Source: Patescibacteria group bacterium (GTDB lineage: Bacteria > Patescibacteriota > Microgenomatia > Daviesbacterales > UBA10151). Taken from it: a stretch of 64,000 nucleotides of DNA. Below the pieces are notes generated by a model that saw only the letters and a list, made by a program, of their open reading frames with translations, was not told the origin of the DNA and did no database searches. Positions 1 through 64,000 of this stretch are shown here, in pieces. How positions within the stretch are numbered: the first letter of the stretch is position 1; each line of letters begins with the position of its first letter. The DNA lies in assembly GCA_038064895.1 (NCBI GenBank), contig JBBTSA010000010.1, forward strand, positions 182,616 to 246,615, given 5' to 3'. Made by a program: the position numbers and the translations under genes.

Positions 1-779
1 GATTTGGAAGAAAAATAATCGATCCATAAGACAGAAGGCCAATTATATGACAAGGGATACAAAATATTGGCCATATAGTACCAATTACTGGAAAGGGAGG
101 TGAATAAAACTCCAAAAAACCCCGCCCATGTATTTGACGTCAACTCTTTTACTAAAAGATAAGCTAAAGCAGAATACAAAATAATATAAAAAGGTCCGAT
201 AATTTGGAAAAATAGTTCCGGCACGGGTATTTTGGTTAGCAAATGTATTATTGCAAATTGCAAGTCTACAAAATAGTGATAACCCGTAAGTGATAAACCG
301 GAAAATGCCGGATTCTGTGGAGGAACACTATATTTTAGGTTGTTAATTAGGGCCAAATGCCAAGTGCTATCAAAGCCATGAGCCCCCGGCAGAGAAATAC
401 CCGTATTAGTAACTGTCCCGTAAGGAAATGTTATTATGCTATTTATTAGCAAACTTAAACCCACAGTAATAAATATTAAAACATTGATTTTTGAAATTCT
501 TAATTTAAGAATAGATAAAAATCCTTTTGTTTTAAAAATTACTCCCCAGATAACAAATGCCTGTAAAAACAAAAAAATTTGAAGATACTTATAAAGACCT
601 AAAAAACCTGCAATATACCCTTCTAAGGTTATTAACATAAGACCAAGAAATATACAAATAACAATTTTGCTAAAAAGGCTTGCAGCCGTTAAATTAATTA
701 GTGCAAAAATTATTCTTCCTGAAGGCAGGATAATAAAAAGAAGGAATGCAATAAAAATTAACCAGTATATAAGTATCAT
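1..779 (-). CDS. Polytopic membrane protein, 3'-truncated by the window edge. Third paralog of the 'HDG-W-H / PPxNPxF(A/S)G' family (see 24638-26650 and 26647-30129). Not in the supplied ORF track.
   Basis: Manual minus-strand translation from ATG (779-777) stays open to position 1: MILIYWLIFIAFLLF...LPGAHGFDSTWHLALINNLKYSVPPQNPAFSGLSLTGYHYFVDLQFAI... This matches '...SQGHDGIWHISLMGEIKKSLPPNNPTFAGEKLYNYHYLVDVL' in the 670-aa protein. ATGA overlap with the stop of the upstream GT2 gene. Confidence 0.5.
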   Translation of the reverse strand, partial: MILIYWLIFIAFLLFIILPSGRIIFALINLTAASLFSKIVICIFLGLMLITLEGYIAGFLGLYKYLQIFLFLQAFVIWGVIFKTKGFLSILKLRISKINVLIFITVGLSLLINSIITFPYGTVTNTGISLPGAHGFDSTWHLALINNLKYSVPPQNPAFSGLSLTGYHYFVDLQFAIIHLLTKIPVPELFFQIIGPFYIILYSALAYLLVKELTSNTWAGFFGVLFTSLSSNWYYMANILYPLSYNWPSVLWIDYFSSK

Positions 780-1582
780 CCAACGTTTATTCTAAAGTTT
801 AACTGCGGATCAAACCTCCATTTTCTTTTATTTTGATCTGAATAATACCTAATAATTTTGAGCCTATAAAAGATTGCCAATGTTTCCCAAAACATCCAAA
901 AAACAGTTTTTAAAAATTTTTGACTGGTAATTGTTGATGCTCCCCCAAAATGTAATCTAATATCCACTGGCGCTTCGTAGATTCTTTTAAAACCCAAATA
1001 ATTTGCAACACTTAGTATTTCCACATCAAATGCATAGGTTTTAACCAAAAGTCTTGGTAATACTTTTTCTAAAACTTCTCTTTTAAAAAATTTCATCCCT
1101 ACCTGTGTATCCCGCAGCTTAAAACCAAATAGTAATCTAACTAACACTTGATAACCTATTGAAAGTATTCTTCTTTGCCAAGGGTAGTCCACCTTAGAAA
1201 CCGGATGTCTTTTTGAACCAACAATGATATCAGCATTGTACCACTCAAAGTGTTCAAGTAGCATAGAAAGTCCGTTTGGATTCAAATCCATGCCGGCATC
1301 AATAAAACCAACTACGTCACCTTTACTTTCTGCCATACCGAAACGGACTGCATAACCCTTCCCTTTATTAGCTTCATATCCGATTACCATCACATTGGTA
1401 AAATTTTTGGCAAAGCTTAAGGCCCTATCTAATGTTTTATCTAATTTACCATCTATCACACAAATCAGTTCTGTAGGGTAACGAAGTTTATCTAAAACCT
1501 TTTTAATCCTTCCTAAATCCCTTACTATTGTTTCTTCCTGCCTATATGCCGGAACTATTACCGAGATAAGTTTTATCTCCAT
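776..1582 (-). CDS. GT2 glycosyltransferase, dolichyl/polyprenyl-phosphate sugar synthase (DPM1/ArnC)-like.
   Basis: N-terminus 'ISVIVPAYRQEETI', 'VIDGKLDKT' and 'DAGMD' (DxD-like) motifs typical of the GT-A fold. 268 aa. Confidence 0.75.
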   Translation of the reverse strand: MEIKLISVIVPAYRQEETIVRDLGRIKKVLDKLRYPTELICVIDGKLDKTLDRALSFAKNFTNVMVIGYEANKGKGYAVRFGMAESKGDVVGFIDAGMDLNPNGLSMLLEHFEWYNADIIVGSKRHPVSKVDYPWQRRILSIGYQVLVRLLFGFKLRDTQVGMKFFKREVLEKVLPRLLVKTYAFDVEILSVANYLGFKRIYEAPVDIRLHFGGASTITSQKFLKTVFWMFWETLAIFYRLKIIRYYSDQNKRKWRFDPQLNFRINVG

Positions 1583-2828
1583 AGGTAGAGTATATTATCA
1601 GAGCCATAAGTAGTAAAGCAGCTACTCCGGTTGAGGCCAAAATTATAATGAATAAACTTGGATGGAAAAACCAAATAATTATAATCTGAATAATTGCTGC
1701 GATGGCAGGAAAATAGACAACATTTATCCTACCGATAGAAAGATGTAGATTAATATAAAGGCAGCAGATAGTAAATATAGTAATAAAAAATCCATACCAT
1801 AATAAAAGTGGTGAAGCTTCTAAATAATCAGAATTTAGCATTCTGATTACAAATTCAGGCATGAGCCAGTAAATTATTAAAACTAAAAAAGAAATTAGAG
1901 AAGTTAATAATAAGCTTAAGAAAAATACTTTTTTATATTCTTTTCCTTTTGATTGTTTTTGTGAGATAAGCGGGAACATTACAGCACCAATAGGCGCTGT
2001 TCCAAAGAAAATGATTTTTCCTAAAGAAGAAATTACGGCATAAATTCCCGCATCATGGGGAGCAAAAAAATGCTTAATTAAAATAATATCTGTAGAATAC
2101 AAAGATGTAATTGAAATGGATTGAATGAGAACTGGGAATGAATAGTGAAGCATCTTTTTAACATTTGGAACTCTTAGTGATTTTTTTAAATAATTTTGAA
2201 TAAATAATCTGGAAAGGAAAAATCCAATTGACGAAGCAATTACTAAACCGGCTACCGCTCCGGCTACAGAGAAACCAATGTAGACGAAGAATATGCCTAA
2301 TAATAATTTAAAACTGCTTTCAGTAAAAAGACTAAAGATCATTTGAGGAAATTTTAAAAGTCCTTGAAGAACTGATTTATAAAGAAGCGCTGCCAAAGAA
2401 AATAAAAATGATACAGCAATCAAAATAATTATTAGTTTATTATCTATCTTTAAAAATGAAGAAATAAATGGAGAAAAAAGGGTAATCATTGTAAATATAA
2501 TCAGAGATAAAATAAAAACCCTAGCATTAAACCAGCTTACTAGATTTACTACTTCACTATCATTTTTTGCTGAGGAAACAAATTTAATAATTACGAGACT
2601 CAGTGAGGCAGGGGCAATTCCTAAAAGTCCAGTAAGTGATAGTAATGCTGCTAATTCCCCATAGCTGGGTGGTGTAAGGAATCTAATCATTACCAGATGA
2701 TATAAATAATTTAGAAAATTAACCAGATTACTACCAGCTATCATAACTATGCTCCCCGTAAGTAACGGATGAGAAAGTAAATTTAAAAATTCAAATTTAA
2801 AATTTAAAATTGTCCTCATGCTACCCAA
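1542..2828 (-). CDS. MOP-superfamily polysaccharide flippase (Wzx/Polysacc_synt-like).
   Basis: 428 aa, ~12 predicted TM helices, Wzx-like hydrophobic architecture. Lies within the glycosylation operon. Confidence 0.6.
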   Translation of the reverse strand: MGSMRTILNFKFEFLNLLSHPLLTGSIVMIAGSNLVNFLNYLYHLVMIRFLTPPSYGELAALLSLTGLLGIAPASLSLVIIKFVSSAKNDSEVVNLVSWFNARVFILSLIIFTMITLFSPFISSFLKIDNKLIIILIAVSFLFSLAALLYKSVLQGLLKFPQMIFSLFTESSFKLLLGIFFVYIGFSVAGAVAGLVIASSIGFFLSRLFIQNYLKKSLRVPNVKKMLHYSFPVLIQSISITSLYSTDIILIKHFFAPHDAGIYAVISSLGKIIFFGTAPIGAVMFPLISQKQSKGKEYKKVFFLSLLLTSLISFLVLIIYWLMPEFVIRMLNSDYLEASPLLLWYGFFITIFTICCLYINLHLSIGRINVVYFPAIAAIIQIIIIWFFHPSLFIIILASTGVAALLLMALIIYSTYGDKTYLGNSSGI

Positions 2829-3976
2829 TACCCCCTTAAAAACAGTACCGATTCTATAAATAAAAGAATAATTGATACGGATAAAATAATAACCTTTAAT
2901 ATGTTTGGTTTACTATTTAACCATATGGCAGCAGCCAGAAAGCTTGGAAAAAAAACGATAATATATCTGGGGGTCGAGGAAAAACTACCTTGAATAGTTG
3001 GCAGCAAAAACCCTACCATAGCATATATAAGATAGGAGAGACGTATTTTTTTAAAGAACCCGTAAATAGGAAGCAAGAAAAAAATAATTCCTAAACTAAA
3101 TTCCAAAAGAATTGTTTGATAGATCGGATTTTGCATATCAACAGTAAGTAACATCTTGATATAACGGAAATAAACTTGAGGTAAAAGAGTAATACCCGCG
3201 GTATGCTGTTCTCCAACAATTGTCTGTAGATTATAAAATGCTAAAGGATCATCGAATGTAAAGTACTGATATAACATGTACATTCCAAGCCCCACAGGAA
3301 TAAAAAATAACCAAAAGATGATCTTTCGGTACATCTTTTGTTGCCAAATCTCAACTAAAAAAGCAGGGAAAAGTATTATCCCAAAAACCCTTGTAGCAGA
3401 AGATAAAGCACCCAAAAATGATGATTTTAGAAGCATACCCTTTCTAAAAGTATAAAATGACAAAACCGAAAAAAGGAGAAAAAGAGATTCATTATATAAT
3501 GCTCCAAAATAAAAAGAGGTGGGAAAGATTAGAAGCAGAATGATCGTAAGATATGCTAAATTTTGGGAATAATCTATTCTTATAAGTTCCCAAAGTATAA
3601 CTAATGCAAAGAAAAAAGCTATATTGGATGTTAAAAGACCGGCCAAGATGGAAAAAACATTCGCTGAAAATAGATCATTATAAAAAGGTTTTGCGAAAAA
3701 AGATATTAGAGTCGGGTATACCGGAAAGAAGGCCTGTTCTAAAAATTTATATCCGTGGATTGAAATGGATAGATAATGCTCTCCGTCAAAATTTGCCCAG
3801 GAGAAAAATAAAGGCTCAAGATGATAATTTTGAGACCCTCCTCCCAGGAATCTATCTTTATTCATAAGAGGAACATTAGAAACAGCAAAAACGCCTGCCA
3901 ATGTTAAGAATATTCTCCAGGCTATAAATAAAGTAAGAATTATAAAAAGTGGATGTTTTGATAACTTAGCAATCAT
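2816..3976 (-). CDS. Polytopic membrane protein, GT-C-like (PIG-V/DUF2029/GT87-type mannosyltransferase-like).
   Basis: 386 aa, highly hydrophobic with ~10 TM helices and aromatic-rich loops. Family assignment is tentative. Confidence 0.35.
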   Translation of the reverse strand: MIAKLSKHPLFIILTLFIAWRIFLTLAGVFAVSNVPLMNKDRFLGGGSQNYHLEPLFFSWANFDGEHYLSISIHGYKFLEQAFFPVYPTLISFFAKPFYNDLFSANVFSILAGLLTSNIAFFFALVILWELIRIDYSQNLAYLTIILLLIFPTSFYFGALYNESLFLLFSVLSFYTFRKGMLLKSSFLGALSSATRVFGIILFPAFLVEIWQQKMYRKIIFWLFFIPVGLGMYMLYQYFTFDDPLAFYNLQTIVGEQHTAGITLLPQVYFRYIKMLLTVDMQNPIYQTILLEFSLGIIFFLLPIYGFFKKIRLSYLIYAMVGFLLPTIQGSFSSTPRYIIVFFPSFLAAAIWLNSKPNILKVIILSVSIILLFIESVLFLRGYWVA

Positions 3977-4031
3977 TTTTTAAGTTTTCCAGCAAATTTC
4001 TGGTATAATAACCAATTCCTCTTGTTGATTT

Positions 4032-4778
4032 TCATTTTCTAAAATCTATTAAATATTTAATGTATGCGACGGGAAATCTTAGAGATGAAAATAATGCAAA
4101 CAAAAAACCGGGAAAGCCATCCATAAAACCCTTATGCCTAATGTATGCTTTTATAAACCAGAAGCCGGGTTTTAAAAAAAAATAATCAAAAAAGGAGGGA
4201 TTATTAATCTGTACCGATAGAAAATCTGTGTATCTATTAAATCTTTCCATATATATTGAGAATGTTTTATCTCTCATATGCAATAAATCACTCCTAAAAT
4301 ACTCTACCTTACCTTTTACTTCTGCTTGCTCATGAACATCTTTGGCTGGAAACCTTCCAAAGCCTCTTTTGTAAAGCCTTAAAGTATAATCAGGGTATTG
4401 CCCGCCCTTTGTCAAAAACCTTCCTAAAAAGAAATTCTTTCTCGGAATCCAGAAACCCTCTATATTGCTTTTTCTTAAGATAACTTCTTCTATCTCCCGG
4501 ACTAATGCCTTTGTAACCACTTCGTCCGCGTCAAGCTGTAAAATCCACTCCCCCGCTGCCATATCAATTGCCTTATTTTTATTTATATGAAAATTAGCAG
4601 GATTGGTGGTTCGTATAATTTTGGCCCCAAAACTTTCGGCAATCTTTAAAGTATTGTCTTTGGAACCTCCATCTACTACAACAATCTCCCATGCAATATC
4701 CCTTACAGAATCCAGGCAATTCTTTAGATTGGCCTCTTCGTTATAAACAGCTAATACAACAGATAGTCTTTTCTTCAT
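4032..4778 (-). CDS. GT2 glycosyltransferase.
   Basis: 'LSVVLAVYNEEANL...VVVDGGSKDNT...QLDADE' is the GT2 signature with a DxD motif. Confidence 0.75.
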   Translation of the reverse strand: MKKRLSVVLAVYNEEANLKNCLDSVRDIAWEIVVVDGGSKDNTLKIAESFGAKIIRTTNPANFHINKNKAIDMAAGEWILQLDADEVVTKALVREIEEVILRKSNIEGFWIPRKNFFLGRFLTKGGQYPDYTLRLYKRGFGRFPAKDVHEQAEVKGKVEYFRSDLLHMRDKTFSIYMERFNRYTDFLSVQINNPSFFDYFFLKPGFWFIKAYIRHKGFMDGFPGFLFALFSSLRFPVAYIKYLIDFRK

Positions 4779-4914
4779 ACAGAAAGTCTATTACTTACAA
4801 TCTATCGCTAATAAGATAAAATGCAATTGTGCCATTAGGATAGTAGATAATCTTTTTAATATCAAATGATAATTTGTGTTCCTTAATATATTCTACTATT
4901 TGTTTCATACCATA

Positions 4915-6111
4915 CTACCATTCGATAGCATATCTTTTTGAATATTCCCCAAAGTAATGATTCAAATAATTCTTTAATGACAAGGCTAAAATAACAACGG
5001 TTACTGCAACCAATATGAACTTCAAGATGGGCTTACTTAGCAAACTGACAATAAAATAAAGACCCAGTGCAGAAATAATATGCCAACTTCCTATCATAAA
5101 AGAAGCTCTTGCTGCATGGGGTGCTTCTGCCACCAGAGCTGAAGAAAGTGGTGCAATCAGTGCCCAACTCAAAAGAATCATACTCTCTTTAGATCTTTTA
5201 TACAAAAGGTAAACTACCCCTAAAATTAGAAATAGAGCATCTAATTTATAAAATTCTCCTGTTTGAGAAGAAAGCCTTGGATTTTTATCACTCTGTATGA
5301 ATAAATATTGTGGGGAAAAGTGCCAACTATATTGAGTAAGAATCAATTTAATACGGCCAAACAATTTATTCTCTCCTCTTTGCACTGTTTGATTTATTCT
5401 GGCGATACCTAAAAGCTGAGGGTGAGAAATAAGTATCAATCCAAAAATTATCACCACAATCGATGATGATACTACTACCTTCTTATTTTTAATAAAAGTT
5501 TTAATCCTGTTGAAATAGAGAGTTATTAAAACAAAAATCACCATTGGGACTACCACCTTGGATGGATGGTATGTTAGAAAACAAATTGCAAAACTGCTTA
5601 TAGATAAAGGTAGTAATTTTTGAGTTTTTTTAAATGAAACATAGAATAAAATTAACCCGGCCATAAAAAAGAATGAAGCAAAATTAGCTTCGTGGCTAAA
5701 ACGGGAAAAATGAATATTATATGGAGAAATTGCTAAAAAAAATGCCGCAATCAATCCTAAAAATTCACTTTTAAACATTATTCTAGCCAGAAAAAATATA
5801 AGTAACACATTCAAAACCCCAAAAACAGAAGAAGGAAATCTGGTACTAAATTCGGAAAGTCCGAGTAGTTTTATAGAAAGGGCGGTAAAATATACATGAA
5901 CCGGATGTTTATCGTCAGCAAAAGAGCGAAAATAGAAGGGGAAAGATTTGCCATATTCGTCTTTTCCGAAATTGGCAATAGCCCATCCGTTATACCCTAC
6001 TGCCGCCTCATCCCAGGAGATTGAAGGAGGATGGGAGTCCAACTGATACACTCTAAGAGTAAGTGACAGGATTAAAATAAGAAAAAGGAGAATTTTAGTT
6101 AACCTTTGCAT
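4915..6111 (-). CDS. GT39/PMT/ArnT-like polyprenyl-phosphate-sugar-dependent GT-C glycosyltransferase (short member, 398 aa).
   Basis: 'SWDEAAVGYNGWAI' Asp-Glu first-loop motif, '...FGKDEYGKSFPF', and the conserved C-terminal 'HFSPQYLFIQSDKNPR' module. Starts immediately after the stop of the next array member. Confidence 0.65.
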   Translation of the reverse strand: MQRLTKILLFLILILSLTLRVYQLDSHPPSISWDEAAVGYNGWAIANFGKDEYGKSFPFYFRSFADDKHPVHVYFTALSIKLLGLSEFSTRFPSSVFGVLNVLLIFFLARIMFKSEFLGLIAAFFLAISPYNIHFSRFSHEANFASFFFMAGLILFYVSFKKTQKLLPLSISSFAICFLTYHPSKVVVPMVIFVLITLYFNRIKTFIKNKKVVVSSSIVVIIFGLILISHPQLLGIARINQTVQRGENKLFGRIKLILTQYSWHFSPQYLFIQSDKNPRLSSQTGEFYKLDALFLILGVVYLLYKRSKESMILLSWALIAPLSSALVAEAPHAARASFMIGSWHIISALGLYFIVSLLSKPILKFILVAVTVVILALSLKNYLNHYFGEYSKRYAIEW

Positions 6112-7509
6112 TTAGTCTCCGAAATAAAACCTGCCAAAACTTTTGACCGTTGAGAATCCCCATTTATCCGGTGTATTTCTTATAACCTCTTTCCTGAATT
6201 TTTCCGGATCATATTTTAAATAAAAAAGGGCAAAAATATAGGGTTGGGCATACTGGTCCGAAACTAACACCTGGTCATAATTTCCAAACTTATTGTTGTA
6301 TTGCATAAAAAAATTTTTGTAAGCATATTGCCAGTGTTCTTTTGATTGGGCTGGATAGGTATTTATAAAATTCATAAAGTAATTTATATAAAAAGACAGC
6401 ATAACTAAAACAATCCCAAAATCAAAAAGATATTTTAGCTTTGGCCTTAACAAACTTAATCCTATGGCGGAAATCATGCTGATAAACGGCACCATAGATA
6501 ACGCCCGTAAAGCATGGGGTGATTCTTTGGTTAATGCAGCAGGTATTGGACTAATCAGCAGTAAAGCTATCGGCAAAAATCGATATTTTGATTTACTATT
6601 TACAAATGTTAGATATGATACACCGAGAAGAAAGAGAACTAATTCAGGAAGATAAAGCTGACCGAAACCCATCTGTTGATGTCGCAAATTTTTATCACCA
6701 TTCAGTAGAAAATCTGTACTAAAGTGAGATATATAATTTTTTATAAAAGTCTCTATATTGACAGTACCCACAGCCTGAAGTCTAAAAAACCCCACATCAT
6801 ATAAATATAGTCTGTAAATTGGCCAAATACTTATGGCAACTATAGCCAAAGATAAAATTACCCACCTAAGCTGTCTTTTTGCTAAATTTATCAGATTTTC
6901 TTTTTCTAAAAAAAATAGGATAAAAATTGTTAAAGGAGCAATTATCCTAAAGCTGTTGTAACTGTAGGCACTGAAAATAAAGCTTACCAGGGATAAGAGT
7001 ATTAAACTTCCATTTCTTGGATTAATTAGAAATAAATAAATTGCCAGCAAATAAAACATCAGACCGGCAGTTACCTCAAATCCTGTTCTTGAAAAAATAA
7101 AAAACCAGGGGGATATAGTTGCAAAAAAAGCACTCCATAGGCCAACCCATACTTGACCTGTTAACTTTTTAGCCAAAAGGTATGTTAAAATAACTACCCC
7201 CAAGGAAAACAAAACAGAAGGGATTCTAACTGAAAATTCATTTAGACCAAAAATGCTTACTGAAAGAGCCGTTGAATAAATATAGACCGGTAATTTAAAT
7301 TCACCAAATGCCCTGAAATGTATTGGCAAAAAATCTCCCCATTCATCCTTATCTGTTTGAGAAATAGAATATGCGTTGTAGCCTATGGACGCTTCATCCC
7401 AATAAACTGATGGTGGTATTTCTGAAATTTTATAAAGACGCGTAATAAGAAAAAAAACACAAATTAAACTTAATAAAAACCTTGTATTTAAAAACTTTGA
7501 TACAGACAT
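6112..7509 (-). CDS. GT39/PMT/ArnT-like GT-C glycosyltransferase (array member).
   Basis: 'YWDEASIGYNAYSISQTDKDEWGDFLPIHFRAFGEFKLP', multi-TM, C-terminal 'HFSTDFLLNGDKNLRHQQ' module. Confidence 0.7.
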   Translation of the reverse strand: MSVSKFLNTRFLLSLICVFFLITRLYKISEIPPSVYWDEASIGYNAYSISQTDKDEWGDFLPIHFRAFGEFKLPVYIYSTALSVSIFGLNEFSVRIPSVLFSLGVVILTYLLAKKLTGQVWVGLWSAFFATISPWFFIFSRTGFEVTAGLMFYLLAIYLFLINPRNGSLILLSLVSFIFSAYSYNSFRIIAPLTIFILFFLEKENLINLAKRQLRWVILSLAIVAISIWPIYRLYLYDVGFFRLQAVGTVNIETFIKNYISHFSTDFLLNGDKNLRHQQMGFGQLYLPELVLFLLGVSYLTFVNSKSKYRFLPIALLLISPIPAALTKESPHALRALSMVPFISMISAIGLSLLRPKLKYLFDFGIVLVMLSFYINYFMNFINTYPAQSKEHWQYAYKNFFMQYNNKFGNYDQVLVSDQYAQPYIFALFYLKYDPEKFRKEVIRNTPDKWGFSTVKSFGRFYFGD

Positions 7510-7524
7510 AATTTGATAACCTAA

Positions 7525-9207
7525 TCATAGCATGATGTAGAAAGCTTCACATTTAGGATGGCGCAAGCCCCTTTTAAAAACACTTTCACATTTTTCTTCA
7601 GGGTTAGTCGTATAAGCTATAAGTTTAATCTTTCCATCTAAACCCTTTATTTCAAAAAGAAACTTTAAATTATGCTCCAAAACCTGGTCATAAGAGATAG
7701 CAAGCTCATCTCCCACTAATATTTTGTCCTCATAAATTTCTCTATCCCAAATAATTGGCCTTATTTCAAGATTGTCAAGCTTTGTCTCCATATCCAAAGA
7801 AATATTGTTATAGTAGTTATTTTTAATCTCTTTGCTTGTTTGCAGTTGGTATTTTTTGGGATCTATTTTTCCATAAAAGGGTACCCATATATGAGAAGGT
7901 GCAATTCTACTGGAATCGATAACAATTTTTTTATCCGGATACTGTTTTAATTCAGATACTAATTTTTGATACTCGTAACCATAGTTTCCTCCTCTTTCAT
8001 ATTTTAAGAGAATAAAATATGAGTTATATAAAATAACAAGGGAAGTTATTGGAATTATCATGATGAGAATTATCTGAATCAATCTCAAGGGTATTCTCTC
8101 AAGTAGTTCGCTAGTGCCAAGAGAAATTATGAGAGTTAAAACCCAAAAAAGAGGTAATGCCCTAAGTGAATAAAATGGATCTTTTGTTAAGGCAGCAGGT
8201 ATAGGACTTACGATAAGTAGTAACAGAAGGATTTTAAAGATAGGATCTGATTGATTTTTCAATAAAAACTTAATACCAAGCCATAACGGCACAACCATCC
8301 ATGCATAAAAGATGCTTAAATTGGGCATTGATCTGGCCTCTTGCGGATCAGGATCAAAAAATAAGCTTCTGGGTGAGAAGTATTCAAGATAATGACTACT
8401 AAATTCCCTTAAAATATATAAGGCTCTTCCAAATATGATGTATTTAAAGTTACTACCATGCTCATTATAATCATTTTCATTTAAATAATTAACTTGTTCT
8501 ATCCTTCTTGTAAATGCTTCTGATTGAATAAATGTTAGCTGGGGCAGTTGAGAAATTATAAAAAGAACAATCCCAATTAAAAGATATTTTTTATATCTTA
8601 AAAATCTATTTTTAAACACCCAAATTAGGAGTGGAAAAAAGATTAGTCCTAAGTATCTTTCTGTATGATAAGTATATCCAGAAAGTCCCCCTACCAAAAA
8701 TACTAATATGATCAGTTTTGGGTTTGATAAAGATTTAATAAACAAAAAGACATTTAAAATAAAAAGTGTCAAAGATAAACTTATCTCATGACCTCCCCTT
8801 CCAAAATATACAGCCCATGGAGAAATAGAAATCAGAAATACTACTAAAGTCTGTCCAGAAAAAGTTATTTTTTTAATTTGAAATGCTATAAGCAGGGATA
8901 AAATAATAAGTAAAATACTTGAAAATACAGAGATAAGGCGAATCGAAAATACGGTTGGCCCAAAAAATGCAACTGGAATAACAGAAAAGTAAGTATACAT
9001 TGGCAGAAGATATGTCCCCAAAGATCTAAAAGCTAATGGTAAGGTCTGTCCGTAACGATCCTTACCTGTCTGCAAAATAGAATAAGCATTATAACCATGT
9101 GATGCTTCATCTGGATTTAAGCCGGGTGGAATATCATTTAGGTGATAGAATCGTAAAAATATACCTATTGATAAAACTAATAATAAAATAAGAATTTTAA
9201 AGCCCAT
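7525..9207 (-). CDS. GT39/PMT/ArnT-like GT-C glycosyltransferase (array member).
   Basis: 'NPDEASHGYNAYSILQTGKDRYGQTLPLAFRS', multi-TM, 'YFSPRSLFFDPDPQEAR' module, ~170-aa C-terminal soluble domain. Confidence 0.7.
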   Translation of the reverse strand: MGFKILILLLVLSIGIFLRFYHLNDIPPGLNPDEASHGYNAYSILQTGKDRYGQTLPLAFRSLGTYLLPMYTYFSVIPVAFFGPTVFSIRLISVFSSILLIILSLLIAFQIKKITFSGQTLVVFLISISPWAVYFGRGGHEISLSLTLFILNVFLFIKSLSNPKLIILVFLVGGLSGYTYHTERYLGLIFFPLLIWVFKNRFLRYKKYLLIGIVLFIISQLPQLTFIQSEAFTRRIEQVNYLNENDYNEHGSNFKYIIFGRALYILREFSSHYLEYFSPRSLFFDPDPQEARSMPNLSIFYAWMVVPLWLGIKFLLKNQSDPIFKILLLLLIVSPIPAALTKDPFYSLRALPLFWVLTLIISLGTSELLERIPLRLIQIILIMIIPITSLVILYNSYFILLKYERGGNYGYEYQKLVSELKQYPDKKIVIDSSRIAPSHIWVPFYGKIDPKKYQLQTSKEIKNNYYNNISLDMETKLDNLEIRPIIWDREIYEDKILVGDELAISYDQVLEHNLKFLFEIKGLDGKIKLIAYTTNPEEKCESVFKRGLRHPKCEAFYIML

Positions 9208-9874
9208 TTTTTTCAGTTCTAAAAATTTTTAAAATACCCAAGGTTATCAGTAAATTAATTAATGGAAATAGAAGAACTGGTCCCAAAGTAAATGTTTGTT
9301 TTATAAATCCCGTAACAAGAAGTGCAAATAATAAGTAGAGAACTATCAAATATGAAGAAGATTTAATAAAATATAAAAGTCCAATTAAAAAGAATATAAG
9401 AAAAATTGCAGGATACATTGAAAATTCTTCAACTTTTTCTCTTTCCCTAGGATGATTAGAAAAAAAATATAGATTTGGACTTAAACTATTAAAAATATTG
9501 CTTGCATAAACATTAAAATATGGATAAATATCCTTATAAAAGCGCAATACAAACTTATTTTTAAAGAGTTTACCAAGACTAATTGCAAAATACCCATGTC
9601 TTTCATTTAACTGTTTTTGTTGATCCGGCCTAAGTTCTCTTAAATTGTTATCAAAACCTGCTACTAAAATCTTTACACTTGTCGAAAATAGAAGAAGTAA
9701 AGTAATAAGAAAAATTTTTTTATTTAACCTAGTAGCCGTCAAACTCGCCATTGTTAAACTTAACAGAACTAAAGTTAAGCCAAGAAACAGATCTATCTTT
9801 ATTATTTTCCAAATCCAAAAATTTGTTATAGCAACTGCAAGACTAATAAGAGTTACGAGAGAAATCCGATGCAT
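9197..9874 (-). CDS. Membrane protein consisting only of the C-terminal module of the GT39-like family. Possible gene fragment or split gene.
   Basis: 'NSLSPNLYFFSNHPREREKVEEFSMYPAIFLIFFLIGLLYF' aligns with the conserved 'HFSPQ(Y/F)LF..GD.NPR...(Y/F)...LIL(G)' block of neighbouring paralogs. It has no N-terminal DE-loop region. Confidence 0.45.
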   Translation of the reverse strand: MHRISLVTLISLAVAITNFWIWKIIKIDLFLGLTLVLLSLTMASLTATRLNKKIFLITLLLLFSTSVKILVAGFDNNLRELRPDQQKQLNERHGYFAISLGKLFKNKFVLRFYKDIYPYFNVYASNIFNSLSPNLYFFSNHPREREKVEEFSMYPAIFLIFFLIGLLYFIKSSSYLIVLYLLFALLVTGFIKQTFTLGPVLLFPLINLLITLGILKIFRTEKNGL

Positions 9875-11529
9875 TATTGTTTAACTTCTAAAATATCAAA
9901 AGCATTTTCACCATTTAGAAAATTTACAGAAAGGATGCGGGGTATTTCTTTTGGAAAATCTTCACCTCTGCCAATAAATAATATTTTCTTTCCACTATTT
10001 TCTCTTACAATATCCTCAAACCTTGTCCCTTTATCTCCTAAATCAGGAAAGTAAAAATTGTCAAATTTAAGAACTCTTACCCAGTCGTATGTCTCAAATC
10101 TTATCAAGTTTGGATCATTTTGATATCTAACTGGATCATAGTTTAAATAAAATAATGTAAACATATGTGGTTCTCCATAATGTCTTGTAAAAACAATTAA
10201 ATCATACTCATCTTTGTGTTCTTTAATATATTGAACAACTTGTTTATATCCATATTGCCAATCTCTTGAGTAAGAGGAAGGATAAACAGAGTAATAATTA
10301 TATAGATAATTTTTTAAACTTACTATTATTACTATTGCTAAGATTAAGACTCCTATACATTGAATGTTTACGGAATATTTTTTAAACCATTTTACAAAAA
10401 TTAAAAATCCAAGTGCTGAAATTAACTGATAAAGGGGTGCAGCAATCAGAGTCCTCAATGCATGAGGAATACTATCACCTGTTGCAGATACAGGAATATA
10501 TGCTAAAAACAACCATGAGATTAAAAGGCCTTTAAATTTTTGCTTAAGAGAAAAGAGACTGATTAAACCAATTATTAAAAAGGGTGACTGAAATAAATAT
10601 AATTGCCCTATATTTTGGGCATGATGCTGCTTATGGGGAGCACCGGAAAAAAATAAAAATTGGGGCGTAAAGTGCGAAAGATAGTTTTTTGTAAAATAAA
10701 AAGATATATAAGTTACTTTATTGTGTATAAGACGAGGTATAGGTTTCGGCAGATTTGATTTTCCCCTATTCTCATTTATTCTCGGTATCAATCCCGGATC
10801 ATCTGTTATACTTACCAACTTATATCTTGCACTTCTCTCTCCAGATAGAATAAAAGGCGCCAAAGGTAACATTAGTACTGTGAACAAAACTGCCGAAAGA
10901 ACTACAACTTCTTTGAATTTAGCAAGATTTTTTCTATAGATTAAAGATGTAGCTATAAGAAATAGAGGTGTAAAAATTCTTGCCGAATTATATGTAAATA
11001 CAGATAAAGCAAAAGGTATCATACCAAAAACTAACCACTTTTGTTTTTTAAATCCGAGTACAAGAAGATAAATACCTAGAGTTACCCAAAATGTTGCGAA
11101 TGATGACTCAAATGAAGCACGTGTTAAATGAATATGCCAAGGAGAAATAGCAAGTAAAAATGAAGACGCTAACCCCGCCAAACTACTCTGGAAAAGTTCT
11201 TTTCCCAAAAAAAATACAACTATCACGGTTAAGATTCCGTAAACTATAGGTGTAACTCTTACCCCGAGCTCATTTAAACCAAATATTGTTACGCCTGGAA
11301 TGCTTGCATAAACTTGTACTGGGAGTTTAAATTCCCCATATGCTTTAAAATGTATTGGAAACAATTCCCCCCATTCATCTTTCCCGGTCCTTAAGATCGA
11401 ATATGCATTATATGCAATTGATACTTCATCCCAATTTAAAGAGGGGGGGACTTCTGTCACTTTATAAAATCTTAAAAAAAATGCTGCTACTGTTATTAAA
11501 AGAAGTACTGAAAAAACTTTACGGTTCAT
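9874..11529 (-). CDS. GT39/PMT/ArnT-like GT-C glycosyltransferase (array member).
   Basis: 'NWDEVSIAYNAYSILRTGKDEWGELFPIHFKAYGEFKLP', 'HFTPQFLFFSGAPHKQHH'. Confidence 0.7.
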   Translation of the reverse strand: MNRKVFSVLLLITVAAFFLRFYKVTEVPPSLNWDEVSIAYNAYSILRTGKDEWGELFPIHFKAYGEFKLPVQVYASIPGVTIFGLNELGVRVTPIVYGILTVIVVFFLGKELFQSSLAGLASSFLLAISPWHIHLTRASFESSFATFWVTLGIYLLVLGFKKQKWLVFGMIPFALSVFTYNSARIFTPLFLIATSLIYRKNLAKFKEVVVLSAVLFTVLMLPLAPFILSGERSARYKLVSITDDPGLIPRINENRGKSNLPKPIPRLIHNKVTYISFYFTKNYLSHFTPQFLFFSGAPHKQHHAQNIGQLYLFQSPFLIIGLISLFSLKQKFKGLLISWLFLAYIPVSATGDSIPHALRTLIAAPLYQLISALGFLIFVKWFKKYSVNIQCIGVLILAIVIIVSLKNYLYNYYSVYPSSYSRDWQYGYKQVVQYIKEHKDEYDLIVFTRHYGEPHMFTLFYLNYDPVRYQNDPNLIRFETYDWVRVLKFDNFYFPDLGDKGTRFEDIVRENSGKKILFIGRGEDFPKEIPRILSVNFLNGENAFDILEVKQ

Positions 11530-11640
11530 TTTAAGTTATGCAAAATTATATTAACTCTCCAGTATGTAAAGATCAATGAACTTAGCAATCAAGAAAAATA
11601 TTACTAAGCAATGAAATTTTAAAAATATCATATTTTAAAA

Positions 11641-13263
11641 TTAAAGCTTCACCCCGTAAAATGCAGGTCTTTTATTATAAAAATAGAAAACTCGTATTAT
11701 TTTATCCTTTTCAATATCCTGAATTGGTAAACTCCATGGACTCCCAATAAGTAAAGTATTTTTTAAGTTGTAATCCTTTCCCCATTCTATTTTTCTAATA
11801 GAAAATTTTTCGAAACTTAATTCTCTGTCTTTATCTCCAATCTTATATTCCTTTTGAAATTTTGACGGCGGGTAATTTCCAAAGTAAGCCAAATAATAAT
11901 GGGCTCCAACTCCAATTCTAGGAGCATCTTCTCCAAATAAGGGATCTAATACAATTTGATCAAAATCATTACTCTTAGACCATGCAAACTCTGATACCTG
12001 CTTAAATGGATATTGCAGATATTGAGATTTCTCAAAAGGATAATTTACAAAATAAACATGAAGAAAATAAATTACATTACAAGTTAGCAGCACTAGAAAT
12101 ATTATTGATGCTAGTTTAAAACTCCTACTATCCTTTAGTTTCTGCCAAAACCAATAACTACCAACACCAGTTACTATATTTAGAAATGTAAAAGCTATAA
12201 CTATCCTATGTGGGCTATAGGGTTCGAATGTTAATCCGCTTGGTAATGTTCCTAAAGCTATCAAGGAAGCAATTAACTTACCCTCTTTTCTTAAAAAAGG
12301 TCTTTGAATAAAAAATAAGACTCCTAAACTTAAGAAAGGTAATTGTACAAACAAAAGCGGACCGATATTTAGTGGGCCTTGATTGGTTAAATTTAAACCA
12401 TTTACAAATAAATAAGTTGGATCAAACTGATTAAGATAACGATTAAAAATAAAATCTCCAATTACTTTGAAGTATAGAGGGCCATTTACAAATTCCAACT
12501 GTTTTCCCAAGTTTATATCTTGAGTTATGAAGACTGTCTGCGATCTATATCTACTCCCTGGATTAATCAAGAAGATTAAAACAAGAGGAACAATAAGAAA
12601 AATCCATAAAAGTAATGGCGGTAAAAGCTCCTTAGGCTTAAAAGAGAATTGTTTTCTAAAAATTAAAATAAATACCGCTACCATAAGTGGGATAATAATT
12701 ACATGAGAGAAGTAAGTATACATACCCAAAGCCGAAAAAAGAGCAACCAAATATAACCATCTCTTTCCTTTTCCCAATGAATTAAAAAGACAGACAAAAG
12801 CAATAAGTGTAAAGAAAATCCCTATACCGTTTTCAAAACTTTTCCGGGAAAAAAATATTTCTGCGGGAGAAATAGCTGTAAAAAAACTTGCCCATAAAGC
12901 TAGTCTAGAGTTCTTTGTTAAGCTTTTAGTAAACCAAAAAACAGCTGGAATTATTAATATACCAAATACTACTCCGACTACCCTAATTGTCCATTCATGA
13001 TTACCAGCTAATAAGTATACTAGTGCAGTTGCATAAGTATAAAAAGGGGGTTTGAAATCACCTATGGAGGGGAAGATTGTAGGTAAAAAATTACCATAAA
13101 TATCTCGACCCGTTTGAGCTATGGATATAGCATCATAAAGTTGTGTAATTTCATCATGACCAAAATGTACGGGATACTTATTAAGCTCCCATACCCGTAA
13201 AAATATACCCAAAATCAGTATTGCTAGAAAAATCCAAAATTTGGTGATTTTCATTTTATACAT
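11641..13263 (-). CDS. GT39/PMT/ArnT-like GT-C glycosyltransferase (array member).
   Basis: 'HDEITQLYDAISIAQTGRDIYGNFLPTIFPSIGDFKPP', multi-TM. Confidence 0.65.
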   Translation of the reverse strand: MYKMKITKFWIFLAILILGIFLRVWELNKYPVHFGHDEITQLYDAISIAQTGRDIYGNFLPTIFPSIGDFKPPFYTYATALVYLLAGNHEWTIRVVGVVFGILIIPAVFWFTKSLTKNSRLALWASFFTAISPAEIFFSRKSFENGIGIFFTLIAFVCLFNSLGKGKRWLYLVALFSALGMYTYFSHVIIIPLMVAVFILIFRKQFSFKPKELLPPLLLWIFLIVPLVLIFLINPGSRYRSQTVFITQDINLGKQLEFVNGPLYFKVIGDFIFNRYLNQFDPTYLFVNGLNLTNQGPLNIGPLLFVQLPFLSLGVLFFIQRPFLRKEGKLIASLIALGTLPSGLTFEPYSPHRIVIAFTFLNIVTGVGSYWFWQKLKDSRSFKLASIIFLVLLTCNVIYFLHVYFVNYPFEKSQYLQYPFKQVSEFAWSKSNDFDQIVLDPLFGEDAPRIGVGAHYYLAYFGNYPPSKFQKEYKIGDKDRELSFEKFSIRKIEWGKDYNLKNTLLIGSPWSLPIQDIEKDKIIRVFYFYNKRPAFYGVKL

Positions 13264-14810
13264 ACTCTACCTTTAATTAAGTAAGTAGCATCTTCTCCCT
13301 TACTATCCAAATAGGTCTTTTCTATATCGACTATATCTGCCGACTTAAGCCTCTGAAGGTCACGTTTACTGGAAAATAATTGCGTATTTTCTTCAGTCCC
13401 ACAAGTTTTAAAACTATCACTTACACCCACAACTGTAATCTTCCCCAATTTAGTTTGACGAAACTTATACGGATAAGGTATATCTAAAAAAGCTTCTGAA
13501 GGATTAAACGGCGTATACCATCCAATAAAGGGTGTGATATCTTCAACAATATCATCAGATATAAGTACTCGGTTTGTATTTGATAATTTAAAAACATCTT
13601 CTACTACCGTCTTAATCCATCCCGGTCTTATATAAGTAGTAGATTTAATTTGTGGGGATAAAGGGGATAAAAAGGAAAGATTAACAATAAGCTCCAGAGC
13701 CATCAAAATAAAAATTAAGGTCGAGAGTGATTTTTTCATCTGAAGAAATCCAAAAGCTATTACAAATGCAATAAAAGGTATCGCTAGAATCACAATTTGG
13801 GGACTAAATTGTGGATAAATTAATGCAGAAGGTAACGTTATTATCAATGAATATAAAAGAAATTTACTTCTTTTCTCTCTTATTAAAAATAACATGCCCA
13901 GAAGCGCAGGAAGTATAGCTATCTTAGGAAAAGCACCCATACCAACAAAACCTAAATTCCCATTCTTATCAAATTGGCCAAACAATATACTTGGCGCTAA
14001 ATTAGATAAAAAGTGGAAAAACCCTGTAACAAAAAAATAAGATTTATTGATAAGAATCTCCCCAAGAAGCGGTGACCAATTACTTTCAATTCCCTGTCCT
14101 CTTAACTTATTGATTCCGTTTATTATTGTTACATCTGAAAATAGTGAAAAATTATTTTCAGATAGACTTCTTTTAGATTGTGGGACTTGTAGAAAAAAAG
14201 CTAACGCTAATAAAACGAAAACTAAGGATGCTGTCAGTAATTTACCTTTTTGGCCAGTAAAGAATATGAATGGCACAAGTAAAAACCAGGTGAACTTAGA
14301 CAAAAAGATTGCCAAAATCATTACTGGGATTGTAAATAGCCTTTTGTTGTTTATTAAAAGATAAAAAAGCAATGCAAAAATAAATGTTAAAACAATACTC
14401 TCGTTTGGGGTTTTTGATAAGAAAATCAAGGGTGGGGATAATGCTACAACTAAACCGCTAGCTAGCCAAAAAAATGGTTTAGCACTCAAAGATTTTGCTA
14501 TATAATAAATTAGTAAAACAAGAGCTGTTCCCATTAATATAAAGGGTAACCTTACTCCCAAATCCGACTTACCAAATAAGAATACCCCCAATCCTGTTAG
14601 GTATGAGACTAAAGGCAGTCGGTAATCTTCTAAGGAGTTAAATAGTAAAGGGAGTAACCTACCTAATTCATCTTTACCAGATATTGCTAAGGAATATCCT
14701 CTAAAAGCTACTCTTGCTTCCTCTTGTGTAAAGGGCGGAAAGCCTAATGGAATAATTCTTAAGGCGAAAGCCAAAAGAACTATTAATAATAAATTTTTAT
14801 TAGTTCCCAT
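13251..14810 (-). CDS. GT39/PMT/ArnT-like GT-C glycosyltransferase (divergent array member).
   Basis: 'TQEEARVAFRGYSLAISGKDELGRLLPLLFNS', same topology. Confidence 0.55.
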   Translation of the reverse strand: MGTNKNLLLIVLLAFALRIIPLGFPPFTQEEARVAFRGYSLAISGKDELGRLLPLLFNSLEDYRLPLVSYLTGLGVFLFGKSDLGVRLPFILMGTALVLLIYYIAKSLSAKPFFWLASGLVVALSPPLIFLSKTPNESIVLTFIFALLFYLLINNKRLFTIPVMILAIFLSKFTWFLLVPFIFFTGQKGKLLTASLVFVLLALAFFLQVPQSKRSLSENNFSLFSDVTIINGINKLRGQGIESNWSPLLGEILINKSYFFVTGFFHFLSNLAPSILFGQFDKNGNLGFVGMGAFPKIAILPALLGMLFLIREKRSKFLLYSLIITLPSALIYPQFSPQIVILAIPFIAFVIAFGFLQMKKSLSTLIFILMALELIVNLSFLSPLSPQIKSTTYIRPGWIKTVVEDVFKLSNTNRVLISDDIVEDITPFIGWYTPFNPSEAFLDIPYPYKFRQTKLGKITVVGVSDSFKTCGTEENTQLFSSKRDLQRLKSADIVDIEKTYLDSKGEDATYLIKGRVCIK

Positions 14811-16272
14811 TTTTCAATAAATAATAATCCGATTGACCAACTCTTACAAGATTTAGATCATCTTTTTTGGTCGAAATACCCCCAAAATCAACAAGGATTA
14901 CGCTATTTTTCGGTATATCCTCATTTTGTGACCAACGATTTAATCCTTCAGCAAAATAAACCTCCTTAAAAAAATTAGCAGCAATTGAGTTTTCGGATAA
15001 ATTACTCTGGATAAAAGGCTTTAAATTTTCTTCCTTTGCCTTAAGGTACAGCTCTTTAAAACCAAGGTGTATGGGTTTTGAAAATTCGGAAGTAACTAGT
15101 TTTGGATACTCGTACCAATAAAATCTTACAAAGTCCTGATAATTGATTATGATCAGTATTAAGATACTTAGAATTGTCAATATTTTCTTAAGTGAAAACC
15201 TTAACGAGAGTATACTAACCATCCCGTATGTTGAAATAACTACATAAAACGGTATTAAAACTAGCAATCTACTACCCCTATGTATTGGTGTACCTATACC
15301 AAAAAGTAGGGGTGTTAGAAAAAAACATAACAAAGTAAAGACGAAAAAGTGATGCTTTTTTTGAATAGTTCTAACTATACCCAAGATAAATAACGGCAAG
15401 GATGATAGCAGGAAAACTCCGTGTTTACCTGTTGAGTGGTATGGCGTTGTATCACCGGTTATATATAAAAATGCGGGATCAAAAGAAGAAATAAAGGGAA
15501 GTAAAATATCCTGATAGCTCTCTATATTAAAAGCTCTATACTGACCTAGGATAGAACCAGGATATTCACTCTTAAGAAGAAACAGCAGTAAAAATGAGGG
15601 GAGGAGTCCTGCTAAGAAAAATAAGGATTTTTTGATTGATTGCGACGGATTGGTTCTGTCAATATAAATAAGGTAGGCAATGGTTAATAAAGCAAGAACA
15701 GGTACAATAAGTCTCATGCCAAGATAAGAAAATAAACTAAAACCCAAGAAAACTGACGATGAGAAAAGTAGTATCTTACTATTATTTCTTATAAATTTTG
15801 CAAGAAATAGCAACCAAAGGCTTACAAGAGGAACGGGCGCAATATTTTCAAGTGCAAGATGCGTTTGAATCATAAGAATTGGGATTGTTGTAAAAATTAG
15901 TAAGCTAAATAATGCAGGAATAAATCCAAGAACCATGTTTATTAGGATAAAAATAATAAGGCAGGAGGCAAGACCGAATATAACGCTTACTGCTCTTAAA
16001 CTAAAATATGATGGCCCGAATAATTTAAAAGTAATTATTTCAGAATAAAAAGTGACCGGCTGTTTCCAATCTTTTGAATTTGGATCTGAAGTAAAGATTG
16101 GCATAAATTTTCCCAAGGAATCTCTTCCTGTTTTGGAAACTAGGGCAGCATTATAACCAATAGATGCCTCATCACCGTTTATACCTGGAGGAACATCTAA
16201 AATCCTAAAGGTGAAAAATATCCAGCCAAATAAAAAGAAGGCAGTAAGTGAAAAAATTTTAGCATTAACCAT
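14800..16272 (-). CDS. GT39/PMT/ArnT-like GT-C glycosyltransferase (array member).
   Basis: 'NGDEASIGYNAALVSKTGRDSLGKFMPIFTS', multi-TM. Confidence 0.65.
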   Translation of the reverse strand: MVNAKIFSLTAFFLFGWIFFTFRILDVPPGINGDEASIGYNAALVSKTGRDSLGKFMPIFTSDPNSKDWKQPVTFYSEIITFKLFGPSYFSLRAVSVIFGLASCLIIFILINMVLGFIPALFSLLIFTTIPILMIQTHLALENIAPVPLVSLWLLFLAKFIRNNSKILLFSSSVFLGFSLFSYLGMRLIVPVLALLTIAYLIYIDRTNPSQSIKKSLFFLAGLLPSFLLLFLLKSEYPGSILGQYRAFNIESYQDILLPFISSFDPAFLYITGDTTPYHSTGKHGVFLLSSLPLFILGIVRTIQKKHHFFVFTLLCFFLTPLLFGIGTPIHRGSRLLVLIPFYVVISTYGMVSILSLRFSLKKILTILSILILIIINYQDFVRFYWYEYPKLVTSEFSKPIHLGFKELYLKAKEENLKPFIQSNLSENSIAANFFKEVYFAEGLNRWSQNEDIPKNSVILVDFGGISTKKDDLNLVRVGQSDYYLLKNGN

Positions 16273-16280
16273 TATTTCCT

Positions 16281-17387
16281 CTACTTGAGTCGCTTATATA
16301 TGATATAAATTGCGGCACCGGCAAAAATAGACTGCAACAAACTTCTTGCAAAATTATAATCCACAGAAAATTTAAGCAAAGTCCATATATCCGGAGTTAG
16401 TTTTAAGAATGGGAAGAGGGGTGCGAACATTTTAGTAGTGAGTGAGGCATCAAAAAAGAAAAGTGATAGAATCCAGCTTATAAAAATTATTAATATCGGT
16501 AAAACATTTTTAAGTCTGTCAAATACCAAATCCAAAATCAAAAAAGGCGTTACCCAAATCAACCATTGAGGATGAAAATGGGTGAAAATAAAAAATAAAA
16601 GGAGCGGTGCTAAATACAACTTCCACAAAGATACTTTATCAACCCTTTGCCTTAAGATCAAAAAATAAAAAAGTACTATAAAAGTGGGGAAAAGTAGAAT
16701 AGATTCTCCTCCTGAAACAGGAATAGAGGCATATAAGCTTTTTGAACTTTGATTTGCAAATAAGGCATTTGACCTAAAATTACTTGAGGAAATATAGGGT
16801 AAGACTGAAGCGATATATGGTAGAAGTGTATAAACTACAAGTTTGGCTTTTGTCCAGAGCCCCTTTCCTAGTAGAATCAGTGGGATAATAAGAAACACGG
16901 GATACAGCTTAAAGGCAATCCCAACACCCAATACTAATGCTGCCCAAGTTAGCTTATTTTTTAAAGCCAAGTATATTGAAAGAACAGAAAAAAAAGTGGG
17001 AATAATATCAAATTGTCCCATCATATAGGTTGCATATAAACTGATTGGATTAAACATCCAAAGAGAGAAAGTAAGAATTTTATTTTGTGAATTAACCAAT
17101 TTTGTAAGTATTAAGCCTAGGGTTAAATCAAAAATTAAGTAAGATAGTTTCATAAGATATAAACTATTACCGAAAAGTAAATTAAGCAGCCCAAAAAACC
17201 AATAGATTAGCGGAGGATAATTTAAAACCAAGGCATCAGTACTGAATTCATAAAGATTTAAAATATGACCGTCCGAAACAAATTTCCCCCCCAAACTTAA
17301 AGCCCCAAGATCAGGATGAAGCGTTGATAAAGATAAAAATAATCTTAAACCTATACCAACTATTAATATAACCCAAAACCTTTTCAT
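16281..17387 (-). CDS. Polytopic membrane protein, GT-C-like (DUF2029/GT87-like), tentative.
   Basis: 368 aa, ~10 TM helices, 'NYPPLIYWFFG' and 'FNPISLYATYMMGQFD' loop motifs. Confidence 0.35.
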   Translation of the reverse strand: MKRFWVILIVGIGLRLFLSLSTLHPDLGALSLGGKFVSDGHILNLYEFSTDALVLNYPPLIYWFFGLLNLLFGNSLYLMKLSYLIFDLTLGLILTKLVNSQNKILTFSLWMFNPISLYATYMMGQFDIIPTFFSVLSIYLALKNKLTWAALVLGVGIAFKLYPVFLIIPLILLGKGLWTKAKLVVYTLLPYIASVLPYISSSNFRSNALFANQSSKSLYASIPVSGGESILLFPTFIVLFYFLILRQRVDKVSLWKLYLAPLLLFFIFTHFHPQWLIWVTPFLILDLVFDRLKNVLPILIIFISWILSLFFFDASLTTKMFAPLFPFLKLTPDIWTLLKFSVDYNFARSLLQSIFAGAAIYIIYKRLK

Positions 17388-18454
17388 AAGAGGTTGTGAA
17401 GAATTTCCTGAGTAAATTTTTCCTCATTAAAAATCCTTGATCTTGCCCGTGCGCGCCTGGACATTTCCTGCCACTTTTCTTTTTTTTCGCTTAGCATTAA
17501 AGTATATTTTTTAAGCTGTTCAACCGTTTCCCACAAGAAACCCGATCTAGTGTGTTCAACAATTTCTATTTGCCCGCCTTTCCCCAAAACCACAGGTACA
17601 CATCCTCCCGCCATCGCCTCCGCTGTTGAAATACCAAAATGTTCCATTTTAGTCGGATCGCCTTCTCCATACCCTGAAGCATGCCAATAAATTTTAGACT
17701 CACCATAAAATCTTATCAGATCATCATACTCCAAATTTGGGTGAAAAAATATCGGTAAATTGTTTGCAAGTTTTCTAAGTTGCTCAACGTAAGGTTTATC
17801 GCCCTCTGATGCTGAACCAACCAGATGCAAACTCCATCCGGTTAATAGTCTGTCTGCAAACATTTTTTTGAATGTCTCTATTAAAAGAGCGTGCTTCTTA
17901 TCTTTCAAATAACCGAAAAAGCGTCCCACAGACAAAATATAGTTTTTCTTGTTTAAAGGTTTAATTTTGTCAACATCAACCGGGGGATAAATTACTTGAG
18001 AATAAAGCGGCCAAAATTTTTCAGAATTTTTTTTTGTAAACTCAGAATTGTAAATAATTAAATCCCATTGCTTTAGTTTCAACTTTCCCCATAAAGCATT
18101 TGCCTGACCCGCCAGGGGAGTCTGAATATGCATTATATTTCTTTTAGCTGAGGGGATAAAAATACTACCATCTGTTAGATAGAAAAGTATGTCATATTTT
18201 TTTAAAAAAGAAAATCTTTGTAGAAAACTTGATCCTTTCCCTATTGGGCCATTTATAAAATTCACCTTAACTATATTTAAATTAAATCTCTTTGAAAGTT
18301 CTCTTTTTAGGTAGTCTCCTCCTAAATCTGCAAGATGTTTATCCAATAAGACATCTACCCTTCCCAGAGAACAGAGAACCTCTGCAATTGTCATCATATA
18401 TCTTTCTCCCCCGCCAAATGTATCAAGGTATGGAGAATAAATTGCTATTTTCAC
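17384..18454 (-). CDS. GT4 glycosyltransferase (Glycos_transf_1).
   Basis: C-terminal 'GYGEGDPTKMEHFGISTAEAMAGGCVPVVLGKGGQIEIV' matches the E-x7-E retaining GT-B motif region. Confidence 0.7.
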   Translation of the reverse strand: MKIAIYSPYLDTFGGGERYMMTIAEVLCSLGRVDVLLDKHLADLGGDYLKRELSKRFNLNIVKVNFINGPIGKGSSFLQRFSFLKKYDILFYLTDGSIFIPSAKRNIMHIQTPLAGQANALWGKLKLKQWDLIIYNSEFTKKNSEKFWPLYSQVIYPPVDVDKIKPLNKKNYILSVGRFFGYLKDKKHALLIETFKKMFADRLLTGWSLHLVGSASEGDKPYVEQLRKLANNLPIFFHPNLEYDDLIRFYGESKIYWHASGYGEGDPTKMEHFGISTAEAMAGGCVPVVLGKGGQIEIVEHTRSGFLWETVEQLKKYTLMLSEKKEKWQEMSRRARARSRIFNEEKFTQEILHNLL

Positions 18455-19254
18455 AACTTAAATCCGTTTTCTATTAACCGCTGATCTATCTCTCTATAAA
18501 TCTCCTCACGTGGCTTTTCTTGCTGAAGCTCCCATAACCTAACATAACTAATTAACATGCTAAATGATTGTAATAAAGAATCCATAACACCAATTGTTCC
18601 GTTAAAAAATCCACCTCTTTTAATCCCCTGGTTAAAAATTTCTCCAAATAAGATTCTTAGAAACCTCCATCCTGACATTTTTGGATGTCCTGCCTCAAAT
18701 CTTAATTTCGCATCAATTTTGCTCCACTGAAGACTTTTTAAAACTATCTGATCTATATCACGGTGGGTCAAATGTAACAGCAGATTCTTTGCATATCCGA
18801 GTTTACCTTTAAACTTTGGCGATTCATGCACCTTACCCTTCCATCCCTCAAAATCCGATCTTTTAAAAAGCCTTATTACCCAATCTTTTTTATAGGGACC
18901 ATAACTTACTTCCCTACCAAAAATAATATTTTTTCTTGAAATTGCAAAAGCCGAATAATCTGTAAAGGTTACCAGAGATTCCAACTCACTTCGCAGCGAA
19001 GATAGTACACGCTCGTCCGCATCCAGATAGAATACCCATTCTCCCCGAGTTTTTTCAAATGCTTTATTTCTTAAACTGTCAAAATCCAAATCTTTAAATT
19101 CAAAAATTTTGCTGGTATATTCTCTTGCAATCTGTTTTGTTTTATCAGATGAACCATTATCAGCAATAATAATTTCATCTGCCCATTTAACTGATTCTAA
19201 ACAAGCTTTGATTCTTTCTTCTTCATTTTTTGCAATCACAATTGCTGATAACAT
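18451..19254 (-). CDS. GT2-like glycosyltransferase.
   Basis: 'LSAIVIAKNEEERI...IIADNGSSDKTKQIA...YLDADE'. Confidence 0.65.
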   Translation of the reverse strand: MLSAIVIAKNEEERIKACLESVKWADEIIIADNGSSDKTKQIAREYTSKIFEFKDLDFDSLRNKAFEKTRGEWVFYLDADERVLSSLRSELESLVTFTDYSAFAISRKNIIFGREVSYGPYKKDWVIRLFKRSDFEGWKGKVHESPKFKGKLGYAKNLLLHLTHRDIDQIVLKSLQWSKIDAKLRFEAGHPKMSGWRFLRILFGEIFNQGIKRGGFFNGTIGVMDSLLQSFSMLISYVRLWELQQEKPREEIYREIDQRLIENGFKL

Positions 19255-19259
19255 ATTTG

Positions 19260-20150
19260 TTAAATAAATTTTGAAAGTATCTTTTTAAATGGGTTGCCTT
19301 GTGCTTTGGCTTGCTTGAACCAATAATTTATTTGGTATTCACCATTTCTCTTCTCCTGTTCTAAATCAGATATTTTAATTACTTTATCTTCAAAAGAAGA
19401 CTTTTCCCAGACCTTCAAATATACTACTAGAAATGAGAGTGCCTGTAATAAACTCAATGCTAAACCATGCAAACCATCAGTATAACCTTTGTTTGCAAAA
19501 AAGCGAGAAAGAAATTCACTTAGAGGTTTTTGAATAAGATCAGACCATTCAAATTTATAACCATTACTTTTAAGTTCTTCTGCCTCAATAGCAGTATAGC
19601 GGTTCATTCTATTAATAAATTGTTCTATTGTTTGGTAATTATAATGAACTATCGCCCATTTCTCCTCCTCCTCAAGATCCAAACCTTCTCCTGAAACCTT
19701 AGGCTGCCTGTGAATATTATTATTCCACTTAACCTTACCTCTCTTGAAGAATCTTACATTAAGATCCGGCCACCACATTGAGGCTTTCATCCATTTATTG
19801 AAAATAATGTTCTTTCTGGGAATCCTTACATAATTTATCTGTCTCATTGAAGAGGCAATCTGTACTAATCTTTTAGCTAGAGTCTCTGGTACTTCTTCAT
19901 CAGGATCTAAAACCAAAACCCAGTCATTCGAAGCTTTAGCTATTGCAAAATTTCTGGCAGGTTCTACATACCTTACTCTTTTATGAAAAACTACTTTTGC
20001 ACCAAGCTTCTTAGCAATCTCAACAGTCTTATCGTCCGAATACATATCACAAATAATAATCTCATCTGCCCATTTAACAGACTGTACGGCTCCTGTGATA
20101 TTTTTCTCATCATTGAATGTATTTAAAACAGCTGATATTTTTTTTCCCAT
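19260..20150 (-). CDS. GT2-like glycosyltransferase.
   Basis: 'ISAVLNTFNDEKNI...IIICDMYSDDKTVEIA...VLDPDE'. Paralogous to 18451-19254. Confidence 0.65.
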   Translation of the reverse strand: MGKKISAVLNTFNDEKNITGAVQSVKWADEIIICDMYSDDKTVEIAKKLGAKVVFHKRVRYVEPARNFAIAKASNDWVLVLDPDEEVPETLAKRLVQIASSMRQINYVRIPRKNIIFNKWMKASMWWPDLNVRFFKRGKVKWNNNIHRQPKVSGEGLDLEEEEKWAIVHYNYQTIEQFINRMNRYTAIEAEELKSNGYKFEWSDLIQKPLSEFLSRFFANKGYTDGLHGLALSLLQALSFLVVYLKVWEKSSFEDKVIKISDLEQEKRNGEYQINYWFKQAKAQGNPFKKILSKFI

Positions 20151-20189
20151 ACTTGAAATCTTACCAATTTACGAGGTATAAGTAAATTC

Positions 20190-22556
20190 ATGCTCAAAAA
20201 ATTTATCGCTTCTCCCTTTTTTGCACCTGCAACTCTGGTTTTAATAGTAATAGCCGTCTATCATCAATTTTTTATTTTTGGGAAAATTCCTTTTCCCGGA
20301 GACTTACTGGTTGTCAGTTACTCTCCCTGGTTTGACTATTATAAATTTCCTGTGCAAAATCCCTTAATATCTGATGTTTTTTCACAGTTCTTTCTTTGGA
20401 AATATTTAAGCATAGATAGCTTGAAAAACTGGCAATGGCCACTGTGGAATCCATACTCATTTACAGGTACACCTCTTTTGGCAACATATCATTCCGCATC
20501 TTTATACCCACTTAATATTCTACTCCTTCTGCCCAAATACCTTGGATGGGGATTCTTTATATTCTCTCAAACCCTCATAGGATTAATTGCTATGTATCTA
20601 TTGCTCTCGTTATGGGTAAGTTCGAAGCTGGCGAGACTCACCGGATCAATGATTTTTGCCCTGGGGGGACTGATGACAACTTGGCTGGAGTTGGGTACCG
20701 CCGTCCATGCCATAATCTGGTTACCATTTTCAATATACTCAATCGAGCTTTTTTGGGCCAGGTTTCAATTTAGATATCTTCTAATGTTAACCGGCTCTCA
20801 AGTATTCCTCGTCCTTGCCGGAAATGCCCAAATCTTAACCTATTCACTAATAATTCTTACCTTGTACATCTTTATCAACTGCCCTTATATAAATATAAAA
20901 AAGGTATCCGTCCGTTTTTTCCCACCGCTTATAGCTTTAGTTATTGGCCTACTCTTAACTTCAATCCAGTTACTACCAAGTCTTGATTTACTAAGTAAAT
21001 CAATTCGGCTTACAGAATCTTACATAGGAGAGTCTAACTTTGGATTATTACCGATTAATGAAAGTATAAGGTTTTTTGTGGCGGATTTCTTTGGAAACCC
21101 CGTCACCCGTAATTATTGGGGATTTTTAAATTATTCAGAGACAAGTGGATTCCTCGGTAGTTTAACCCTTCCCATTTTAATTTTTTCTTTTTTTTACTTA
21201 AAGAGAAGCAGGTTAATTATTTTCTTTCAGATACTATTTGCCTTATCCATTTTACTATTATTTAACAGCCCCCTATCACAAATGATTTATCAAACTAAAA
21301 TCCCCCTACTTACTTCATCTTATGCTTCCAGGATACTTGTTATCATTTCTTTCTCGGTTTCTATTTTGAGTGCTTTCTCGTTAAATCAATTATTAATTAC
21401 CCAAAATCAAGAAAATAAATTTTTAAAATCAACTATTTGGTCCTGGTCAATATTTGTCGGGATACTAATCGGATCTTTCTTAAGTTTTTTCCTATCCGGC
21501 TTTACTGTCCCTTTTAGGAATTCAATCCTCCCTGTATTATTAATATCTCTTTTTCTGGGGCTTTTCATGGTTATGAAAAAAATCAGGTTTAAATCTTACC
21601 GAGTTAGCAAAATCCACCTGATTCTTTTTATATTATTTATTTTTTTGGCTTTTGACCTAAGTAGATATTTTTTAAAATTCAATCCCTTTGTCTCAAACAA
21701 CCTGATATTTCCTAAAGTCCCAGCTATTGAGTTTTTACAAAAACAGCCGGGTCTTTTTAGAATAGGTAGGGAACATGCTGAAACTTTACCTCCTAATACT
21801 TGGATTGCATATAACCTGTACTCATACGAAGGGTATGATCCGATCTATTTAAACCAATATGGTAAATTTATGCATTTTTTAAACGGGGGAGATTTGAGAA
21901 CCGGTAATTCCAGCAGATACGCAGAAATTATATCTAATTATAGTTCTCCATATCTTGATGCAGCTAATAGCAAATTTTTTATTGCCACCCTTAAGGATAA
22001 GAATAATGATATTCCGGGTAAGTTGCTAAGTAAAAATGTTAAGGATACAAATTACAATTTGATATTTCAAGATGGTTCAGCAGCTATTTTAGAAAATCCC
22101 AATGCCTTAAACAGAGTTTATTTTGCCCACTCAATTATTACTGCACCACTACAAAGAATCGAAGATGTCATTATGGGGGATAAATCATTTGACCCCAAGG
22201 TAACAATAGCTTTGACAGATGATTTAAATATTAAAAATCCAACCGGGTCAGGTTCAGCAATCATAACATCCTACTTACCAAATGAGGTAAGAATCAAAAC
22301 CATGACTTCTCAAGAAGAAGTACTTGTACTGGCTGATCAATTTGATGAGGGATGGCATACTAAGATAGATGGAAATGATGCTAAAATTAGCAGAGCAAAT
22401 TTAATTTTTAGAGCTGTTAAAGTTCCGGCTGGCATCCATGAGGTAATAATGAACTACTATCCAACCTCTTTTGACTTGGGACTCAAGATATCGATAGCAT
22501 CAATTCTACTGGTAGGTTTAAGTGTTTTAATTGCAATAAAAGTTAGCAGATTTTAA
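20190..22556 (+). CDS. Large polytopic membrane protein, YfhO-like (putative lipid-linked glycosyltransferase).
   Basis: 788 aa. N-terminal 'PGDLLVVSYSPWFDYY...DVFSQFFLWKY' resembles the YfhO N-terminal Asp/aromatic region. ~13 TM helices plus a C-terminal extracytoplasmic domain and a final TM. Confidence 0.45.
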   Translation: MLKKFIASPFFAPATLVLIVIAVYHQFFIFGKIPFPGDLLVVSYSPWFDYYKFPVQNPLISDVFSQFFLWKYLSIDSLKNWQWPLWNPYSFTGTPLLATYHSASLYPLNILLLLPKYLGWGFFIFSQTLIGLIAMYLLLSLWVSSKLARLTGSMIFALGGLMTTWLELGTAVHAIIWLPFSIYSIELFWARFQFRYLLMLTGSQVFLVLAGNAQILTYSLIILTLYIFINCPYINIKKVSVRFFPPLIALVIGLLLTSIQLLPSLDLLSKSIRLTESYIGESNFGLLPINESIRFFVADFFGNPVTRNYWGFLNYSETSGFLGSLTLPILIFSFFYLKRSRLIIFFQILFALSILLLFNSPLSQMIYQTKIPLLTSSYASRILVIISFSVSILSAFSLNQLLITQNQENKFLKSTIWSWSIFVGILIGSFLSFFLSGFTVPFRNSILPVLLISLFLGLFMVMKKIRFKSYRVSKIHLILFILFIFLAFDLSRYFLKFNPFVSNNLIFPKVPAIEFLQKQPGLFRIGREHAETLPPNTWIAYNLYSYEGYDPIYLNQYGKFMHFLNGGDLRTGNSSRYAEIISNYSSPYLDAANSKFFIATLKDKNNDIPGKLLSKNVKDTNYNLIFQDGSAAILENPNALNRVYFAHSIITAPLQRIEDVIMGDKSFDPKVTIALTDDLNIKNPTGSGSAIITSYLPNEVRIKTMTSQEEVLVLADQFDEGWHTKIDGNDAKISRANLIFRAVKVPAGIHEVIMNYYPTSFDLGLKISIASILLVGLSVLIAIKVSRF

Positions 22557-23028
22557 TGGACTGAAACAATTAGAAAAGGGTAAATAAGTAGGGCCAAAGC
22601 AAAACTATAAAGTAAAAGAACACTACTTATTAAAAACATCAGCTTGCCCAATTTTTCTTTTTCAAGCTTTATAAATAAAAGTGCCAAAAAATTTATCAAT
22701 ATTAAACACAATACGTAAATATAAAAAGATCCAGCGGCAACTAAATAAGTAAACCAGAGCGAAAGACCAAAAAGTAAAGCTGGCAGATATCCCCACGATC
22801 CTTTAAAAAAATTTTTCCTATTAGCCAAATTAATAACAGGTTTGAAAAACCAAATATATAAATTGACCAGATCGGTAAGGTCATTGGAGACTCGAGAAGA
22901 TCTGAAAAAAATAAGGATTGGTTGCTAAAATGCAATGGATAGATTGTCCGATATACTAGGGCTGAAAATAGTAAACTCAAACAACAAATCAGCAATAATA
23001 TATAACTCTTGACAAAAAACTTATTCAC
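22553..23028 (-). pseudogene. Two overlapping small membrane ORFs (22741-23028 and 22553-22828). A 1-nt change in an A5T7 run would join them into one ~165-aa multipass membrane protein. Possible frameshifted gene, slippage site or sequencing error.
   Basis: In the 22741-23028 frame 'WLIGKIFLKDRGDICQLYFLV' overlays 'MANRKNFFKGSWGYLPALLFG' of the 22553-22828 frame over the same nucleotides. The homopolymer 'ggaaaaatttttttaaagg' lies at ~22800-22818. Confidence 0.35.
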
Positions 23029-24641
23029 TAGTACACTTTTTTAACAGTTAAAATTGGCCGTCCATCTTTACCTGTTATAATTTCGTAATTTTTAAGGTTC
23101 TCAATACTTCCAGCAGTATCTATAAATAGAACTGATCCGTCCAAATTTTCTATGAATTGATTTGTATCTGCCTGTGGAATATATCCAATATATATATTGT
23201 CGAACTTTTTAAATTTATAACTGCTTATCGTGGTGCTGTTTTGATTTTGAGAAATAACCGTTAAAGGCTCAATCTTACCATAAACAGGATAGGCAAATTC
23301 AATAGCATCAATTCTATCGGATAGAAAAACATATTTATATTTGTCTTTATTTTGCAGAGCATACTCTGATGCAACTTTCGCTGAATTTGACCAGAAACTA
23401 CTATATTCATTTGGGGCAAGAAAATATAATTTTTGGAGGAAAAAAGCAAATTGTATTGCAAACAGTAGACAAACTATATAAAATACCACTTTGTTTTTCA
23501 TCCTGATTACTGCCACCAAACCAAGAGCTGATAATAAAATTAAGAATGGTAACATAAAAGAACTTCTTAAAGCATGCGGCGAATCAACAATTGCTGTAGG
23601 AATCGGCGCTAAAATTATCCCAAGAAGTAGAAATAATATTGTCTTTTTTTGCTTTTGCCAAAAGGCAAAAATCCCTACCAGAATTAATATTGCTTCCACA
23701 AAATAAAGCTCGCCTATTGTAGCCATGTTGTGGCGTGGATTTCTATCTCCATGTAAAATTAAAAAATCCAAAGAAAAATTCTGAAGATAATTTTCTCCTA
23801 TCAGCTTTGTATATTCTACTGCCTTATTGTGAAAATACTTTAAAAAAGATTTTGGCAAATTAGTAATACTTCTTTCGAAATTTATTTTTTGTTCAATTGC
23901 ATCTTTTAGCTCAACTTTGGAAAAAATATTTATATGATAAAATCTAGTTTCTGAACCACCGATGAACGTTTGACTTATTGATAAAAATCCTAAGATCAAA
24001 AGCAAAAGTACTCCGATCGAAAAATATTTTTTGTCAAAGCTTAAGACTTTTTTTATAGATGTAAACCAAAAAATAAGTGGTAAAAACAAAGGCAGAATAA
24101 TTTTGTATGTAGGATAAGTATGCAGAGTTAAACCAAAACTTATTGCTGATAAAGTATAAAACAAAGGTTTCTCTTTTGCTTTAATGAAAAGATAGAAACC
24201 TAAAAGGGCAAGAAATAAAGCAAAATGAGCTTCAAAACCTCCCCTGGAGAGTGAAATATCCCAGGGAGAGAAAGCAGCAATAAAGCTGGCAGCTAAACCA
24301 ACATTTGTAGAGAATAATTTCCTACCTAAAAAGTACAAAAGAATAATTATTCCTATCCCAGAAAGAATGGAAAGTGCTCTTACACCTAAAGCCGTAGGGC
24401 CAAAAATTGCCATGAAGGGAATTGAGCCATACACATATCCTGCCGGCCTTCCCGCACCCATTTGGAATGTCAACGGAAATGAGTTACCAAGTTGATCCTG
24501 TCCAGTTTTTAAAAGTGAGTAAGAGTCTAAAACAATTGTTAACTCATCCCCATAAAGAGAAGCAGGACTGTTTTCAATATTTAGTATTCTTAAAAGAAAA
24601 CTTAATATTAATATTGATAAAACTATTAATCTCTCTTTCAT
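23028..24641 (-). CDS. GT39/PMT/ArnT-like GT-C glycosyltransferase.
   Basis: 'YGDELTIVLDSYSLLKTGQDQLGNSFPLTF', 'NFSLDFLILHGDRNPRHN' module. Confidence 0.65.
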   Translation of the reverse strand: MKERLIVLSILILSFLLRILNIENSPASLYGDELTIVLDSYSLLKTGQDQLGNSFPLTFQMGAGRPAGYVYGSIPFMAIFGPTALGVRALSILSGIGIIILLYFLGRKLFSTNVGLAASFIAAFSPWDISLSRGGFEAHFALFLALLGFYLFIKAKEKPLFYTLSAISFGLTLHTYPTYKIILPLFLPLIFWFTSIKKVLSFDKKYFSIGVLLLLILGFLSISQTFIGGSETRFYHINIFSKVELKDAIEQKINFERSITNLPKSFLKYFHNKAVEYTKLIGENYLQNFSLDFLILHGDRNPRHNMATIGELYFVEAILILVGIFAFWQKQKKTILFLLLGIILAPIPTAIVDSPHALRSSFMLPFLILLSALGLVAVIRMKNKVVFYIVCLLFAIQFAFFLQKLYFLAPNEYSSFWSNSAKVASEYALQNKDKYKYVFLSDRIDAIEFAYPVYGKIEPLTVISQNQNSTTISSYKFKKFDNIYIGYIPQADTNQFIENLDGSVLFIDTAGSIENLKNYEIITGKDGRPILTVKKVY

Positions 24642-26650
24642 AATACTTTGTAGATAATAACTTCACTATTCTCGAAAAAGATATCCAGGTTATTTTTATC
24701 TAAATCTAAGGCGCTTATTAGCTCATCTTTTGAAGTATAAATGTATCTTATATTTTCCTCTTTAAGAAACCTCTTATTAAAAAGGGGGTTACTTTGTTCA
24801 AAGAACTTTTTCATATTATTTAATCTTTCATCAGTAGGATAACCTGTGATAAGTGCTTGCTCCTCTGAAGTAAGATATGTCTTCCTACCTGTCAATGCCG
24901 GTATATAAGATGTAGGGTACCATGCATATATCGGTCTTGGTTGAATTATAAATTGATCCTTAAGATATTTATTAAATGGAACGGTTAGGACTACTTCATA
25001 TTCCATACTATTTTCCCTTAAAAACTTTAGAGCTTCCAATTGCTGATTACTGATTTTAGCAAGTGCGGTTTTCGAAGGACCATAGAATTCATTTAAATTA
25101 CCAATTACAGTTGGAACAGATAAAAAAACTATTAATGAAAAAAGTATCAGTCTCGGAAGTTTTCTCTTGATTAAAATAAGCAATTGATAAGCTGCTACTG
25201 CCCCATAAAATCCCGAAATTAGTAAAGAATATTGTATAAATTGAATGTTGTTATAAATAATTCCCTTTTGGACAAATAATATAACCATAAAAAATCCTGT
25301 TAACATTGACACTAAAAGCATTACACTAACAGGATTTTTTAAAAAACTCATTTTTAAACCATTCCTTACTAAGATATAAAATCCAAGAATTCTCATGCCT
25401 AGATTCCCGATTAAAAATATCAAAAGTGCAGTTATCTCTAACTGGATAACTCTTAAATAGGCGTTCCATGTACCTTTGGATAAATAATGTTGTCTTCGCA
25501 GTTCATGATCTATCCATCCTAGCTTATCAACAATCATAGTTCTTATAAACCACCAGGGTAAAAACATCAAAAATGATGAAGCTTGACTGGAAGTCATAGC
25601 CTTAAAAGTAAGTACATTTGAGATAACCAGTGCAAAAGCAAGTAAAATTATATGTACTTTTTTGTTAAAAATTAGATCTGAAATCGCCGCTGCCCCAATA
25701 CCTGTTAGCATAACAAATCCTCCTGAAACCTTAAAGCCTGTTAGCATTGAACCCAAAATGAATAAAATAATTAGCCAATAAAATTTCCTCTCCTTTAAGT
25801 AAAATAGAAGGCTTAAAAGAAATGTCGTAAGAAAGACGTGCGCAACTGCATGAGGGGGGTTACCAAGAAGGGTATTTTCTTGGGATGCCCAAAAGACTGT
25901 TTCTCCTCCAAATAGGTTACCGTCTCTTAGCCATGTTACAATATATCCGAAACTACCCACAAAATAGGTAAAAAATACCCCAAAGTACCCGATTTTTATA
26001 TTATTTTTCCACTTTGTAACAAAAGCAAAGACACTTGCGCCTATTAAGAATGAGAAAATTACCGGGAAAAATCTAAAATAGAGATCTAGAGATGAAAAGT
26101 AGGGAAAAATTCTTGCAAATTCCCCCATTAGCACATCAACAAGATAATGGTAGTTATATAACTTTTCTCCTGCAAAGGTAGGATTATTAGGAGGTAAGCT
26201 TTTTTTTATTTCCCCCATTAAACTAATATGCCATATGCCGTCATGCCCTTGTGAACTCCAAAAAAGTAATCCCTCTTTATACAATAAACCGCTTGGAAAA
26301 TTAATAAAGCCTTGAGTTAGAATACCCAAAACAATTAGTATCAAAAGCAATTTATCTTTAATAAATACTTTCCAAGGTTTCAGAATTTCAAGTTTATATT
26401 TTGCAAACACATATAGTCCATAAAAAATAAAAATAGGTAGCATTAACCATCTAATATTTAGAAGAGAGAAGATTATTGCAAAACCTACAAAAAAAACAAT
26501 TCCCAATGAGATGGAAAGGACTACTGTCTCTTGATCTTTAAGTATTTCCTTCTTCCTTGCAATCATTCCAAATCCCGGTAAGTATAAAACAAATAAAGAA
26601 AGTGCGATAAAAATTAAAAAGTTAAAAAATAGCTGAATAAATGTGATCAT
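24638..26650 (-). CDS. Polytopic membrane protein, 'HDG(I/V)WH' family (670 aa). Putative GT-C-like glycosyltransferase or polymerase of unknown family.
   Basis: 'SSQGHDGIWHISLMGEIKKSLPPNNPTFAGEKLYNYHYLVD'. Paralogous to the C-terminal 650 aa of 26647-30129 and to the partial gene at 1-779. Shared C-terminal tail 'NIRYIYTSKDEL...EVIIYKV'. Confidence 0.5.
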   Translation of the reverse strand: MITFIQLFFNFLIFIALSLFVLYLPGFGMIARKKEILKDQETVVLSISLGIVFFVGFAIIFSLLNIRWLMLPIFIFYGLYVFAKYKLEILKPWKVFIKDKLLLILIVLGILTQGFINFPSGLLYKEGLLFWSSQGHDGIWHISLMGEIKKSLPPNNPTFAGEKLYNYHYLVDVLMGEFARIFPYFSSLDLYFRFFPVIFSFLIGASVFAFVTKWKNNIKIGYFGVFFTYFVGSFGYIVTWLRDGNLFGGETVFWASQENTLLGNPPHAVAHVFLTTFLLSLLFYLKERKFYWLIILFILGSMLTGFKVSGGFVMLTGIGAAAISDLIFNKKVHIILLAFALVISNVLTFKAMTSSQASSFLMFLPWWFIRTMIVDKLGWIDHELRRQHYLSKGTWNAYLRVIQLEITALLIFLIGNLGMRILGFYILVRNGLKMSFLKNPVSVMLLVSMLTGFFMVILFVQKGIIYNNIQFIQYSLLISGFYGAVAAYQLLILIKRKLPRLILFSLIVFLSVPTVIGNLNEFYGPSKTALAKISNQQLEALKFLRENSMEYEVVLTVPFNKYLKDQFIIQPRPIYAWYPTSYIPALTGRKTYLTSEEQALITGYPTDERLNNMKKFFEQSNPLFNKRFLKEENIRYIYTSKDELISALDLDKNNLDIFFENSEVIIYKVL

Positions 26651-29600
26651 TGCTCTACTACTTTATAAATAACTACTTCTTCATTTTCAAATATGTTTTT
26701 TACCAATTTTTCCTTTTCTAATGCTTTTACTTGTTCTATAGCTCCTATATTAAAGATTTTTAATAGATAAATGTATCTTATATTATTTTTTTCCAAAAAA
26801 TTAAACTTTCGGAAATCTAAAATTTCGAAAAAATTTTCAGAAGCAACTATTCTTTTTTTATAATCTGTCAGAAGTATTTGATTCTGCGGCTCATCTTCAA
26901 CAAAAACACCCTTTTTTGACAAAGCTGAAACATAAGCTGTTGAATCATAGATAAAAAGATTGAAGGGCTCCGGAAATATCTCACGAAGTCTTTTATCGTA
27001 TGGATAAGTCAAAACTACTCCTTCATCCTGATTTGATAAAAACTTTAGAGCCTCTATTTCTTTAGAGCTTATATACGCATGAGGTAGAGTGTGAAAATAG
27101 CTACTTGCTGTAGCCAAAGAATTTATAGGAGTAAGTATAAAAACTATCGCAACCAGTATTGGCACTAAAGTTTTAGGCAATCTAAAAATAAAGTGGGTAA
27201 TTACTAAACCTGAAAAAATTGAGCTAGTGTATAAAAGATAATAGAAAAACTGGATGGTATTCCAGGGATTGCCCGACTGAATAAATAAAATCGGTATCAA
27301 ACCGGAAAGAAACGAAAAGATTAAAATAAAAAACAAGGGTGTATCGGATACAATACTCCTTAGTTTAAAAAGTGATAACAAACCAAATACTCTAAAACCC
27401 AAATTTCCCGCTATAAAAATCAAAAGACCTAAAGTGTCTGCCAAAAAAAACTTTAACCATTGACCTAAAGCAGAAGCTGTTGTCCTTGCTATAGAAAGCC
27501 TTACCCATCCCACTCTATCCGGCGAATCAATCATTGAGTGTATAAACCAAAATGGCGCAAAAATCATAACCGCATTTAAGACTTGAAAGTTTGATAAGAA
27601 TAACCAAGCGGATATAGCACTACTTACTATAAAGATTATTAGATAACGCAAATCGGATCTTTTAAAAATTTCAAAAAAAGCTACAACAAGTAGAGATCCT
27701 AAAACTAAAACAGCTCCGTATGCTTTAAATGAAATGAGGCTTCCCGCTAAAACTATAGCCAAAACTATTAAGGATTTAGCTTTTGATTTATATAAAGACA
27801 ATAAAACATGAAAGAGGGTGATTATAATTATCAAGGAAATTGCAAATGGTGGGTTTAAGTTAAATGATATTGCTTGATTTACCCAAAAAGCAGATTCTCC
27901 ACCCAAACCTCTCCCTTTCATAAACTCTACAATCCAGCCAAAACTTCCTGCAAAATATACAAAGAAAAGTGTAAAGATCGCAGTAACTTTCGTTTTTAAA
28001 ACACCAATTCTATCTTTGAATAACCTCCATACAAGATAATATGTGCCAATTCCCACTCCGATGGAAAATAAAATGGGGTAAAATCTAAATAATAAATCTT
28101 CTACGGGTATTTTAGATATAAAATGGGTTGCCGCAATCAACAAATCATAAAAGTAGTGATAATTTTCTAAAGGCATCCCTGCGAAAATCGGGTTTTGGGG
28201 CGGTATACTTTTTGATATTTGATTCACAAGCGCTATATGCCATACTCCGTCATGAGTGTTGGGTCCCCAAAATCCCATTCCGTATCCATAATATAAACCA
28301 CTCCTAAAAGTAGGAATTATTTGAAAAACAGTTCCGCCCACAATTATTAAAAAAGAAGCTATATAAAACCAATCTTGAGATTTTAGAATCTTGAGTTTGA
28401 ATAAGTTATAACTTCTTAAGCGAATAAACAAAATGGCACAAATCAAAATATAAATTAAGCTAAATGATTGTAATTTTAAAAAGCCTAATATATAAAATAC
28501 CCAGCTAAAAATTACTATACCTGAAACTAAAGATACAAACAGTCGTAAAAAGGTGGGTGAGGACCTCTCAAGAATTCTATTTGTGAAAACAATACCCGGC
28601 ATAATGATTGTTAAAAGTAAAAAGACCAAAAAGCGAAAAATTTTAGATACAGTGCCCTCTACAGACCACTTAAAGAAATCTGCCTCGACTTTTGGTCGCA
28701 AATCCCTAATATGTTGAATATTTTTTTCAGTTGCCTCAATAATGACACTATCAATAGAACGGGATTTTCCATCAATACTTATATCTCTTGGCAGAAATTC
28801 TATTCTTCTTTCATTCGAACCCTCATTTATATAACTTACTACGTAACTGTTGTTTTCTTTAACTACTTTTAGCCGGGAAATTTTACCTTCGTCAATCACC
28901 CACTTGTGCCCATAAGTTACGTTATCCAATACTCTTGTTGCAAAAGTTGCAAAATTTACTTCGGAGCATGCTTTAAGGTAGCAGAATTCTTCTTCTTCTC
29001 CGACATACTGACGGATATCTCTAAATATACTTCCATCACTACTAATAAATAACCCTGCCCGATAATATGGATTCATAAACCAAATTGCTTTTTTCCCCGT
29101 ACTCAAAGGGTCATCCGCTATAATTAGATGTTGGGGTGAAAGGTCAGGGAAGGATTGAGAATACCAAGAAGCAAAATCCTTCATTGTAACAATCCTAAGC
29201 TGACCTAGGCGTTGTTTGTCTACAAGCACTTCTATTTGTTTCCTGTATTCAAAACCGTATTTTTCAAAGGAATAGGAATTTTCAAGACCTACGCTAAGGT
29301 GACTAAAACTTCCGAATTGCCCCTTTGTATAAATATCTACTAAGGATCGGAAATAACCGGTGTTAAGCTTATGATAATCCAAATAGTCATTGGATTGCAC
29401 ACTAAAAGTACTTTCAAAAACGCCGTTGCCGTATCCGTTTACGGGATCGCGCGGCGCCCACTGCATCATTACAAGGGGTAATTTATTTTCTTGGGACTTT
29501 GCAGGATGCAAAACATTATTTTTTGCAGGGTAATAAGGTGTGGACCAAAACTGCCCCCAAATTTGGTAATCATCTGTTGTGTATTGATCTGAAACTTCTA

Positions 29601-30129
29601 AAGAGGCTGTGATTCCATATTTTTTTTGTATATATTCAAGTGAGAAGCTATCAATCCACCAGGCTCCAACTGATTTCGGATAAAAGTTAAAAACTTCCCT
29701 AAACTTTTCAAATGCACTATCAATAAGTTTAAGTCTTTCCTCTCTTTCATATCCGCTTAAAAATGCGCTACCGGCAGCATGCCAATTACTGCTTTTATGA
29801 TACTTAACACCGGCTGCTTCGGCCCAAGAAGGTGTAACCTCCAAAAATAATCCCTTCTCGTGATCCGGCAGAGACTTTAGGATACTTGTAACTTCATCCA
29901 CTTTTAGTGCATCAAAACGGATAAGCCAGGTTGCAGGAAGATCAAATTCCTTAAGTATTGTTAATTGTCCCGATACGGCAGTAGCTATTTTTTGTCCTTG
30001 CTCTTGCCAAAAATCTTCACCTCTTATAGGGTTTACAACCGTTACAAAAGAATTTTCCAGAGCTTGAGCAGAACCAAACCCCCAAAAGTAGAGAATAAGA
30101 AATAAAATCAAACCGATCAATTTACTCAT
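26647..30129 (-). CDS. 1160-aa fusion: signal peptide, ~490-aa extracytoplasmic soluble domain, then a ~650-aa 'HDG-W-H' polytopic membrane domain.
   Basis: N-terminal hydrophobic signal 'MSKLIGLILFLILYFWGFGSAQA'. Soluble domain 'LIRFDALKVDE...GAWWIDSFSLEYIQKKYGITASLEV' (a possible deacetylase or glycoside-hydrolase-like barrel, tentative). Membrane domain 'GFWGPNTHDGVWHIALVNQISKSIPPQNPIFAGMPLENYHYFYD'. Confidence 0.5.
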   Translation of the reverse strand: MSKLIGLILFLILYFWGFGSAQALENSFVTVVNPIRGEDFWQEQGQKIATAVSGQLTILKEFDLPATWLIRFDALKVDEVTSILKSLPDHEKGLFLEVTPSWAEAAGVKYHKSSNWHAAGSAFLSGYEREERLKLIDSAFEKFREVFNFYPKSVGAWWIDSFSLEYIQKKYGITASLEVSDQYTTDDYQIWGQFWSTPYYPAKNNVLHPAKSQENKLPLVMMQWAPRDPVNGYGNGVFESTFSVQSNDYLDYHKLNTGYFRSLVDIYTKGQFGSFSHLSVGLENSYSFEKYGFEYRKQIEVLVDKQRLGQLRIVTMKDFASWYSQSFPDLSPQHLIIADDPLSTGKKAIWFMNPYYRAGLFISSDGSIFRDIRQYVGEEEEFCYLKACSEVNFATFATRVLDNVTYGHKWVIDEGKISRLKVVKENNSYVVSYINEGSNERRIEFLPRDISIDGKSRSIDSVIIEATEKNIQHIRDLRPKVEADFFKWSVEGTVSKIFRFLVFLLLTIIMPGIVFTNRILERSSPTFLRLFVSLVSGIVIFSWVFYILGFLKLQSFSLIYILICAILFIRLRSYNLFKLKILKSQDWFYIASFLIIVGGTVFQIIPTFRSGLYYGYGMGFWGPNTHDGVWHIALVNQISKSIPPQNPIFAGMPLENYHYFYDLLIAATHFISKIPVEDLLFRFYPILFSIGVGIGTYYLVWRLFKDRIGVLKTKVTAIFTLFFVYFAGSFGWIVEFMKGRGLGGESAFWVNQAISFNLNPPFAISLIIIITLFHVLLSLYKSKAKSLIVLAIVLAGSLISFKAYGAVLVLGSLLVVAFFEIFKRSDLRYLIIFIVSSAISAWLFLSNFQVLNAVMIFAPFWFIHSMIDSPDRVGWVRLSIARTTASALGQWLKFFLADTLGLLIFIAGNLGFRVFGLLSLFKLRSIVSDTPLFFILIFSFLSGLIPILFIQSGNPWNTIQFFYYLLYTSSIFSGLVITHFIFRLPKTLVPILVAIVFILTPINSLATASSYFHTLPHAYISSKEIEALKFLSNQDEGVVLTYPYDKRLREIFPEPFNLFIYDSTAYVSALSKKGVFVEDEPQNQILLTDYKKRIVASENFFEILDFRKFNFLEKNNIRYIYLLKIFNIGAIEQVKALEKEKLVKNIFENEEVVIYKVVEQ

Positions 30130-31582
30130 TTTTAAACTCCGATAATACTCTCTTAAAATCTCTTAATATTGATCCTCCGACTAAAAGAAAGATTAACAAA
30201 CTGTAAGATATGATACCTAAAAAAATCAGAATGAAAATGGAAACTACCGAAACGGGAATAGTTTCGCGTACAAAAAGCAAAATACCTCCCATTAAAATTG
30301 AAGCAACCAGTGGTTTTCCGGCACTCCCAAATAAACTTATACGTACAAACTTTTTGGAAATTCCCATTGCCACAACCGATGTTAGCCCAACTATTGTAAA
30401 ACCCAAAGCTGCACCGTTTACACCAAAGAAAAAGGCTAAAGGCGGCACCAAAAGCCAAGTAAGAAAAGTCCACATTATCATTAGCCTAAAAGTTATATTA
30501 ATTTTCCCGATTGCATTTAGCATATTTGTCAAAGGAGTAGTTACTGCCGCAAAGGGAACACTTATACCAAGTATGGTTATAGCAAACAGTGCCGGCTGCC
30601 ATTTCTCATATCTTGGGATAACTTGAGTAAGCATTGGTACAAGTGTTAAAAGTCCGATGAGTGTTGGAAAAACCAAAAGGCTAATAAAGAATATAGACCG
30701 TGATAAAAGATATGAAAGCTCTGCTTTTTGATCCTGTATTCTGGAAAAGGCAGGAAAGCTTACTTTGATAATTTGATCCATAAAAAAACGCAAAGGTGCT
30801 TGCGCCCATCTTTGAGCCCATCCTAAAAGGCCCATCCCCGAAGCACCAAGAATCCCCCCTAAAACAATATTAAGACCGTCATCTTTAATCAAAGCCAAAA
30901 ATGTATTAGCCTGGTAAGGAACACCGAAGGTGAAAAGTCGCCGAATAGAACTAAGGTCCATAGAAAAACCAACTTTCCATGGCTGAATCATGTACATTAA
31001 GGTTGCGCCAATCATCCCTCTTGCTAAAACTGCAATTGTAAAGGAAGTAACGCCAAATCCCTGCCATGCAAGATAGACGGCCGTTACATTAAAAATTATG
31101 CTTTCCGCAATTTGAGGAATGATAAGTTTTGCAAAATCAATTTTTCTCTCCAAAAGGATTGACGGAATAGTTTTTAAAGAGGATAAGAAAAAAGAAAATC
31201 CTAGGGCATAAAGTAACCACATAGATTCCTGTGAAAGGTTATAAAAACGTCCGATTGCAGGTGATACTAAAAAAAGCACCAGAAGAATAGATAGGACTAG
31301 TGCTTGCTGGATTGTAAATGTCGTCTTTAATTCATTTTCGGAAATTTGTCCTTTTTTCTGAATTAGTGCTGCTGCAAGTCCGATATCGGAAAAGTATGCC
31401 AAAAAATTAATCACTGCAGAAACAATCCAAAATACCCCGTATTGTGTAACACCCAAGAAAATTGTAAGTATAAAATCTCCTGCCCTGTTTGTAAGTTGCA
31501 GAAAAAAAGTTCTACCTGTTAGAGCGACAATGCTTTTGACAGTACGCTTTTTGACTACATCAAGAGTTATTTCTTCATTCAT
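30122..31582 (-). CDS. MOP-superfamily flippase (Wzx/Polysacc_synt family).
   Basis: 486 aa, ~12-14 TM helices, typical Polysacc_synt N-terminal region. Confidence 0.6.
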   Translation of the reverse strand: MNEEITLDVVKKRTVKSIVALTGRTFFLQLTNRAGDFILTIFLGVTQYGVFWIVSAVINFLAYFSDIGLAAALIQKKGQISENELKTTFTIQQALVLSILLVLFLVSPAIGRFYNLSQESMWLLYALGFSFFLSSLKTIPSILLERKIDFAKLIIPQIAESIIFNVTAVYLAWQGFGVTSFTIAVLARGMIGATLMYMIQPWKVGFSMDLSSIRRLFTFGVPYQANTFLALIKDDGLNIVLGGILGASGMGLLGWAQRWAQAPLRFFMDQIIKVSFPAFSRIQDQKAELSYLLSRSIFFISLLVFPTLIGLLTLVPMLTQVIPRYEKWQPALFAITILGISVPFAAVTTPLTNMLNAIGKINITFRLMIMWTFLTWLLVPPLAFFFGVNGAALGFTIVGLTSVVAMGISKKFVRISLFGSAGKPLVASILMGGILLFVRETIPVSVVSIFILIFLGIISYSLLIFLLVGGSILRDFKRVLSEFKNE

Positions 31583-31585
31583 GAT

Positions 31586-33292
31586 TTAACTTATGGCCTT
31601 AATATAATAAGACGCCCATTTACGCACTTGCTTAAATTGAATGAGCAGCAAACTTACAAATAAGAATAAACCCAGGAGTGTTAACCAGTTGGCGATTACT
31701 CTAATTTGTGTGTCGAAAAGCCTGGCCTCTACTTCATGCTGACCTTTACCCAATATTATGGTCATAAGTCCCAAGCTGTTGTTTTTGTATTCTACACTTA
31801 CTTCCTTTCCGTCAACAAACACTTTCCAGTTGGGAAAAAAGTATTGCGATAAACGGATGATTGTATGAGATAAAACATCAGCTTTAAACTTAATCCGGTT
31901 GGTCCCCTCCTGGAAATCTCTTATTTCTGCATCACCCGTTAGGATTTGAAAACGTGCCTTTGCAAGTTCTGCAGGGGGCTCTTTGGCATATATTGGAAGA
32001 TAATCAAAAATTGATCTTTTTATTTGCTTATCCCAGTTTTCACCGCTTAAAAGCTCCTGATTTGTTATATTGATAAATTCTTCCGGCCGAAAATAGGAAA
32101 AGTTAAGAGTAACCGTTAAAAAAATTATTATTATCCAAAGTTTAGTAAGCCAACTTTTTCCTCTTAATGCCAAGCAAGAAGCACCTGTTACAAACGAGAT
32201 AAGAAATATTATTATTAAAAGAAATCTCCATGGAAATTGTAAATATTTTAGCGGATCCACCATATTCCATATAAATTCGGAGCGAGGATGGACCATAAAA
32301 ATTGCAAAAAGAGCGGCAGAAGATAAAACAAGGATTACTCTGGCTACCCAAGGATTCTTTTTCCAAAAAAACTTGATGCAGAAAAGTGTAAGAACCCATC
32401 CTAAAAGATGTATCCATCCGATTTGAAAAGATATCTTCTCCTGCTCTGCTCCCGGAACCTCTCTTATAGATGATCCATAACCCCAATCCCTTTTTATAAA
32501 TAACTCTTTTATGCCTTTAAAGTGCTCCGTGTAACCAAAATATCCGTACGTTGTAGTATCGATATGTACCAAGTTTTTTTCAAATACCATAGGGAGTGTA
32601 TAAAATGCTGAAATAGTAACTCCAAGCAGTAATGATAAAAAACTAAAATACAAAAATCTCATCCCTTTATCCTTGAAAAATAAAATGAGTATCCAAAGAA
32701 ACATAATTGGTAAAAATATCATGGTAGAAAGATTGTGAGAAAGAATCAGGCCACTTGTGCAAATGGTAACCAAAAGCATATTTGAAATACTCGTTTGTTC
32801 CTTAAGTTTTACAAAAGCCCAAAATATTGCCGGAAAAAACATTAATGCCCACATCTCTCCCATTGCTCCTCTCACATAAAAATCCAGGGCGTGATATGGG
32901 GCGAAACTATAAAATATTGCGGATAAAGCTCCGCCTTGCCTTCCCCAAAATTTCCGTGCTAAAAGATACATAAATACATATGATCCTAGAAAAGATACGG
33001 CAAATATCACCTTGCTGGAAAAAATCAAGTTTTTGGATATTACATAAATAACCTCTCCAAAATAATACGGTAAGGGAGCATAATAGTTAAAAATCGGATA
33101 GCCATATAACCCCCCTAAATCAGGAACCCATCTGCAAGGAATCTGTCCGTCTTTAATACATTTATCCATCTCAAAAAGCCGAATCGGAGAAACATCATCA
33201 TGATGTTTAAAATAAGGTGCTGCAAAAAGGGGCCAAAGTAATCCGGCACTTAAAATTAAACCTATTAGAAAAAATTTATTTTTCAAAATCAT
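31586..33292 (-). CDS. Polytopic membrane protein, 'CRWVPD' family paralog 1. Putative GT-C/YfhO-like glycosyltransferase, possibly the PTPS-related membrane family (tentative).
   Basis: 'HHDDVSPIRLFEMDKCIKDGQIPCRWVPDLGGLYGYPIFNYYAPLPYY'. ~11 TM helices plus a C-terminal ~180-aa soluble domain and a final TM. Confidence 0.45.
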   Translation of the reverse strand: MILKNKFFLIGLILSAGLLWPLFAAPYFKHHDDVSPIRLFEMDKCIKDGQIPCRWVPDLGGLYGYPIFNYYAPLPYYFGEVIYVISKNLIFSSKVIFAVSFLGSYVFMYLLARKFWGRQGGALSAIFYSFAPYHALDFYVRGAMGEMWALMFFPAIFWAFVKLKEQTSISNMLLVTICTSGLILSHNLSTMIFLPIMFLWILILFFKDKGMRFLYFSFLSLLLGVTISAFYTLPMVFEKNLVHIDTTTYGYFGYTEHFKGIKELFIKRDWGYGSSIREVPGAEQEKISFQIGWIHLLGWVLTLFCIKFFWKKNPWVARVILVLSSAALFAIFMVHPRSEFIWNMVDPLKYLQFPWRFLLIIIFLISFVTGASCLALRGKSWLTKLWIIIIFLTVTLNFSYFRPEEFINITNQELLSGENWDKQIKRSIFDYLPIYAKEPPAELAKARFQILTGDAEIRDFQEGTNRIKFKADVLSHTIIRLSQYFFPNWKVFVDGKEVSVEYKNNSLGLMTIILGKGQHEVEARLFDTQIRVIANWLTLLGLFLFVSLLLIQFKQVRKWASYYIKAIS

Positions 33293-33294
33293 GT

Positions 33295-34959
33295 TTAAAT
33301 CTTCCTAAAATACTTTAAACTTAAGCATAATGATACTAAAAATCCAAGTAATGAGGCAAAATCCAATGCAAGCTTATAGGGAGTTTCTGCAAAAAATACT
33401 TCCAGTTTATGTACTCCTTTAGGAACTAGAACGCTAATCTGGCCAAAAGGAGAGCCCGCTAATATATTTATATTCTTCCCATCCAGCTTAGCAAGCCAAC
33501 CCGGAAAATAATATTTATTAAAGTTTATTAAAGTTTCTTCATTTACATATACGCTTACAATAAAATGTAAATCATTGATTTTAATAACCGGGGCAATCGG
33601 ATTGCGCAGTGAAAAGATTATTGGATAAATCATATCAGGCCTTTGTTTGGAAGTTTTTGGCAGCCTTAAGTACTCTTCCTGATGCTGTAAATATTCCATA
33701 CTTACCTTTGGGTAGGGAATATATTTATTTAAATAATAGTCATCTAATCTTCCTAGAAAATGTTCAGGCTTAAAATATGACATTGTAGGATAAACTACAA
33801 AAGCCAAAAGAATAATTAAAATTATTTTTTCAAATTTCGACTTATCAAAAATAATAACAAGCAGGGGAATAAAAAAAGTTGTAAGAATTAAAAAACGCCA
33901 CGGAAATTGAAAGTATGGCATAAGCGGTAAACTATTCCATACAAAAGTTGATCTATGGTTTGTGAAAAAGATTGCAAGAAAAATCCCCGAACAAACCCAA
34001 ATAAATAATACCTTTTTGTCTTTGCTGATTCCTTTCCATTTCAAAAATAATAAGCCGGAGGCAAAAATTAGCACCAAAAGACTGGAATAGCCCAGAAAGA
34101 AAGACATTCCGTCTCCCTCGCCGGGAACCGATGCCCCGTAACCCCAATATGGGGTAAGAAGCTGTCGAATTGCAGGAAAATGATCATAAAACTTAAAGAT
34201 TGTGTCATATTTTACCAAGTTACTTTCTGTTATGGCCGGTAACCAAAAAAACGCGCTCATAAGTAGTGATAAAAAAATCATTAAAACCGATTTCCTAAAA
34301 AACACGCCTTTGTAGGATTCTTTCAAAAATTGTAAAAGAAGATAAAGTAAGACAAAAGGAATAAACATATATGCCGTAATATTGTGCGACAACACTAGGG
34401 AAGCAAGGGCTAGGGCTCCAATTCCTACCCACTTAAAATTTCTCTGCTGATTTAGCTTTGTTATTGATAAAATAACCAAAGGTAAAAATATAAAGCTTAA
34501 AACCTCCCCTATTGCTCCTCTTACATATAGGTCCACAGCCCTATAGGGTGTATAAATATATAAAAGTGCGCCTAAGAAAGATAAATTTGCCTTTACGAAT
34601 TCCCTAAGCAGAAGGTACATAAATATTCCGGACAGCGGTATAGTTATAAAAAATAATGCTTTGATACTATCAACAAATGAAAAACCGAAAAAAAGATGGA
34701 AAATTTCCGCAATATAAAATGGCAGTGGAAAAACAAAATTAAAAAGAGGATACCCGAAACCAAAACTCAAATCAGGAACAAACCGCGCAGGAATTTGTCC
34801 CAACTTTAACACTTTATCCATCTGGTTAAGCCAGGCGATATGCACTTCGTCCGAGGCCCCGTAAAAACCCGGCACAAAAAGCGCCCAAACAGCCGGTATG
34901 GAAAATACTAAAATTAAAAAGACCCAATATTTATTTAAAATTTTTTCTAATTTTTCCAT
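33295..34959 (-). CDS. 'CRWVPD' family paralog 2.
   Basis: 'SDEVHIAWLNQMDKVLKLGQIPARFVPDLSFGFGYPLFNFVFPLPFY'. Confidence 0.45.
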   Translation of the reverse strand: MEKLEKILNKYWVFLILVFSIPAVWALFVPGFYGASDEVHIAWLNQMDKVLKLGQIPARFVPDLSFGFGYPLFNFVFPLPFYIAEIFHLFFGFSFVDSIKALFFITIPLSGIFMYLLLREFVKANLSFLGALLYIYTPYRAVDLYVRGAIGEVLSFIFLPLVILSITKLNQQRNFKWVGIGALALASLVLSHNITAYMFIPFVLLYLLLQFLKESYKGVFFRKSVLMIFLSLLMSAFFWLPAITESNLVKYDTIFKFYDHFPAIRQLLTPYWGYGASVPGEGDGMSFFLGYSSLLVLIFASGLLFLKWKGISKDKKVLFIWVCSGIFLAIFFTNHRSTFVWNSLPLMPYFQFPWRFLILTTFFIPLLVIIFDKSKFEKIILIILLAFVVYPTMSYFKPEHFLGRLDDYYLNKYIPYPKVSMEYLQHQEEYLRLPKTSKQRPDMIYPIIFSLRNPIAPVIKINDLHFIVSVYVNEETLINFNKYYFPGWLAKLDGKNINILAGSPFGQISVLVPKGVHKLEVFFAETPYKLALDFASLLGFLVSLCLSLKYFRKI

Positions 34960-36595
34960 AAAAAATTAAATAACAAACCAAAAGAATAGAAACAAAAGAG
35001 ATAATATTGCCGGCTCTTCTTATGGGTGTATCATAAAATTTACCTAAAATTTTATGGTTGCCACCCTCAAGCATAATACTTACTCTACCTAAGTAATTAT
35101 CGGATCTTTGGTCAATCTCTTTCCCTTCCTCTGTTACTTTCCAGTTTGGAAAATCATATACGGGAAATTCGATCAAAGCAGGAGATTTAACACTTATTTT
35201 TGCCTCAAAATTATTGGAGGTTTTTTTAAAATAATAAATTTCCGCATCACCTGTTACAACAAGTGGTTTATCCCCTGTTTTCTCATTCGGCTCTATTGCT
35301 CCTTTTGGCAAATAATCCATGATTGATGCCTTCTGCTGTATCTCCCAAAGCTCCCCTGAAAGTTTTTCCCTATCGGTAAGGTAAGGATAAAATTTCTCGG
35401 GTTTAAAATAACCCCAGTTTAACAAAACCGTTGCTAAAACCAAAGCAAAAAAAGTTACCCTGACAAAGGAGGGTTTAAAAGTGTTAAAGAGAAATCCTGC
35501 CAAAAGGGAGGATGTAAAAATACTTAAAGATAGAAATCGCCAGGGAAATTGAACAAATCTTAACATCCCGATTGACTCCCAAATAAATGCCGATTTGTTA
35601 TGTGTCATAAAAAGCGAGAATGCAAAAAATACTAAAAGAGCAAAATATATAAAGAATATTCTCCTATTTTTTTTAAATAGCAAAGTAATAATGGATAGAG
35701 CTGCCAATATCCAGTGAGGCCAACCTACCTGGAAGGATATACTATCTAAAGGTCCCGGGAAAGATGCACCATATCCCCAGGATCTTTCAAAAAGTAATTG
35801 ACGAATCGTTACAAAATGTGCCCTAAAATCCAAGTCAAGCCTTACAAGATTCTCTATCTGCACCAGATCCTTTTCAAAAAAAGCAGGTATTATAAAAAAT
35901 GCCGATAGACCAACTCCTAAGCCTAACGAAAATATCAAAGACTTAATATAAACTACTTTTTTTCCCCAAAAAATTATTATAAACAAAACTAAAATTAGTG
36001 GTGCAAAAATAAGTGTCATGATGGTATGCGAAGTTAAGAATGCGGCAAATGAGAGGGCAAGACCTAATATAAATTTCAAAGAATTTTCCTTTAATATTTT
36101 AAGAGCAAAATAGATTACAAGGGGTATGACTACTATTGCAAAGCTTTCGGAAACAGCTCCCCGTACATAAATATCAAGAGCTCTATATGGAGCGAATATA
36201 TACAAAATAGATGCCAAAAGAGCAGGATACAAGGACATAAATTCTTTTGCTAAAAGAAACATTGAGAAGCCTGCAAAATATGCGGCTGCGAAAAATAAAA
36301 ATTTTGCACTCCCTACAAAGCCTAAAATATAGCTTGCCAAAGCGCCGATATAATACGGGAAAACATTATAATAGTTAAAAAGAGGGTAACCGTTTCCATA
36401 TCCCATGTCCGGAACCCACCTGCAAGGAATTTGCAAATCCGAAAAACACTTTCTCATCTCAAAAATCCTCATTACCTGCAAATCGTCATGATGTGAAAAA
36501 TAGCCGGATAAAAAAGTAGGCCAACTGACAAAGATAGATAGAACCGCGATGAAAATATAAAACCAATATTTTTTAAAAAAATTTTTTAAATCCAT
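34931..36595 (-). CDS. 'CRWVPD' family paralog 3.
   Basis: 'HHDDLQVMRIFEMRKCFSDLQIPCRWVPDMGYGNGYPLFNYYNVFPYY'. Confidence 0.45.
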   Translation of the reverse strand: MDLKNFFKKYWFYIFIAVLSIFVSWPTFLSGYFSHHDDLQVMRIFEMRKCFSDLQIPCRWVPDMGYGNGYPLFNYYNVFPYYIGALASYILGFVGSAKFLFFAAAYFAGFSMFLLAKEFMSLYPALLASILYIFAPYRALDIYVRGAVSESFAIVVIPLVIYFALKILKENSLKFILGLALSFAAFLTSHTIMTLIFAPLILVLFIIIFWGKKVVYIKSLIFSLGLGVGLSAFFIIPAFFEKDLVQIENLVRLDLDFRAHFVTIRQLLFERSWGYGASFPGPLDSISFQVGWPHWILAALSIITLLFKKNRRIFFIYFALLVFFAFSLFMTHNKSAFIWESIGMLRFVQFPWRFLSLSIFTSSLLAGFLFNTFKPSFVRVTFFALVLATVLLNWGYFKPEKFYPYLTDREKLSGELWEIQQKASIMDYLPKGAIEPNEKTGDKPLVVTGDAEIYYFKKTSNNFEAKISVKSPALIEFPVYDFPNWKVTEEGKEIDQRSDNYLGRVSIMLEGGNHKILGKFYDTPIRRAGNIISFVSILLVCYLIFYGKIRKNFK

Positions 36596-38249
36596 ATTTT
36601 ATGCTTAAAAAAGCAGTTAAGAAAAGGCTTACCAAGCTTATTATATTACCCAAAGATCTGACAGGAGTATCTTTAAGTTGTACTTCTATCTTGTGTTTTC
36701 CTTCCTCTATATTAAATGTTATCAATCCCAAACAATATTCTTCTCTCCTACAATCATTGTTTATGTGATGGATCAGCATCCCGTCCACCAAAACCTGCAT
36801 TCCGGGAAAATCAAAAAGCGGAAGCCGCAAAGTTGCCGCCTCTTTTACTAAAGCTTCTCCTTTTTGAAAATTGCTCCCTTTTTGATAACTTAAAAACTCT
36901 ACTTCCCCATCCAAAACATCAGGCAAAAGAGGTGCTTTTTCATTTGGAGGAAGTTTTGCAAAAATAGGTAAATAATCAAAAATGCTAATAGTTAGCTGCT
37001 TCTCCCAAGACTCACCGGAAAATTTATCCTTATCTGAAATATTTAACCATTCTTTTGGTTTAAAAAATGCCCCGTGTAATAAAATCAAAGAAAGAACTAC
37101 TACTAAAGTAAAAATAACTGCATAATTTTTGTTTAACTTTGAAATTAAAAAGGCCGAAATTGCGCCAAAGATAGAGAGTAAAAAAGCAGAGGGCACTAAA
37201 AACCTCCAGGGGAATTGTAACCACGCAAGAGTAGATATTTTTTCCCAAAAAAAGTAGGAGCGCTGATGCATTAAAAATAAATATATGGACTCTAAAGCAA
37301 AGAGCACCCACAAGGTTATGGAAAGTTTTTTGTATTTTTTGTAAAAGGTGAAGGATAAGAAAAGTGCCAATAAAGCAACTATCCAATGGACAATTCCCGC
37401 TGATAAAGAAACTTCATCAAAAAGACCAAAAACAGAAGATCCATAATCAAAATAATTTGAAAAAAGAAGTTGTTTAATGCTTACAAAGTGTTGCCTATAG
37501 TCAAAATACCCTCCAAGCAGTGTCTCAAGGTGTACATACTTCTTTTCAAAAATAAACGGCAAGATATAAAAAGCGGATAACCCTATCCCTAAAAGTACTC
37601 CGGAAATTATTTTGTAAAACATCTTCCATTTTTTTTCCAAACTTATTATTGTTAAAATCCAGACTAAAAGTATAGGGAGAAAAATAAGGGTTGTTAAATT
37701 GTGGGTTGTAATTAAAAGCGCTAATGAGACGGCAAGCCAAAGAAGATACTTTGTTTTCCCTATCCTTATAAGTTTTAGGGATGACCATAAAAGAAGCGGT
37801 AAAAATATGAAAGCTAAAAATTCACTCAAAGAACCTCTGACATATACCTGAACTGCTTTTACAGGAACTATTGTATAAAGAATTGATCCTAAACAAGCGG
37901 CATAGTCGTTTAAAAAAGATTTTAAAAAAATAAACATAGTCAGCGCGGAAAGTATAAAACCTAAAATAAAAAGAAGTTTTACCGAATCTATAATCTGTAT
38001 ACCAATCAGACTAAATATACCCCCTATATAATAAGGTAGAGGGGGATAATAGTTAAACTGTGGATAACCGTATTGATACCCCATGTCCGGAACCCACCTG
38101 CAAGGAATTTGAAAATCTTTTAAACAGGCAACCATCTGGTGAATCCTGAAAGCCTGAAGATCATCCTGCATTGGAAAAAAACCCGGCCTTAAAAGCTGGT
38201 AAAAAGTTAATAAATTAACCAAAATTGTTAAAATCAGCCAAAACCTCAT
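36573..38249 (-). CDS. 'CRWVPD' family paralog 4.
   Basis: 'MQDDLQAFRIHQMVACLKDFQIPCRWVPDMGYQYGYPQFNYYPPLPYY'. Confidence 0.45.
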   Translation of the reverse strand: MRFWLILTILVNLLTFYQLLRPGFFPMQDDLQAFRIHQMVACLKDFQIPCRWVPDMGYQYGYPQFNYYPPLPYYIGGIFSLIGIQIIDSVKLLFILGFILSALTMFIFLKSFLNDYAACLGSILYTIVPVKAVQVYVRGSLSEFLAFIFLPLLLWSSLKLIRIGKTKYLLWLAVSLALLITTHNLTTLIFLPILLVWILTIISLEKKWKMFYKIISGVLLGIGLSAFYILPFIFEKKYVHLETLLGGYFDYRQHFVSIKQLLFSNYFDYGSSVFGLFDEVSLSAGIVHWIVALLALFLSFTFYKKYKKLSITLWVLFALESIYLFLMHQRSYFFWEKISTLAWLQFPWRFLVPSAFLLSIFGAISAFLISKLNKNYAVIFTLVVVLSLILLHGAFFKPKEWLNISDKDKFSGESWEKQLTISIFDYLPIFAKLPPNEKAPLLPDVLDGEVEFLSYQKGSNFQKGEALVKEAATLRLPLFDFPGMQVLVDGMLIHHINNDCRREEYCLGLITFNIEEGKHKIEVQLKDTPVRSLGNIISLVSLFLTAFLSIKYGFKKFF

Positions 38250-38255
38250 AATAAA

Positions 38256-39734
38256 TTAAGGCAAAACTTGATATAAAACCGTAGCATCCCCTTTACCATA
38301 TAAAGGTTTAGCTTTGGGGTATTCTTTTATAAGTTTGACTGCTGAAAGACTACCTTCAAGGCTGTTTTTATTGCCCGCAAAGAAAGTTAAATTCTTGGAT
38401 GATGCTTCCCTTAATTGAGCTGAAATTGTGGCATGGGAGCCTATAACGGAAATCTCTTCTTTATCAAGATAAATATATAAACCATCAGGCAAGGTTCCAA
38501 AAAATCCTTCTGTACCAACAATCACTTTCCCCTCTTTTTTTCTTTCCACTAAGTAGGCTGCAATCTCTTTTAAGCCATATCCTGCTGTCCACATTTCAAA
38601 ATATCCTTTTCTTTCCTCTTGGGGTAAGGACTTTGGCGGAGGATTTGTCAAAAGCTCATAATCAAACCAGAGAGGAAGAGGTAGTAAAAGGATTAAAAGT
38701 AAGAAGGGTGAGATTTTTTTGGAAATTCTTTCTACTGCATATGCACCCAATATAAGAAGAAGGGGTATTGAAGGAAGTAAATACCTGGCTGTAAAAGTTC
38801 TAAGGAAAGCCATTTCTATAAGCAGTGGTATTGCTGCCCAAGCTAAAACCAACCACCCTAATCGATTTTTTGTCTTTACCAAAAACCACAAACCAACTAA
38901 CCAAGAAACAAGTATTGGCCAAGTAAATAATTTCGGGAACCAATCAACCATATCTCTAAAGTGTGGTATAAAAGGATCAAGAGGTCTACCTGCAAGTTCT
39001 AAAGGGGAAAAAAGATAATCTGCATTTCTTGAAGAAAGTAAATGAAAATTGGGTCCAAGCCTCAAAGCATTGTACAAAAAAACGGCAATAATTATTGCAA
39101 CTGCCCAAAATAAAAATAATTTCAAAAGAGCATATTTATCCCCTTTGATTCTTTTAAAAGCAAGTATTGATGCCGGCAAAAGTAATAGATTTAAAACAGC
39201 AGGAGTTTTAGTAAGCCAAGCTCCCCCAAGTATGAATCCTAAAATCATTGCCAGATCCAACCTGACCTTTTGAGCAAGCCATATAGCAAGAAATAAGGTC
39301 CAAACAGTAAATGCTGAAAGCATGGAATCAACAAGAGCCATTCTGTCAAAAAAAACAGTGTAAGGAACTAGGGAGTAAAGTAAAGCTGCCCAAAGGCCAA
39401 CACGTAAACTAAAGACTTTCCAACCTAAGGCAAATACACTAATCACTGTTGCAAATCCGCTAACCACAGACAAAAATCTTCCTGCAAATAAAGGATCTTC
39501 AAAAACTTTAAATAAAGGTATCATGCTCCACATAAACAGAGGTGTTTTACCATCTGAAAGTGGTAAAAATCTTAAAGTTGGCTCACTTCTCATAACTTGA
39601 GCCCATCTAATATAAATTCCCTCATCTGCAAAGATAGGCTGCAAAGTTAAGTTTGGAAGCCTTAAAAGAAAATAAACAGAAACTATAATAAGGAGGATTC
39701 CTATCTCTAGTCTGTGTTTTGTAATCAAGTTCAC
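38256..39734 (-). CDS. ArnT/PMT (COG1807)-like GT-C glycosyltransferase, a subfamily distinct from the 4915-16272 array.
   Basis: 'FADEGIYIRWAQVM' first-loop DE motif, ~12 TM helices, C-terminal soluble domain. GTG start. Confidence 0.6.
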   Translation of the reverse strand: MNLITKHRLEIGILLIIVSVYFLLRLPNLTLQPIFADEGIYIRWAQVMRSEPTLRFLPLSDGKTPLFMWSMIPLFKVFEDPLFAGRFLSVVSGFATVISVFALGWKVFSLRVGLWAALLYSLVPYTVFFDRMALVDSMLSAFTVWTLFLAIWLAQKVRLDLAMILGFILGGAWLTKTPAVLNLLLLPASILAFKRIKGDKYALLKLFLFWAVAIIIAVFLYNALRLGPNFHLLSSRNADYLFSPLELAGRPLDPFIPHFRDMVDWFPKLFTWPILVSWLVGLWFLVKTKNRLGWLVLAWAAIPLLIEMAFLRTFTARYLLPSIPLLLILGAYAVERISKKISPFLLLILLLPLPLWFDYELLTNPPPKSLPQEERKGYFEMWTAGYGLKEIAAYLVERKKEGKVIVGTEGFFGTLPDGLYIYLDKEEISVIGSHATISAQLREASSKNLTFFAGNKNSLEGSLSAVKLIKEYPKAKPLYGKGDATVLYQVLP

Positions 39735-39741
39735 CCTACTA

Positions 39742-40126
39742 TTGTACGTCCGTAAGCAACTAGAGGCAAGCTCTTTGGTGTATTATTTTATTATGGATAA
39801 AGAAATTGCTACATTTGGTACTGGCTGTGGTTGGCCATCCTTTGATGAGGAGCATCCTGATTCTTTAAAAAGACTTCCAGATCTCGAAGACCCTGAGCAA
39901 AGTCGTACTTCGATTCCACTCAGTACGACCCTGAGTGTTGATCGAATGGGTCGAAGGGCTGACTGGGGAAAGAGTGGAAATCCAATGTGCAAATTGTGGA
40001 GCACACCTTGGTCATGAATTTAAAGGGGAACATTTAACTTCAAAAAATACCAGACATTGCGTAAACTCCCTATCCATAAAATTTATCCCAAAAGATGAAA
40101 AACTACCTTCCATACTTGCCTCTTAA
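39742..40126 (+). pseudogene. msrB: msrB (peptide-methionine (R)-S-oxide reductase) remnant, N-terminally truncated and frame-disrupted.
   Basis: Frame 1 carries '...FGTGCGWPSFDEE'. A different frame from 39935 carries '[33 protein letters not shown]...[11 protein letters not shown]', the MsrB 'GCGWPSF...R.EV.C..C.AHLGHVF...RYC(I/V)NS' signature. Only ~15 codons precede GCGWPSF, where ~50 are expected. Confidence 0.6.
39853..39934. repeat. ~82-nt palindrome-containing insertion inside the msrB remnant.
   Basis: Deleting 39853-39934 joins '...GCGWPSFDEE' to '[18 protein letters not shown]' in frame, with spacing colinear to B. subtilis MsrB (19 residues between F and R-x-EV). The insert has the 8-bp inverted repeat agtcgtac/gtacgact and the direct repeat 'gaccctga' at 39888 and 39927. 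Confidence 0.35.
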
Positions 40127-40852
40127 ATCATTAATTCTAATTCTTACCATATCATAAATTGCAGCTGCTGCATCTTTAATAACCTGTACTCTTTCCGTAT
40201 CAACATATTTCCATTCCACATCCACTTCTGCAATTTTAAACCCATATTTTTTTGCCAAATATAAAATCTCCACATCAAATCCGGCATTGACTGCCCCACC
40301 TTTAAAATGAAGCACCCCCCACTCCCCTTTTATTTTTGGAATAATTTTTCCAACTACCTTTTTATTAAAAGCCTTAAACCCGCACTGTGTATCTTTAAAT
40401 GAAAGCCCAAGAATAAGTCCTCTTAATATAGAGAAAGACCATGCTGCAAATTTCCTAACTGCCGGTGCTCCCGCTCTTCCATGTCTTAAGCCAATAACCA
40501 AATCAAAACCTTCTTCAAGCTTTGGAATAAATTTATCCATTTGATCAATTGGTGTTGCCTGATCCATATCTGTAAATAAAACTATGTCTCCTCTTGACTC
40601 CTCCATACCTCTCATAACTGCCATTGCCTTTCCTCCATGGGAAACTTCTATCAATTTCCACCGCTTTTTTCCTTTGATGAAGTTTTCTATCAATCCTTTT
40701 GTTTGATCTTCCGATCCATCATCAACAATAACTACTTCATAACTTACTCCACTTTTCTCCATATATTCTTCCACCTCATTTAGTACTCCCTTCCTCAAAT
40801 TTCTCTCCTCATTATATGCGGGTATTACTAAAGACAAGTTAATAGTTTTCAT
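40103..40852 (-). CDS. GT2 polyprenyl/dolichyl-phosphate sugar synthase (DPM1/ArnC-like).
   Basis: '[14 protein letters not shown]...[12 protein letters not shown]...FTDMDQATP...[11 protein letters not shown]'. Confidence 0.75.
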
Positions 40853-40855
40853 TTT

Positions 40856-43000
40856 TCAGTTTTTAACTTTTAATTCTTCAGGATTATGTATCAATTTGTA
40901 AATTCTTACTCCATTTACTTCCCACTCCTTTTCAACTATTGCCCATCCAAAGTGGGAAATTTCCTGTTTAGGATGACCTACAGGGTTGCAAACAGGATCC
41001 TCACAAACAACAAAAAGCTGATCTGTTTTTGTAAAAGGTAATTGCTGTGGTTTATGTCCAAACTCATCCAAATAAAACTGGTAAGACGGATCATAATTTC
41101 TTTCTGCTAGTAAAGCAAAATTAAAGGGTCTATACTCCGATTGTTCAATGATAAACTTTGCAACATCCTTGGCTCTTCCAAGTTGATTATTTGGAGGATT
41201 TTTAAGAGGACTCTTTTCAAGATTAAGAAAAATAAGAGTTATGATTAGAAGTCCTAAAATAAGAGTTTTAAATTTTTTTGATATTTTAAGAGTTGCCAAT
41301 GAGCCAAAAAGAAGAAAGGGCACAGGATTTAAAAATCCCAAATAATGATCGTAGATGTCCTTTTGGTAAAAAGAAACTCCTAGAAGTCCTACAATAAGCC
41401 ATACCCCCAAAGCAAATGTTGGCCAGCTTTTTCTGAAAAGGGCTAAAAGTATTAGAATTGATAGAATTAAAGCAAGCTGCATATTTTCCCCAGCCATATA
41501 TCTTCCTATTAAGTTTTCCGAAAAAATTTGAGGGATCTTTTTAAAATTTTCAAATATGTTCCCTGAAACTGCGTTTGAAGTTGTAAAAAACTCCCTTATT
41601 GCTCTGTAATTTAAAAAATTGTGTTTAAGGTCAAACATTAAAAGTGGCGACATTACAACTAAAAATACAACTACTGCTCCTACAGTCCCCTGCCAAAAAT
41701 ATCTCCCCTTTTTTGTAATAAATTCAAAAATCCAAAAAATCCCAAGTATCGGAAGCAAAATTAATGCAAGGTAATGCATTTGTAAAGCCGCAGCGGCGGA
41801 TGCTCCTGTTAAAATTAACCACCTCGAATTCCCTGTGGAATGAGCTTTATAAAAACCTAATACCGCAAGTAATGCAAAAAAGGGAGTGGGATTAGGATTC
41901 CAGGAAAAATTTGAATAATTTATTGTCACGGGTGATATTGCGTAAAAAAAACTTGCAATAAGTCCGCTCATCCTTCCAAACCAAACTTTCCCAAAGTAGT
42001 ATATTAGAAATACACAAGTAACTCCAATTAAAGCATTCATTACGGAAGCCGAAACGGGGTTGAGGTTTGTTAGTACCATGGGTATAAACATCATGTAATA
42101 ATAGAGAGGCCCCAAATAAATATTTCCTACGGATGATGGGGGACCAATGGCTGGAAAATTTTTACCCTTCACCATATCTTGAACAATCAAAACATCTCTG
42201 CCCTCATCACCTAAAAATAGCATGTACTCATCTATTCTATAAAGACGAAAGAAAGCGGCCAGAACTAAAACACCTATTAGAAGTAAAAAAAGAAATTTTT
42301 GATCCTTCAGTTTCCACCAAAGCCTTAAAAGATCAACATACGAGCGGATAATTACTGTAAGAGTTGCACCGGTTGGCTTTCCTGAAAGTCTTGGATAATG
42401 ACTAACCCCAACTTGCGCAATTTTAAATCCGGCCTTTTTTACCTTTATTGCAAGTTCCGCATTTATCATTGCCCCACGGGTTGACTCAAGATGAGGAATT
42501 TTCTCTAAAACATTTTTTTTAATCATCTTAAAACCGCAGTCAACATCTCTAAATGTTAATCCAAAGAATATAAAAAGTGAGGCCTTCCAGCCTTTTTTAA
42601 ATAAAATCCGCAAATATGGATCCTGCCTTTTAATGCGGTATCCCAGGATAAGATCATGCTCTTCAATTTTTTCTAAAAATTTTTCAACTTCCGCAAAATC
42701 AAACTGTCTGTCTCCATCCGTATAACAAACAGTGTCGTATTTTGCATTATAAAACCCCGATTTTAATGCTTCTCCATATCCTAAATTTTTCTCATGATGA
42801 ATTACTTTAATCTTGGGATTGTCTTCGGAAAGCCTATCTGCTATTTGTCCTGTTTTATCTGATGAACCATCATCAATAAGCAAAATCTCATAATCTATTT
42901 TTAAATTATTTAATACAGAAATTGCTTTTTCTACACTTTGCTGAACGTTTCCTTCCTCATTATATAGAGGGAAAAATACAGATAGATTTTTAACTGGCAT
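40856..43000 (-). CDS. Bifunctional fusion: N-terminal GT2 polyprenyl-phosphate sugar synthase (~230 aa) plus C-terminal ArnT/PMT-like GT-C membrane glycosyltransferase (~480 aa).
   Basis: N-terminus 'LSVFFPLYNEEGNV...LLIDDGSSDKT...YTDGDRQ...FRDVDCGFKMI'. C-terminus multi-TM 'LFLGDEGRDVLIVQDMV...YYFGKVWFGRMSGLIASFFYAISPVTINYS', homologous to 48909-50414 and 61763-63238. Confidence 0.65.
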   Translation of the reverse strand: MPVKNLSVFFPLYNEEGNVQQSVEKAISVLNNLKIDYEILLIDDGSSDKTGQIADRLSEDNPKIKVIHHEKNLGYGEALKSGFYNAKYDTVCYTDGDRQFDFAEVEKFLEKIEEHDLILGYRIKRQDPYLRILFKKGWKASLFIFFGLTFRDVDCGFKMIKKNVLEKIPHLESTRGAMINAELAIKVKKAGFKIAQVGVSHYPRLSGKPTGATLTVIIRSYVDLLRLWWKLKDQKFLFLLLIGVLVLAAFFRLYRIDEYMLFLGDEGRDVLIVQDMVKGKNFPAIGPPSSVGNIYLGPLYYYMMFIPMVLTNLNPVSASVMNALIGVTCVFLIYYFGKVWFGRMSGLIASFFYAISPVTINYSNFSWNPNPTPFFALLAVLGFYKAHSTGNSRWLILTGASAAAALQMHYLALILLPILGIFWIFEFITKKGRYFWQGTVGAVVVFLVVMSPLLMFDLKHNFLNYRAIREFFTTSNAVSGNIFENFKKIPQIFSENLIGRYMAGENMQLALILSILILLALFRKSWPTFALGVWLIVGLLGVSFYQKDIYDHYLGFLNPVPFLLFGSLATLKISKKFKTLILGLLIITLIFLNLEKSPLKNPPNNQLGRAKDVAKFIIEQSEYRPFNFALLAERNYDPSYQFYLDEFGHKPQQLPFTKTDQLFVVCEDPVCNPVGHPKQEISHFGWAIVEKEWEVNGVRIYKLIHNPEELKVKN

Positions 43001-43022
43001 GGTAATATGCTAACATCAAATT

Positions 43023-44171
43023 ATGAACAAAACAACGAAAAACCTTGGTTTAATAGCAATTTTAACTTTCATCATAACCATAACTATCTGGCTGCCTCAC
43101 ATTTTAGCTCTTCCCAATTTTTGGGGACTAAATTTTTCAAACGGCTTTGCGTCAGTTTATAGAAATTTTGACGGTTTGGAATATATTGTTATTGCAAAAA
43201 GTTTTTATAATCCCGAAATTATAAAAGATTTCCCCTATTCTTTAAATCCAAATTATTATGCCTCCCACTTTCCGGGTTATGCTCTCCTTATTGCCCTTTT
43301 TGCACCCTTTTTAGGATACCTTAAATCCATGCTTGCTGTTTCTTTCTTATCAACAATACTTGCTACTTGGGCTTTCTATTTACTGGTACGCGATTTTAAG
43401 CTTACTGCAAATCCCCTTCTTCTTTCATTAATTTTTCTAATTTTACCTGCACGCTGGCTAATAGTTCATTCTGTAGGATCTTCCGAACCAACCTTTATAT
43501 TACTTTTAATAATGGCTGTTTATTTTTTTATGAAGTTTGAAACATCAGGTAAATTCTCCTTCTTAACTTTGTCCGGCCTTTTTGGTGCAACTTCACAACT
43601 GACAAGACCTCCCGGGATTTTGCTTATGACTGCATTAGGACTCTATATATTATGGCGTTTTTTAAAAAAACGTTCCCTTTCTTATATATTTTCATTTTAT
43701 CCGCTCCTTTTTATTCCTCTTACACTTTTAGGAATTTTCTACTTTTACTTACTTACTTATCAGGATTTTTTTGCTTATTTTCACAGTGGAGATAATATTC
43801 ATTTAACTTTCCCCCCATTTCAGGTTTTCAACAAGGATCAATTTTGGGTAGGAGAGGCTTGGCTTGAGGATATTATCTATATTTTTATATTGGGTTTTCT
43901 GGCATCTATAATGCTACTTAAGCAAAAACTTTATGTTTTTGCATTTTTTGTATTGACATACCTTACAGCATCAACATTCATTGCACATCGTGACATCTCA
44001 AGATATTTGCTTCCCATAACTCCTTTTGTCTTAATTGCCTTTGAGAAAGTTTTGGTGAGTAAGGAATTTAAAATTATCTTACCTATTATTGCTTTGGCAA
44101 TATATCTTTATGCTCAAAATTTTATTCTCCAAAATACTGCTCCAATTCCAAACCTACAACTTTATAACTAA
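43023..44171 (+). CDS. Polytopic membrane protein, GT-C-like (tentative).
   Basis: 382 aa, ~10 TM helices, loop 'YRNFDGLEYIVIAKSFYNPEII'. Divergent from 40856-43000 with only a 22-nt gap. Confidence 0.35.
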   Translation: MNKTTKNLGLIAILTFIITITIWLPHILALPNFWGLNFSNGFASVYRNFDGLEYIVIAKSFYNPEIIKDFPYSLNPNYYASHFPGYALLIALFAPFLGYLKSMLAVSFLSTILATWAFYLLVRDFKLTANPLLLSLIFLILPARWLIVHSVGSSEPTFILLLIMAVYFFMKFETSGKFSFLTLSGLFGATSQLTRPPGILLMTALGLYILWRFLKKRSLSYIFSFYPLLFIPLTLLGIFYFYLLTYQDFFAYFHSGDNIHLTFPPFQVFNKDQFWVGEAWLEDIIYIFILGFLASIMLLKQKLYVFAFFVLTYLTASTFIAHRDISRYLLPITPFVLIAFEKVLVSKEFKIILPIIALAIYLYAQNFILQNTAPIPNLQLYN

Positions 44172-44172
44172 T

Positions 44173-45357
44173 CTAATCCTCTTGATGTCTCCAGGTTACT
44201 AAATGATTCACCATAAAATTCCAAATCATAACAGGTGGGATTGTTGCAAAGAAATAAAAATTATTATATGCAATCTTTCTCCATCCCAGATCCACAAATC
44301 CATCTCCATAAGTTAAATGTAAAAATTTAACTATCAATACCCCTATTATTAGACCTCCTAGACTGACCAAGTTGAAAATTCCAAGCTTTTGCCAAAAAGA
44401 GGTTTTGGTTTTTCTGTATCTGAAAGTCCAAAAATTATTCAATATAAAATTATTTACAATCGCAATCTCTGTTGAAATCCCTTTTGATGTTGCAGGAGGA
44501 AAACCTAAAGCATTTATAAAAACTTTGTAAAAGAAAAAGTCAACCAGAGTACCTGTAAATCCAACAAGCCCGAATTTAACAGGGGTTTTGGCTCTTCTGC
44601 TTATCTTAAATAGAGGTATCTTTATTCCCAACTGTTTAAATTTTGCATCAAGACAGTATGTAATTACATCATAAGTATAGTTGAAAACTTTATTTTTGGA
44701 ATATCCCTCAAGACGGTTTTTGAAAATTAAGGGAACCTCTTTATATTTTGCGCCGGATAAAATTGCCTCATGTAAAAAAGCAGGCTGCACTATAAAAGTC
44801 TTTTCTCTCCAAGGAAGCCTATGTAAGTTAATCTTTTTGAAAAGTGCAGGGGTAAAAGCTCTTGCCGAATTTGTAAACTCTTTTATGTCGGACGGACCCA
44901 TTACAACCCTGCAAAAGGCTGATGCACCATAAGTAAAAAGTCTACGCCCGAAAGTAAGCTGATTTTTCCCACCCTCTACAAACCTTGAACCAATAGCCAG
45001 GGTGTAACCTTCCTCTATTGCTTTTATAAGCCTTACTAAAACATCCGGAACAACCTGTCCGTCTGCATCAAGTTGGGCAAGTATATTGGGTTTAAGTTTC
45101 TCTATAGAATATTTGTGTCCTAAAATAAGCCCTGCTCCCAAACCAGGATCTACTTTGAGAAGATGGATTCTTTTATTTTTACTTACCAAACCTCTTACAA
45201 TCTCATCGGTTCCATCAGAAGTCCTGATATCATCGCAAACAACTATATGAATTTCATATCCTTCCAAAATCTTTGCTTGCTCTAAAACTTTTTCAATGGT
45301 TTGGGCAATATTTGCTCTTTCGTTAAAGGTGGGTAAAACTACCGATACTATCTTCAT
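44173..45357 (-). CDS. GT2 (DPM1-like) fused to a C-terminal GtrA-like membrane domain.
   Basis: 'VSVVLPTFNERANI...HIVVCDD...QLDADGQ'. C-terminus 'GLVGFTGTLVDFFFYKVFINALG...IVNNFILNNFWTFR' carries the GtrA signature. Confidence 0.7.
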   Translation of the reverse strand: MKIVSVVLPTFNERANIAQTIEKVLEQAKILEGYEIHIVVCDDIRTSDGTDEIVRGLVSKNKRIHLLKVDPGLGAGLILGHKYSIEKLKPNILAQLDADGQVVPDVLVRLIKAIEEGYTLAIGSRFVEGGKNQLTFGRRLFTYGASAFCRVVMGPSDIKEFTNSARAFTPALFKKINLHRLPWREKTFIVQPAFLHEAILSGAKYKEVPLIFKNRLEGYSKNKVFNYTYDVITYCLDAKFKQLGIKIPLFKISRRAKTPVKFGLVGFTGTLVDFFFYKVFINALGFPPATSKGISTEIAIVNNFILNNFWTFRYRKTKTSFWQKLGIFNLVSLGGLIIGVLIVKFLHLTYGDGFVDLGWRKIAYNNFYFFATIPPVMIWNFMVNHLVTWRHQED

Positions 45358-46373
45358 CAGGAAAACTTTGCAAGATCCGAGTGAACCATAACTTTCACTA
45401 AATCCTTAAATTTAGTCTTTGGCTCCCATCCTAAAACTTTTTTGGCCTTCGAGGCATCCCCGCATAGCGGACCTGTTTGTACAGGAGGAATAAAATGAGG
45501 GTCTGTCACAACAAAATCTTTCCAGTCTAAATTAACAACAGAGAAAGCTTGTTCTGCAAATTCTTTAACGCTGTGAGTTTCACCTGTTGCTATAACAAAA
45601 TCATCAGGTTTATCTTGTTGCAACATCATCCACATAGCTTCAACATAATCGGGCGCATATCCCCAATCCCTTTTTGCATCCAAGTCCCCAAGCTTTAACT
45701 TACCGTTTTTTACAATCGGCTCGCCTATTTCATTTAAAGGTATCTCTTCTTTTTTACCGTTTTTAATACAGGCAACTGCTGCAGTTATTTTTCTTGTAAC
45801 AAAATTTAAACCCCTTCTTGGGCTTTCATGATTAAATAAAATCCCGCAGGAAATAAATTGTGGACTCTTGCGATCCGATCTTGCAATTTGCGCCATTCTG
45901 TGAGCAAACTCTTTGGAAGCAGCATAAGGATTCGTAGGATTAAAAGGGGTATCTTCATTTTGCGGACTTTGTTTTGGTATACCAAACATTTCCGATGTGG
46001 ATGCCTGATAGATTTTTGCATCCGGAACAATCTGTTTTGCCCGTTCAAATACATGAAGAGCTCCAACACCTGTTATCATAATTGATGCAAATTTGTCCGT
46101 AAAAGATCCCAAAGGCGAAGATAAAGAAGCAAGATTATAAATCTCACCGGGCTTAAAATCCAAAAGTGCAAGTGCTATGGATTCGGGAGATTGCAGGTCA
46201 CCATAATATATCTTTACCTCTTCTTTAATCTCGTCAATGTTTCCAAGATCGGAAACAGCAGTTCGTCTAACTAACCCTGCAACTTCATATCCTTTACCCA
46301 ATAAAAACTCCGTCAGGTATGAGCCGTCCTGACCCGAGATTCCTGTTATGAATGCCCTTTTGTTACTTGCCAT
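45357..46373 (-). CDS. gmd: GDP-mannose 4,6-dehydratase.
   Basis: 'KRAFITGISGQDGSYLTEFLLGKGYEVAGLVRR' and 'YAASKEFAH' (YxxxK) match the Gmd N-terminus. C-terminal 'DASKAKKVLGWEPK'. Confidence 0.8.
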   Translation of the reverse strand: MASNKRAFITGISGQDGSYLTEFLLGKGYEVAGLVRRTAVSDLGNIDEIKEEVKIYYGDLQSPESIALALLDFKPGEIYNLASLSSPLGSFTDKFASIMITGVGALHVFERAKQIVPDAKIYQASTSEMFGIPKQSPQNEDTPFNPTNPYAASKEFAHRMAQIARSDRKSPQFISCGILFNHESPRRGLNFVTRKITAAVACIKNGKKEEIPLNEIGEPIVKNGKLKLGDLDAKRDWGYAPDYVEAMWMMLQQDKPDDFVIATGETHSVKEFAEQAFSVVNLDWKDFVVTDPHFIPPVQTGPLCGDASKAKKVLGWEPKTKFKDLVKVMVHSDLAKFS

Positions 46374-46399
46374 AATCTTTTGTTACTATACCTAATTCT

Positions 46400-47287
46400 C
46401 TAATCCTTTTCAATCTCCTGTCTAAAAACTTTAATATTTTCTTCAACTGTTGCTAAAATCCCATCTCCAAACTCCCTAATAAACTTGGTGGGATCAAGCC
46501 ACGAGTACTTAAGTATTGGAGCCTTTTTATCTTTGTTGTATTCATCCAAAGTAATAGGCTCTACTAAAGATGCGTCTAAATTAAATTCTTTTGCCAAAAG
46601 TTTTGCAAACTCAAAAGGGGTAGTCCAATTTGTCGATACAACATGAAATAATCCCGGTGGCCTTTTTTTAATAATGGCAAACAAAGCATTAGCTACATAT
46701 TCAACAAAAATGGGAGTTACTCTTGCATCCGATATTGCTTTTATCTTACGGTTACGGTTTAATTGCTCCAGGAAAAATCTTGCAATATCCTTTTTTAATT
46801 CGTAGTGCGGGCTAAAAGGCATTGCAATCCGAACTATACTAAACTTACAACCGCTATTTAAAACTTCCTGCTCTGCAAAATATTTTGTTTGCCCGTACCA
46901 ATTTTTAGGATCAGGCGTATCCTCTTCCGTATACGGTGCATCCGATTTCGTACCGTTGAAAACGTAATCTGTAGATATGTGAATTAAATAAACACCTTTT
47001 TTACTGCAAGCATCTGCAATATTTTTTGCGCCCCTGACATTAATCAGGTAACAGAGTCCACTCCTACCTCCTTTCTGCTCTTCAGCCCCCTGCACATTTG
47101 TAAATGCTGCGAAATTAACAGTGACATCAGGTCTAAAATCTTCTAAAGCTAAGTCAAGTTGATCTTTATTTAATATATCAACCTCATTAATAAGAGGGGC
47201 TTTTATTAGAAACTTACTCCTATAAATTTTGATAAAATGGGAACCAACTAAGCCGCTCCCTCCAAAAACCAGCAGTCTAGTTTCCAT
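46400..47287 (-). CDS. rmlD: dTDP-4-dehydrorhamnose reductase.
   Basis: 'LLVFGGSGLVGSH...FRPDVTVNFAAFT...HISTDYVFNGTK...YGQTKYFAE' resembles the RmlD substrate-binding family. Adjacent to rmlC and rmlB. Confidence 0.75.
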   Translation of the reverse strand: METRLLVFGGSGLVGSHFIKIYRSKFLIKAPLINEVDILNKDQLDLALEDFRPDVTVNFAAFTNVQGAEEQKGGRSGLCYLINVRGAKNIADACSKKGVYLIHISTDYVFNGTKSDAPYTEEDTPDPKNWYGQTKYFAEQEVLNSGCKFSIVRIAMPFSPHYELKKDIARFFLEQLNRNRKIKAISDARVTPIFVEYVANALFAIIKKRPPGLFHVVSTNWTTPFEFAKLLAKEFNLDASLVEPITLDEYNKDKKAPILKYSWLDPTKFIREFGDGILATVEENIKVFRQEIEKD

Positions 47288-47835
47288 TATTTGAATCTCT
47301 TCGGGAATAGGTCTCTAAGATAAGGATTCTTTCTATCCCTTTGTGAAATAATTGGATTGGAAATAGGCCATTTTATTGCTAAATCCGGATCATCCCAGGC
47401 AATGGCCCTGGTATCACGACCATCCCAGTAAGCATCCACTAAATATGCATAATCTACTCCTTTTTCTCCTGTGACACAAAAAGAATTAGCAAGTCCAATC
47501 GGTACAAAAAGTCCTATCCTCCTTTCATCATTAATTTTAAAAGTTTCTACCTTGGCAAAGGTAGAGGAGTTTTCTCTTAAATCAACTATTGCAATAAATA
47601 CTTCTCCGGAAAGCGGATAAATAATTTTGTTCCACTCCTCGGCGTGAATACCTCTAATTACTCCGGGGATGGAATAAGAATGATTCATTTGCACCGGTTC
47701 AAACTTTATGCCTAAGAAATTTTCCAAATCATCTTTTCGAAACAATTCTCTAAAAAAACCTCTCTTATCTTTAAAGATCGGTCTTTCTAAAATTAAAAGT
47801 CCGTCAATTGAAGTTTTTTTAATAAAATCTGCCAT
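47287..47835 (-). CDS. rmlC: dTDP-4-dehydrorhamnose 3,5-epimerase.
   Basis: 'IDGLLILERPIFKDKRGFFRELF...IRGIHAE', cupin RmlC signature. 182 aa. Confidence 0.8.
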   Translation of the reverse strand: MADFIKKTSIDGLLILERPIFKDKRGFFRELFRKDDLENFLGIKFEPVQMNHSYSIPGVIRGIHAEEWNKIIYPLSGEVFIAIVDLRENSSTFAKVETFKINDERRIGLFVPIGLANSFCVTGEKGVDYAYLVDAYWDGRDTRAIAWDDPDLAIKWPISNPIISQRDRKNPYLRDLFPKRFK

Positions 47836-47836
47836 C

Positions 47837-48841
47837 TTAGCCTTTGTATGACTTTTGCGCTACTCTGTCAACATTTGGCCTGCCTTTTTTTAAAGGCTTC
47901 CACCACCACGCATTCTTTTTATACCACCTAACAGTTTCTAAAAGCCACTCATCAAATGGATGTGCCGGCTGCCAGCCTAAACTCTTAAGTTTACGATCGT
48001 CTATAGCATATCTAAAATCATGACCTAATCTGTGTCCCACATTTTCTATCCAGGACTCATCTTTTTCTAAAATCTTAAGAATTTTTTTTGCAACTTCTAT
48101 ATTTGTTTTTTCCTCCCCGCCAACACAGTAAGTTTCTCCCAACTCACCTTTTTGTAAAACCGTATCTATTGCCCTTGAGTGATCATCAACATATAGCCAG
48201 TCCCTGATATTTTCTCCTTCACCCATAAGTGGTACTTTTTTACCTTCAAGCAAATTTGTAATAAAACGGGGGATAAGTTTCTCGATATCCTGATAAGGAC
48301 CAAAATTATTTGAACAGTTTGTAATAGTGATCGGTAAACCGTAAGTTTGGTAATATGATCTTACTAAATGATCCGATCCTGCCTTTGAAGCAGAGTATGG
48401 AGTTCGGGGTGAATATGGGGTATTTTCATTAAATGGAGGATCTTTCGGACCTAATTGTCCAAATACTTCATCTGTTGATATATGATGAAATCTTTTTACT
48501 TTTGTATCCAAGGCAGCGTTTAGTAAAACCGCAGTACCTAAAACATTTGTTCTTACAAACTGCAGGGGATCAATGATTGACCTATCAACATGTGATTCTG
48601 CCGCAAAGTGAACAACTAAGTCCATACCTTCCATAGCTTTTCCAACAAATGCCTCATCACAAATATCTCCTTTAATAAAACTATAGTTTGGATTAGTCTT
48701 AAGATCCTTAAGACTTTCCAAATGTCCGGCATATGTTAATGCATCCAGGTTAACAATTTGATCTTGAGGATGATACTCCAACCAGTAATGGATAAAATTA
48801 GATCCAATAAATCCGGCTCCGCCTGTCACTAAAATTTTCAT
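47837..48841 (-). CDS. rmlB: dTDP-glucose 4,6-dehydratase.
   Basis: 'MKILVTGGAGFIGSNFIHYWL...NLDALTYAG...YSASKAGSDHLVRSY'. Confidence 0.8.
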   Translation of the reverse strand: MKILVTGGAGFIGSNFIHYWLEYHPQDQIVNLDALTYAGHLESLKDLKTNPNYSFIKGDICDEAFVGKAMEGMDLVVHFAAESHVDRSIIDPLQFVRTNVLGTAVLLNAALDTKVKRFHHISTDEVFGQLGPKDPPFNENTPYSPRTPYSASKAGSDHLVRSYYQTYGLPITITNCSNNFGPYQDIEKLIPRFITNLLEGKKVPLMGEGENIRDWLYVDDHSRAIDTVLQKGELGETYCVGGEEKTNIEVAKKILKILEKDESWIENVGHRLGHDFRYAIDDRKLKSLGWQPAHPFDEWLLETVRWYKKNAWWWKPLKKGRPNVDRVAQKSYKG

Positions 48842-48908
48842 GCAATAAATTTTATCATATATGTTGAGTATTTGACCTAAATAATAGCATAATAACCTAA
48901 GTTAAGTT

Positions 48909-50414
48909 ATGAGAAAGAACTTAAAACTTATTTTAATCATTTTAATTATAGGAGCGGTATATAGATTAAGTCTTACCTCAAACGGTAATTTTCTTTTTAA
49001 CATGGATAACGCGCGGGATATGGTTGATGTTAGAGAAATGGTTGAGACTTCTAAATTAAGATTAATTGGCCCAACCTCGGCAATTGAAGGCTTTTATAAT
49101 GGGCCGGCCTGGTATTATCTTTTGGCAATTCCATATATTTTATCTGGCGGTGATCCTTATGCATCAATCCTTATGGAAATTGCTCTTTGGGCTTTGGGAG
49201 GTTTTTTCTTAATATTTTTGGTTAAAGATTTTGGGAAGTTGGCAGCAGTTTCTGCCGGCTCTTTATGGATTTTATCAAACTATGTAGTTTTAACAACCTC
49301 ATATGCGTTTAACCCAAATCCAATTCTTTTCCTAACACCTCTTTTTATATTTTTTTTAAAGAAATACTTGGAAACTGAAAAGTTAGTTTTCTCTTTAGGG
49401 ATATTTTTATTGGCAGGATTATTTTTTAACTTTGAGATGAACTTTGGAGTATTTATACCCCTAGTTTTAATTTTTTCTGTATTTTTATCTGGAAAAAGAA
49501 ATATTTTTAAGAGTAAAAATTTCTGGCTGGGAGTTTTTATTTATCTCCTAACTTTAATGCCTCAAGTTGCCTTTGATATAAAACATAACTTTATAATGTC
49601 TAAATCTGTTATCAAATATTTAAGTGCAGGTAGCCCTGATCAAATAATTAACCCAATTAAAAGATTACCCTTAATTTCTGAGAAGTTTTTTAATGTTACC
49701 GTTCCAACGTTTATGAATCATCAATTTTTTACAAAATTACTGACTTATATTTTTTTTATGTCTTTGTACCTTTTCATTAAAAGAGGACATTGGAATAAGA
49801 ATTTAACAGTTTTAATTACATTACTTTATATACTCATACCATTCTTGGGGTATGTACTACTTCCCACAACTGTTAATCCTTGGCATTTAGGGGGAGTTGT
49901 TGCTGCAATAATTTTACTTTTTAATCTGCAATTTTTAGGAAGGCTTCCTACCTTGATTTTGTCTATTTTTGTCATCTATTTTGCTTTGATAAATATCAAT
50001 AACTATTTTAAAGAAAGGAGTATTCCAAGTAACGACCCATCAGTTTATAAAAATGAAGTTGCGGCAATAGATTATGTTTACAAAAAAGCAGAAGGTAAAA
50101 ATTTTAGTGTCTATACATATCTCCCTTCTGTTTACGATTATCCATATCAGTATTTATTTTGGTGGTATGGTAAAAAAACCTATGGATATATTCCCGGAGA
50201 ATATGTATATTCTCCAAACAAACCTCAATATATACCAAGCCAGGATAAATTCCAGGGATCTAAGAAAAATTACTCGGGTTTGGTTTTTTTAATTAAAGAA
50301 CCGGACAGAATTAAAATGAGACAAGCTTGGGAAAATGATTATAAAGATATGGAATTTATTTCCAAAGAAATGATTGGACCAATAGAGGTAGAGATTAGGA
50401 AAGAGAAGATGTAA
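48909..50414 (+). CDS. ArnT/PMT-like GT-C membrane glycosyltransferase, same subfamily as the C-terminus of 40856-43000.
   Basis: 'FNMDNARDMVDVREMVE...GPAWYYLLAIPYIL...FNPNPILFLTPLFIFF', multi-TM plus a C-terminal soluble domain. Confidence 0.55.
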   Translation: MRKNLKLILIILIIGAVYRLSLTSNGNFLFNMDNARDMVDVREMVETSKLRLIGPTSAIEGFYNGPAWYYLLAIPYILSGGDPYASILMEIALWALGGFFLIFLVKDFGKLAAVSAGSLWILSNYVVLTTSYAFNPNPILFLTPLFIFFLKKYLETEKLVFSLGIFLLAGLFFNFEMNFGVFIPLVLIFSVFLSGKRNIFKSKNFWLGVFIYLLTLMPQVAFDIKHNFIMSKSVIKYLSAGSPDQIINPIKRLPLISEKFFNVTVPTFMNHQFFTKLLTYIFFMSLYLFIKRGHWNKNLTVLITLLYILIPFLGYVLLPTTVNPWHLGGVVAAIILLFNLQFLGRLPTLILSIFVIYFALININNYFKERSIPSNDPSVYKNEVAAIDYVYKKAEGKNFSVYTYLPSVYDYPYQYLFWWYGKKTYGYIPGEYVYSPNKPQYIPSQDKFQGSKKNYSGLVFLIKEPDRIKMRQAWENDYKDMEFISKEMIGPIEVEIRKEKM

Positions 50415-50823
50415 CTGTAATCTTTCTTTTTGTTTCATCTAAAGCCTCGAAGTTAATATAGGAAGTACTTTTTGGTAAAAAATCTTTTGCTTTTTCTGCC
50501 CACTCAATTAGACTGATATGATTTGAATCATTTCTAATTTCCTCAAGGCCTAATCCTTTTAACTGCTTCTCATTTTCCAGTCTATATAAATCAATATGGA
50601 AAAGCATTTTTTTAGAGTTTGGAATTTTATGTTGACGGATTAAAACAAAAGTAGGAGATATTATTTTTTCTTTGATCCCTAAGCCTTTGGCAAATCCTTG
50701 AACAAAAGTGGTTTTACCTGCACCTAAAGGCCCACTTAAAGCAATTACTCCATGAAGTTTGGAGGCAAGTTTTTTACCCAGGTCTTTAGTTTCTTTTTCT
50801 GAAAATGTTAGATAATGTTTCAC
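50395..50823 (-). CDS. tsaE: tRNA t6A biosynthesis ATPase TsaE (YjeE).
   Basis: 'VIALSGPLGAGKTTFVQGFAKGLGI...SPTFVLIRQH...HIDLYRLE', P-loop and TsaE layout. 142 aa. Confidence 0.8.
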   Translation of the reverse strand: MKHYLTFSEKETKDLGKKLASKLHGVIALSGPLGAGKTTFVQGFAKGLGIKEKIISPTFVLIRQHKIPNSKKMLFHIDLYRLENEKQLKGLGLEEIRNDSNHISLIEWAEKAKDFLPKSTSYINFEALDETKRKITVTSSLS

Positions 50824-52012
50824 TTAGGTTTTTGTTTCGTAAGTATACAAAAGATAAAACACCTATTCCACTTATTACCATAAAAGTTCCAAACCAGCTT
50901 AAATAATTTCTCTGCTTTTCCCCTTTAACCTCTGCTTGAGGACTAGCTTGGACTGCTTTTTGAGAAGGAGTGGCAATCTTAATATATTTTTCTAATGAAT
51001 ACTCCTCATGTTTTGAAGATATTATTTTACTTTTTTGTTTTTCTTCTGTTCCCAGGATTTCACCCTCCTCATTATCTTCAAGAGTAATTTCTTGAGCAAT
51101 TATGCTAACTGTTAGCTCATTACTCCAACTCAAAGATCCAACCTCTGTATATCTTCCTACCTTAAAAATATAGTCTCCCCCTCCTTCATATCCGGAATCG
51201 AAAATATCAGGCTGGATTTCTAAATTTCCACTCCATCCACCAGATGCATTAGTTGTTATTTTAGATTGATCAGAATATGTCTGACTGTTTTTTTTCCAAC
51301 TACTTCCAACTTTTGTCAGACCAAAATAATTACTTCCATCTTTTTTCTTAAAGGCTCCTTTTAAATAGAGGGTTGTATTTGGGCTATTTGATAAAGATAA
51401 ATTTACAGATACTTTAAATTCTTCTGTTGAATCAATCTTTGAAGGAACATTGGAAATGGTAAATGTAGAGGAGGATGAGCTGCTGGATGATGAGGTGGAA
51501 CTTGATGAAGAGGAAGTGGAAGGAGAGGGAGATGAAGATGGACTTGGAGAAGGAGATGAGGCTGTTGAATTATTGTTTGAAGATCCTTTGGTGGGTGATA
51601 AGAAAATTACCCATCCCCCTGTTGCATCCGAATTTCGCCCAGCGGATTGCTCTACTCCTGGAGATGAGATATCTCCACTACTACCATAAATTACTTGATC
51701 TACAGCTTGGCCCGGTGAAGATTTCAGCTCAAGTTTTATTGTATCTCCATCCTTATTCAGTCTATTAGACCAATCTATATAGCAAAAATTTCCATTACAT
51801 ATTGAAGTTGCTAAATCTTGTTTATTATTCGCAGCATCTACTATCTGATAAAGAGAAGTATCTACCGCATCTGTGTATATTTCCACCCAATCAGGATTTG
51901 AGGATGATGTTCCTTCAGAGTAGAATTCATTGATTTTAATAGAAGAGGCAAAAGAGGTTTTTGCTCCGAAAAAGAGTAACAAGGCAGTAAGAATTAGCAG
52001 TTTGATTTCCAC
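50786..52012 (-). CDS. Secreted, membrane-anchored protein: N-terminal lamin-tail domain (LTD), Ser/Pro-rich linker, second β-rich domain, C-terminal TM anchor.
   Basis: Signal peptide. 'IKINEFYSEGTSSSNPDWVEIYT' is the LTD hallmark. A ~45-aa S/P/T low-complexity run. C-terminal 'YLSWFGTFMVISGIGVLSFVYL'. Confidence 0.55.
   Translation of the reverse strand: MEIKLLILTALLLFFGAKTSFASSIKINEFYSEGTSSSNPDWVEIYTDAVDTSLYQIVDAANNKQDLATSICNGNFCYIDWSNRLNKDGDTIKLELKSSPGQAVDQVIYGSSGDISSPGVEQSAGRNSDATGGWVIFLSPTKGSSNNNSTASSPSPSPSSSPSPSTSSSSSSTSSSSSSSSSTFTISNVPSKIDSTEEFKVSVNLSLSNSPNTTLYLKGAFKKKDGSNYFGLTKVGSSWKKNSQTYSDQSKITTNASGGWSGNLEIQPDIFDSGYEGGGDYIFKVGRYTEVGSLSWSNELTVSIIAQEITLEDNEEGEILGTEEKQKSKIISSKHEEYSLEKYIKIATPSQKAVQASPQAEVKGEKQRNYLSWFGTFMVISGIGVLSFVYLRNKNLSETLSNIFRKRN
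51442..51580 (-). repeat. Low-complexity Ser/Pro/Thr-rich coding tract (linker) inside the LTD protein.
   Basis: 'SSPSPSPSSSPSPSTSSSSSSTSSSSSSSSST'. The complementary strand shows GA-rich 'gatgaagaggaagtggaagga...'. Confidence 0.7.
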
Positions 52013-52034
52013 TATTTTAAATAGTATAGGATTA

Positions 52035-53237
52035 TTAAGGTATATGCCAATATAAAGTCACAATATCACTATTATCGTGATCCAATACCATTCCTCTCCC
52101 GACTGTTCCTGTTAAATAGCAGGCATTTGAGTCAGAGAATTCATAAGCCACCCCGTCGGCTACAGCTTTAATAGGATACCCATGAGGATTGGCAATATCC
52201 AAACCAGTATGTGGCGGCCAACCAGAAATATAATCTGAACCGGATGCTCCGTATAATGTGGTTATATCCCCGTAGCATGAATTGGTAAAGCTACATTTAT
52301 TAGCGGAATAATTATCTAATGGGGAGCCAAATTGAGAGTTTATATAAGATTTTGGATCCACCTTATTTTCTTTCCCCACAACACCGTTGTTTTCCACTTT
52401 AGCATTAGTCATTACTTCAAAATGCAAATGAGGTCCTGTAGAGCAGCCGGAATTACCAACAGATGCAATTACATCACCTCTTTTAACAGGTCCTATTTTT
52501 ATACCACCCCCGCTTAAAGCACGTCTGATAGAGTCTGTATCTGCCCGAAGTTGTGCAATTAAACCTTGATATCTGGCCTCATCATTTCTGGTAATTCTTA
52601 CAAGTTCTTCTTTATCCCTTTTTTGTTGGGTAAGTTGTTGTTTATAAATTTCTAAGTCTTCATTTAATTTTTCAGCCTCTTGCTGTCTTGTCTCCTTATC
52701 CTGTTTTTGCTCGTTATATGCAAGCTTTGTTGCCTGCAGTTCATATAATTTTTTCTTATCATAGCTTTGAGCAACCTGAATATACTTAAGCCTTTCCAAA
52801 AGATCCGCAAATCCGTGGGATGAAAATAAAAGATCCAAAGTAGAAATGCTATTTGAATATTTATAGGTTTGGATGATCCTTTTTAGAAGAATCTCCGATA
52901 ATCTGTCTAAAGAAGCGGAAATACGCTCAATCCTTGTTGATAAATCGGAAATTTCCCGCTCAAGCTTTTTAATCTTAAGATTTGTCTCTTCAATTTTTAA
53001 AGTTGTAACTTTTGCCTGTCCGTCAACTATCGCAAGTTGAGAATTTAGAGTTTTCTCCTGGGTTTTTGCATCCCGAAGATTTGCTTCCAGTTTCTCGATT
53101 TCCGCCTGCTTTTCCTGAAGTTGTTTAGTTAATTCATCGGACTGGGCAAAACTAGGGGTTTGGGTATAGGGATAAGGGAGTAGGAAAAGAAAGGCAACAA
53201 AACTAAATGCTAAAAGCAGTGGTAGAAACTTTTTCAT
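52035..53237 (-). CDS. M23 family metallopeptidase with an N-terminal coiled coil (EnvC-like FtsEX-associated murein hydrolase or activator).
   Basis: Long heptad-rich N-terminus. 'GDVIASVGNSGCSTGPHLHFEV' matches the M23 HxH motif region. Immediately downstream of ftsE-ftsX. Confidence 0.75.
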   Translation of the reverse strand: MKKFLPLLLAFSFVAFLFLLPYPYTQTPSFAQSDELTKQLQEKQAEIEKLEANLRDAKTQEKTLNSQLAIVDGQAKVTTLKIEETNLKIKKLEREISDLSTRIERISASLDRLSEILLKRIIQTYKYSNSISTLDLLFSSHGFADLLERLKYIQVAQSYDKKKLYELQATKLAYNEQKQDKETRQQEAEKLNEDLEIYKQQLTQQKRDKEELVRITRNDEARYQGLIAQLRADTDSIRRALSGGGIKIGPVKRGDVIASVGNSGCSTGPHLHFEVMTNAKVENNGVVGKENKVDPKSYINSQFGSPLDNYSANKCSFTNSCYGDITTLYGASGSDYISGWPPHTGLDIANPHGYPIKAVADGVAYEFSDSNACYLTGTVGRGMVLDHDNSDIVTLYWHIP

Positions 53238-53246
53238 CAGGGCGCA

Positions 53247-54119
53247 TTATATTTTTAAGTATCTTCTGACTGCACCAAATGCTCCTAGGTAACCCACACT
53301 TAAGGCACTTAACAAGCTTGCTGCAAGGAGGCCCAGCATCAATAAAGGATTAACCGGCAGGATTTTCACCTCTCCTAAAAACCCTTGCAAAAAGGGTGTA
53401 AAGTACCAAAGAATAAGATAGATCGCAACCCATGCGCATGTTGCCCCAACTACTCCATAAAATATACCTTCCAAAATAAAGGGGTTGCGGATAAAGTTGG
53501 GTGAGGCACCTATAAGACGCATTATTTCTATCTCCGCTCTTTTAAGGCGGATTTTAAAACCGATAATCATCAAGATTACTAAAGTTGCAAAAATCATTAA
53601 AAACCCTACTGTTGCTATTCCCACAATTCTTATTATCCTGGTAACAGAGGTTAGTGTTGCAACTACATCTTCCGGAACAATCACTTCCGATATTGCAGGT
53701 TCTTTTTTTAAAACTTCTGCAATAGGTTGTAAATCTTCAGGGGTCTTGGTAGAAATTTCCAGAGAAGCAGGTAGAATATTTGCAGTTACAAGCTCCAAAA
53801 GGGTAGGATCGTTTTTGTTTCTTTCTCGATAGATTGTCAAAGCTTCCTGCTTGGAAACATATTTTACGTTAGTCACTCTTTCTTCTTGTTTAAGGGCATT
53901 TTCAAGAGCTGAAACATCCAAATCAGTCGTTCCCTCTTTAAAAAATGCAATAACTTGGGGTTTGCTTTCAAAATAGCGCAGGATTGCTTGTGATCCTCCG
54001 GCAAGAATAAGAAAAGTTAAAAGTGCAAAAAATGTTAAGAAACAAACTAAACATGCAACTATAGCCTGATAAGGAGTTCTCCTGATATTCCTTTTTGCAA
54101 ACTCAAAAGATCTACTCAT
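53247..54119 (-). CDS. ftsX: Cell-division permease FtsX.
   Basis: 290 aa. N-terminal 'FAKRNIRRTPYQAIVA', large periplasmic loop, then 3 C-terminal TM helices. Follows ftsE with an 8-nt overlap. Confidence 0.8.
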   Translation of the reverse strand: MSRSFEFAKRNIRRTPYQAIVACLVCFLTFFALLTFLILAGGSQAILRYFESKPQVIAFFKEGTTDLDVSALENALKQEERVTNVKYVSKQEALTIYRERNKNDPTLLELVTANILPASLEISTKTPEDLQPIAEVLKKEPAISEVIVPEDVVATLTSVTRIIRIVGIATVGFLMIFATLVILMIIGFKIRLKRAEIEIMRLIGASPNFIRNPFILEGIFYGVVGATCAWVAIYLILWYFTPFLQGFLGEVKILPVNPLLMLGLLAASLLSALSVGYLGAFGAVRRYLKI

Positions 54120-54786
54120 ATTTACCTTCTTTTGTATCTTTTATAACCTTTCCCCGCTTTAGTATTATTACTCTTCGCTTTAGTGTATTTACAATTTCCT
54201 GATTATGAGTTGCCATCAAAACTAAAGTACCCCAGGAATTAATCTCATTCAAAAGTTGTATAACCCCCCAGGCAGTCTTGAAATCCAAATCCCCTGTCGG
54301 CTCGTCAGCTAAAAGTATATCGGGTTTGGAGACAACAGCTCTTGCGATAGCAGTCCTTTGAGCCTCGCCCCCGGATAATTGCCTTGGGAAAAGATATCTT
54401 TTGTCCCAAATTTCCACAAGCTTCAAAATATGTTCAACCATTTTTGAAATTTCTTCATCTTTCTTACCCAAAACTTCCAATGTAAGAGCAACATTCTCAA
54501 AAACGGTTCGGTCATCCAAGAGTTTAAAATCTTGAAATACAAAACCAATCCTGTGCCTAAGTGCGGGGGTATCTTTATCTTTAAGTTTTGTAATATCTTC
54601 TTTTCCAACAGAAACTTTCCCGCTATTGGGTAAAACTTCCCTTGTCAAAATGCGAAGAAGTGTAGATTTACCTGCTCCTGACGGTCCAACGATGAAGACA
54701 AACTCACCCTGTTTTATTTCCAAGGATACATTATCTAAAGCAAGTGTTGAACCAAACTTCTTTGAAACCGAATCGAAAGTAATCAT
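54112..54786 (-). CDS. ftsE: Cell-division ABC ATPase FtsE.
   Basis: Walker A 'GPSGAGKST', signature 'LSGGEAQRTAIARA', Walker B 'ILLADEPTGDLD'. 224 aa. Confidence 0.85.
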   Translation of the reverse strand: MITFDSVSKKFGSTLALDNVSLEIKQGEFVFIVGPSGAGKSTLLRILTREVLPNSGKVSVGKEDITKLKDKDTPALRHRIGFVFQDFKLLDDRTVFENVALTLEVLGKKDEEISKMVEHILKLVEIWDKRYLFPRQLSGGEAQRTAIARAVVSKPDILLADEPTGDLDFKTAWGVIQLLNEINSWGTLVLMATHNQEIVNTLKRRVIILKRGKVIKDTKEGKYE

Positions 54787-55254
54787 TCATTTAGTTTCTT
54801 CCACTTTACCCACATCCATAAGCCAGCCTTCTTTCAGGGCTTTTTGAGTTTCACCAAATACTTTCACCTTTTTCCCCTCATATAGTGATAAATCAACAAC
54901 CGATGAAGTAAGAGCTACGGGAACGGTACCTTCACGCATTAAAATATGTGTGCCTTCTACATATTCTCCTTCATCGGACGGTTCGGGTCTTGCTTTAATC
55001 GTTCCTTCGGCAAAATCTCTAAATGTGCGGCTGTCTTGTTGTGCAGTCTTCGGAGTAGTTTCCAACAAGGAACTTTGAGCTTTGGAAGCGCCTTTGCTGG
55101 ACAGAATATAACCTGTTGCTAACCCTAAAACTGCAGCTGTTAAACATACTCCCAAGAGAAGTCGAGCCGAAGAGGTGGCAGGAGAAAACTTTTTTGCGAT
55201 TTTTTCATCACCTACATTTTGGGACTCATCCATCTTATCTAATATATTAACCAT
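54787..55254 (-). CDS. Hypothetical single-TM exported protein. The start is probably an internal Met; the ORF-track start at 55293 overlaps prfB.
   Basis: '...[20 protein letters not shown]' TM, then a hydrophilic domain. Candidate starts at 55254 (MVNIL) or 55233 (MDESQ). Confidence 0.4.
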
Positions 55255-56386
55255 AAAATGGAGAGTTGGCAAGTCCCCTAACCTCTGCCTCAATAAACCG
55301 ATCCAAATCCCCGTTCAAAACAGAACCCGTATCCGAGGTTTGAGTATTAGTCCTTAAATCTTTAACCATGTGGTACGGGTGCAGAACATATGATCTTATT
55401 TGTGTCCCCCATGAAGCTTGAGACTTACCACCTTTGAGCTGCTTTTTTAGCTCTTCATCCTTAGCCTGTTTGAGGACCCAAAGCTTGGATCTTAAAAGTT
55501 TTAAAGCATTTTCCCTGTTTTGAGCCTGGAATCTTTCTGTTTGAGCGGTAACTACAATACCACTAGGTTTGTGTTTAAGCCTTACTGCAGTTGATACCTT
55601 ATTAACATTTTGCCCTCCATGTCCACCTGATCTGAATGATTCAAACTCAATATCATCTTCTTTTATCTCAACTTCACTGGTACCCTCAATTACAGGCAAG
55701 ACCTCAACTAAGGCAAATGATGTTTGACGTAGCTTGTCAGCATTAAAAGGGGATTGCCTAACAAGTCTGTGGGTCCCTGCTTCCTTTTTTAGGTAACCAT
55801 AAGAGAGTGGCGCATGAACAATCATGGATATCTCCTTATATCCGGCCTCATCCCCAAAACTTTCATCTGTAATTTCATATTTCCACCCCATTCTTTCAAA
55901 ATATCTTTGGTACATCCTGGCAAGCATTGCTACCCAATCCATGGCTTCAACACCCCCTGCACCGGAGTGTATGGATATAATGGCTTCTGACTGGTCATGC
56001 GGGCCTGATAAAAAGAGTTGTAGTTCAAGCTGGTCTAAAGCTTTCTCTATTTTCTCTGTCTCTTTTTTTAAATCTTCTACCATGGTTGGTTCAGAAGACA
56101 TTTCCAGAGCATTATTTATTCTCTTTTCCAGATCATCCACTCCATTTAGTAATTTTTGTTTATCTGACAGCTGACGACTAACAACTGACGACTGCTTAGG
56201 ATCATTCCAAAAGCCTTCCTTCAAAGTTTGAGCCTCAAGTTCTCTAATTTCCTGAGCCAGCTGATCCTGATTAATAGAGGTCGAAATCTTCCCAAACCTC
56301 TCTTTTAACTCTTGTAATTTGGCTCTAATTTCATCCATGAGGTCAATTATACCCCGAAATCGGTCATTTTCCACCATTCTGGCCAA
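55247..56386 (-). CDS. prfB: Peptide chain release factor 2, encoded as one continuous ORF with no programmed +1 frameshift.
   Basis: 'VRQSPFNA' (SPF, UGA/UAA recognition), '[20 protein letters not shown]' (GGQ). 379 aa. Confidence 0.85.
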
Positions 56387-56404
56387 TTTGAGCGATTTTT
56401 AATT

Positions 56405-56450
56405 AAAATACCGAGGTTCAAACCTAATTAACCTCCGAGGTTATTTAGTT
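56405..56450 (-). terminator. Possible weak intrinsic terminator or structured element downstream of the 201-aa gene.
   Basis: Minus-strand transcript would read 'aaccucggagguu' (5-bp stem, 3-nt loop), then 'agguuugaaccu', then U-rich 'gguauuuuaauu'. The direct repeat 'ccgaggtt' occurs twice. Confidence 0.25.
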
Positions 56451-56459
56451 GGGCTTCTG

Positions 56460-57065
56460 TCATATTTGTGACTTTTCCAAATAATTTTCAATTACCCAAT
56501 CTGGAGTCCAAGTACCTGAGGAAAATGCATATCCTCCAAACTTATCTACTTTAAGATCTTTTAATCTTTTAGCTATTCCCACTGATCTTTCAGGCAATAA
56601 TTGGGTAGCTTGAGAGGTTAGTATAGCTTCAAGGATTCCCATCTCGCGTATTACTTCTGGGTTAGCCATGTTAATAAGTCTAAGTTGATCAAATAATTGG
56701 TGAGCTTGATGGATAACTTGTCTGGCAGTTACCATTTGTTCATGTGTTCCCAAAAATTCTGATGTTAGAGTTCCAACCCCATTAATTCTTGAAGCATCTT
56801 CCAACCTGAAAGGATGTTGGTATTGTGCTAATACTTTGACAGTTGGCCGCATATCTGCTTGACCAAAGAAAACACTGCTCGTCTCATGGATTGGTGCACC
56901 GCAGGGAACAAGTAATCCTTCATCAGTTAACTGTAATAGTTCACCATTTAACCTGATTCTGGTTAAACCAAAGCTGAATTCTCTATATCCATCAGCGTGT
57001 TCCTGGACAAACCTTGACCAGTTTACATCAGGAAATTGTTCTATTGATAACGTTTCTCTTGCCAT
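56460..57065 (-). CDS. Hypothetical cytoplasmic protein, no family recognised.
   Basis: 201 aa, hydrophilic, GC somewhat higher than the flanking genes. Lies between prfB and the direct-repeat-flanked cassette. Confidence 0.5.
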   Translation of the reverse strand: MARETLSIEQFPDVNWSRFVQEHADGYREFSFGLTRIRLNGELLQLTDEGLLVPCGAPIHETSSVFFGQADMRPTVKVLAQYQHPFRLEDASRINGVGTLTSEFLGTHEQMVTARQVIHQAHQLFDQLRLINMANPEVIREMGILEAILTSQATQLLPERSVGIAKRLKDLKVDKFGGYAFSSGTWTPDWVIENYLEKSQI

Positions 57066-57067
57066 AT

Positions 57068-57087
57068 TATCCTATAATTATAGGATA
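57068..57087. promoter_or_regulatory. Perfect 20-bp palindrome 'tatcctataattataggata' containing TATAAT. Candidate operator or promoter element.
   Basis: Read directly. It abuts the start codon (57065-57063) of the 201-aa gene and lies ~110 nt upstream of the 57196 gene. Confidence 0.3.
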
Positions 57088-57123
57088 TCTGTACCTAAAA
57101 GTCAAATGTGTTAAAATTCCTTC

Positions 57124-57161
57124 ATGATTTTGCATATTGATACCAAAGATCAAAAAGTTAT
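57124..57161 (+). repeat. Direct repeat copy 1: a decayed duplicate of the tsaB start (ATG plus 12 codons, mini-ORF MILHIDTKDQKVI*).
   Basis: 'atgattttgcatattgataccaaagatcaaaaagttat' versus 57812-57849 'atgactttacatattgataccaaagatcaaaaggttat', 35/38 identical. Confidence 0.8.
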
Positions 57162-57195
57162 TTAATCCTGTGGGCAAGTATGTTATCATTAATTT

Positions 57196-57411
57196 ATGAG
57201 AAAAGCTTCCAGTGAACAAACTATGATTCAGATTATGAGTAATCCTAAGTATAAGGGAAAACATATTATTGTTATGAAAGGTGAAGTTTTTACTGCAAAA
57301 ACTGGGGGTTCGGCTAATAAACTTTTGGATAGACTGGAAAAGAAATATCCAAAAGAAATCCCTGTAATTACTTATGTTCCTAAAGCAGATACTTTGATTC
57401 TATGGTTTTAA
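57196..57411 (+). CDS. Small protein, DUF5678-like (tentative).
   Basis: 71 aa. 'KGKHIIVMKGEVFTAKTGGSANKLLDRLEKKYPKEIPVITYVP' pattern. 10-nt overlap with the downstream protease gene. Confidence 0.45.
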   Translation: MRKASSEQTMIQIMSNPKYKGKHIIVMKGEVFTAKTGGSANKLLDRLEKKYPKEIPVITYVPKADTLILWF

Positions 57412-57815
57412 CTTTTCAGTTTGAAAAGTCCTTATCTCCTATTCTGGGGACAATCCATAGACCTGTTGCAAGAGTGTTATTTTATTCCCAACCAAAAAGA
57501 AAATGGTATGAAATATGGATGCTGGTAGATAGTGGGGCAGATTATACCTTGCTTCCAAGATATTTTTCCAACAGCCTCGGAGTAAATCTTAAAAAAGATT
57601 GCTGGGTTTTTAAAACAGCAGGCATTGGCGGAGAAGAAAAAGTTTATTTTTTAAAGAAGATTCAGGTTAGGCTGGGTGAGTGGACAAGACACATTCCAGT
57701 AGGGTTTCTTGATAGAGATGATATCCCGCCGCTTTTAGGAAGGCATCTCTTTTTGGAGACTTTTGAAGTACATTTTTCTCCTAAACATTTCATTACTTTT
57801 GAAGACAAACAATGA
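57402..57815 (+). CDS. Retropepsin-like (clan AA) aspartic protease domain protein.
   Basis: 'WMLVDSGADYTLLP' D-S-G-A active-site motif in a hydrophobic-hydrophobic-D-S/T-G-A context. 137 aa. ATGA overlap with tsaB. Confidence 0.55.
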   Translation: MVLTFQFEKSLSPILGTIHRPVARVLFYSQPKRKWYEIWMLVDSGADYTLLPRYFSNSLGVNLKKDCWVFKTAGIGGEEKVYFLKKIQVRLGEWTRHIPVGFLDRDDIPPLLGRHLFLETFEVHFSPKHFITFEDKQ

Positions 57816-57849
57816 CTTTACATATTGATACCAAAGATCAAAAGGTTAT
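57812..57849 (+). repeat. Direct repeat copy 2 (intact tsaB start).
   Basis: See copy 1. The two copies are 688 bp apart. Confidence 0.8.
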
Positions 57850-58126
57850 AAAGGTTGCCTTAAAAGAAAATGGCAAGGCAGTTAAAAGTTTATCTGCCAA
57901 AAATAAATACGGTTCACAGGTTCTTCTGCCACTCATCATTAAATTGTTAAAAAGGAAGGGTGTCAACCTAAGACACCTCGAAGGTGTCTTAAAAGAGGTT
58001 GAAGTGGAAACTGGACCTGGGTCATTTACAGGAATAAGGGTTGGGGTTTCTGTGGCAAATGCTTTAGGGTATTCACTGGGCATCCTAGTTAACGGGAAGA
58101 AAATAGAAACAGATTTGGTATACTAA
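57812..58126 (+). CDS. tsaB: Mini TsaB-like protein (N-terminal half of the YeaZ/TsaB ASKHA fold only).
   Basis: 'LHIDTKDQKVIKVAL...GPGSFTGIRVGVSVANALGYSLGI' matches the TsaB N-terminal region. Only 104 aa, versus ~220 aa for a typical TsaB. Confidence 0.55.
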   Translation: MTLHIDTKDQKVIKVALKENGKAVKSLSAKNKYGSQVLLPLIIKLLKRKGVNLRHLEGVLKEVEVETGPGSFTGIRVGVSVANALGYSLGILVNGKKIETDLVY

Positions 58127-58130
58127 TATA

Positions 58131-59012
58131 GTGATTTGGCAAAAAATCCATCATTGGTTTATTCCACATAAAGAAACACACAAAAAAGCCCGCCTTATTT
58201 CTTGGGAGGCATTGCTTATCTATGTCTTATTTTTTATATTTTTACAGGTTGGTTTTTCAATAGTGGGCTATTCAAAACCGGGAATTTTAGGTATTACTTC
58301 CAATGTTGATCAAAAAAAACTAATTGAACTAACTAACAAGGAGAGATCCCAAAAAGGCCTGCCACCCGTTTTAGAAAATGAAGCCTTGAACAAGGCTGCC
58401 GCTCTTAAAGCCCAAAACATGTTTGAGGAAAATTACTGGGCACATTTTGCCCCTTCCGGCAAAACCCCCTGGGATTTTATCTTAGGTTCAGGGTATAAAT
58501 TCACCTATGCAGGAGAGAATCTGGCCAAAAATTTTTATGCATCGAATGATGTGGTCTCTGCCTGGATGGCATCCCCAACCCATCGGGATAATCTGTTAAA
58601 CTCAAGCTATCAAGATATAGGTATTGCTGTAGTTGATGGAGTTTTAAATGGAGAGAGAACTACTTTGGTGGTACAGGAGTTTGGCAGTACACAAATATTG
58701 GGAACCCAACCTCTGGTAAACTCCGGCAGTAAAAAATCTGTTGTGCCGGTTGAGGAATATAACAAAAAACCCCAGCTTCTGACAGCATTCCAATCTCCAC
58801 AGGTAGGAAAACCTTTACTGGATCCTTTTCAGGCTTCCAGAGGGACAGGTATTGGTATCATCTTTTTGATAACTATTTTACTAATGGTTGACCTGTTGGT
58901 TCTGAAAAGAAGAGGAGTATTTAGACTAAGTTCCAACCATACTGCCCATATGGCTATCATGTCGGTTGCTTTGACAATGCTTCTTACCAGTAAACCGGGG
59001 AGCATATTATGA
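58131..59012 (+). CDS. Membrane-anchored CAP/SCP (YkwD-like) domain protein.
   Basis: N-terminal TM, 'NKERSQKGLPPVLENEALNKAAALKAQNM...NYWAHF...GENLAKNF...WMASPTHRDNLL' CAP motifs, C-terminal TM. Confidence 0.65.
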   Translation: MIWQKIHHWFIPHKETHKKARLISWEALLIYVLFFIFLQVGFSIVGYSKPGILGITSNVDQKKLIELTNKERSQKGLPPVLENEALNKAAALKAQNMFEENYWAHFAPSGKTPWDFILGSGYKFTYAGENLAKNFYASNDVVSAWMASPTHRDNLLNSSYQDIGIAVVDGVLNGERTTLVVQEFGSTQILGTQPLVNSGSKKSVVPVEEYNKKPQLLTAFQSPQVGKPLLDPFQASRGTGIGIIFLITILLMVDLLVLKRRGVFRLSSNHTAHMAIMSVALTMLLTSKPGSIL

Positions 59013-59176
59013 TTATTCCAAATCAAATGCGAATCTTAATCTTGCTGGTTCTAATTTATCTTATTTGGGCTATGTTCTTTCATAAGCATGATAAAAGTTT
59101 GACTTTAAATATCATACTGGAGTATTTTTTAATAGCTGTCTTAGTGTTAATATTACTTTTAGGAGTTTGGTTTTAA
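59009..59176 (+). CDS. Possible 55-aa small membrane protein (below the ORF-track cutoff).
   Basis: ATGA overlap with the CAP gene stop. 'MIIPNQMRILILLVLIYLIWAMFF...LIAVLVLILLLGVWF' gives two TM helices. Ends 1 nt before the next gene. Confidence 0.3.
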   Translation: MIIPNQMRILILLVLIYLIWAMFFHKHDKSLTLNIILEYFLIAVLVLILLLGVWF

Positions 59177-59177
59177 G

Positions 59178-59906
59178 ATGAAAGGTGTTGTTTTGGCTGG
59201 AGGTTTGGGGACAAGGCTATATCCCCTGACCAAAGTTACAAATAAGCATTTGCTTCCGGTTTATGATAAGCCGATGGTTTTTTATCCAATCACTACATTG
59301 GTTAAAGCCGGCATCAAAGATATTGTGGTTGTAACAGGTGGGCCATACAGCGGCCATTTCATTTCTATATTAAAAAACGGCAAAGAGTTGGGGATAAAAC
59401 ATTTGGAATATGCCTATCAGGAAAATGAGGGAGGTATTGCAGATGCCTTATATTTGGCAAAAGATTTTGTTGGTCGGGATAGCTGTACAGTGATATTAGG
59501 AGACAATACTACAGATTATGATATAACAAATGATGTTAAAAGTTTTAAAAAAGGGGCAATGATTTTTATAAAACAGGTTCCCGACCCCGAACGTTTTGGT
59601 GTACCCATCTTTGATGAAAATAACACGGACTTAATAAAGGAGATCGTGGAAAAACCCAAAAATCCTCCATCTAATTTTGCGGTAACCGGTTTGTATATTT
59701 ATGACAGTGAGGTTTTCAGGGTTGCGAGTAAGCTTAAGCCCTCGCAAAGAGGAGAACTTGAGATTACGGATGTAAATAACTATTACGCCAAATCCGGCCA
59801 GCTAAAGTTTAAAAAGCTGAAAGGCTTCTGGCATGATACGGGTACCTTTGATCATCTGCTTGAGGCCAGTATTTTTTGGGCCAGAAAAGCCGGAGTGAAG
59901 GTATAA
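59178..59906 (+). CDS. rmlA: Sugar-1-phosphate nucleotidyltransferase, short RmlA-like form (probably glucose-1-phosphate thymidylyltransferase).
   Basis: 'MKGVVLAGGLGTRLYPLTKVTNKHLLPVYDKPMVFYPI' G-G-x-G-T-R-L motif. 242 aa. Confidence 0.65.
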   Translation: MKGVVLAGGLGTRLYPLTKVTNKHLLPVYDKPMVFYPITTLVKAGIKDIVVVTGGPYSGHFISILKNGKELGIKHLEYAYQENEGGIADALYLAKDFVGRDSCTVILGDNTTDYDITNDVKSFKKGAMIFIKQVPDPERFGVPIFDENNTDLIKEIVEKPKNPPSNFAVTGLYIYDSEVFRVASKLKPSQRGELEITDVNNYYAKSGQLKFKKLKGFWHDTGTFDHLLEASIFWARKAGVKV

Positions 59907-60833
59907 ATGAGACTATTGGTAACTGGAGGCGCCGGATTTATAGGCTCACATGTAGTAAAAATCCTGCTTGATAAAGATCATGCTGTAACTGTTTTTGATA
60001 ATCTCACCCGCGGGCACCAAGACCAAATAGATGACCGTGCAAGTTTTGTAAAGGGTGACCTTTCGGATCAGGAAGTTTTAGAAAAAACGCTTAAAAATCA
60101 TGACGCCGTCATTCATCTGGCATCCTTTATTGAGGTTGGCGAGTCTGTAAAAAAACCCGTAGAATTTGCGGAAAATAATATTTTAGGAACTGTGAAACTT
60201 TTAGAAGCAATGAGAAGGACAGGTGTAAAAAAAATTATTTTTTCATCAAGCGCTTGTGTCTACGGCACTCCAAGTAAAACCCCAATCACAGAAGAATCTC
60301 CAATGGGAATACAGACAAACCCATATGGGATAACTAAAATTTCCATGGAACAATTTTGCATGCTTTACAGTCGACTCTATGATTTTGATGTAACAATTTT
60401 GCGATACTTTAACCCTTACGGGCCGGGAGAACTGCATAATCCGGAGACTCACGCTATACCGAATTTCATAAAGGCAGCTTTACGAAAAAATCCGATGCCA
60501 CTGTTTTGGAAAGGGAAACAAATAAGAGACTTTATTTATATTGATGACCTGTCAGAAGCTCATACCTTACCTTTAAACCTTACAGGACTTCATATATATA
60601 ATGTAGGAACAGAAAGCGGGGTAAAGGTTTTAGATGTTGTCAAAAAAATATTTAAGTTATTAGGATATGAGGTTTCGCTGGATGATAAAGGAGAAAGAAA
60701 GGGAGATGTACCCAAGTTAGTTGCATCTTCTGAAAAAATCAAAAAGCAGTTAGGATGGAATGCAAAAGTTAATCTCGAAGAAGGACTAAAAAAAACTATT
60801 GAGTTTTACCGGAACCACCTTTCTTCCAACTAA
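59907..60833 (+). CDS. galE: NAD-dependent sugar epimerase of the SDR family (UDP-glucose 4-epimerase-like).
   Basis: 'MRLLVTGGAGFIGSHVV' Rossmann motif, 'SSSACVYG', 'NPYGITK' (YxxxK). Confidence 0.65.
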   Translation: MRLLVTGGAGFIGSHVVKILLDKDHAVTVFDNLTRGHQDQIDDRASFVKGDLSDQEVLEKTLKNHDAVIHLASFIEVGESVKKPVEFAENNILGTVKLLEAMRRTGVKKIIFSSSACVYGTPSKTPITEESPMGIQTNPYGITKISMEQFCMLYSRLYDFDVTILRYFNPYGPGELHNPETHAIPNFIKAALRKNPMPLFWKGKQIRDFIYIDDLSEAHTLPLNLTGLHIYNVGTESGVKVLDVVKKIFKLLGYEVSLDDKGERKGDVPKLVASSEKIKKQLGWNAKVNLEEGLKKTIEFYRNHLSSN

Positions 60834-61554
60834 GGGCCGATAAAAAAGGATAGAATAGATCTTCTTTTTCCGGGATAACAAAGGTGGAATAAGGTTTTTT
60901 TGACTGTGCTTCTTTTTCTGTAAATTGTATATAAGGAACATCAGTTATCACAGCAATCGGCTGCTGTTCATTCCCTTCACCCATTTCCAAAACTGCTGCG
61001 GATGCAAGAGAGTCCGGTATGTCTGTTAAGGAAATGTTAAGTCGCCTTCCAAAAATATCTTTTTTACCTCTATAATCTCTAAGTGGCACAAACCCAAAGT
61101 GCGCAATAGAAATTCCCACCAAACCTCTTCTCATGGGGATACAGTGGGAGTCAGTAATAATTACACCCAAATTACTGACTTTAAATTTTTTCCTTAAAAA
61201 TTCCCAAATTTTTTTAGCCGACTTTTGAGGATTTTTTGGCCAAAGAATAAGGTATCCTGCCCCGTTACTTTCATCAATACCTGATGAGGCAATAAGCAAA
61301 TCATTTTTAATTGTATGTATTATCCACTCATTTGGTGCGAGGGATCTTGGAAGATATTTGTCTGCTTCCTTAATAACCAGTTTATCTTTTCCACCTTTTT
61401 CTTGCAAAATACATCTTCCTTCAGCTATCGATACTACTTTGGATGCAACAGCAACAACTGAATTTTCTTCCAGGGACAAAACAGCCGATAAAAGATCCCA
61501 AAGATCATCTTCTGGGGGCTTAAATTTTCTTGTTTTTATTGCTTTAACAATCAT
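60796..61554 (-). CDS. CofE/FbiB-like (F420-0:gamma-glutamyl ligase family) protein, tentative.
   Basis: 'VVAVASKVVSIAEGR...LIASSGIDESNGAG...GVIITDSH' resembles the CofE fold motifs. 252 aa. Confidence 0.45.
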   Translation of the reverse strand: MIVKAIKTRKFKPPEDDLWDLLSAVLSLEENSVVAVASKVVSIAEGRCILQEKGGKDKLVIKEADKYLPRSLAPNEWIIHTIKNDLLIASSGIDESNGAGYLILWPKNPQKSAKKIWEFLRKKFKVSNLGVIITDSHCIPMRRGLVGISIAHFGFVPLRDYRGKKDIFGRRLNISLTDIPDSLASAAVLEMGEGNEQQPIAVITDVPYIQFTEKEAQSKKPYSTFVIPEKEDLFYPFLSALSWKKGGSGKTQ

Positions 61555-61762
61555 ATGTTTCGCAGTTTATCAATTTTTATTTTTTTTGTCTAACTTGCAG
61601 GCTAAATTTCCCAATATCAACTTCTTTAATTAAATAAGATAGCGTAAAGGATGGGCAAATAACCGTATTTTTGCCACCCAAAGGAGTTGATTTTTGTATT
61701 AAAGAAAAATATGAGTCCGATTTTTTTGTTCAACACCTTAATCCATATAATATAATAACTAT

Positions 61763-63238
61763 ATGGGCCGAAACCACTTTTTCTTAATTCTAATTATCAT
61801 TCTTCTATTTGGCATATTTTTTAGAACTTATAAATTAGTTGAGAGATTTGGATTTGCTCATGACGCAGATCTTTATTCATGGATCGTTAAAGATATTGTG
61901 ATTGACCACCACCCCAGATTGATCGGCCAGCTCACCAGCACCGAAGGAATTTTTATCGGGCCACTTTTTTATTATCTTTTAATCCCCTTCTTTTTGATAT
62001 TCAACATGGATCCTATAGGAAGCGCATACTTTTCTCCTGTTGTTGGAATACTAAATATCCTTAGCTACTATTTTGTGTTATCAAAGCTATTTAATAAAAA
62101 GGTGGGTATAATAGCCGCTTTCCTGCAGGCGGTCTCATTGGGAGCAGTCGGTTTTGACAGGTGGGTAGTGCCAACGATCACCACAAAACTTTGGGCTATT
62201 TGGTATTTGTATACGATACTAATGATTATAAGAGGAAATTTTAAAGTTTTGCCTCTTTTAGGATTACTGATTGGGCTGATATGGCAAGTACATCTTGCGC
62301 TTCTTCCCGCGCTTTTAGCCGTTCCTTTCGCTTTTGTTTTTTCTAAAAAGATACCGCGGCTAAAACAAATCGCTTTTTTTATCTTAAGTTTAGTAGTTTC
62401 ATCGCTACCCCTGCTGGTATTTGAAATAAAGCACAATTTTATCCAGACAATCAGTCTGGTGAAAAGCTTTCTTATTAATCATGAGGGGGCAACAGGATGG
62501 TATAAATTTTGGACCATTTTGGATAAAATTTCCAAAAATACCGATAGTTTATTTTTCTCTCCCGGCTCCCTTCCGAACAATCTAAAATTGTTTTTCAGTA
62601 TGGGACTGCTGTTGTTGTGTCTGGTGCTTATAAAAAAGAAAATTCTCAAAGCTTACGAAGCAAGTGCTTTACTTATTTGGATAGCAGGGGTAGTTTCATA
62701 CTTTAGTTTCTCTTCTGTGCAAGTATCTGAATATTATTTTGCAAACTTGGAAGTAATTTTTTTGACACTTGCCAGCCTTCTTATCTGCGTTTTCTTTAAT
62801 TCATCTGTTTTGAGAAGATACCTTACATTGTTACTTCTTTTCCTGCTGCTTTTTAGAAATGTTATTTTCTACTTAACTTCCGAGCCTTTTCATATCGGAT
62901 ATGCGGAAAAAAAAGCAATTACTCAATATATAGTATCTGATGCAAAGGAAAATACTTTTCCTTGTGTAGCAATAAACTATATAACTTTACCCGGTGAGAA
63001 TGTAGGTTTTCGCTATCTTTTTTTTATTAACAGCTTAAAATTGGCCCAACCTTCGGATAAAGTTCCGGTTTATAGTATTGTCTTTCCTTATGAGTGGTCT
63101 AAACAGGAAGTCAAGGCAGTATTTGGGCATATGGGAGTTATTCCGCCGGCCAAAATTCCTCCCCGGCAAAACTTAGAATACGATTGCAGTGGAGAAAATA
63201 CTAATTTAACCGATCCGTTGTTTGGATATGTTGAGTAA
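61763..63238 (+). CDS. ArnT/PMT-like GT-C membrane glycosyltransferase, same subfamily as 48909-50414.
   Basis: 'FAHDADLYSWIVKDIVIDHHPRLIGQLTSTEGIFIGPLFYYLL', multi-TM plus a C-terminal soluble domain. Confidence 0.55.
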   Translation: MGRNHFFLILIIILLFGIFFRTYKLVERFGFAHDADLYSWIVKDIVIDHHPRLIGQLTSTEGIFIGPLFYYLLIPFFLIFNMDPIGSAYFSPVVGILNILSYYFVLSKLFNKKVGIIAAFLQAVSLGAVGFDRWVVPTITTKLWAIWYLYTILMIIRGNFKVLPLLGLLIGLIWQVHLALLPALLAVPFAFVFSKKIPRLKQIAFFILSLVVSSLPLLVFEIKHNFIQTISLVKSFLINHEGATGWYKFWTILDKISKNTDSLFFSPGSLPNNLKLFFSMGLLLLCLVLIKKKILKAYEASALLIWIAGVVSYFSFSSVQVSEYYFANLEVIFLTLASLLICVFFNSSVLRRYLTLLLLFLLLFRNVIFYLTSEPFHIGYAEKKAITQYIVSDAKENTFPCVAINYITLPGENVGFRYLFFINSLKLAQPSDKVPVYSIVFPYEWSKQEVKAVFGHMGVIPPAKIPPRQNLEYDCSGENTNLTDPLFGYVE

Positions 63239-64000
63239 GGCTTTTGGGATAAGCGGTAAAAGATCGGATGCCAAACCTCCTGCGCTACCTATTTTTTCTT
63301 TAAGCGTTTCTCCCGCAACTCCATGCACATACACGCCACAACATGCCGCATCAAAAGTATTGAGTCCTTGGGTCAAAAATCCAGCAACGATTCCGGCTAA
63401 CACATCACCTGTTCCGGCAGTAGCAAGTAGCGGGTTTACAAATGGGCTGATTGCTACTTTTCCACGAGGGGAGGCAATAATAGTATTTGCTCCCTTTAAA
63501 ACAATAGTCTTCTGCCATTTTTTTGCAAACTGTCTGGTTATATTTTCTCTATCTTGTTGTATCTTTTCAATGGAAAATCCGGTCAGTCTGGACATTTCTC
63601 CGGGGTGAGGTGTTAATACTACATCCCTACCTATTTTATTCCACCAATTCTCTTCCTTAGATAGTAAATTAAGCCCGTCTCCGTCAATTACCATTTTATG
63701 TGGATACATCATAAAATTATGCACTAATTCCCTTGCTTTATCTTTCTGACCCAATCCAGGACCTATTAACAAAACCTTATATCCTAAAAGTTTCTTTTCA
63801 ATTTCATTTCTTAAAAGAAAAGTCACTTCAGGTAATTTTCTGGATACTATAATTTTTACATCATTTGTTGTTGCTAAACTTACCAGTCCCACTCCCACTC
63901 TGTAGGCAGCTGCACAAGATAGATATGCAGCACCTGGATAATTTTCTGACCCGGCAATTACCAGAACTTTTCCAAAAGTTCCTTTATTGGCATCTTTTAA
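63206..64000 (-). CDS. nnrD: ADP-dependent (S)-NAD(P)H-hydrate dehydratase (YjeF C-terminal domain). The 5' end runs off the window.
   Basis: Minus-strand translation is open to position 64000: '...KGTFGKVLVIAGSENYPGAAYLSCAAAYRVGVGLVSLATT...GPGLG...ATAGTGDVLAGIVAGFL'. Confidence 0.75.
   Translation of the reverse strand, partial: LKDANKGTFGKVLVIAGSENYPGAAYLSCAAAYRVGVGLVSLATTNDVKIIVSRKLPEVTFLLRNEIEKKLLGYKVLLIGPGLGQKDKARELVHNFMMYPHKMVIDGDGLNLLSKEENWWNKIGRDVVLTPHPGEMSRLTGFSIEKIQQDRENITRQFAKKWQKTIVLKGANTIIASPRGKVAISPFVNPLLATAGTGDVLAGIVAGFLTQGLNTFDAACCGVYVHGVAGETLKEKIGSAGGLASDLLPLIPKALLNISKQRIG

Follow-up and report, generated by a model that had tools for sequence, protein, structure and literature searches.

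Four tandem GT-C paralogs of the PF10131 family in a putative surface-glycan operon of a Patescibacteria group bacterium

The EmbC-EmbA-EmbB and Aft enzymes of mycobacteria are tandem paralogous GT-Cs that catalyze nonredundant steps in the synthesis of one wall glycan and use a polyprenyl-phosphate sugar. YfhO occurs with CsbB/GtcA in B. subtilis, S. aureus and Listeria. It transfers GlcNAc from C55-P-GlcNAc onto lipoteichoic or wall teichoic acid (PMC8035078, PMC5836110), and YfhO proteins are paired with a CsbB/GtrB-type GT2 that makes the C55-P-sugar and with a flippase (PMC8035078). The streptococcal YfhO homologs PgtC2, PgfM1, and PgfM2 attach O-linked sugars to regions of proteins that are rich in Ser and Thr (PMC12041528). 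ALG3, ALG9, and ALG12 (likewise ALG6, ALG8, and ALG10) are duplicated GT-C_A mannosyl- and glucosyltransferases of the ER lumen. Each uses a Dol-P-sugar to extend a lipid-linked glycan, already flipped, by one defined sugar, after which STT3 transfers the glycan; the first extracytoplasmic loop of this class is described as having two helices (PMC13503287). The family PF10131 (PTPS_related) is placed in the Pfam GT-C clan CL0111 and is listed as being of unknown function (PMC7801869), and our literature search found no functional or biochemical paper on any of its members. The original prediction that proteins of the PTPS-related or YfhO kind lack any member with an established function is therefore right for PF10131 and wrong for YfhO. 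We analyzed four PF10131-type genes in a 64,000-nucleotide stretch of DNA (hereafter the window) from a groundwater candidate-phylum bacterium that is Microgenomates/Daviesbacteria-like.

The four-gene array and its family

Four genes, C4 to C1, lie in tandem on the minus strand (Table 1). As originally described, they encode proteins of ~555-570 aa, and their abutting or overlapping arrangement suggests a single operon. The ORFs are intact, and the gene calls are the same on the public source contig. Pairwise identities are 30-40% over about 550-574 aligned residues (BLASTP, E-values 1e-65 to 1e-122). This is far above chance, and C1-C4 are true paralogs.

Table 1. Features of the array and of its conserved neighborhood, in window coordinates.
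Feature	Position	Strand	Evidence or remark
1160-aa protein: N-terminal CE4-like polysaccharide-deacetylase fold, C-terminal STT3-like GT-C domain	26647..30129	-	
Wzx/MOP-type flippase, conserved partner	30122..31582	-	PF13440 174 bits; NCBIfam MOP flippase 126.8 bits
C1, 568 aa, fourth paralog, always adjoins the Wzx gene	31586..33292	-	ORF call
C1 residues 401-528, extracytoplasmic C-terminal domain (predicted)	31709..32092	-	AF2; terminal TM helix 529-551 follows
C1 residues 30-71, conserved part of extracytoplasmic loop 1, proposed catalytic loop	33080..33205	-	translation verified
C2, 554 aa, third and most divergent paralog	33295..34959	-	ORF; 29 nt overlap with C3
C3, 554 aa, second paralog	34931..36595	-	ORF call; 23 nt overlap with C4
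C4, 558 aa, first PF10131-type GT-C paralog	36573..38249	-	ORF call
PMT_2/ArnT-like GT-C, conserved partner	38256..39734	-	PF13231 40.9 bits; PF02366 27.4 bits
Small GT2, 249 aa, candidate donor-making enzyme	40103..40852	-	PF00535 84.1 bits
GT2-PMT_2 fusion, 714 aa	40856..43000	-	PF00535 96.8 bits; PF13231 44.8 bits
GT2 fused to GtrA/DPMS transmembrane domain	44173..45357	-	PF00535 73.8 bits; PF04138 71.0 bits

The PTPS-related or YfhO-like GT-C layout that had been proposed for these proteins is supported by profile searches. Against the whole-protein gathering score of PF10131 (26.4 bits), C1 scores 39.7, C4 33.9, and C2 27.0 bits, all above it, and C3 scores 15.9, below it. C3 belongs to the family by homology, because it is 38% identical to C1 (E-value 1e-114) and 40% identical to C4 (E-value 1e-122). 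The architecture is YfhO-like, and scores for the YfhO profile itself (PF09586, gathering score 28.5 bits) are sub-threshold: C4 reaches 24.2 bits and C1-C3 have no match. The 621-position PF10131 model is matched by the N-terminal half alone (~1-298 to 1-316), short of full length. The C-terminal half differs from the model, and C1-C4 thus form a shorter subfamily. Judging by the titles of the loci returned, this CRWVPD/GYPxFNYY subfamily is centered on Microgenomates. PF10131 is a catalogued family, so C1-C4 are ordinary members of a known enzyme class.

C1 is 100% identical to an NCBI entry (P0001) deposited as [quoted passage not shown] and many relatives also carry a PTPS_related annotation at NCBI and in precomputed Pfam matches. 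The name is misleading, since no PTPS enzyme domain is present in C1-C4.

Fold, loop 1 and C-terminal domain

The AlphaFold (AF2) model of C1 has a pLDDT of 84.8 and a pTM of 0.88. In a Foldseek search of the PDB, GT-C enzymes make up 21 of the best 23 matches (probability 0.99-1.00 for the first 21, E-values down to 4.9e-4). The confident matches are to GT-Cs only: STT3, PglB, AglB, AftD, ArnT, AftA, and Pmt4. Transporter folds (MFS) have a probability of 0.13 or less, and the structural comparison thus points to glycosyltransferases, not transporters. On the predicted model, C1-C4 have a GT-C fold of the GT-C_A class, in which loop 1 carries two helices and a conserved acidic residue that is a candidate catalytic acid. 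The predicted layout is 11 TM helices, an extracytoplasmic domain, and one terminal TM helix (12 TM); hydropathy, AF2 secondary structure, and the distribution of K and R all support the ~11 helices and final anchor of the original prediction. The turn between TM2 and TM3 is placed by parity, because DSSP shows residues 89-129 as a single continuous helix. Among 80 diverse relatives, the K+R fraction is 0.313 in predicted inside loops vs. 0.083 in outside segments, and the orientation is consistent when counted from both termini.

The loop 1 motif reads HHDD...QIPCRWVPDLG..GYPIFNYY in C1. Its core is shared as claimed, with D32, Q50-I-P52, R54, V56-P-D58, G64-Y-P66, F68-N69, P75, and Y77 invariant in 4/4 copies. 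The leading HHDD is confined to C1 and C3; C2 has ASDE and C4 has MQDD at this position, and the acidic pair is the constant part. C2 deviates further (QIPARFVPDLS, GYPLFNFV). Among the 80 diverse relatives, D32 is 95% and R54 100% conserved. In the AF2 model of C1 the loop 1 helices span residues 35-47 and 73-86, and D32/D33 lies 2-3 residues ahead of the first helix and outside it. Aligned by hhalign with the PMT_2 paralogs of the window, the HDD falls on the DE catalytic-loop motif of PMT_2 (probability 95.7%, E-value 1e-8). The motif is predicted to be in an extracytoplasmic loop, and the conserved polar residues (D32/D33, R54, D58, R141, E146, H186, E238, H257, and R356) are all predicted on the outer face, where the invariant residues would have to lie for a periplasm-facing active site. 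Every family-wide conserved polar residue is kept in all four copies, including the divergent C2, which suggests that C1-C4 are catalytically competent.

The C-terminal domain is smaller than the divergent ~180 aa first described. It comprises about 130 aa, modeled as two short helices (411-414, 417-428) followed by a β-sandwich with strands between 448 and 525, and Foldseek matches it in part to glycoside hydrolase accessory domains that are β-sandwiches. Nor is it specially divergent: the mean identity between paralogs is 32% here, 28% in TM8-11, and 35% in TM2-7.

Gene neighborhood and age of the array

The array is part of a very large gene island for cell-surface glycans. At least 19 GT-C-type proteins are encoded in the window, which also has a separate YfhO-family gene at 20190-22556 and, at 50786-52012, the gene of a surface protein that contains a Ser/Pro-rich tract of 45 aa. 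A conserved module made up of GT2s, PMT_2, the array, Wzx, and a CE4+STT3-like protein recurs among related loci, its components being present in 53-64 of 82. The PMT_2 gene is directly upstream of the array with a 6-nt gap; it occurs in 64/82 loci and is immediately upstream of the array in 43/82. The Wzx gene follows C1 after 3 nt, occurs in 60/82 loci, and is immediately downstream of the array in 38/82. The CE4+STT3-like protein (58/82 loci) has no Pfam match. Its AF2 model (pLDDT 68.5) resembles STT3 (Foldseek E-value 7e-7) and CE4 deacetylases (E-value 4e-5), with TMt values of 0.55-0.64, and an obvious WWDxG motif is absent from it. The best NCBIfam matches of the 249-aa GT2 (59/82 loci) are PgfS, a dolichyl-phosphate hexose transferase, and ArnC, none of which comes anywhere near its equivalog cut-off. 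The N-terminal domain of the 714-aa fusion (53/82 loci) is closest to ArnC, PgaC, and PgfS. The GT2+GtrA/DPMS gene lies ~6 kb upstream of the array and is syntenic in Daviesbacteria relatives.

The four copies are not a recent expansion of the kind that the original prediction of acceptor or glycan diversification would imply; they form an old, collinear cassette, and each position has its own orthologs in other genomes. In six related loci (L011, L012, L016, L043, L044, L086), the positional orthologs of C4 are 53-66% identical to it. For the other copies, the identities of orthologs are 52-60% (C3), 51-58% (C2), and 57-65% (C1). Positional orthologs are thus 51-66% identical vs. about 30-40% for paralogs, which points to long-term purifying selection on each copy. 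Many genomes across Microgenomates keep the copies in the order C4-C3-C2-C1, with zero violations among assigned members, and a natural fusion of a C3-like and a C2-like protein has the same order as the array. We scanned 87 sources (the window, its duplicate contigs L001, L002, L004, and L006, and related loci) for tandem runs. The longest run was one copy in 35 sources, two in 20, three in 24, and four in eight, and in the two-copy Daviesbacteria it consists of a C1 ortholog and a fifth type. With copy number varying from 1 to 4 among relatives, not all four steps can be universally required. As judged by these sequence comparisons, an old collinear cassette probably fits a fixed division of labor better than ongoing diversification of acceptors.

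Proposed function and comparison with known systems

We favor, with some reserve, the interpretation that C1-C4 are old, nonredundant PF10131 GT-C paralogs that use polyprenyl-phosphate-sugar donors in one operon-encoded surface-glycan pathway. Each enzyme would take a sugar from a polyprenyl phosphate lipid in the cytoplasmic membrane, on its outer leaflet, and add it to a glycan or glycoconjugate growing at the cell surface. D32/D33, the acidic pair with which extracytoplasmic loop 1 begins, could act as catalytic base or metal ligand, and the invariant basic residues R54, R141, H186, H257, and R356 could hold the lipid phosphate. The four enzymes would have fixed, nonredundant and possibly sequential roles, e.g., forming different linkages or serving different acceptor positions, for which the paralogous GT-Cs PgfM1 and PgfM2, encoded in one streptococcal operon and nonredundant, are a precedent (PMC12041528). 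Cytoplasmic GT2 enzymes, the PMT_2-type GT-C, the Wzx flippase, and the CE4+STT3-like protein would be their partners. We infer an isoprenoid-phosphate-linked donor from the neighboring GT2s, whose nearest matches are PgfS, ArnC, and Dol-P-hexose synthases, and from the GT2+GtrA/DPMS fusion nearby. Several observations count against this interpretation. C1 bears a moderate likeness to GT-Cs of solved structure (TM-score 0.39-0.46, identity 9-13%), and no initiating phosphoglycosyl transferase is encoded within the window. Elsewhere, some family members are fused to a GT2 domain, and 4/5 of these domains most resemble rhamnosyltransferase, EpsD, or MftF types, so that the majority are other than the polyprenyl-phosphate-synthase type.

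Alternatively, the paralogs may work in parallel, each decorating an acceptor of its own, for example different wall polymers, lipids, or surface proteins rich in Ser and Thr, which is close to the diversification first suggested. Listeria, Lactococcus, and Bacillus do deploy several separate GT-A/flippase/GT-C systems, and the acceptors of YfhO-type enzymes are teichoic acids or Ser/Thr-rich proteins. The varying copy number and the fifth type in two-copy Daviesbacteria are consistent with such use, as are the Ser/Pro-rich surface protein and the many GT-C-type proteins of the window, which suggest many distinct acceptors. The location of group-specific residues counts for parallel use and for the interpretation that we favor alike: columns conserved within orthogroups and different between them amount to 20% in EL1, 10% in EL4, 9% in the C-terminal domain, and 0-4% in TM blocks. 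However, strict collinearity, position-specific orthology across genera, and co-transcription-like packing are more typical of one pathway, a C3-like + C2-like fusion is known, and there are two or three donor-synthase-like GT2s nearby rather than one per GT-C. We regard parallel use as possible, though unlikely.

The choice of donor bears on a further alternative, that C1-C4 are en-bloc transferases, ligases, or polymerases (OST, WaaL, or Wzy-like) acting on Wzx-flipped, pyrophosphate-linked oligosaccharides. Oligosaccharyltransferases use pyrophosphate-linked donors, and STT3, PglB, and AglB top the Foldseek list, so that PP-linked as well as P-linked donors are conceivable. However, ArnT and AftD, which use monophosphate donors, have E-values within tenfold of the OST matches and a better rmsd (6.4 for ArnT, 5f15, and 6.2 for AftD), and the sequence profiles point to PMT_2 and YfhO, both monophosphate-donor families. 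The adjacent Wzx, the lack of a recognizable Wzy or O-antigen-ligase gene in the operon, weak precomputed cross-matches of a few relatives to STT3 (PF02516) or Wzy_C (PF04932), and the resemblance of most family-fused GT2 domains to builders of lipid-PP-linked glycans would all suit en-bloc transfer. C1-C4, though, have no WWD or W[WY]DxG motif and no PF02516 match, and their ~130-aa, mostly β-sandwich C-terminal domain is not the α/β periplasmic domain of STT3. The 1160-aa STT3-like protein of the operon is a better en-bloc candidate, and four consecutive polymerases or ligases would be unusual. We therefore consider this alternative improbable. That C1-C4 are inactive as glycosyltransferases (transporters, scaffolds, or degenerate copies left by duplication) is very improbable: the sub-threshold Pfam score of C3 and the marked divergence of C2 would suit it, but transporter folds match poorly, the conserved polar residues are kept in every copy, orthologs persist under selection, and the reading frames are intact.

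C1-C4 share with YfhO the GT-C core, an extracytoplasmic acidic motif, and a homologous C-terminal β-domain with a terminal TM helix. Their C-terminal region aligns over 83 columns with the C-terminus of the YfhO protein that the window encodes (hhalign probability 84.5%, E-value 7e-6), and the equivalent region of one relative (P0177) matches YfhO model positions 756-822; the similarity of the N-terminal part is weak (hhalign probability 65%). In contrast to YfhO, C1-C4 are about 230-300 residues shorter and the flippase next to the array is of the Wzx type, although a GT2+GtrA/DPMS fusion is encoded upstream. The Pgf operon is similar in having two paralogous GT-Cs with distinct roles (PMC12041528).

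With PMT_2/ArnT, the likeness consists of profile-profile homology over TM1-TM5, the aligned acidic motif in loop 1, the structural match to ArnT, and the PMT_2 genes that adjoin the array in the same operon. Only C4 matches PF13231, at 17.7 bits (gathering score 26.1), and by sequence profile C1-C4 are a distinct family, related to PMT_2 at the superfamily level. They differ in having their own loop 1 signature (QIPCRWVPD...GYPxFNYY), and the PMT_2 proteins of the window do not have the C-terminal β-domain and terminal TM helix. The Emb/Aft enzymes are analogous as tandem GT-C paralogs with a C-terminal extracytoplasmic domain of the carbohydrate-binding type, and AftD, AftA, and Emb proteins are among the structural matches of C1. 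However, a Pfam search found no match to PF04602 or PF12250 in C1-C4, which are much smaller, and the organism and its wall chemistry differ.

The ALG pathway offers a parallel in concept, as the operon of the array also combines several GT-C paralogs with a flippase and an STT3-like protein. This likeness is one of analogy, with homology extending as far as the GT-C fold. Carried further, it would make the cassette a bacterial counterpart of ER-lumenal assembly, which we think rather doubtful. A lipid-linked precursor flipped by Wzx would be extended outside by the four PF10131 enzymes in order, using polyprenyl-phosphate sugars; the STT3-like protein would then move the glycan en bloc onto a protein or wall acceptor and, through the CE4-like domain fused to it, may modify this glycan as well. 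If so, PF10131 would have its first function, and ultra-small CPR bacteria would possess an ALG-like assembly line outside the cytoplasm.

Four tandem PF10131 paralogs

The four minus-strand ORFs, here called C4, C3, C2 and C1 in gene order, lie exactly where the original prediction placed them, and the gene calls are identical on the public source contig (Hainich groundwater metagenome). C4 overlaps C3 by 23 nt and C3 overlaps C2 by 29 nt, while C2 and C1 are separated by 2 nt. BLASTP aligned the proteins pairwise over ~550-574 residues at 30-40% identity (E 1e-65 to 1e-122), and judged by sequence they are clear paralogs. The predicted N-terminal signature is real: D32, Q50-I-P, R54, V-P-D58, G-Y-P66, F-N69, P75 and Y77 are common to all four without variation. 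The 'HHDD' expected in every copy occurs in C1 and C3 but reads ASDE in C2 and MQDD in C4, and C2 departs in later motifs as well.

C1, C4 and C2 score 39.7, 33.9 and 27.0 bits against PF10131 (PTPS_related), above the Pfam cut-off of 26.4 bits. C3 falls below it (15.9 bits), yet shares 38-40% identity with C1 and C4, by which it joins the family. C4 has additional sub-threshold YfhO and PMT_2 matches. C1-C4 are PF10131 members, kin of YfhO and PMT_2/ArnT at the superfamily level and outside those families. PF10131 belongs to the Pfam GT-C clan and is entered as 'function unknown' (PMC7801869). Our literature searches found no papers on its function, and none on GT-C enzymes in Patescibacteria or Microgenomates. 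The earlier statement that no member of such families has an established function holds for PF10131 and is wrong for YfhO. An NCBI entry titled 'MAG: 6-pyruvoyl-tetrahydropterin synthase-related protein [Patescibacteria group bacterium]' matches C1 at 100% identity. This database name is misleading for PF10131, and Pfam detected no PTPS enzyme domain in C1-C4. Public annotation already assigns the family to PF10131, and arrays of several copies are common in this lineage. Close relatives of C1 (61-70% identity) are for the most part from Candidatus Daviesbacteria. The family is large, as an exhaustive profile search returned 18,617 representative clusters (made at 50% identity) at E ≤ 1e-3 and 5,869 at E ≤ 1e-30.

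Modelled fold and predicted topology

The AlphaFold2 model of C1, built on a 32-sequence alignment, has a mean pLDDT of 84.8 and a pTM of 0.88. Its confident Foldseek matches in the PDB are GT-C glycosyltransferases only: yeast and human STT3, PglB, AglB, AftD, ArnT, AftA, Pmt4 and EmbC. The best 21 matches have probabilities of 0.99-1.00 (E 4.9e-4 to ~0.05), with an rmsd of 6.2 Å to AftD and 6.4 Å to ArnT. MFS transporters reach a probability of at most 0.13, in agreement with the GT-C-like layout originally proposed. We rejected the assignment of C1-C4 as OSTs because the WWDxG motif is absent. PDB sequence searches with a 4-paralog profile, an 80-member profile and one window PMT_2 protein gave no GT-C chain, no residue-level link to a solved structure, and chance matches only (E > 0.3). 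The profile of the family does match that of the window's eight PMT_2 paralogs (probability 95.7%, E 1e-8), and in this alignment 'HDD' falls on the 'DE' loop-1 motif and 'YVRGxxxE' on 'sRxxxE'.

Hydropathy and the model helices place the N-terminus inside, followed by TM1 (6-24), a 64-residue loop 1, TM2-TM11, a C-terminal domain, TM12 (529-551) and a basic tail. DSSP assigns residues 89-129 of the C1 model to a single helix, so the turn between TM2 and TM3 at 113-119 is inferred rather than observed. Across 80 diverse relatives, K+R make up 31.3% of the predicted inside loops vs 8.3% of the predicted outside segments; each inside loop is enriched on its own, and the parity agrees from the N- and C-terminus alike. 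The C-terminal domain had been described as divergent and ~180 aa long. We found ~130 aa (residues 401-528) and no unusual divergence, with a mean paralog identity of 32% there vs 28% in TM8-11 and 35% in TM2-7. Foldseek aligned parts of this β-domain in C1 with β-sandwich accessory modules found in glycoside hydrolases. The domain and the last TM helix are homologous to the C-terminus of the YfhO-family protein encoded in the window (hhalign probability 84.5%, E 7e-6). The architecture is that of shortened YfhO-like enzymes that do not reach the YfhO Pfam threshold.

All residues that reach at least 85-100% conservation among the 80 relatives lie in predicted outside loops or at loop edges, which places the conserved motif on the extracytoplasmic side, as had been required of a lipid-linked donor enzyme. 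The set includes D32, Q50, P52, R54, D58, R141, G142, E146, H186, E238, H257 and Q352-F-P-W-R356. GT-C_A enzymes have a conserved 7-TM module and a two-helix first lumenal loop that carries the catalytic base, and basic loop residues hold the donor phosphate (PMC13503287). Loop 1 of C1-C4 agrees with this description, with two helices (35-47 and 73-86 in the C1 model), an acidic motif and basic residues. Catalytic roles for single residues of the set are putative. The conserved polar residues are kept in 4/4 window copies, so none of the four looks like a pseudoenzyme, and we rejected that reading.

The glycan island and the conserved array

The array lies in a glycan-biosynthesis island (Table). 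Its GT-C-type set also counts C1-C4 and the 1160-aa protein with its STT3-like domain, and the island further holds at least eight GT2 domains, one GT1 and dTDP-rhamnose genes. For a CPR bacterium with a small genome this is a very large investment. A search for tRNA genes found none.

Table. Features of the island and its edge (positions counted from the window start)
Feature	Position	Strand	Remark
Glycan-biosynthesis island	776-50414		almost 50 kb; at least 19 GT-C-type ORFs
PMT_2-like ORFs, about 12	within 776-50414		GT-C-type
Wzx-like flippase	1542-2828		within island
PIG-V-like ORF	2816-3976		GT-C-type
PIG-M/GT87-like ORF	16281-17387		GT-C-type
YfhO	20190-22556		GT-C-type
Second PMT_2	23028-24641	-	operon-like run
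670-aa polytopic protein	24638-26650	-	operon-like run; overlaps 1160-aa gene by 4 nt
1160-aa protein	26647-30129	-	operon-like run
Wzx-type flippase	30122-31582	-	operon-like run, after C1
C1	31586-33292	-	568 aa
C2	33295-34959	-	554 aa
C3	34931-36595	-	554 aa
C4	36573-38249	-	558 aa
PMT_2	38256-39734	-	operon-like run, before C4-C3-C2-C1
Small GT2	40103-40852	-	operon-like run
GT2-PMT_2 fusion	40856-43000	-	operon-like run
Weak PMT_2-like ORF	43023-44171	opposite
408-aa predicted surface protein	50786-52012	-	edge of island

The minus-strand genes around the array look like one long operon. Promoter and terminator counts in 22000-41000 equal the shuffled expectation (70 vs 66.3 and 16 vs 15.2), so the case for an operon comes solely from the abutting and overlapping ORFs. 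In 82 related loci, many truncated, the PMT_2 protein has homologs in 64 (directly upstream of the array in 43), Wzx in 60 (directly downstream in 38), the small GT2 in 59, the 1160-aa protein in 58, the GT2-PMT_2 fusion in 53 and the 670-aa protein in 26. The two nearest GT2s best match the polyprenyl-phosphate sugar synthases PgfS, ArnC and Dol-P-hexose transferase, all far under the equivalog cut-offs. Just upstream are the dTDP-rhamnose genes and a GT2 gene (44173-45357) whose product carries a fused GtrA/DPMS membrane domain. We did not find an initiating phosphoglycosyl transferase within the window. Two related loci (L003 1934-2578, L005 1803-2447) have genes for a Y1-type transposase (PF01797) and a NUDIX protein within the otherwise syntenic island, flanked by the GT2+GtrA and GT2-PMT_2 genes; at that site the window has the weak PMT_2-like ORF.

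The 670-aa protein has no match in Pfam or NCBIfam, nor the 1160-aa protein in Pfam, and when either was aligned as a single sequence to the PMT_2 or PF10131 profile, hhalign probabilities stayed <3%. Only the AlphaFold2 model of the 1160-aa protein, of moderate quality (pLDDT 68.5), and Foldseek resolved it; they suggest a polysaccharide-deacetylase fold of CE4/NodB type at the N-terminus, joined to an STT3-like GT-C membrane domain at the C-terminus. Inspection by eye revealed no obvious WWDxG in it; a candidate for its loop-1 acid motif is the invariant 'GPNTHDGVWH' at residues 622-631.

We drew 80 related loci from species-representative genomes, and those with informative titles, from which the taxonomy was taken, are mostly Microgenomates (Daviesbacteria, Woesebacteria, Shapirobacteria, Amesbacteria, Collierbacteria, Blackburnbacteria). 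Many others (L007, L008, L012, L013, L015, L016 and more) are titled 'uncultured Gammaproteobacteria bacterium' (binchicken/SRP co-assemblies, species-representative MAGs). They have 60-64% identity to C1 and Daviesbacteria-type synteny; the titles look like placeholders or errors, and no proteobacterial distribution should be read from them.

Of 87 sources (the window, its duplicate contigs and related loci), 8 have a longest tandem run of four copies, 24 of three, 20 of two and 35 of one. In other Daviesbacteria-like genomes with four-copy arrays (L011, L012, L016, L043, L086), each copy is 52-66% identical to the window copy at the same position and only 28-40% to the other positions. Three-copy arrays are C4-, C3- and C2-like, and two-copy Daviesbacteria have a C1 ortholog adjoining Wzx and a fifth type. 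With all members classified, confidently assigned genes never violate the order C4, C3, C2, C1, and by these sequence comparisons the array is old and ordered. A metagenomic protein of 1093 aa (P0121) fuses a C3-like to a C2-like unit in array order, which is topologically possible because each unit begins and finishes in the cytoplasm. Positions conserved inside each orthogroup and differing between orthogroups make up 20% of columns in loop 1, 10% in loop 4, 9% in the C-terminal domain and 0-4% in the TM blocks, a pattern that fits shared chemistry with different substrate recognition.

Other multi-unit or fused forms occur among the homologs. P0130 (3329 aa, a putative giant ORF) has 6 matched stretches, and N-terminal GT2 domains of heterogeneous type, PMT_2 domains or C-terminal TPR repeats are found in further fusions (these forms are P0121, P0122, P0130, P0144, P0126/P0131/P0137/P0159/P0209 and P0261). 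Only 1/5 of the heterogeneous fused GT2s is PgfS/ArnC-like, so we abandoned these fusions as evidence for the donor. In a Daviesbacteria relative, the PF10131 gene upstream of the C1 ortholog (L006 8352-10008) is broken into short ORFs of 153, 219 and 136 aa, either as a pseudogene or through assembly frameshifts.

Proposed role and alternatives

Family membership, the modelled GT-C fold, the predicted outside-facing residues and the ordered, conserved cassette and module make it the best-supported reading that C1-C4 are active outward-facing GT-C transferases. Each paralog would take a sugar from a polyprenyl-phosphate carrier, the donor type we infer, and transfer it on the outer face. Each would have its own fixed, non-redundant part, presumably in sequence, in building or decorating one surface glycan of the operon. 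The 408-aa predicted surface protein at the island edge, which has no Pfam match, could be an O-glycosylation acceptor by analogy with the Ser/Thr-rich regions that YfhO-type enzymes glycosylate in streptococci. Besides a signal peptide or TM helix at the N-terminus and a TM anchor at the C-terminus, it contains ~45 aa rich in Ser/Pro (S+T up to 83% within 30 aa).

Three main rivals have to be weighed. The paralogs could be used in parallel on different acceptors, for which the variable copy number speaks, as does the dual acceptor range of YfhO-type enzymes, which act on teichoic acids (PMC8035078, PMC5836110) and Ser/Thr-rich proteins (PMC12041528). Alternatively, they could transfer Wzx-flipped pyrophosphate-linked glycans en bloc or as polymerases; OSTs are the top structural matches and Wzx adjoins the array, but C1-C4 lack WWDxG, their sequence affinity is to PMT_2/YfhO and a separate STT3-like protein is present. 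A non-enzymatic or transporter role, the third rival, is essentially excluded, the transporter reading being rejected on the low MFS probabilities. An ALG-like extracytoplasmic assembly line with a final STT3-like transfer seems improbable to us.

The CRWVPD/GYPxFNYY subfamily of Microgenomates is thus an ordered multi-paralog cassette in a fixed GT2/GT-C/Wzx/STT3-like module, documented here in CPR bacteria. It offers a defined target set for a first functional or biochemical assignment of PF10131, with residues to mutate and partners to co-express, and helps in understanding how small-genome CPR bacteria build their cell surface. General knowledge of GT-C enzymes is left unchanged. As non-redundant transferases on one glycan, C1-C4 would be analogous to PgfM1/PgfM2, EmbCAB/Aft and ALG3/9/12, which are likewise duplicated GT-C enzymes sharing out one pathway.

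Follow-up and report, generated by a model that had tools for sequence, protein, structure and literature searches.

The 64-kb window, i.e., the whole stretch of 64,000 nucleotides analysed here, comes from an uncultured, Daviesbacteria-like (CPR) organism of the Microgenomates, which are not yet growable. On its minus strand, at 40856..43000 (-), lies a gene that starts with ATG, contains no internal stops according to the ORF list and its translation, and encodes a protein of 714 aa (plus stop codon) in which a GT2 synthase domain precedes a GT-C transferase domain. The sequence-only reading had proposed that both enzymes are joined in one polypeptide and had named the Pfam domains by which this could be checked. 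Both were found in the uninterrupted ORF: Glycos_transf_2 at aa 7-168 (E 1.7e-27) and PMT_2 at aa 298-454 (E 2e-11; 44.8 bits vs. a cutoff of 26.1). The GT2 half covers residues 1-230 and the GT-C membrane enzyme residues 235-714. In a model of the full-length protein (pLDDT 84, pTM 0.78), the N-terminal half matched the folds of ArnC, DPMS, and GtrB, and the C-terminal half that of ArnT.

A merger of two adjacent genes by a lost stop codon or a frameshift, introduced in sequencing or assembly, has to be considered here, since the corresponding halves overlap in different frames in relatives and a single-base error could join them. Results of the homology searches speak clearly against it. A 100% identical protein (P0001) was present on three contigs from three sources (NCBI, Logan, and ENA), and at least 120 clusters of full-length homologs with both domains were found at 60–74% identity and 96–100% query coverage. 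A single ORF spanned both halves in 40 related loci, which derive from different studies and assemblers and nearly all from species-representative genomes. Among 35 homologs, protein-level conservation extends to the linker WWKLKDQK-x-LF, and the fused sequences of Daviesbacteria group in a single clade. Given the identical protein on three contigs, the full-length clusters and the single-ORF loci, we regard an artefact as extremely improbable; the join of GT2 and GT-C is real and conserved, far beyond chance.

The catalytic part of the GT2 half, at aa 1-213 (42362..43000 (-)), is predicted from sequence matches to solved structures, fold, and NCBIfam to be a cytoplasmic GT-A/GT2 domain of the polyprenyl-phosphate glycosyltransferase type. 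The sequence matches were to ArnC (5e-16), GtrB (3e-13), and PfDPMS (4e-13), and fold matches to ArnC, DPMS, and GtrB had E values of 4e-12 to 1e-9. ArnC was also the top NCBIfam match; weaker ones were to PgaC, TuaG, EpsE, and PglI-type proteins, and every equivalog score was far under its cutoff, too low to assign a sugar specificity. By its sequence and fold matches, the half is a GT-A domain of the ArnC/GtrB/DPMS kind. Its DXD metal/nucleotide-sugar motif, D95-G-D97 followed by Q99 (42710..42718 (-)), was recognized by conservation and by alignment to the ‘DADLQ’ of ArnC and GtrB. Together with D44, R122/K124/R125/D127, and D152/D154, the residues D95, D97, and Q99 are invariant in 35 fused homologs.

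In the model and the hydropathy profile, two amphipathic helices, at aa 129-146 and 214-231, were seen in the GT2 half. The latter (LTVIIRSYVDLLRLWWKL; 42308..42361 (-)) appears to be an interface helix and the last element of the half, as the GT2 genes of split relatives end directly after it. The sequence alignment with PfDPMS extends past these juxtamembrane helices, to aa 254 of the fusion. No C-terminal TM helices of its own were found for the GT2 half by hydropathy or in the model: it stops at aa ~231, and the helix that follows is TM1 of the GT-C domain (aa 235-253; 42242..42298 (-); hydropathy 2.39). The linker topology called for by the sequence-only reading is therefore an amphipathic helix followed directly by TM1, apart from which the GT2 half has no membrane anchor. 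In this respect the half resembles the TM-less synthase class (DPM1, GacI, Ppm1), and like its split orthologs, which lack a membrane helix too, it needs a membrane partner.

The GT-C membrane domain, with ~11–13 helices, occupies aa 235-595 (41216..42298 (-)), as delimited by PMT_2, fold, and motifs. Its first outer loop carries the motif FLGDEGRD (aa 262-269; 42194..42217 (-)), which is conserved across the family. Among 80 GT-C family members with 26–52% identity, D265 is invariant and G264, G267, R268, and D269 are conserved in at least 90%, which makes D265 a candidate for the catalytic or metal-binding Asp of this half. Further conserved motifs are SWNPNP (aa 366-371; 41888-41905 (-)), Q407/H409/Y410, F456-D457-x-x-H460, and D551-H552-Y553. 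The protein ends in an alpha/beta domain (aa 596-714; 40859..41215 (-)), delimited by the secondary structure of the model and predicted to lie outside the cytoplasm, in which the Cys pair C666/C671 (VVCEDxxC) forms invariant columns. Positive-inside analysis of the loops puts all the conserved GT-C motifs, like the Cys-pair domain, on the predicted outer side, with the GT2 half preceding TM1.

Modelled alone, the GT-C half reached a pLDDT of 96.6 and a pTM of 0.94. Its best fold match was ArnT (5f15; E 2.7e-9, TMq 0.63, 14% identity), followed by AglB, STT3, PglB, ALG12, Pmt4, and AftD, and matches at E <= 0.001 were exclusively GT-C glycosyltransferases. A single-sequence search of solved structures gave nothing below E = 0.01 for this half, and a profile of the 80-sequence family gave no meaningful match among them. 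The link to ArnT thus comes from fold comparison alone, and the GT-C assignment from a modest Pfam score together with the fold. At the level of the predicted fold it is secure, and the GT-C identity of the C-terminal domain anticipated earlier was upheld. Conservation suggests that both halves are under catalytic constraint. The catalytic motifs of both were intact in seven of eight distant full-length fused representatives, and the D265 motif was kept in all of them. The exception, P0155, belongs to a fused lineage and has lost the GT2 motifs while retaining those of GT-C, which suggests a case of GT2 decay and means that both activities are not always kept together.

The two halves are encoded by split genes in other Microgenomates, among them Woesebacteria and Shapirobacteria, and there too the GT2 has no membrane helix. 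Among the loci compared, 40 were fused and 16 split but adjacent; where the genes are split, the distance from the GT2 stop to the start codon of GT-C ranges from -19 to +51 nt, and the two mostly overlap. Even for ‘standalone’ GT-C sisters, the GT2 gene was located immediately upstream in four of four cases checked. What the fusion gene joins covalently is a conserved GT2-to-GT-C cassette that occurs across Microgenomates and is usually coupled in translation. At least four switches between the fused and split states have taken place, and the clades with a change of state have 87–100% bootstrap support. In the bootstrapped tree with denser sampling, the single clade of fused Daviesbacteria sequences looks like the product of a single event. 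The modular mixing of donor-synthase and transferase functions suggested earlier is supported and can be put more sharply: the same GT2 and GT-C are either fused or adjacent, with repeated switches. Since fused and coupled genes are alternative states of one pair, the GT-C partner would double as the membrane anchor of the TM-less synthase and the pair would form one physical unit. Two candidate exceptions were rejected. A split sequence (P0122), placed inside the fused Daviesbacteria in a first NJ tree, fell into a split sister clade in the denser bootstrapped tree, and apparently fused genes in Woesebacteria and Shapirobacteria, detected by tblastn over query residues 3-706, proved on inspection of ORFs and frames to be split adjacent genes.

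The surroundings of the fusion gene are rich in related functions. Starting 3 nt past its stop codon is a second GT2 gene (40103..40852 (-); 249 aa, with a Pfam match and no TM segment by hydropathy), which is syntenic in nearly all relatives. The next conserved member of the cassette, by Pfam and synteny, is a 492-aa GT-C protein (PMT_2/PMT; 38256..39734 (-)). A divergent polytopic membrane protein of 382 aa is encoded in the opposite direction at 43023..44171 (+), 22 nt from the fusion start; its TM segments are accompanied by a PMT_2 score of 25.3 bits, just under the cutoff, and it adjoins the cassette from Daviesbacteria to Woesebacteria at 41–72% identity. Pfam and synteny further identified, at 44173..45357 (-), a 394-aa protein that combines GT2 with GtrA_DPMS_TM in the full-length synthase architecture of PfDPMS type, and upstream, at 45357..48841 (-), nucleotide-sugar genes (two of dehydratase/epimerase type, RmlD, and RmlC). 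Nucleotide-sugar genes and additional GT2/GT-C genes accompany the cassette in conserved synteny.

The earlier reading had also listed homologs of either half elsewhere in the window, and these were confirmed. The two standalone GT-C genes at 48909-50414 and 61763-63238 match the GT-C half by BLASTP with 23% identity each (E 1.4e-20 and 6.8e-12, respectively), the former with PMT_2 above and the latter under the cutoff. The separate GT2 genes at 40103-40852, 776-1582, and 44173-45357 share 32, 27, and 29% identity with the GT2 half. The ‘GtrA’ of the last gene is the TM domain of a full-length PfDPMS-type synthase and hence not necessarily a flippase, and no dedicated small GtrA-type flippase gene was found in the conserved cassette. 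Wzx-like flippases are encoded in the window at 1542-2828 and 30122-31582, 38 kb and 10 kb off. In total, the 64-kb island holds ~19 GT-C-like genes, ~18 besides the fusion. Between 39.6 and 45.5 kb, counts of promoter-like sites were no different from those in shuffled sequences; terminator-like sites showed a modest excess over shuffles, none of them informative for the cassette.

In the light of these data, the gene probably encodes a two-enzyme membrane protein in which a lipid-linked sugar is made inside and transferred outside, synthase and transferase forming one unit. The GT2 half would move the sugar of a nucleotide-sugar onto polyprenyl phosphate in the inner leaflet; the lipid-linked sugar would then cross the membrane, and the GT-C half of the same chain would pass the sugar to an extracytoplasmic acceptor, e.g., a wall polymer, a surface protein, or a lipid. 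In a CPR bacterium, lipid A would not be expected as the acceptor. The released polyprenyl phosphate would be recycled for the next round. The proposal of the sequence-only reading that a donor synthase and a donor-using transferase share one chain is thus supported at the level of domain assignments, from which the activities are inferred. A self-contained carrier cycle, with synthesis, passage through the GT-C membrane domain, transfer, and return of the carrier without a separate flippase, would suit CPR bacteria, which have a minimal lipid metabolism. We consider it a doubtful extension. The passage would resemble the flippase activity reported for the distantly similar Agl23.

This likeness opens another reading, in which the GT-C-like half is no transferase but anchors or activates the GT2 synthase and might also translocate its product in the manner of Agl22/Agl23, while another GT-C of the island carries out the transfer. 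TIGR03663 (‘flippase activity-associated protein Agl23’) matches aa 241-538 with E 5.5e-11, and purified Agl23 of Haloarcula hispanica translocated M5GN2-PP-Dol in liposomes (PMC11182771). The TM-less GT2 half and its split orthologs need a membrane partner in any case, for which GacI/GacJ and Ppm1/Ppm2 are precedents. The cassette has no dedicated GtrA gene, and any of the ~18 other GT-C-like genes of the island could provide the transferase. The TIGR03663 score of 42.1 bits is, however, far below the cutoff of 126.25, so that the fusion is not a member of this family. Such a role would also leave unexplained the invariant outer-loop Asp, the motifs predicted to face outward, and the C-terminal domain with its Cys pair, and all the significant fold matches are catalytic GT-C transferases. 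We therefore hold this reading to be unlikely.

If anything less probable is that the GT2 half is an ordinary GT2 enzyme extending a lipid-linked or cytoplasmic-face glycan, with the GT-C half using the finished polyprenyl-diphosphate-linked glycan as a ligase, a polymerase, or an oligosaccharyltransferase would. GT2 sequence similarity alone cannot separate polyprenyl-phosphate synthases from other GT2 enzymes, and the weaker NCBIfam matches listed above, all far under their cutoffs, include enzymes of other kinds. Moreover, the oligosaccharyltransferases AglB, STT3, and PglB come directly after ArnT among the fold neighbours of the GT-C half, and the Wzx-like flippases lie in the same window. 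Yet ArnC, GtrB, and DPMS come out consistently as the closest matches of the GT2 half, in sequence and in fold, its small size and amphipathic interface helices fit the synthase class, as does the reach of the PfDPMS alignment, and ArnT, the best fold match of the GT-C half, uses a monophosphate donor. The reading that we prefer thus remains that of a polyprenyl-phosphate sugar synthase joined to a transferase.

The transit of the donor from an inner-leaflet synthase to an outer-leaflet GT-C enzyme is a weak point in the understanding of bacterial, archaeal, and ER glycosylation, flipping being its least understood step. A natural fusion, together with the toggling between fused and overlapping genes, argues that synthase and transferase form one physical unit. 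Being a single chain with good models, the fusion lends itself to structural and reconstitution studies of coupling and of carrier recycling. It also pairs one particular GT2 with one particular GT-C among the ~19, a starting point for understanding how Microgenomates build their surface glycans.

The N-terminal half matches ArnC best, in sequence as well as in fold, and the C-terminal half matches ArnT best in fold; identities in the alignments of the fold search are ~21–23% for ArnC and 14% for ArnT. The latter two exist as separate proteins, and ArnC, like GtrB, has two C-terminal TM helices of its own (PfDPMS has four), while the GT2 half of the fusion has none. Outside the CPR, the GT2 half has its closest relatives (40–43% identity) in Ktedonobacteria, in operons of the Bacillus ykcC/ykcB type. 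There, genes for 250-aa GT2 proteins were followed by a GT-C with PMT_2 and YkcB_C in two of the three loci inspected. These are separate genes with a GT-C of another subfamily (the one with the YkcB_C domain), and no fusion was seen among them. In Haloarcula hispanica, the GT2 dolichyl-phosphate hexose synthase Agl22 acts with the polytopic Agl23, to whose family the C-terminal half is weakly similar. Agl23 is archaeal, is proposed to flip hexose-P-Dol, and is described as a flippase rather than a transferase; the accessible text mentions no fusion (PMC11182771).

The closest precedent for lineage-dependent fusion is Ppm1 of Mycobacterium tuberculosis (Rv2051c), the fused form of the split ppm2/ppm1 of M. 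smegmatis and C. glutamicum (PMC3460810). There too, a TM-less polyprenyl-phosphate mannose synthase is fused or adjacent to a polytopic enzyme depending on the lineage (PMC3460810). The partner of Ppm1 is, however, an Lnt acyltransferase placed N-terminal of the synthase, whereas here it is a GT-C placed C-terminal, an enzyme expected to consume the synthase product. In the searchable literature, no report of a naturally occurring GT2-GT-C fusion came up; the fusions mentioned were GacJ-GacI or engineered constructs. The same pairing of an inner-face GT2 synthase with an outer-face GT-C is known from three-component systems (GtrA/GtrB/GtrC of Shigella phages, ArnC/ArnE-F/ArnT, CsbB/GtcA/YfhO, and GacI-J/GacK/GacL), which are likewise genetically linked and lie near nucleotide-sugar genes. 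The cassette described here differs from them in that its conserved part has no dedicated small flippase gene and its synthase is TM-less and either fused to the GT-C or, in relatives, translationally coupled to it. It is thus a variant of the three-component systems, and the new point is that the fusion represents a conserved cassette of two genes in covalently joined form.

The fusion gene at 40856-43000 (-) begins with an ATG, has zero internal stops (ORF list and translation) and encodes 714 aa. Pfam matched both halves within this one ORF, with Glycos_transf_2 covering aa 7-168 (E 1.7e-27) and PMT_2 covering aa 298-454 (E 2e-11, exceeding the gathering score), in agreement with the fusion claimed in the sequence-only reading. 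A 100%-identical protein was found on three contigs, from NCBI, Logan and ENA, and is deposited, for a contig of 257 kb, as 'MAG: glycosyltransferase [Patescibacteria group bacterium]'. At least 120 homologous clusters (counted at 90% identity) share 60-74% identity, span 96-100% of the query and contain both Pfam domains; the relatives bearing a taxon name are Candidatus Daviesbacteria. When a single genome was scanned for each species, a stop-to-stop ORF check revealed 40 related loci, nearly all from species representatives, where one ORF covers both halves, and the linker (…LWWKLKDQK-x-LF…) is kept at protein level among fused homologs. The fusion, for which the earlier reading had raised a frameshift or assembly artefact, thus recurs in three sources and 40 related loci and is conserved; with the clusters and the kept linker, an assembly or sequencing artefact is effectively excluded. 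A broken copy occurs on a 1.8-kb contig labelled Candidatus Buchananbacteria (locus L037, 272-1828), where an in-frame stop cuts the GT2 part of a fused gene and yields two ORFs of one frame, 272-790 and 791-1828; the possibilities are a pseudogene, a sequencing error and a mis-binned fragment.

Among solved structures, the GT2 half (aa 1-230) is by sequence closest to ArnC (5e-16), GtrB/sll0501 (3e-13) and Pyrococcus DPMS (4e-13; alignment reaching aa 254 of the fusion protein), each of which is a synthase of polyprenyl- or dolichyl-phosphate sugars. Fold comparison of the full-length AlphaFold model (pLDDT 84, pTM 0.78) again ranked ArnC, GtrB and DPMS first (E 4e-12 to 1e-9). The DXD motif D95-G-D97, followed by Q99, lines up with 'DADLQ' in ArnC and GtrB, while D44, R122/K124/R125/D127 and D152/D154 are all invariant in 35 homologs. 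Model and hydropathy place amphipathic helices at 129-146 and 214-231, which correspond to the interface helices of the polyprenyl-phosphate synthase class. The GT2 half lacks a transmembrane helix of its own, present in GtrB, ArnC and PfDPMS. In P0155, a fused relative of 736 aa, the GT2 half is degenerate, with ADA in place of DXD and GVGVGLE in place of DVDCGFK; the GT-C half still has LADEGRD, SWNPN and the remaining motifs. Judged from these substitutions, the P0155 synthase domain may be decaying or purely structural.

The GT-C half (aa 235-714), modelled alone from an 80-sequence alignment, reached pLDDT 96.6 and pTM 0.94. Its fold matches at E ≤ 0.001 were exclusively GT-C glycosyltransferases, led by ArnT (5f15; E 2.7e-9, TMq 0.63) and followed by AglB, STT3, PglB, ALG12, Pmt4 and AftD; a search of solved structures with its sequence, also as a profile, gave no match. 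In the 80 family members (26-52% identity) D265, G286, P298, N368 and H409 are invariant, and R268, D269, W367, Q407, Y410, F456 and H460 are at least 90% conserved. D265 lies within FLGDEGRD in the first loop past TM1, the loop that holds the catalytic acidic residue of GT-C enzymes. The Cys pair C666/C671, within the C-terminal alpha/beta domain, is also invariant. These results demonstrate the identity of both domains and the conservation of catalytic-type motifs in both halves. The positive-inside rule, applied to the helices of the model, predicts that KKGRY (430-434), LFRKS (521-525) and LKISKKFK (571-578) are cytoplasmic loops, so that FLGDEGRD, SWNPNP, QxHY, FDxxH, DHY and the C-terminal domain with C666/C671 would lie on the outer face. 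With GT2 inside and the GT-C motifs outside, the sidedness would be right for donor synthesis inside and transfer outside.

A search of 1.84 billion representative proteins yielded 507 relatives of the GT-C half at E ≤ 1e-30. Most are ~500 aa long and apparently standalone; ~9, mostly of 700-740 aa, are fused, their N-terminal parts being homologous GT2 domains. All four 'standalone' sisters that we looked up have a 232-240-aa gene directly upstream on the same strand (gaps of 51, 4, -10 and 6 nt), with a GT2 Pfam match recorded for three of these upstream genes, the remaining one being that of P0183. Where both halves occur, 40 loci are fused and 16, including Woesebacteria and Shapirobacteria, have them as separate neighbouring genes, mostly in different frames. 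The split GT2 terminates directly past the amphipathic helix (…DLFKLWxKLR, then the stop), and the GT-C ATG lies at -1, -4, -4, -4, -10, -16 or -19 nt, occasionally +6 to +51 nt, relative to the GT2 stop. Such overlap is the signature of translational coupling, and one indel would turn a split pair into a fusion. In an NJ tree calculated from GT-C halves with bootstrapping, fused Daviesbacteria form a single clade (81%) whose sister clade is split (joint support 87%). Three further clades contain both forms: Beckwithbacteria P0173, which is fused, groups with P0183, which is split (100%); P0145 is split and groups with P0178 and P0158, both fused (90%); and the fused loci L035/L036 lie within split Woesebacteria-type genes (96%). 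The well-supported mixed clades therefore indicate at least four changes between fused and split states. The GT2 and GT-C genes are obligately adjacent or fused, and our main new result is that a conserved GT2/GT-C gene pair exists in two states, of which the fusion is one.

As a working scheme, the GT2 half would load sugar onto polyprenyl phosphate at the inner leaflet, the lipid-linked sugar would be translocated across the membrane, the GT-C half would pass the sugar to an extracytoplasmic acceptor, and the carrier would go back for reuse. Since GT2 lacks membrane helices, it must also be tethered by GT-C, either through the covalent link or within a complex; the two-domain model, whose pTM is relatively high (0.78), hints at a defined interdomain interface. 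Translocation may fall to one of several candidate flippases: the GtrA_DPMS_TM domain of 44173-45357 or the Wzx-like genes 30122-31582 and 1542-2828. The GT-C-like half could instead be an anchor or flippase only: it weakly matches the NCBIfam model of 'flippase activity-associated protein Agl23' (TIGR03663; 42 bits vs. a cutoff of 126), and purified Agl23 was reported to translocate lipid-linked glycan (PMC11182771). The conserved outer domain and the outward motifs, the invariant Asp among them, all placed by predicted topology, argue against such a limited role, although a dual role as transferase and anchor/flippase is compatible with the outward motifs and possible. For the N-terminal half, which matched ArnC, GtrB and DPMS consistently, a conventional GT2 with another acceptor is less likely.

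The neighbours named in the sequence-only reading proved to be paralogs: the C-terminal half has distant ones in 48909-50414 (E 1e-20) and 61763-63238 (E 7e-12), both at 23% identity, and the N-terminal half has GT2 paralogs, 27-32% identical, in 40103-40852, 776-1582 and 44173-45357, the last carrying GtrA_DPMS_TM besides GT2 (Pfam). From Daviesbacteria to Woesebacteria, the genes around the GT2/GT-C unit keep the same order: nucleotide-sugar genes, GT2+GtrA_DPMS_TM, a divergent 382-aa GT-C-like gene, the unit itself, GT2, GT-C. The fusion gene and 43023-44171 (+), which encodes the 382-aa polytopic, weakly PMT_2-like protein, start divergently with only 22 nt (43001-43022) between their start codons; this leaves no space for ordinary divergent promoters. 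Nearly every related locus keeps the head-to-head pair, including those of Woesebacteria, where identity falls to 41-45%. A 368-nt gap (39735-40102) separates the GT2 gene 40103-40852 from the GT-C gene 38256-39734; homologs of the two abut in many Daviesbacteria loci (in L006 the GT2 hit starts at 8166 and the GT-C hit at 8916). Loci L004, L009-L011 and many others, titled 'uncultured Gammaproteobacteria bacterium', are Daviesbacteria-type with the same synteny and 60-66% identity; these titles look like placeholder labels rather than true taxonomy.

In the window (G+C 31-40%), 2816-50414 and 61763-63238 constitute a very large island of genes for glycan assembly. Some 19 of these encode GT-C-like membrane proteins (PMT_2, PMT, PTPS_related/YfhO, PIG-V-like, PIG-M/GT87-like), among them a run of paralogs of ~500 aa at 9874-16272 and 31586-39734; in addition to the fusion, the island has six GT2 genes, one GT4, two Wzx-like flippases and dTDP-rhamnose genes. 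Five ORFs had no Pfam match at E ≤ 0.01: 7525-9207 (560 aa), 24638-26650 (670 aa), 26647-30129 (1160 aa) and 9197-9874 (225 aa), all embedded in the GT-C run, and 50786-52012 (408 aa). They may encode unrecognised membrane glycosyltransferases or surface proteins. An RmlA-like nucleotidyltransferase and another epimerase/dehydratase (59178-60833) adjoin the GT-C paralog 61763-63238, ~10 kb from the RmlC/RmlD block 46400-47835; housekeeping genes lie between (TsaE, M23/PcsB-like peptidase, FtsX, FtsE-like ABC ATPase, release factor).

Fusion proteins of this kind are already in public databases under generic names, but the searchable literature yielded no account of a GT2-GT-C fusion occurring naturally. 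The fusion is a clean 'Rosetta stone' linking a synthase with its transferase, and a single-chain system convenient for work on coupling and flipping. In the strict family sense, the protein falls outside ArnC, ArnT and Agl23. The closest non-CPR relatives of GT2 come from Ktedonobacteria (250-aa genes, 40-43% identity), with a YkcB-type GT-C gene next in two of three loci inspected. TM-less synthases with a membrane partner have parallels in DPM1/DPM3 and GacI/GacJ, and alternation of states in Ppm1/Ppm2, fused in M. tuberculosis and split in M. smegmatis and C. glutamicum (PMC3460810). The working scheme, predicted here from domains, is that of three-component GtrB/GtrA/GtrC-type systems; unlike in these, the synthase has no membrane helices of its own and is fused or translationally coupled to its GT-C, and the conserved cassette has no dedicated flippase. 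The fused, helix-less synthase is therefore not a new principle but a variation on a known scheme.

Follow-up and report, generated by a model that had tools for sequence, protein, structure and literature searches.

Evidence for the insertion of a DUF5678–retropepsin gene cassette, with a long target duplication, at the start of tsaB in a Daviesbacteria genome

We analyzed a 64-kb stretch of Patescibacteria DNA (hereafter the window), in which a cassette of two genes, encoding a DUF5678 protein and a retropepsin-like aspartic protease, lies between two copies of the start of tsaB. The cassette is an insertion, and the repeat that bounds it is derived from the target sequence. Its entry was very probably accompanied by a long duplication of the target at tsaB, and we read the region as a scar left by gene mobility rather than as a regulatory device. 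Our best explanation as a whole, which joins this insertion history with a recombination route and an addiction- or defense-type module, is held with moderate confidence. The following features were recognized at the locus:

55247–56341, minus strand: prfB (release factor 2; Pfam PCRF and RF-1), the left border of the variable gap
56460–57065, minus strand: orphan gene of 201 aa with its own predicted promoter, TTGACT-17-TATAAT, at 57105–57077
57068–57087, no strand: perfect 20-bp palindrome TATCCTATAATTATAGGATA (reverse-complement identity checked)
57109–57117, plus strand: putative native tsaB core promoter, extended −10 TGTTAAAAT, 6 nt 5′ of the ATG at 57124, in leaderless-type geometry
57124–57161, plus strand: upstream copy of the target duplication, the original tsaB start and now a mini-ORF, following the native promoter (TAA at 57163–57165)
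57162–57811, plus strand: inserted cassette of 650 nt, which begins with the promoter, ends in the last sense codons, and holds nothing else; absent from empty-site relatives
57181–57189, plus strand: putative extended −10 of the cassette itself, TGTTATCAT, 6 nt 5′ of the DUF5678 ATG
57196–57411, plus strand: DUF5678 protein of 71 aa (Pfam PF18929, E 2e-7, 31.1 bits against a cut-off of 23.2)
57402–57815, plus strand: retropepsin-like aspartic protease of 137 aa (Pfam PF13650 Asp_protease_2, E 9e-7, 30.0 bits against a cut-off of 24.3)
57812–57849, plus strand: downstream copy of the target duplication, recognized by the repeat match; the start of functional tsaB
57812–58126, plus strand: tsaB-like gene whose 104-aa product matches the N-terminal half of TsaB (Pfam TsaD, E 1.6e-8; TIGR03725, E 1e-16)

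The initial annotation of this DNA had reported a 38-bp direct repeat at the tsaB start, and the alignment confirmed it: the copies at 57124–57161 (ATGATTTTGCATATTGATACCAAAGATCAAAAAGTTAT) and 57812–57849 (ATGACTTTACATATTGATACCAAAGATCAAAAGGTTAT) were identical at 35 of 38 positions, with an exact run of 23 nt. The 23-mer occurred only twice in the 64-kb window, and a chance repeat was ruled out, as none of 100 shuffles gave a match. This was the sole high-identity short direct repeat of the window without a paralogous-gene explanation; the remaining direct repeats were paralogous genes or of low identity, and no further instance of a repeat-flanked insertion was found in the 64 kb. The upstream copy formed a 13-codon mini-ORF (MILHIDTKDQKVI and a stop) ending at 57165. 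Exactly two ORFs, the DUF5678 gene and the protease gene, were enclosed by the copies and overlapped by 10 nt, and the TGA of the protease shared the sequence ATGA with the ATG of tsaB; both arrangements had been described correctly at the outset. An assembly artefact was ruled out as well, since two Logan contigs of independent assembly (L002 and L003) were identical to the segment 56400–58200 at every base. The cassette did not stand out in composition, with a G+C content of 35.1% against 34.5% for the window.

Regarding tsaB, the product covered positions 2–88 of 212 of the TIGR03725 profile, and the tsaB genes of relatives encoded proteins of 95–119 aa. The motif TGnTAnAAT, followed by a spacer of 6–8 nt and an ATG, was also present 5′ of tsaB in eight relatives (L013, L015, L016, L020, L023, L028, L017, and L022). 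A promoter scan of 57700–57811 found no plus-strand promoter for tsaB, and the gene now appears to lack its own promoter and to be coupled to the protease in translation. The host is an ultra-small groundwater bacterium, and tsaB is an essential tRNA-modification gene.

Comparison of the tsaB locus in relatives yielded seven cassette-free sites. In these Daviesbacteria genomes (L013, L015, L016, L020, L023, L028, and L029), prfB and tsaB are divergent with their ATGs 24–66 nt apart, and the repeat aligns to the single tsaB start; the comparison is one between species, the nearest empty-site genomes having only about 65% CAP protein identity. These sites substantiated the proposal that a cassette had integrated and that a duplicated tsaB start bounds it. 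No strain-level empty allele was found, and a pattern across the predicted empty junction had no match in the JGI metagenomes, so that the timing and polarity of the insertion rest on parsimony. Three short contigs beginning just 5′ of tsaB (L001, L004, and L005) were rejected as empty sites because they start inside the protease gene. In other relatives the gap between prfB and tsaB was occupied by RHH-PIN, NYN, asparaginase, Bro-N, DUF378, DUF2079, or orphan genes; this gap is a hotspot for small accessory genes.

At the three positions where the repeat copies differ, the upstream copy carried the majority state of 25 relatives and the functional downstream copy the minority state, which, with three sites only behind the polarity, would fit a donor origin of the downstream copy. 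The upstream copy, taken in the initial annotation for a decayed one, thus has the majority state at 3/3 differing positions and keeps the native promoter. Nor was the idea upheld that the cassette had brought a replacement 5′ end for tsaB, since the repeat is target-derived and the cassettes at other sites are flanked by different host sequences.

L173, the closest relative, shares the adjacency of cassette and tsaB with the window and preserves a longer junction. There, the protease ends with TAATAA, followed by AAATTGCTTC and the ATG, which matches the native AAAATTCCTTC and ATG of the window, and the window is shorter by 13 nt at the protease–tsaB junction. This comparison indicates that the original duplication probably spanned at least 49 nt, including the tsaB core promoter, and that the loss of 13 nt in the window lineage probably came later, fusing the protease to tsaB. 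That the repeat coincides exactly with the ATG would accordingly be secondary, the duplication seen in L173 being longer and the 13-nt loss following it. The nucleotide identity between the window and L173 was 92% across the cassette span and ~70% in flanking tsaB. Third-position identity within identical codons was 0.86 for the protease and 46/58 for DUF5678, as compared with 0.54 for tsaB and 0.53 for CAP. Because the synonymous divergence of the cassette is far below that of the flanking host genes, the sequences point firmly to its recent horizontal transfer.

Both cassette proteins had Pfam scores above the cut-off, in agreement with the DUF5678-like and clan-AA aspartic-protease identities first suggested for them. 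The DUF5678 protein has a small alpha-beta-beta-alpha-beta core according to the alignment and an AF2 model (pLDDT 76), and its C-terminal tail, P.AD.LILW, is conserved and predicted to be disordered. The model gave no significant fold match in the PDB with Foldseek (best E 0.87), and no RHH, HTH, AbrB, Phd, or other DNA-binding antitoxin fold was recognized in this search; the protein also matched neither known antitoxins nor the PADLOC partner protein. The protease carries the motif VDSGAD with a catalytic D43-S-G-A. Among 37 aligned protease sequences, D43, G45, and A46 were invariant and position 44 was S or T; the invariant motifs of the family were D-[ST]-G-A-D-Y-T-L-L-P, GIGG, and PPL.GR. 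Its AF2 model (pLDDT 87.5) is predicted to have a retropepsin fold: the top Foldseek matches were HIV-1, HIV-2, and SIV proteases (E ~5e-6) and APRc of Rickettsia (5c9f, E 1.2e-5), all with a probability of 1.0 and with TM-scores, normalized by target length, of 0.62–0.72 for the viral proteases and 0.54 for APRc. The protease sequence itself had no match in the PDB. It matched four PDC-M08B profiles of PADLOC (best E 1.9e-6).

No toxin or antitoxin family was assigned to either protein by Pfam, NCBIfam, or PADLOC, and Foldseek found no nuclease or integrase fold in either of them. A restriction or modification domain was likewise absent from the cassette in Pfam, NCBIfam, and PADLOC searches; the REase_II matches of PADLOC had E > 0.01. 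Our literature search found no papers on the function of DUF5678 or on PDC-M08. In 79 of 79 further loci, DUF5678 was encoded directly 5′ of the protease, with the same gene overlap in 64; the pairing of the two genes is strict. Across about 60 distinct loci the cassette family had a promoter TTGACA-17-TAnAAT about 6–8 nt 5′ of the ATG, and no conserved sequence was found farther upstream of the −35 box.

The footprint recurs at other sites. In L006, the same cassette family (77% aa identity) lies between copies of the 5′ end of an asparaginase gene, and three copies of one repeat separate successive cassettes. In metagenome loci the family was flanked by repeats of 19–133 nt of unrelated host sequence, such as the 3′ end of tyrS or gene starts; the repeat sequences were unrelated between sites, and each was local host sequence. 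A flanking-repeat score of at least 17 was reached by 15 of 77 cassette loci, or about 9 of about 58 distinct contexts (about 15%), compared with 2 of 309 random 620-nt control segments (0.6%). In most cassette loci (about 85% of contexts) no flanking repeat could be detected; either the footprint fades quickly or cassettes have more than one route of entry. In three loci (the window, L119, and L170) the stop codon of the protease was completed by target bases. Close homologues of the cassette preceded ATP-synthase genes, adjoined PEP-utilizing enzyme genes, or lay elsewhere, and tsaB was found beside the cassette in none of 80 metagenome loci. The homologue in L010 was located near genes for an integrase, ParA, and a T4SS-like ATPase; the cassette there had no flanking repeats. 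The footprint is not specific to the DUF5678–protease cassette: it also surrounded RHH-PIN pairs, with repeats of the prfB start in L019 (20/20) and of the ugd start in L075 (43/44), as well as a DUF2283 pair (L037), Cas2-like genes (L044, L017, and L025), and an NYN gene. No papers on this footprint in Patescibacteria were found in the literature search.

Genes for mobility were sought around the window site and in its relatives. Neither integrase nor transposase was found among the called genes there, and the neighbors in the window were housekeeping genes. No terminal inverted repeats joined the cassette ends, and a transposon, IS, or MITE was rejected on this ground and because the duplication length, 19 to 133 nt, is not fixed. 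No sequence was conserved 3′ of the protease stop codon across the loci (no attC) and the cassette has its own promoter, by which an integron gene cassette was rejected. An att, tRNA, or non-coding RNA element was rejected too, since the 64-kb window contained no tRNA and no Rfam family. The unrelated repeats at different sites and the absence of an integrase near the window site did not correspond to a site-specific integrative element. The cassette proteins had no match in PHROGs, and searches of the 2.9 million viral contigs of IMG/VR with single sequences and profiles gave no relatives; a phage or prophage (moron) origin was consequently rejected. The early comparison of the tiny protein and its protease with toxin–antitoxin or phage-derived modules thus stood in its first part, as a mobile two-gene module with a toxin–antitoxin-like genomic ecology, for which we tentatively infer a toxin–antitoxin-like function, and failed in the second.

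In three cases (the window, L075, and L117) the repeat starts at an ATG, an observation that prompted the idea of an RNA-mediated mechanism with duplication from the transcription start (the ATG of a leaderless mRNA). This idea was dropped for the window because L173 shows that the promoter was duplicated too; furthermore, prfB-side repeats include promoter sequence and other repeats lie at the 3′ ends of genes.

The closest known kind of event is insertion with long target duplication (Nobusato et al. 2000, Gene 259:99; Furuta, Abe and Kobayashi 2010, NAR, PMC2853133). Restriction-modification genes were found inserted in this way without mobility genes, with target duplications both long and variable, and for the most part in naturally competent bacteria (PMC2853133); genes for competence and pili are reported to be prevalent in Patescibacteria (PMC12455944). 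As in those cases, a small selfish unit lies here between direct repeats tens of bases long that align to a single copy at the empty site and vary in length and sequence from site to site; transposase, integrase, and terminal inverted repeats are missing, and the hosts are naturally competent or thought to be so. The screen of the Kobayashi laboratory used repeats of >30 bp and inserts of <20 kb (PMC2853133), and our locus has a repeat of 38 nt (reconstructed, at least 49 nt), a single-copy empty site, and a mobile-element-free insert of 650 nt with two genes. In contrast to the restriction-modification insertions, the cargo is a DUF5678–retropepsin pair, or in relatives RHH-PIN, a DUF2283 pair, NYN, or Cas2-like genes, so the double-strand-break activity invoked there cannot be a common cause here. 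The hosts also differ (Patescibacteria), many of the duplications are shorter, 19–59 nt against the threshold of >30 bp, and the duplication described here spans the promoter and start of an essential gene.

The module itself resembles type II toxin–antitoxin systems (for example RHH-PIN, VapBC-like) in the arrangement of its two genes, which are small, co-directional, and overlapping, have a promoter of their own, and place the smaller gene first, in its patchy distribution, in its variable hotspots beside bona fide toxin–antitoxin pairs, and in a phylogeny decoupled from that of the host; the adjacency and strict co-inheritance of the small genes (79/79 loci) also agree with this type. It departs from it in that both proteins fall outside the known toxin and antitoxin families and the putative effector is an aspartic protease, not an RNase or kinase. 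With the bacterial retropepsin-like proteases (PF13650/PF13975; Rickettsia APRc, PDB 5c9f) the window protease shares the D-[ST]-G-A motif and a single lobe that would need dimerization for activity. Unlike APRc, it is soluble, not membrane-anchored, and has an extra N-terminal beta-hairpin of about 30 residues; unlike other bacterial members, it invariably has DUF5678 as its partner and travels in cassette form.

Regarding the route of entry, homology-facilitated illegitimate recombination integrates foreign DNA by means of one homologous anchor and one illegitimate joint, and a joint located inside the anchor region duplicates the anchor segment. Classically it is described with deletions, not duplications, and to our knowledge it has never been demonstrated in Patescibacteria. 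It was reportedly described by de Vries and Wackernagel in 2002 in naturally transformable bacteria. The minority-state downstream copy in the window and the cassette-linked promoter and spacer in L173 resemble its products.

We propose that in an ancestor within the Daviesbacteria lineage (Microgenomates, Patescibacteria) prfB and tsaB were divergent and a few tens of bases apart. The module, consisting of its own promoter, DUF5678, and the protease and ending at the stop codon, would have entered this gap without a transposase or integrase, duplicating the tsaB core promoter and the first 13 codons, at least 49 nt. The upstream copy would have retained the native promoter and become the 13-codon mini-ORF. 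A later 13-nt loss in the window lineage probably removed the protease's own stop codon and the duplicated promoter, after which the protease would end in the ATGA of tsaB and tsaB would rely on read-through and translational coupling. As the likeliest route, imported DNA may have recombined at one end through homology to the conserved 5′ region of tsaB, serving as the anchor, and at the other through an illegitimate joint inside the recipient's own tsaB start. A joint at that point would yield a duplication and not a lethal deletion, and because they avoid lethal deletion, events of the duplication type alone would survive selection in a gene-dense genome. This homology-anchored route is plausible but tentative, falling slightly short of an even chance; random DNA fragments would not predict how tightly the unit is bounded by the −35 box and the stop codon. 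The module is most likely a selfish pair of addiction or defense type, in which DUF5678 would restrain the protease, possibly via its conserved C-terminal tail; such restraint would explain the persistence and spread of the module. An addiction-type function of the pair in particular is possible, and we advance it with reserve.

Other mechanisms would read the same repeats differently. An enzyme cutting the target with a stagger of about 20–130 nt, followed by transposition-like insertion and gap fill-in, might work in trans or might even be a cassette product. It would account for the sharp limits, −35 box to stop codon, at many independent loci and for repeats flanking the cassette far more often than control segments, and the completion of the stop codon by target bases in the window, L119, and L170 suggests a precise right end. 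However, the tight right end of the window is explained by the secondary 13-nt loss, terminal inverted repeats and conserved end motifs are absent, the duplication length varies sevenfold (19 to 133 nt), and neither cassette protein has a nuclease or integrase fold. Moreover, since unrelated cargo (RHH-PIN, the DUF2283 pair, NYN, Cas2-like) carries the same footprint, cassette proteins cannot be required, and we regard such an enzyme as quite unlikely. The 38-nt repeat is of a size typical of att sites and could be read as attL and attR, the integrase being encoded elsewhere and the cassette a cis-mobilizable remnant of a larger integrative element; the three repeat copies between the cassettes of L006 resemble tandem accretion at an att site, and the L010 homologue has an integrase, ParA, and a T4SS-like ATPase in its vicinity. 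Yet the repeat differs at every site and is always local host sequence, the called genes near the window site and in relatives included no integrase, no tRNA target is present, and the L010 cassette, which does adjoin an integrase, is without flanking repeats. Site-specific integration is accordingly very improbable. Homology-anchored recombination remains our preferred route over both.

The nature of the cassette genes was weighed in the same way. They could be ordinary partners of tsaB, for example a t6A processing protease, with the repeat arising from a local tandem duplication; their co-transcription and translational coupling with tsaB (the ATGA overlap), a G+C content equal to the window mean, and the same adjacency in L173 speak for this. 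It is contradicted by the context survey, in which tsaB adjoined the cassette in 0 of 80 metagenome loci and close homologues lay by ATP-synthase genes, PEP-utilizing enzyme genes, and elsewhere; in addition, seven relatives carry tsaB without the cassette, and its synonymous divergence is discordant with that of tsaB. This reading is scarcely credible. With the insertion history unchanged, the module might instead serve as a pair in anti-phage defense, or consist of a protease accompanied by its chaperone or substrate, and not be a pair of addiction type. In favor of this are the match of the protease to component B of the PADLOC candidate PDC-M08 (E 1.9e-6), the hotspots shared with NYN, PIN, and Cas2-like genes, and the lack of a DNA-binding antitoxin fold in DUF5678; against it, DUF5678 does not match the PDC-M08 partner, PDC systems, PDC-M08 included, are candidates only, and the line to toxin–antitoxin systems is blurred, many defense systems being toxin–antitoxin-like. 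We consider it rather unlikely, though a serious alternative to the addiction-type function preferred here.

The movement of selfish modules such as toxin–antitoxin pairs outside plasmids, phages, and transposons is an old loose end. The only footprint of this kind described before concerned restriction-modification genes and was attributed to their DNA-cutting activity. Here the same footprint surrounds a two-gene module that is not a nuclease, as well as further small cassettes of which some are nuclease-like, in a different phylum and in tiny genomes, which argues for a general route based on host recombination and makes that route testable. DUF5678 and the retropepsin-fold protease form a strictly paired, widespread module, a candidate protease-based addiction or defense system that offers a first functional lead for DUF5678. 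Insertion can also capture the expression of an essential gene: tsaB would now depend on transcription of the cassette and on translational coupling, a dependence that would entrench the cassette. In a bolder version, which we think unlikely, DUF5678–retropepsin would head a class of promoter-to-stop cassettes of Patescibacteria that are moved within and between genomes by a dedicated transposase-free mechanism, leave long variable duplications, favor conserved gene ends as portable homology arms, and hook into essential genes such as tsaB, with the protease pair as a new addiction or defense system.

On the left side of the gap, the true ATG of prfB is likely at 56341, to judge from a promoter TGGAAA-16-TATAAT at 56373–56346 found by the promoter scan and from prfB relatives that begin with MEE.., aligned to residue ~16–17 of the listed ORF. 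The 201-aa gene upstream of the repeat had been called family-less, and no family was assigned to its product by Pfam, NCBIfam, PADLOC, or PHROGs; only one homologue, with 47% identity, was found among 5.8 billion proteins. The gene is missing from the empty-site relatives and no repeat flanks it; it is a separate, older occupant of the prfB–tsaB gap. The perfect palindrome noticed upstream at the outset was verified at 57068–57087. A TATAAT occurs on both of its strands, and it shares sequence with the −10 box of the 201-aa gene; for these reasons it may be an operator.

In front of tsaB, a two-gene cassette is bounded by a 38-nt direct repeat (57124–57161 and 57812–57849) with 35/38 identical positions and a 23-nt exact run. 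The repeat core occurs twice in the window, both times at these copies, and in none of 100 shuffles; among the short direct repeats of the 64-kb window it is the sole high-identity one not due to paralogous genes. The finding is genuine: the repeat, the two overlapping genes between its copies with the protease stop on the tsaB ATG, and the family-less 201-aa gene and perfect palindrome upstream were all present as the initial annotation had described, and its interpretation was right for the most part. The DNA comes from a Patescibacteria MAG of Hainich groundwater whose relatives are Daviesbacteria (Microgenomates), and two independent Logan assemblies matched window positions 56400–58200 exactly.

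Features at the tsaB site (window positions)
56411–56448: near-palindrome CTAATTAACCTC/GAGGTTATTTAG (11/12, 1-nt loop) with repeated CCGAGGTT, just downstream of the orphan-gene stop
56460–57105, minus strand: orphan gene, 201 aa, with a near-consensus promoter (TTGACT-17-TATAAT); a single homologue (47% identity) among 5.8 billion proteins
57068–57087: perfect 20-bp palindrome with TATAAT on both strands, overlapping the −10 box of the orphan gene
57124–57161: upstream repeat copy, a 13-codon mini-ORF (MILHIDTKDQKVI and a stop)
57181–57189, plus strand: the cassette's own promoter, TGTTATCAT
57196–57411, plus strand: DUF5678 protein, 71 aa, overlapping the protease ORF
57402–57815, plus strand: Asp_protease_2 protein, 137 aa, carrying VDSGAD; its TGA sits within the tsaB ATGA
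57812–57849: downstream repeat copy, start of tsaB

The 20-bp palindrome may act as operator or as bidirectional promoter; the near-palindrome, lying between prfB and the orphan gene, may be a terminator or a site for protein binding. L001, L004 and L005, independent assemblies of one and the same population, have contigs that break inside the protease gene at its 3′ end, 30–53 nt before tsaB; strain variants, or several copies of the cassette within the community, could be the cause.

Using the downstream CAP-domain gene as a handle, we fetched 80 syntenic loci. A search for cassette-free relatives had been proposed in the initial annotation, and seven such genomes were found (L013, L015, L016, L020, L023, L028, L029), in which prfB and tsaB are divergent neighbours with ATGs 24–66 nt apart; the comparison is between related genomes, and the lack of a strain-level empty site is a main uncertainty. 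At these empty sites, tsaB has an extended −10 box (TGnTAnAAT) 6–8 nt ahead of its ATG. The upstream copy in the window has identical geometry (TGTTAAAAT at 57109–57117, a 6-nt spacer and ATG at 57124) and thus represents the original tsaB start. Judged from sequence comparison, the cassette is an insertion into a hotspot gap, with a repeat that is target-derived. The idea that a decayed copy of the gene start had been left behind held as to origin; as to decay it did not, since at all three positions that differ between the copies the base most common among 25 relatives stands in the remnant, and the minority base in the functional copy. At three sites only, this pattern weakly favours import of the downstream copy with the cassette.

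In other relatives the same gap contains unrelated cargo of 0.35–4.7 kb (RHH-PIN, NYN, asparaginase, Bro-N, DUF378, DUF2079, ABC-transporter and orphan genes). All relatives with other gap cargo have a tsaB of 95–119 aa; therefore, the cassette did not truncate the gene. The short tsaB (57812–58126 in the window, and all L013–L044 loci; 95–119 aa) matches the N-terminal half of the canonical protein, covering profile positions 2–88 of 212 in TIGR03725 with a score under the NCBIfam cut-off. Many loci, including L014, L016 and L019–L021, belong to Microgenomates by synteny and sequence, yet are titled otherwise ('uncultured Gammaproteobacteria bacterium' from binchicken co-assemblies, 'Lysobacterales', 'Spirochaetia'); these titles look like placeholders or wrong labels.

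The closest homologue, P0002 (locus L173, 90% aa identity), likewise lies directly upstream of tsaB. There, the protease has its own TAATAA stop, followed by AAATTGCTTC and the tsaB ATG; AAATTGCTTC duplicates the native −10 box with its spacer, and has AAAATTCCTTC as its counterpart in the upstream copy of the window. Between protease and tsaB, the window lacks 13 nt. Therefore, the original duplication took in the core promoter and 13 codons as a minimum (at least 49 nt), and the coincidence of repeat and ATG and the ATGA coupling are secondary and specific to the window lineage. The upstream remnant of L173 is mostly lost, with about 12 nt left beside the same left junction. When the window was compared with L173, identity at the third positions of identical codons was 0.86 for the protease and 46/58 for DUF5678, whereas it was 0.54 for tsaB and 0.53 for CAP, which makes the cassette much younger than the split of its hosts. 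By this measure, recent horizontal transfer brought it to the same site in both lineages.

The footprint recurred in other loci, also around other cargo. Locus L006 (GCA_964551255.1) has a same-family cassette (77% aa identity) in the same gap, not adjoining tsaB, and at 4693–6305 the asparaginase 5′ end is found in three copies: before the DUF5678–protease cassette, before an NYN gene and at the real asparaginase gene. The copy ahead of NYN is a mini-ORF coupled to that gene through ATGA, its stop overlapping the ATG. This array is a serial insertion at one gene start. Its copies separate a 63/82-aa winged-helix-like ORF, the cassette, NYN and the real asparaginase.

Footprints with other cargo among the 80 syntenic loci
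L019: RHH-PIN, between copies of the prfB start (20/20)
L075, 8250–9096: RHH-PIN in reverse orientation, between copies (43/44) of the initial 44 nt of ugd (UDP-glucose dehydrogenase)
L037: pair containing DUF2283, flanked by the prfB start and promoter
L044, 3718–4355; L017, 4450–5128; L025, 3820–4490: PaaX_M/Cas2-like single genes, flanking repeats of 24–37 nt

In L075 the upstream ugd copy keeps the native TGCTATAAT promoter, and a different TGATATAAT precedes the downstream copy. The PaaX_M/Cas2-like proteins are 187–203 aa long with an apparent membrane segment; the L017 and L025 insertions are orthologous. Just downstream of trmD in L078 (10867–11661), an IS200-like Y1 transposase gene (223 aa) has a 35-nt direct repeat on both sides, which is unusual, as IS200/IS605 elements do not normally duplicate their target.

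Scanning metagenome contigs with a profile yielded 80 further cassette loci, none with tsaB adjoining the cassette. DUF5678 was directly upstream of the protease in 79/79 loci with enough upstream DNA, 64 of them with the same overlap. Flanking direct repeats scoring at least 17 were detected in 15/77 loci (about 9 of about 58 distinct contexts), and in 2/309 random 620-nt segments. These repeats (19–133 nt) differ in sequence each time and derive from the host DNA alongside, either the start or end of a gene or a spacer. Conservation extends from a TTGACA-17-TAnAAT promoter, about 6–8 nt before the DUF5678 ATG, to the protease stop codon, with no shared sequence on either side across the family loci. 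Neighbourhoods of close homologues are unrelated (ahead of ATP-synthase genes, beside PEP-utilising enzyme genes, near lgt, near an integrase/ParA region). Two gene-end sites recurred in several divergent genomes, the tyrS 3′ end (L119, L145–L148, L151, L167/L169) and the 3′ end of a 1066-aa gene (L136, L149, L161, L170). In some cases the cassette has diverged more than the host gene, pointing to swapped alleles or to fixed sites that are used repeatedly. At the 1066-aa gene, hosts are 87–90% identical, yet the proteases only 64–82%, opposite to the window/L173 pattern; since the proteases diverge more than their hosts, cassette alleles were exchanged at fixed sites.

The comparisons demonstrate insertion with long target duplication and without mobility genes, recurrent across cargo types, and horizontal transfer. 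Such insertion has been described for restriction–modification gene complexes (PMC2853133, citing Nobusato 2000); three of the four features of that description were found here, the exception being restriction–modification cargo. The footprint is thus known though rarely documented, and we found no paper on it in Patescibacteria; new here are the uncharacterised cargo and the phylum. An att-site element, an IS/MITE, an integron cassette and a phage moron were each rejected after a defining feature had been sought and not found. The cassette has no terminal inverted repeats and the window no tRNA or Rfam element; the phage-derived option of the initial annotation was not borne out (no PHROG match, no viral contig).

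We infer a route in which donor DNA would consist of the cassette and an adjoining piece of the conserved tsaB 5′ region, joined on one side by homologous recombination and on the other illegitimately. A joint inside the anchor region would create the duplication; as deletions in a 24–66 nt gap between two essential genes would be lethal, only duplications would survive. Once made, the flanking repeats of conserved host sequence could give the cassette homology arms with which to spread to relatives. They would also permit scar-free excision, since RecA-type recombination needs a minimum length close to that of the 23-nt exact core. Alternatively, though less probably, an unknown staggered-cutting enzyme may have made the duplication. 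The recombination route and the module function are the main uncertainties, and random DNA fragments would not be expected to give the unit such tight limits, the −35 box on one side and the stop codon on the other. The mini-ORF would be translated first on native-promoter transcripts, and transcripts from both native and cassette promoters would run through DUF5678 and the protease into tsaB; the promoter scan detected no plus-strand promoter-like site in the last 100 nt ahead of tsaB.

In the protease the motif D-[ST]-G-A-D-Y-T-L-L-P is invariant, accompanied by GIGG and PPL.GR. The protease model was confident (pLDDT 87.5), with HIV/SIV proteases and Rickettsia APRc as top structural matches, and it matches component B of the PADLOC candidate defence system PDC-M08. 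DUF5678 is predicted to form a small alpha-beta-beta-alpha-beta domain, with no significant match in PDB, and a highly conserved, predicted-disordered C-terminal tail (P.AD.LILW), which might plausibly occupy, or be cut in, the protease cleft. No paper on DUF5678 function or PDC-M08 was found. Strict pairing, small size, an own promoter, hotspots beside RHH-PIN-like modules and a history decoupled from the host fit a selfish addiction-type or defence-type pair.

Elsewhere in the window, tandem paralogous glycosyltransferase-like genes (18451–20150; 267 and 296 aa) have in common 34 nt at 91% identity, corresponding to a VKWADEIII motif; an insertion footprint was rejected here in favour of ordinary paralogy. 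Two further direct-repeat families (33057–38183 and 7272–11468; 161–165 nt, 66–72% identity) are presumably paralogous coding segments.
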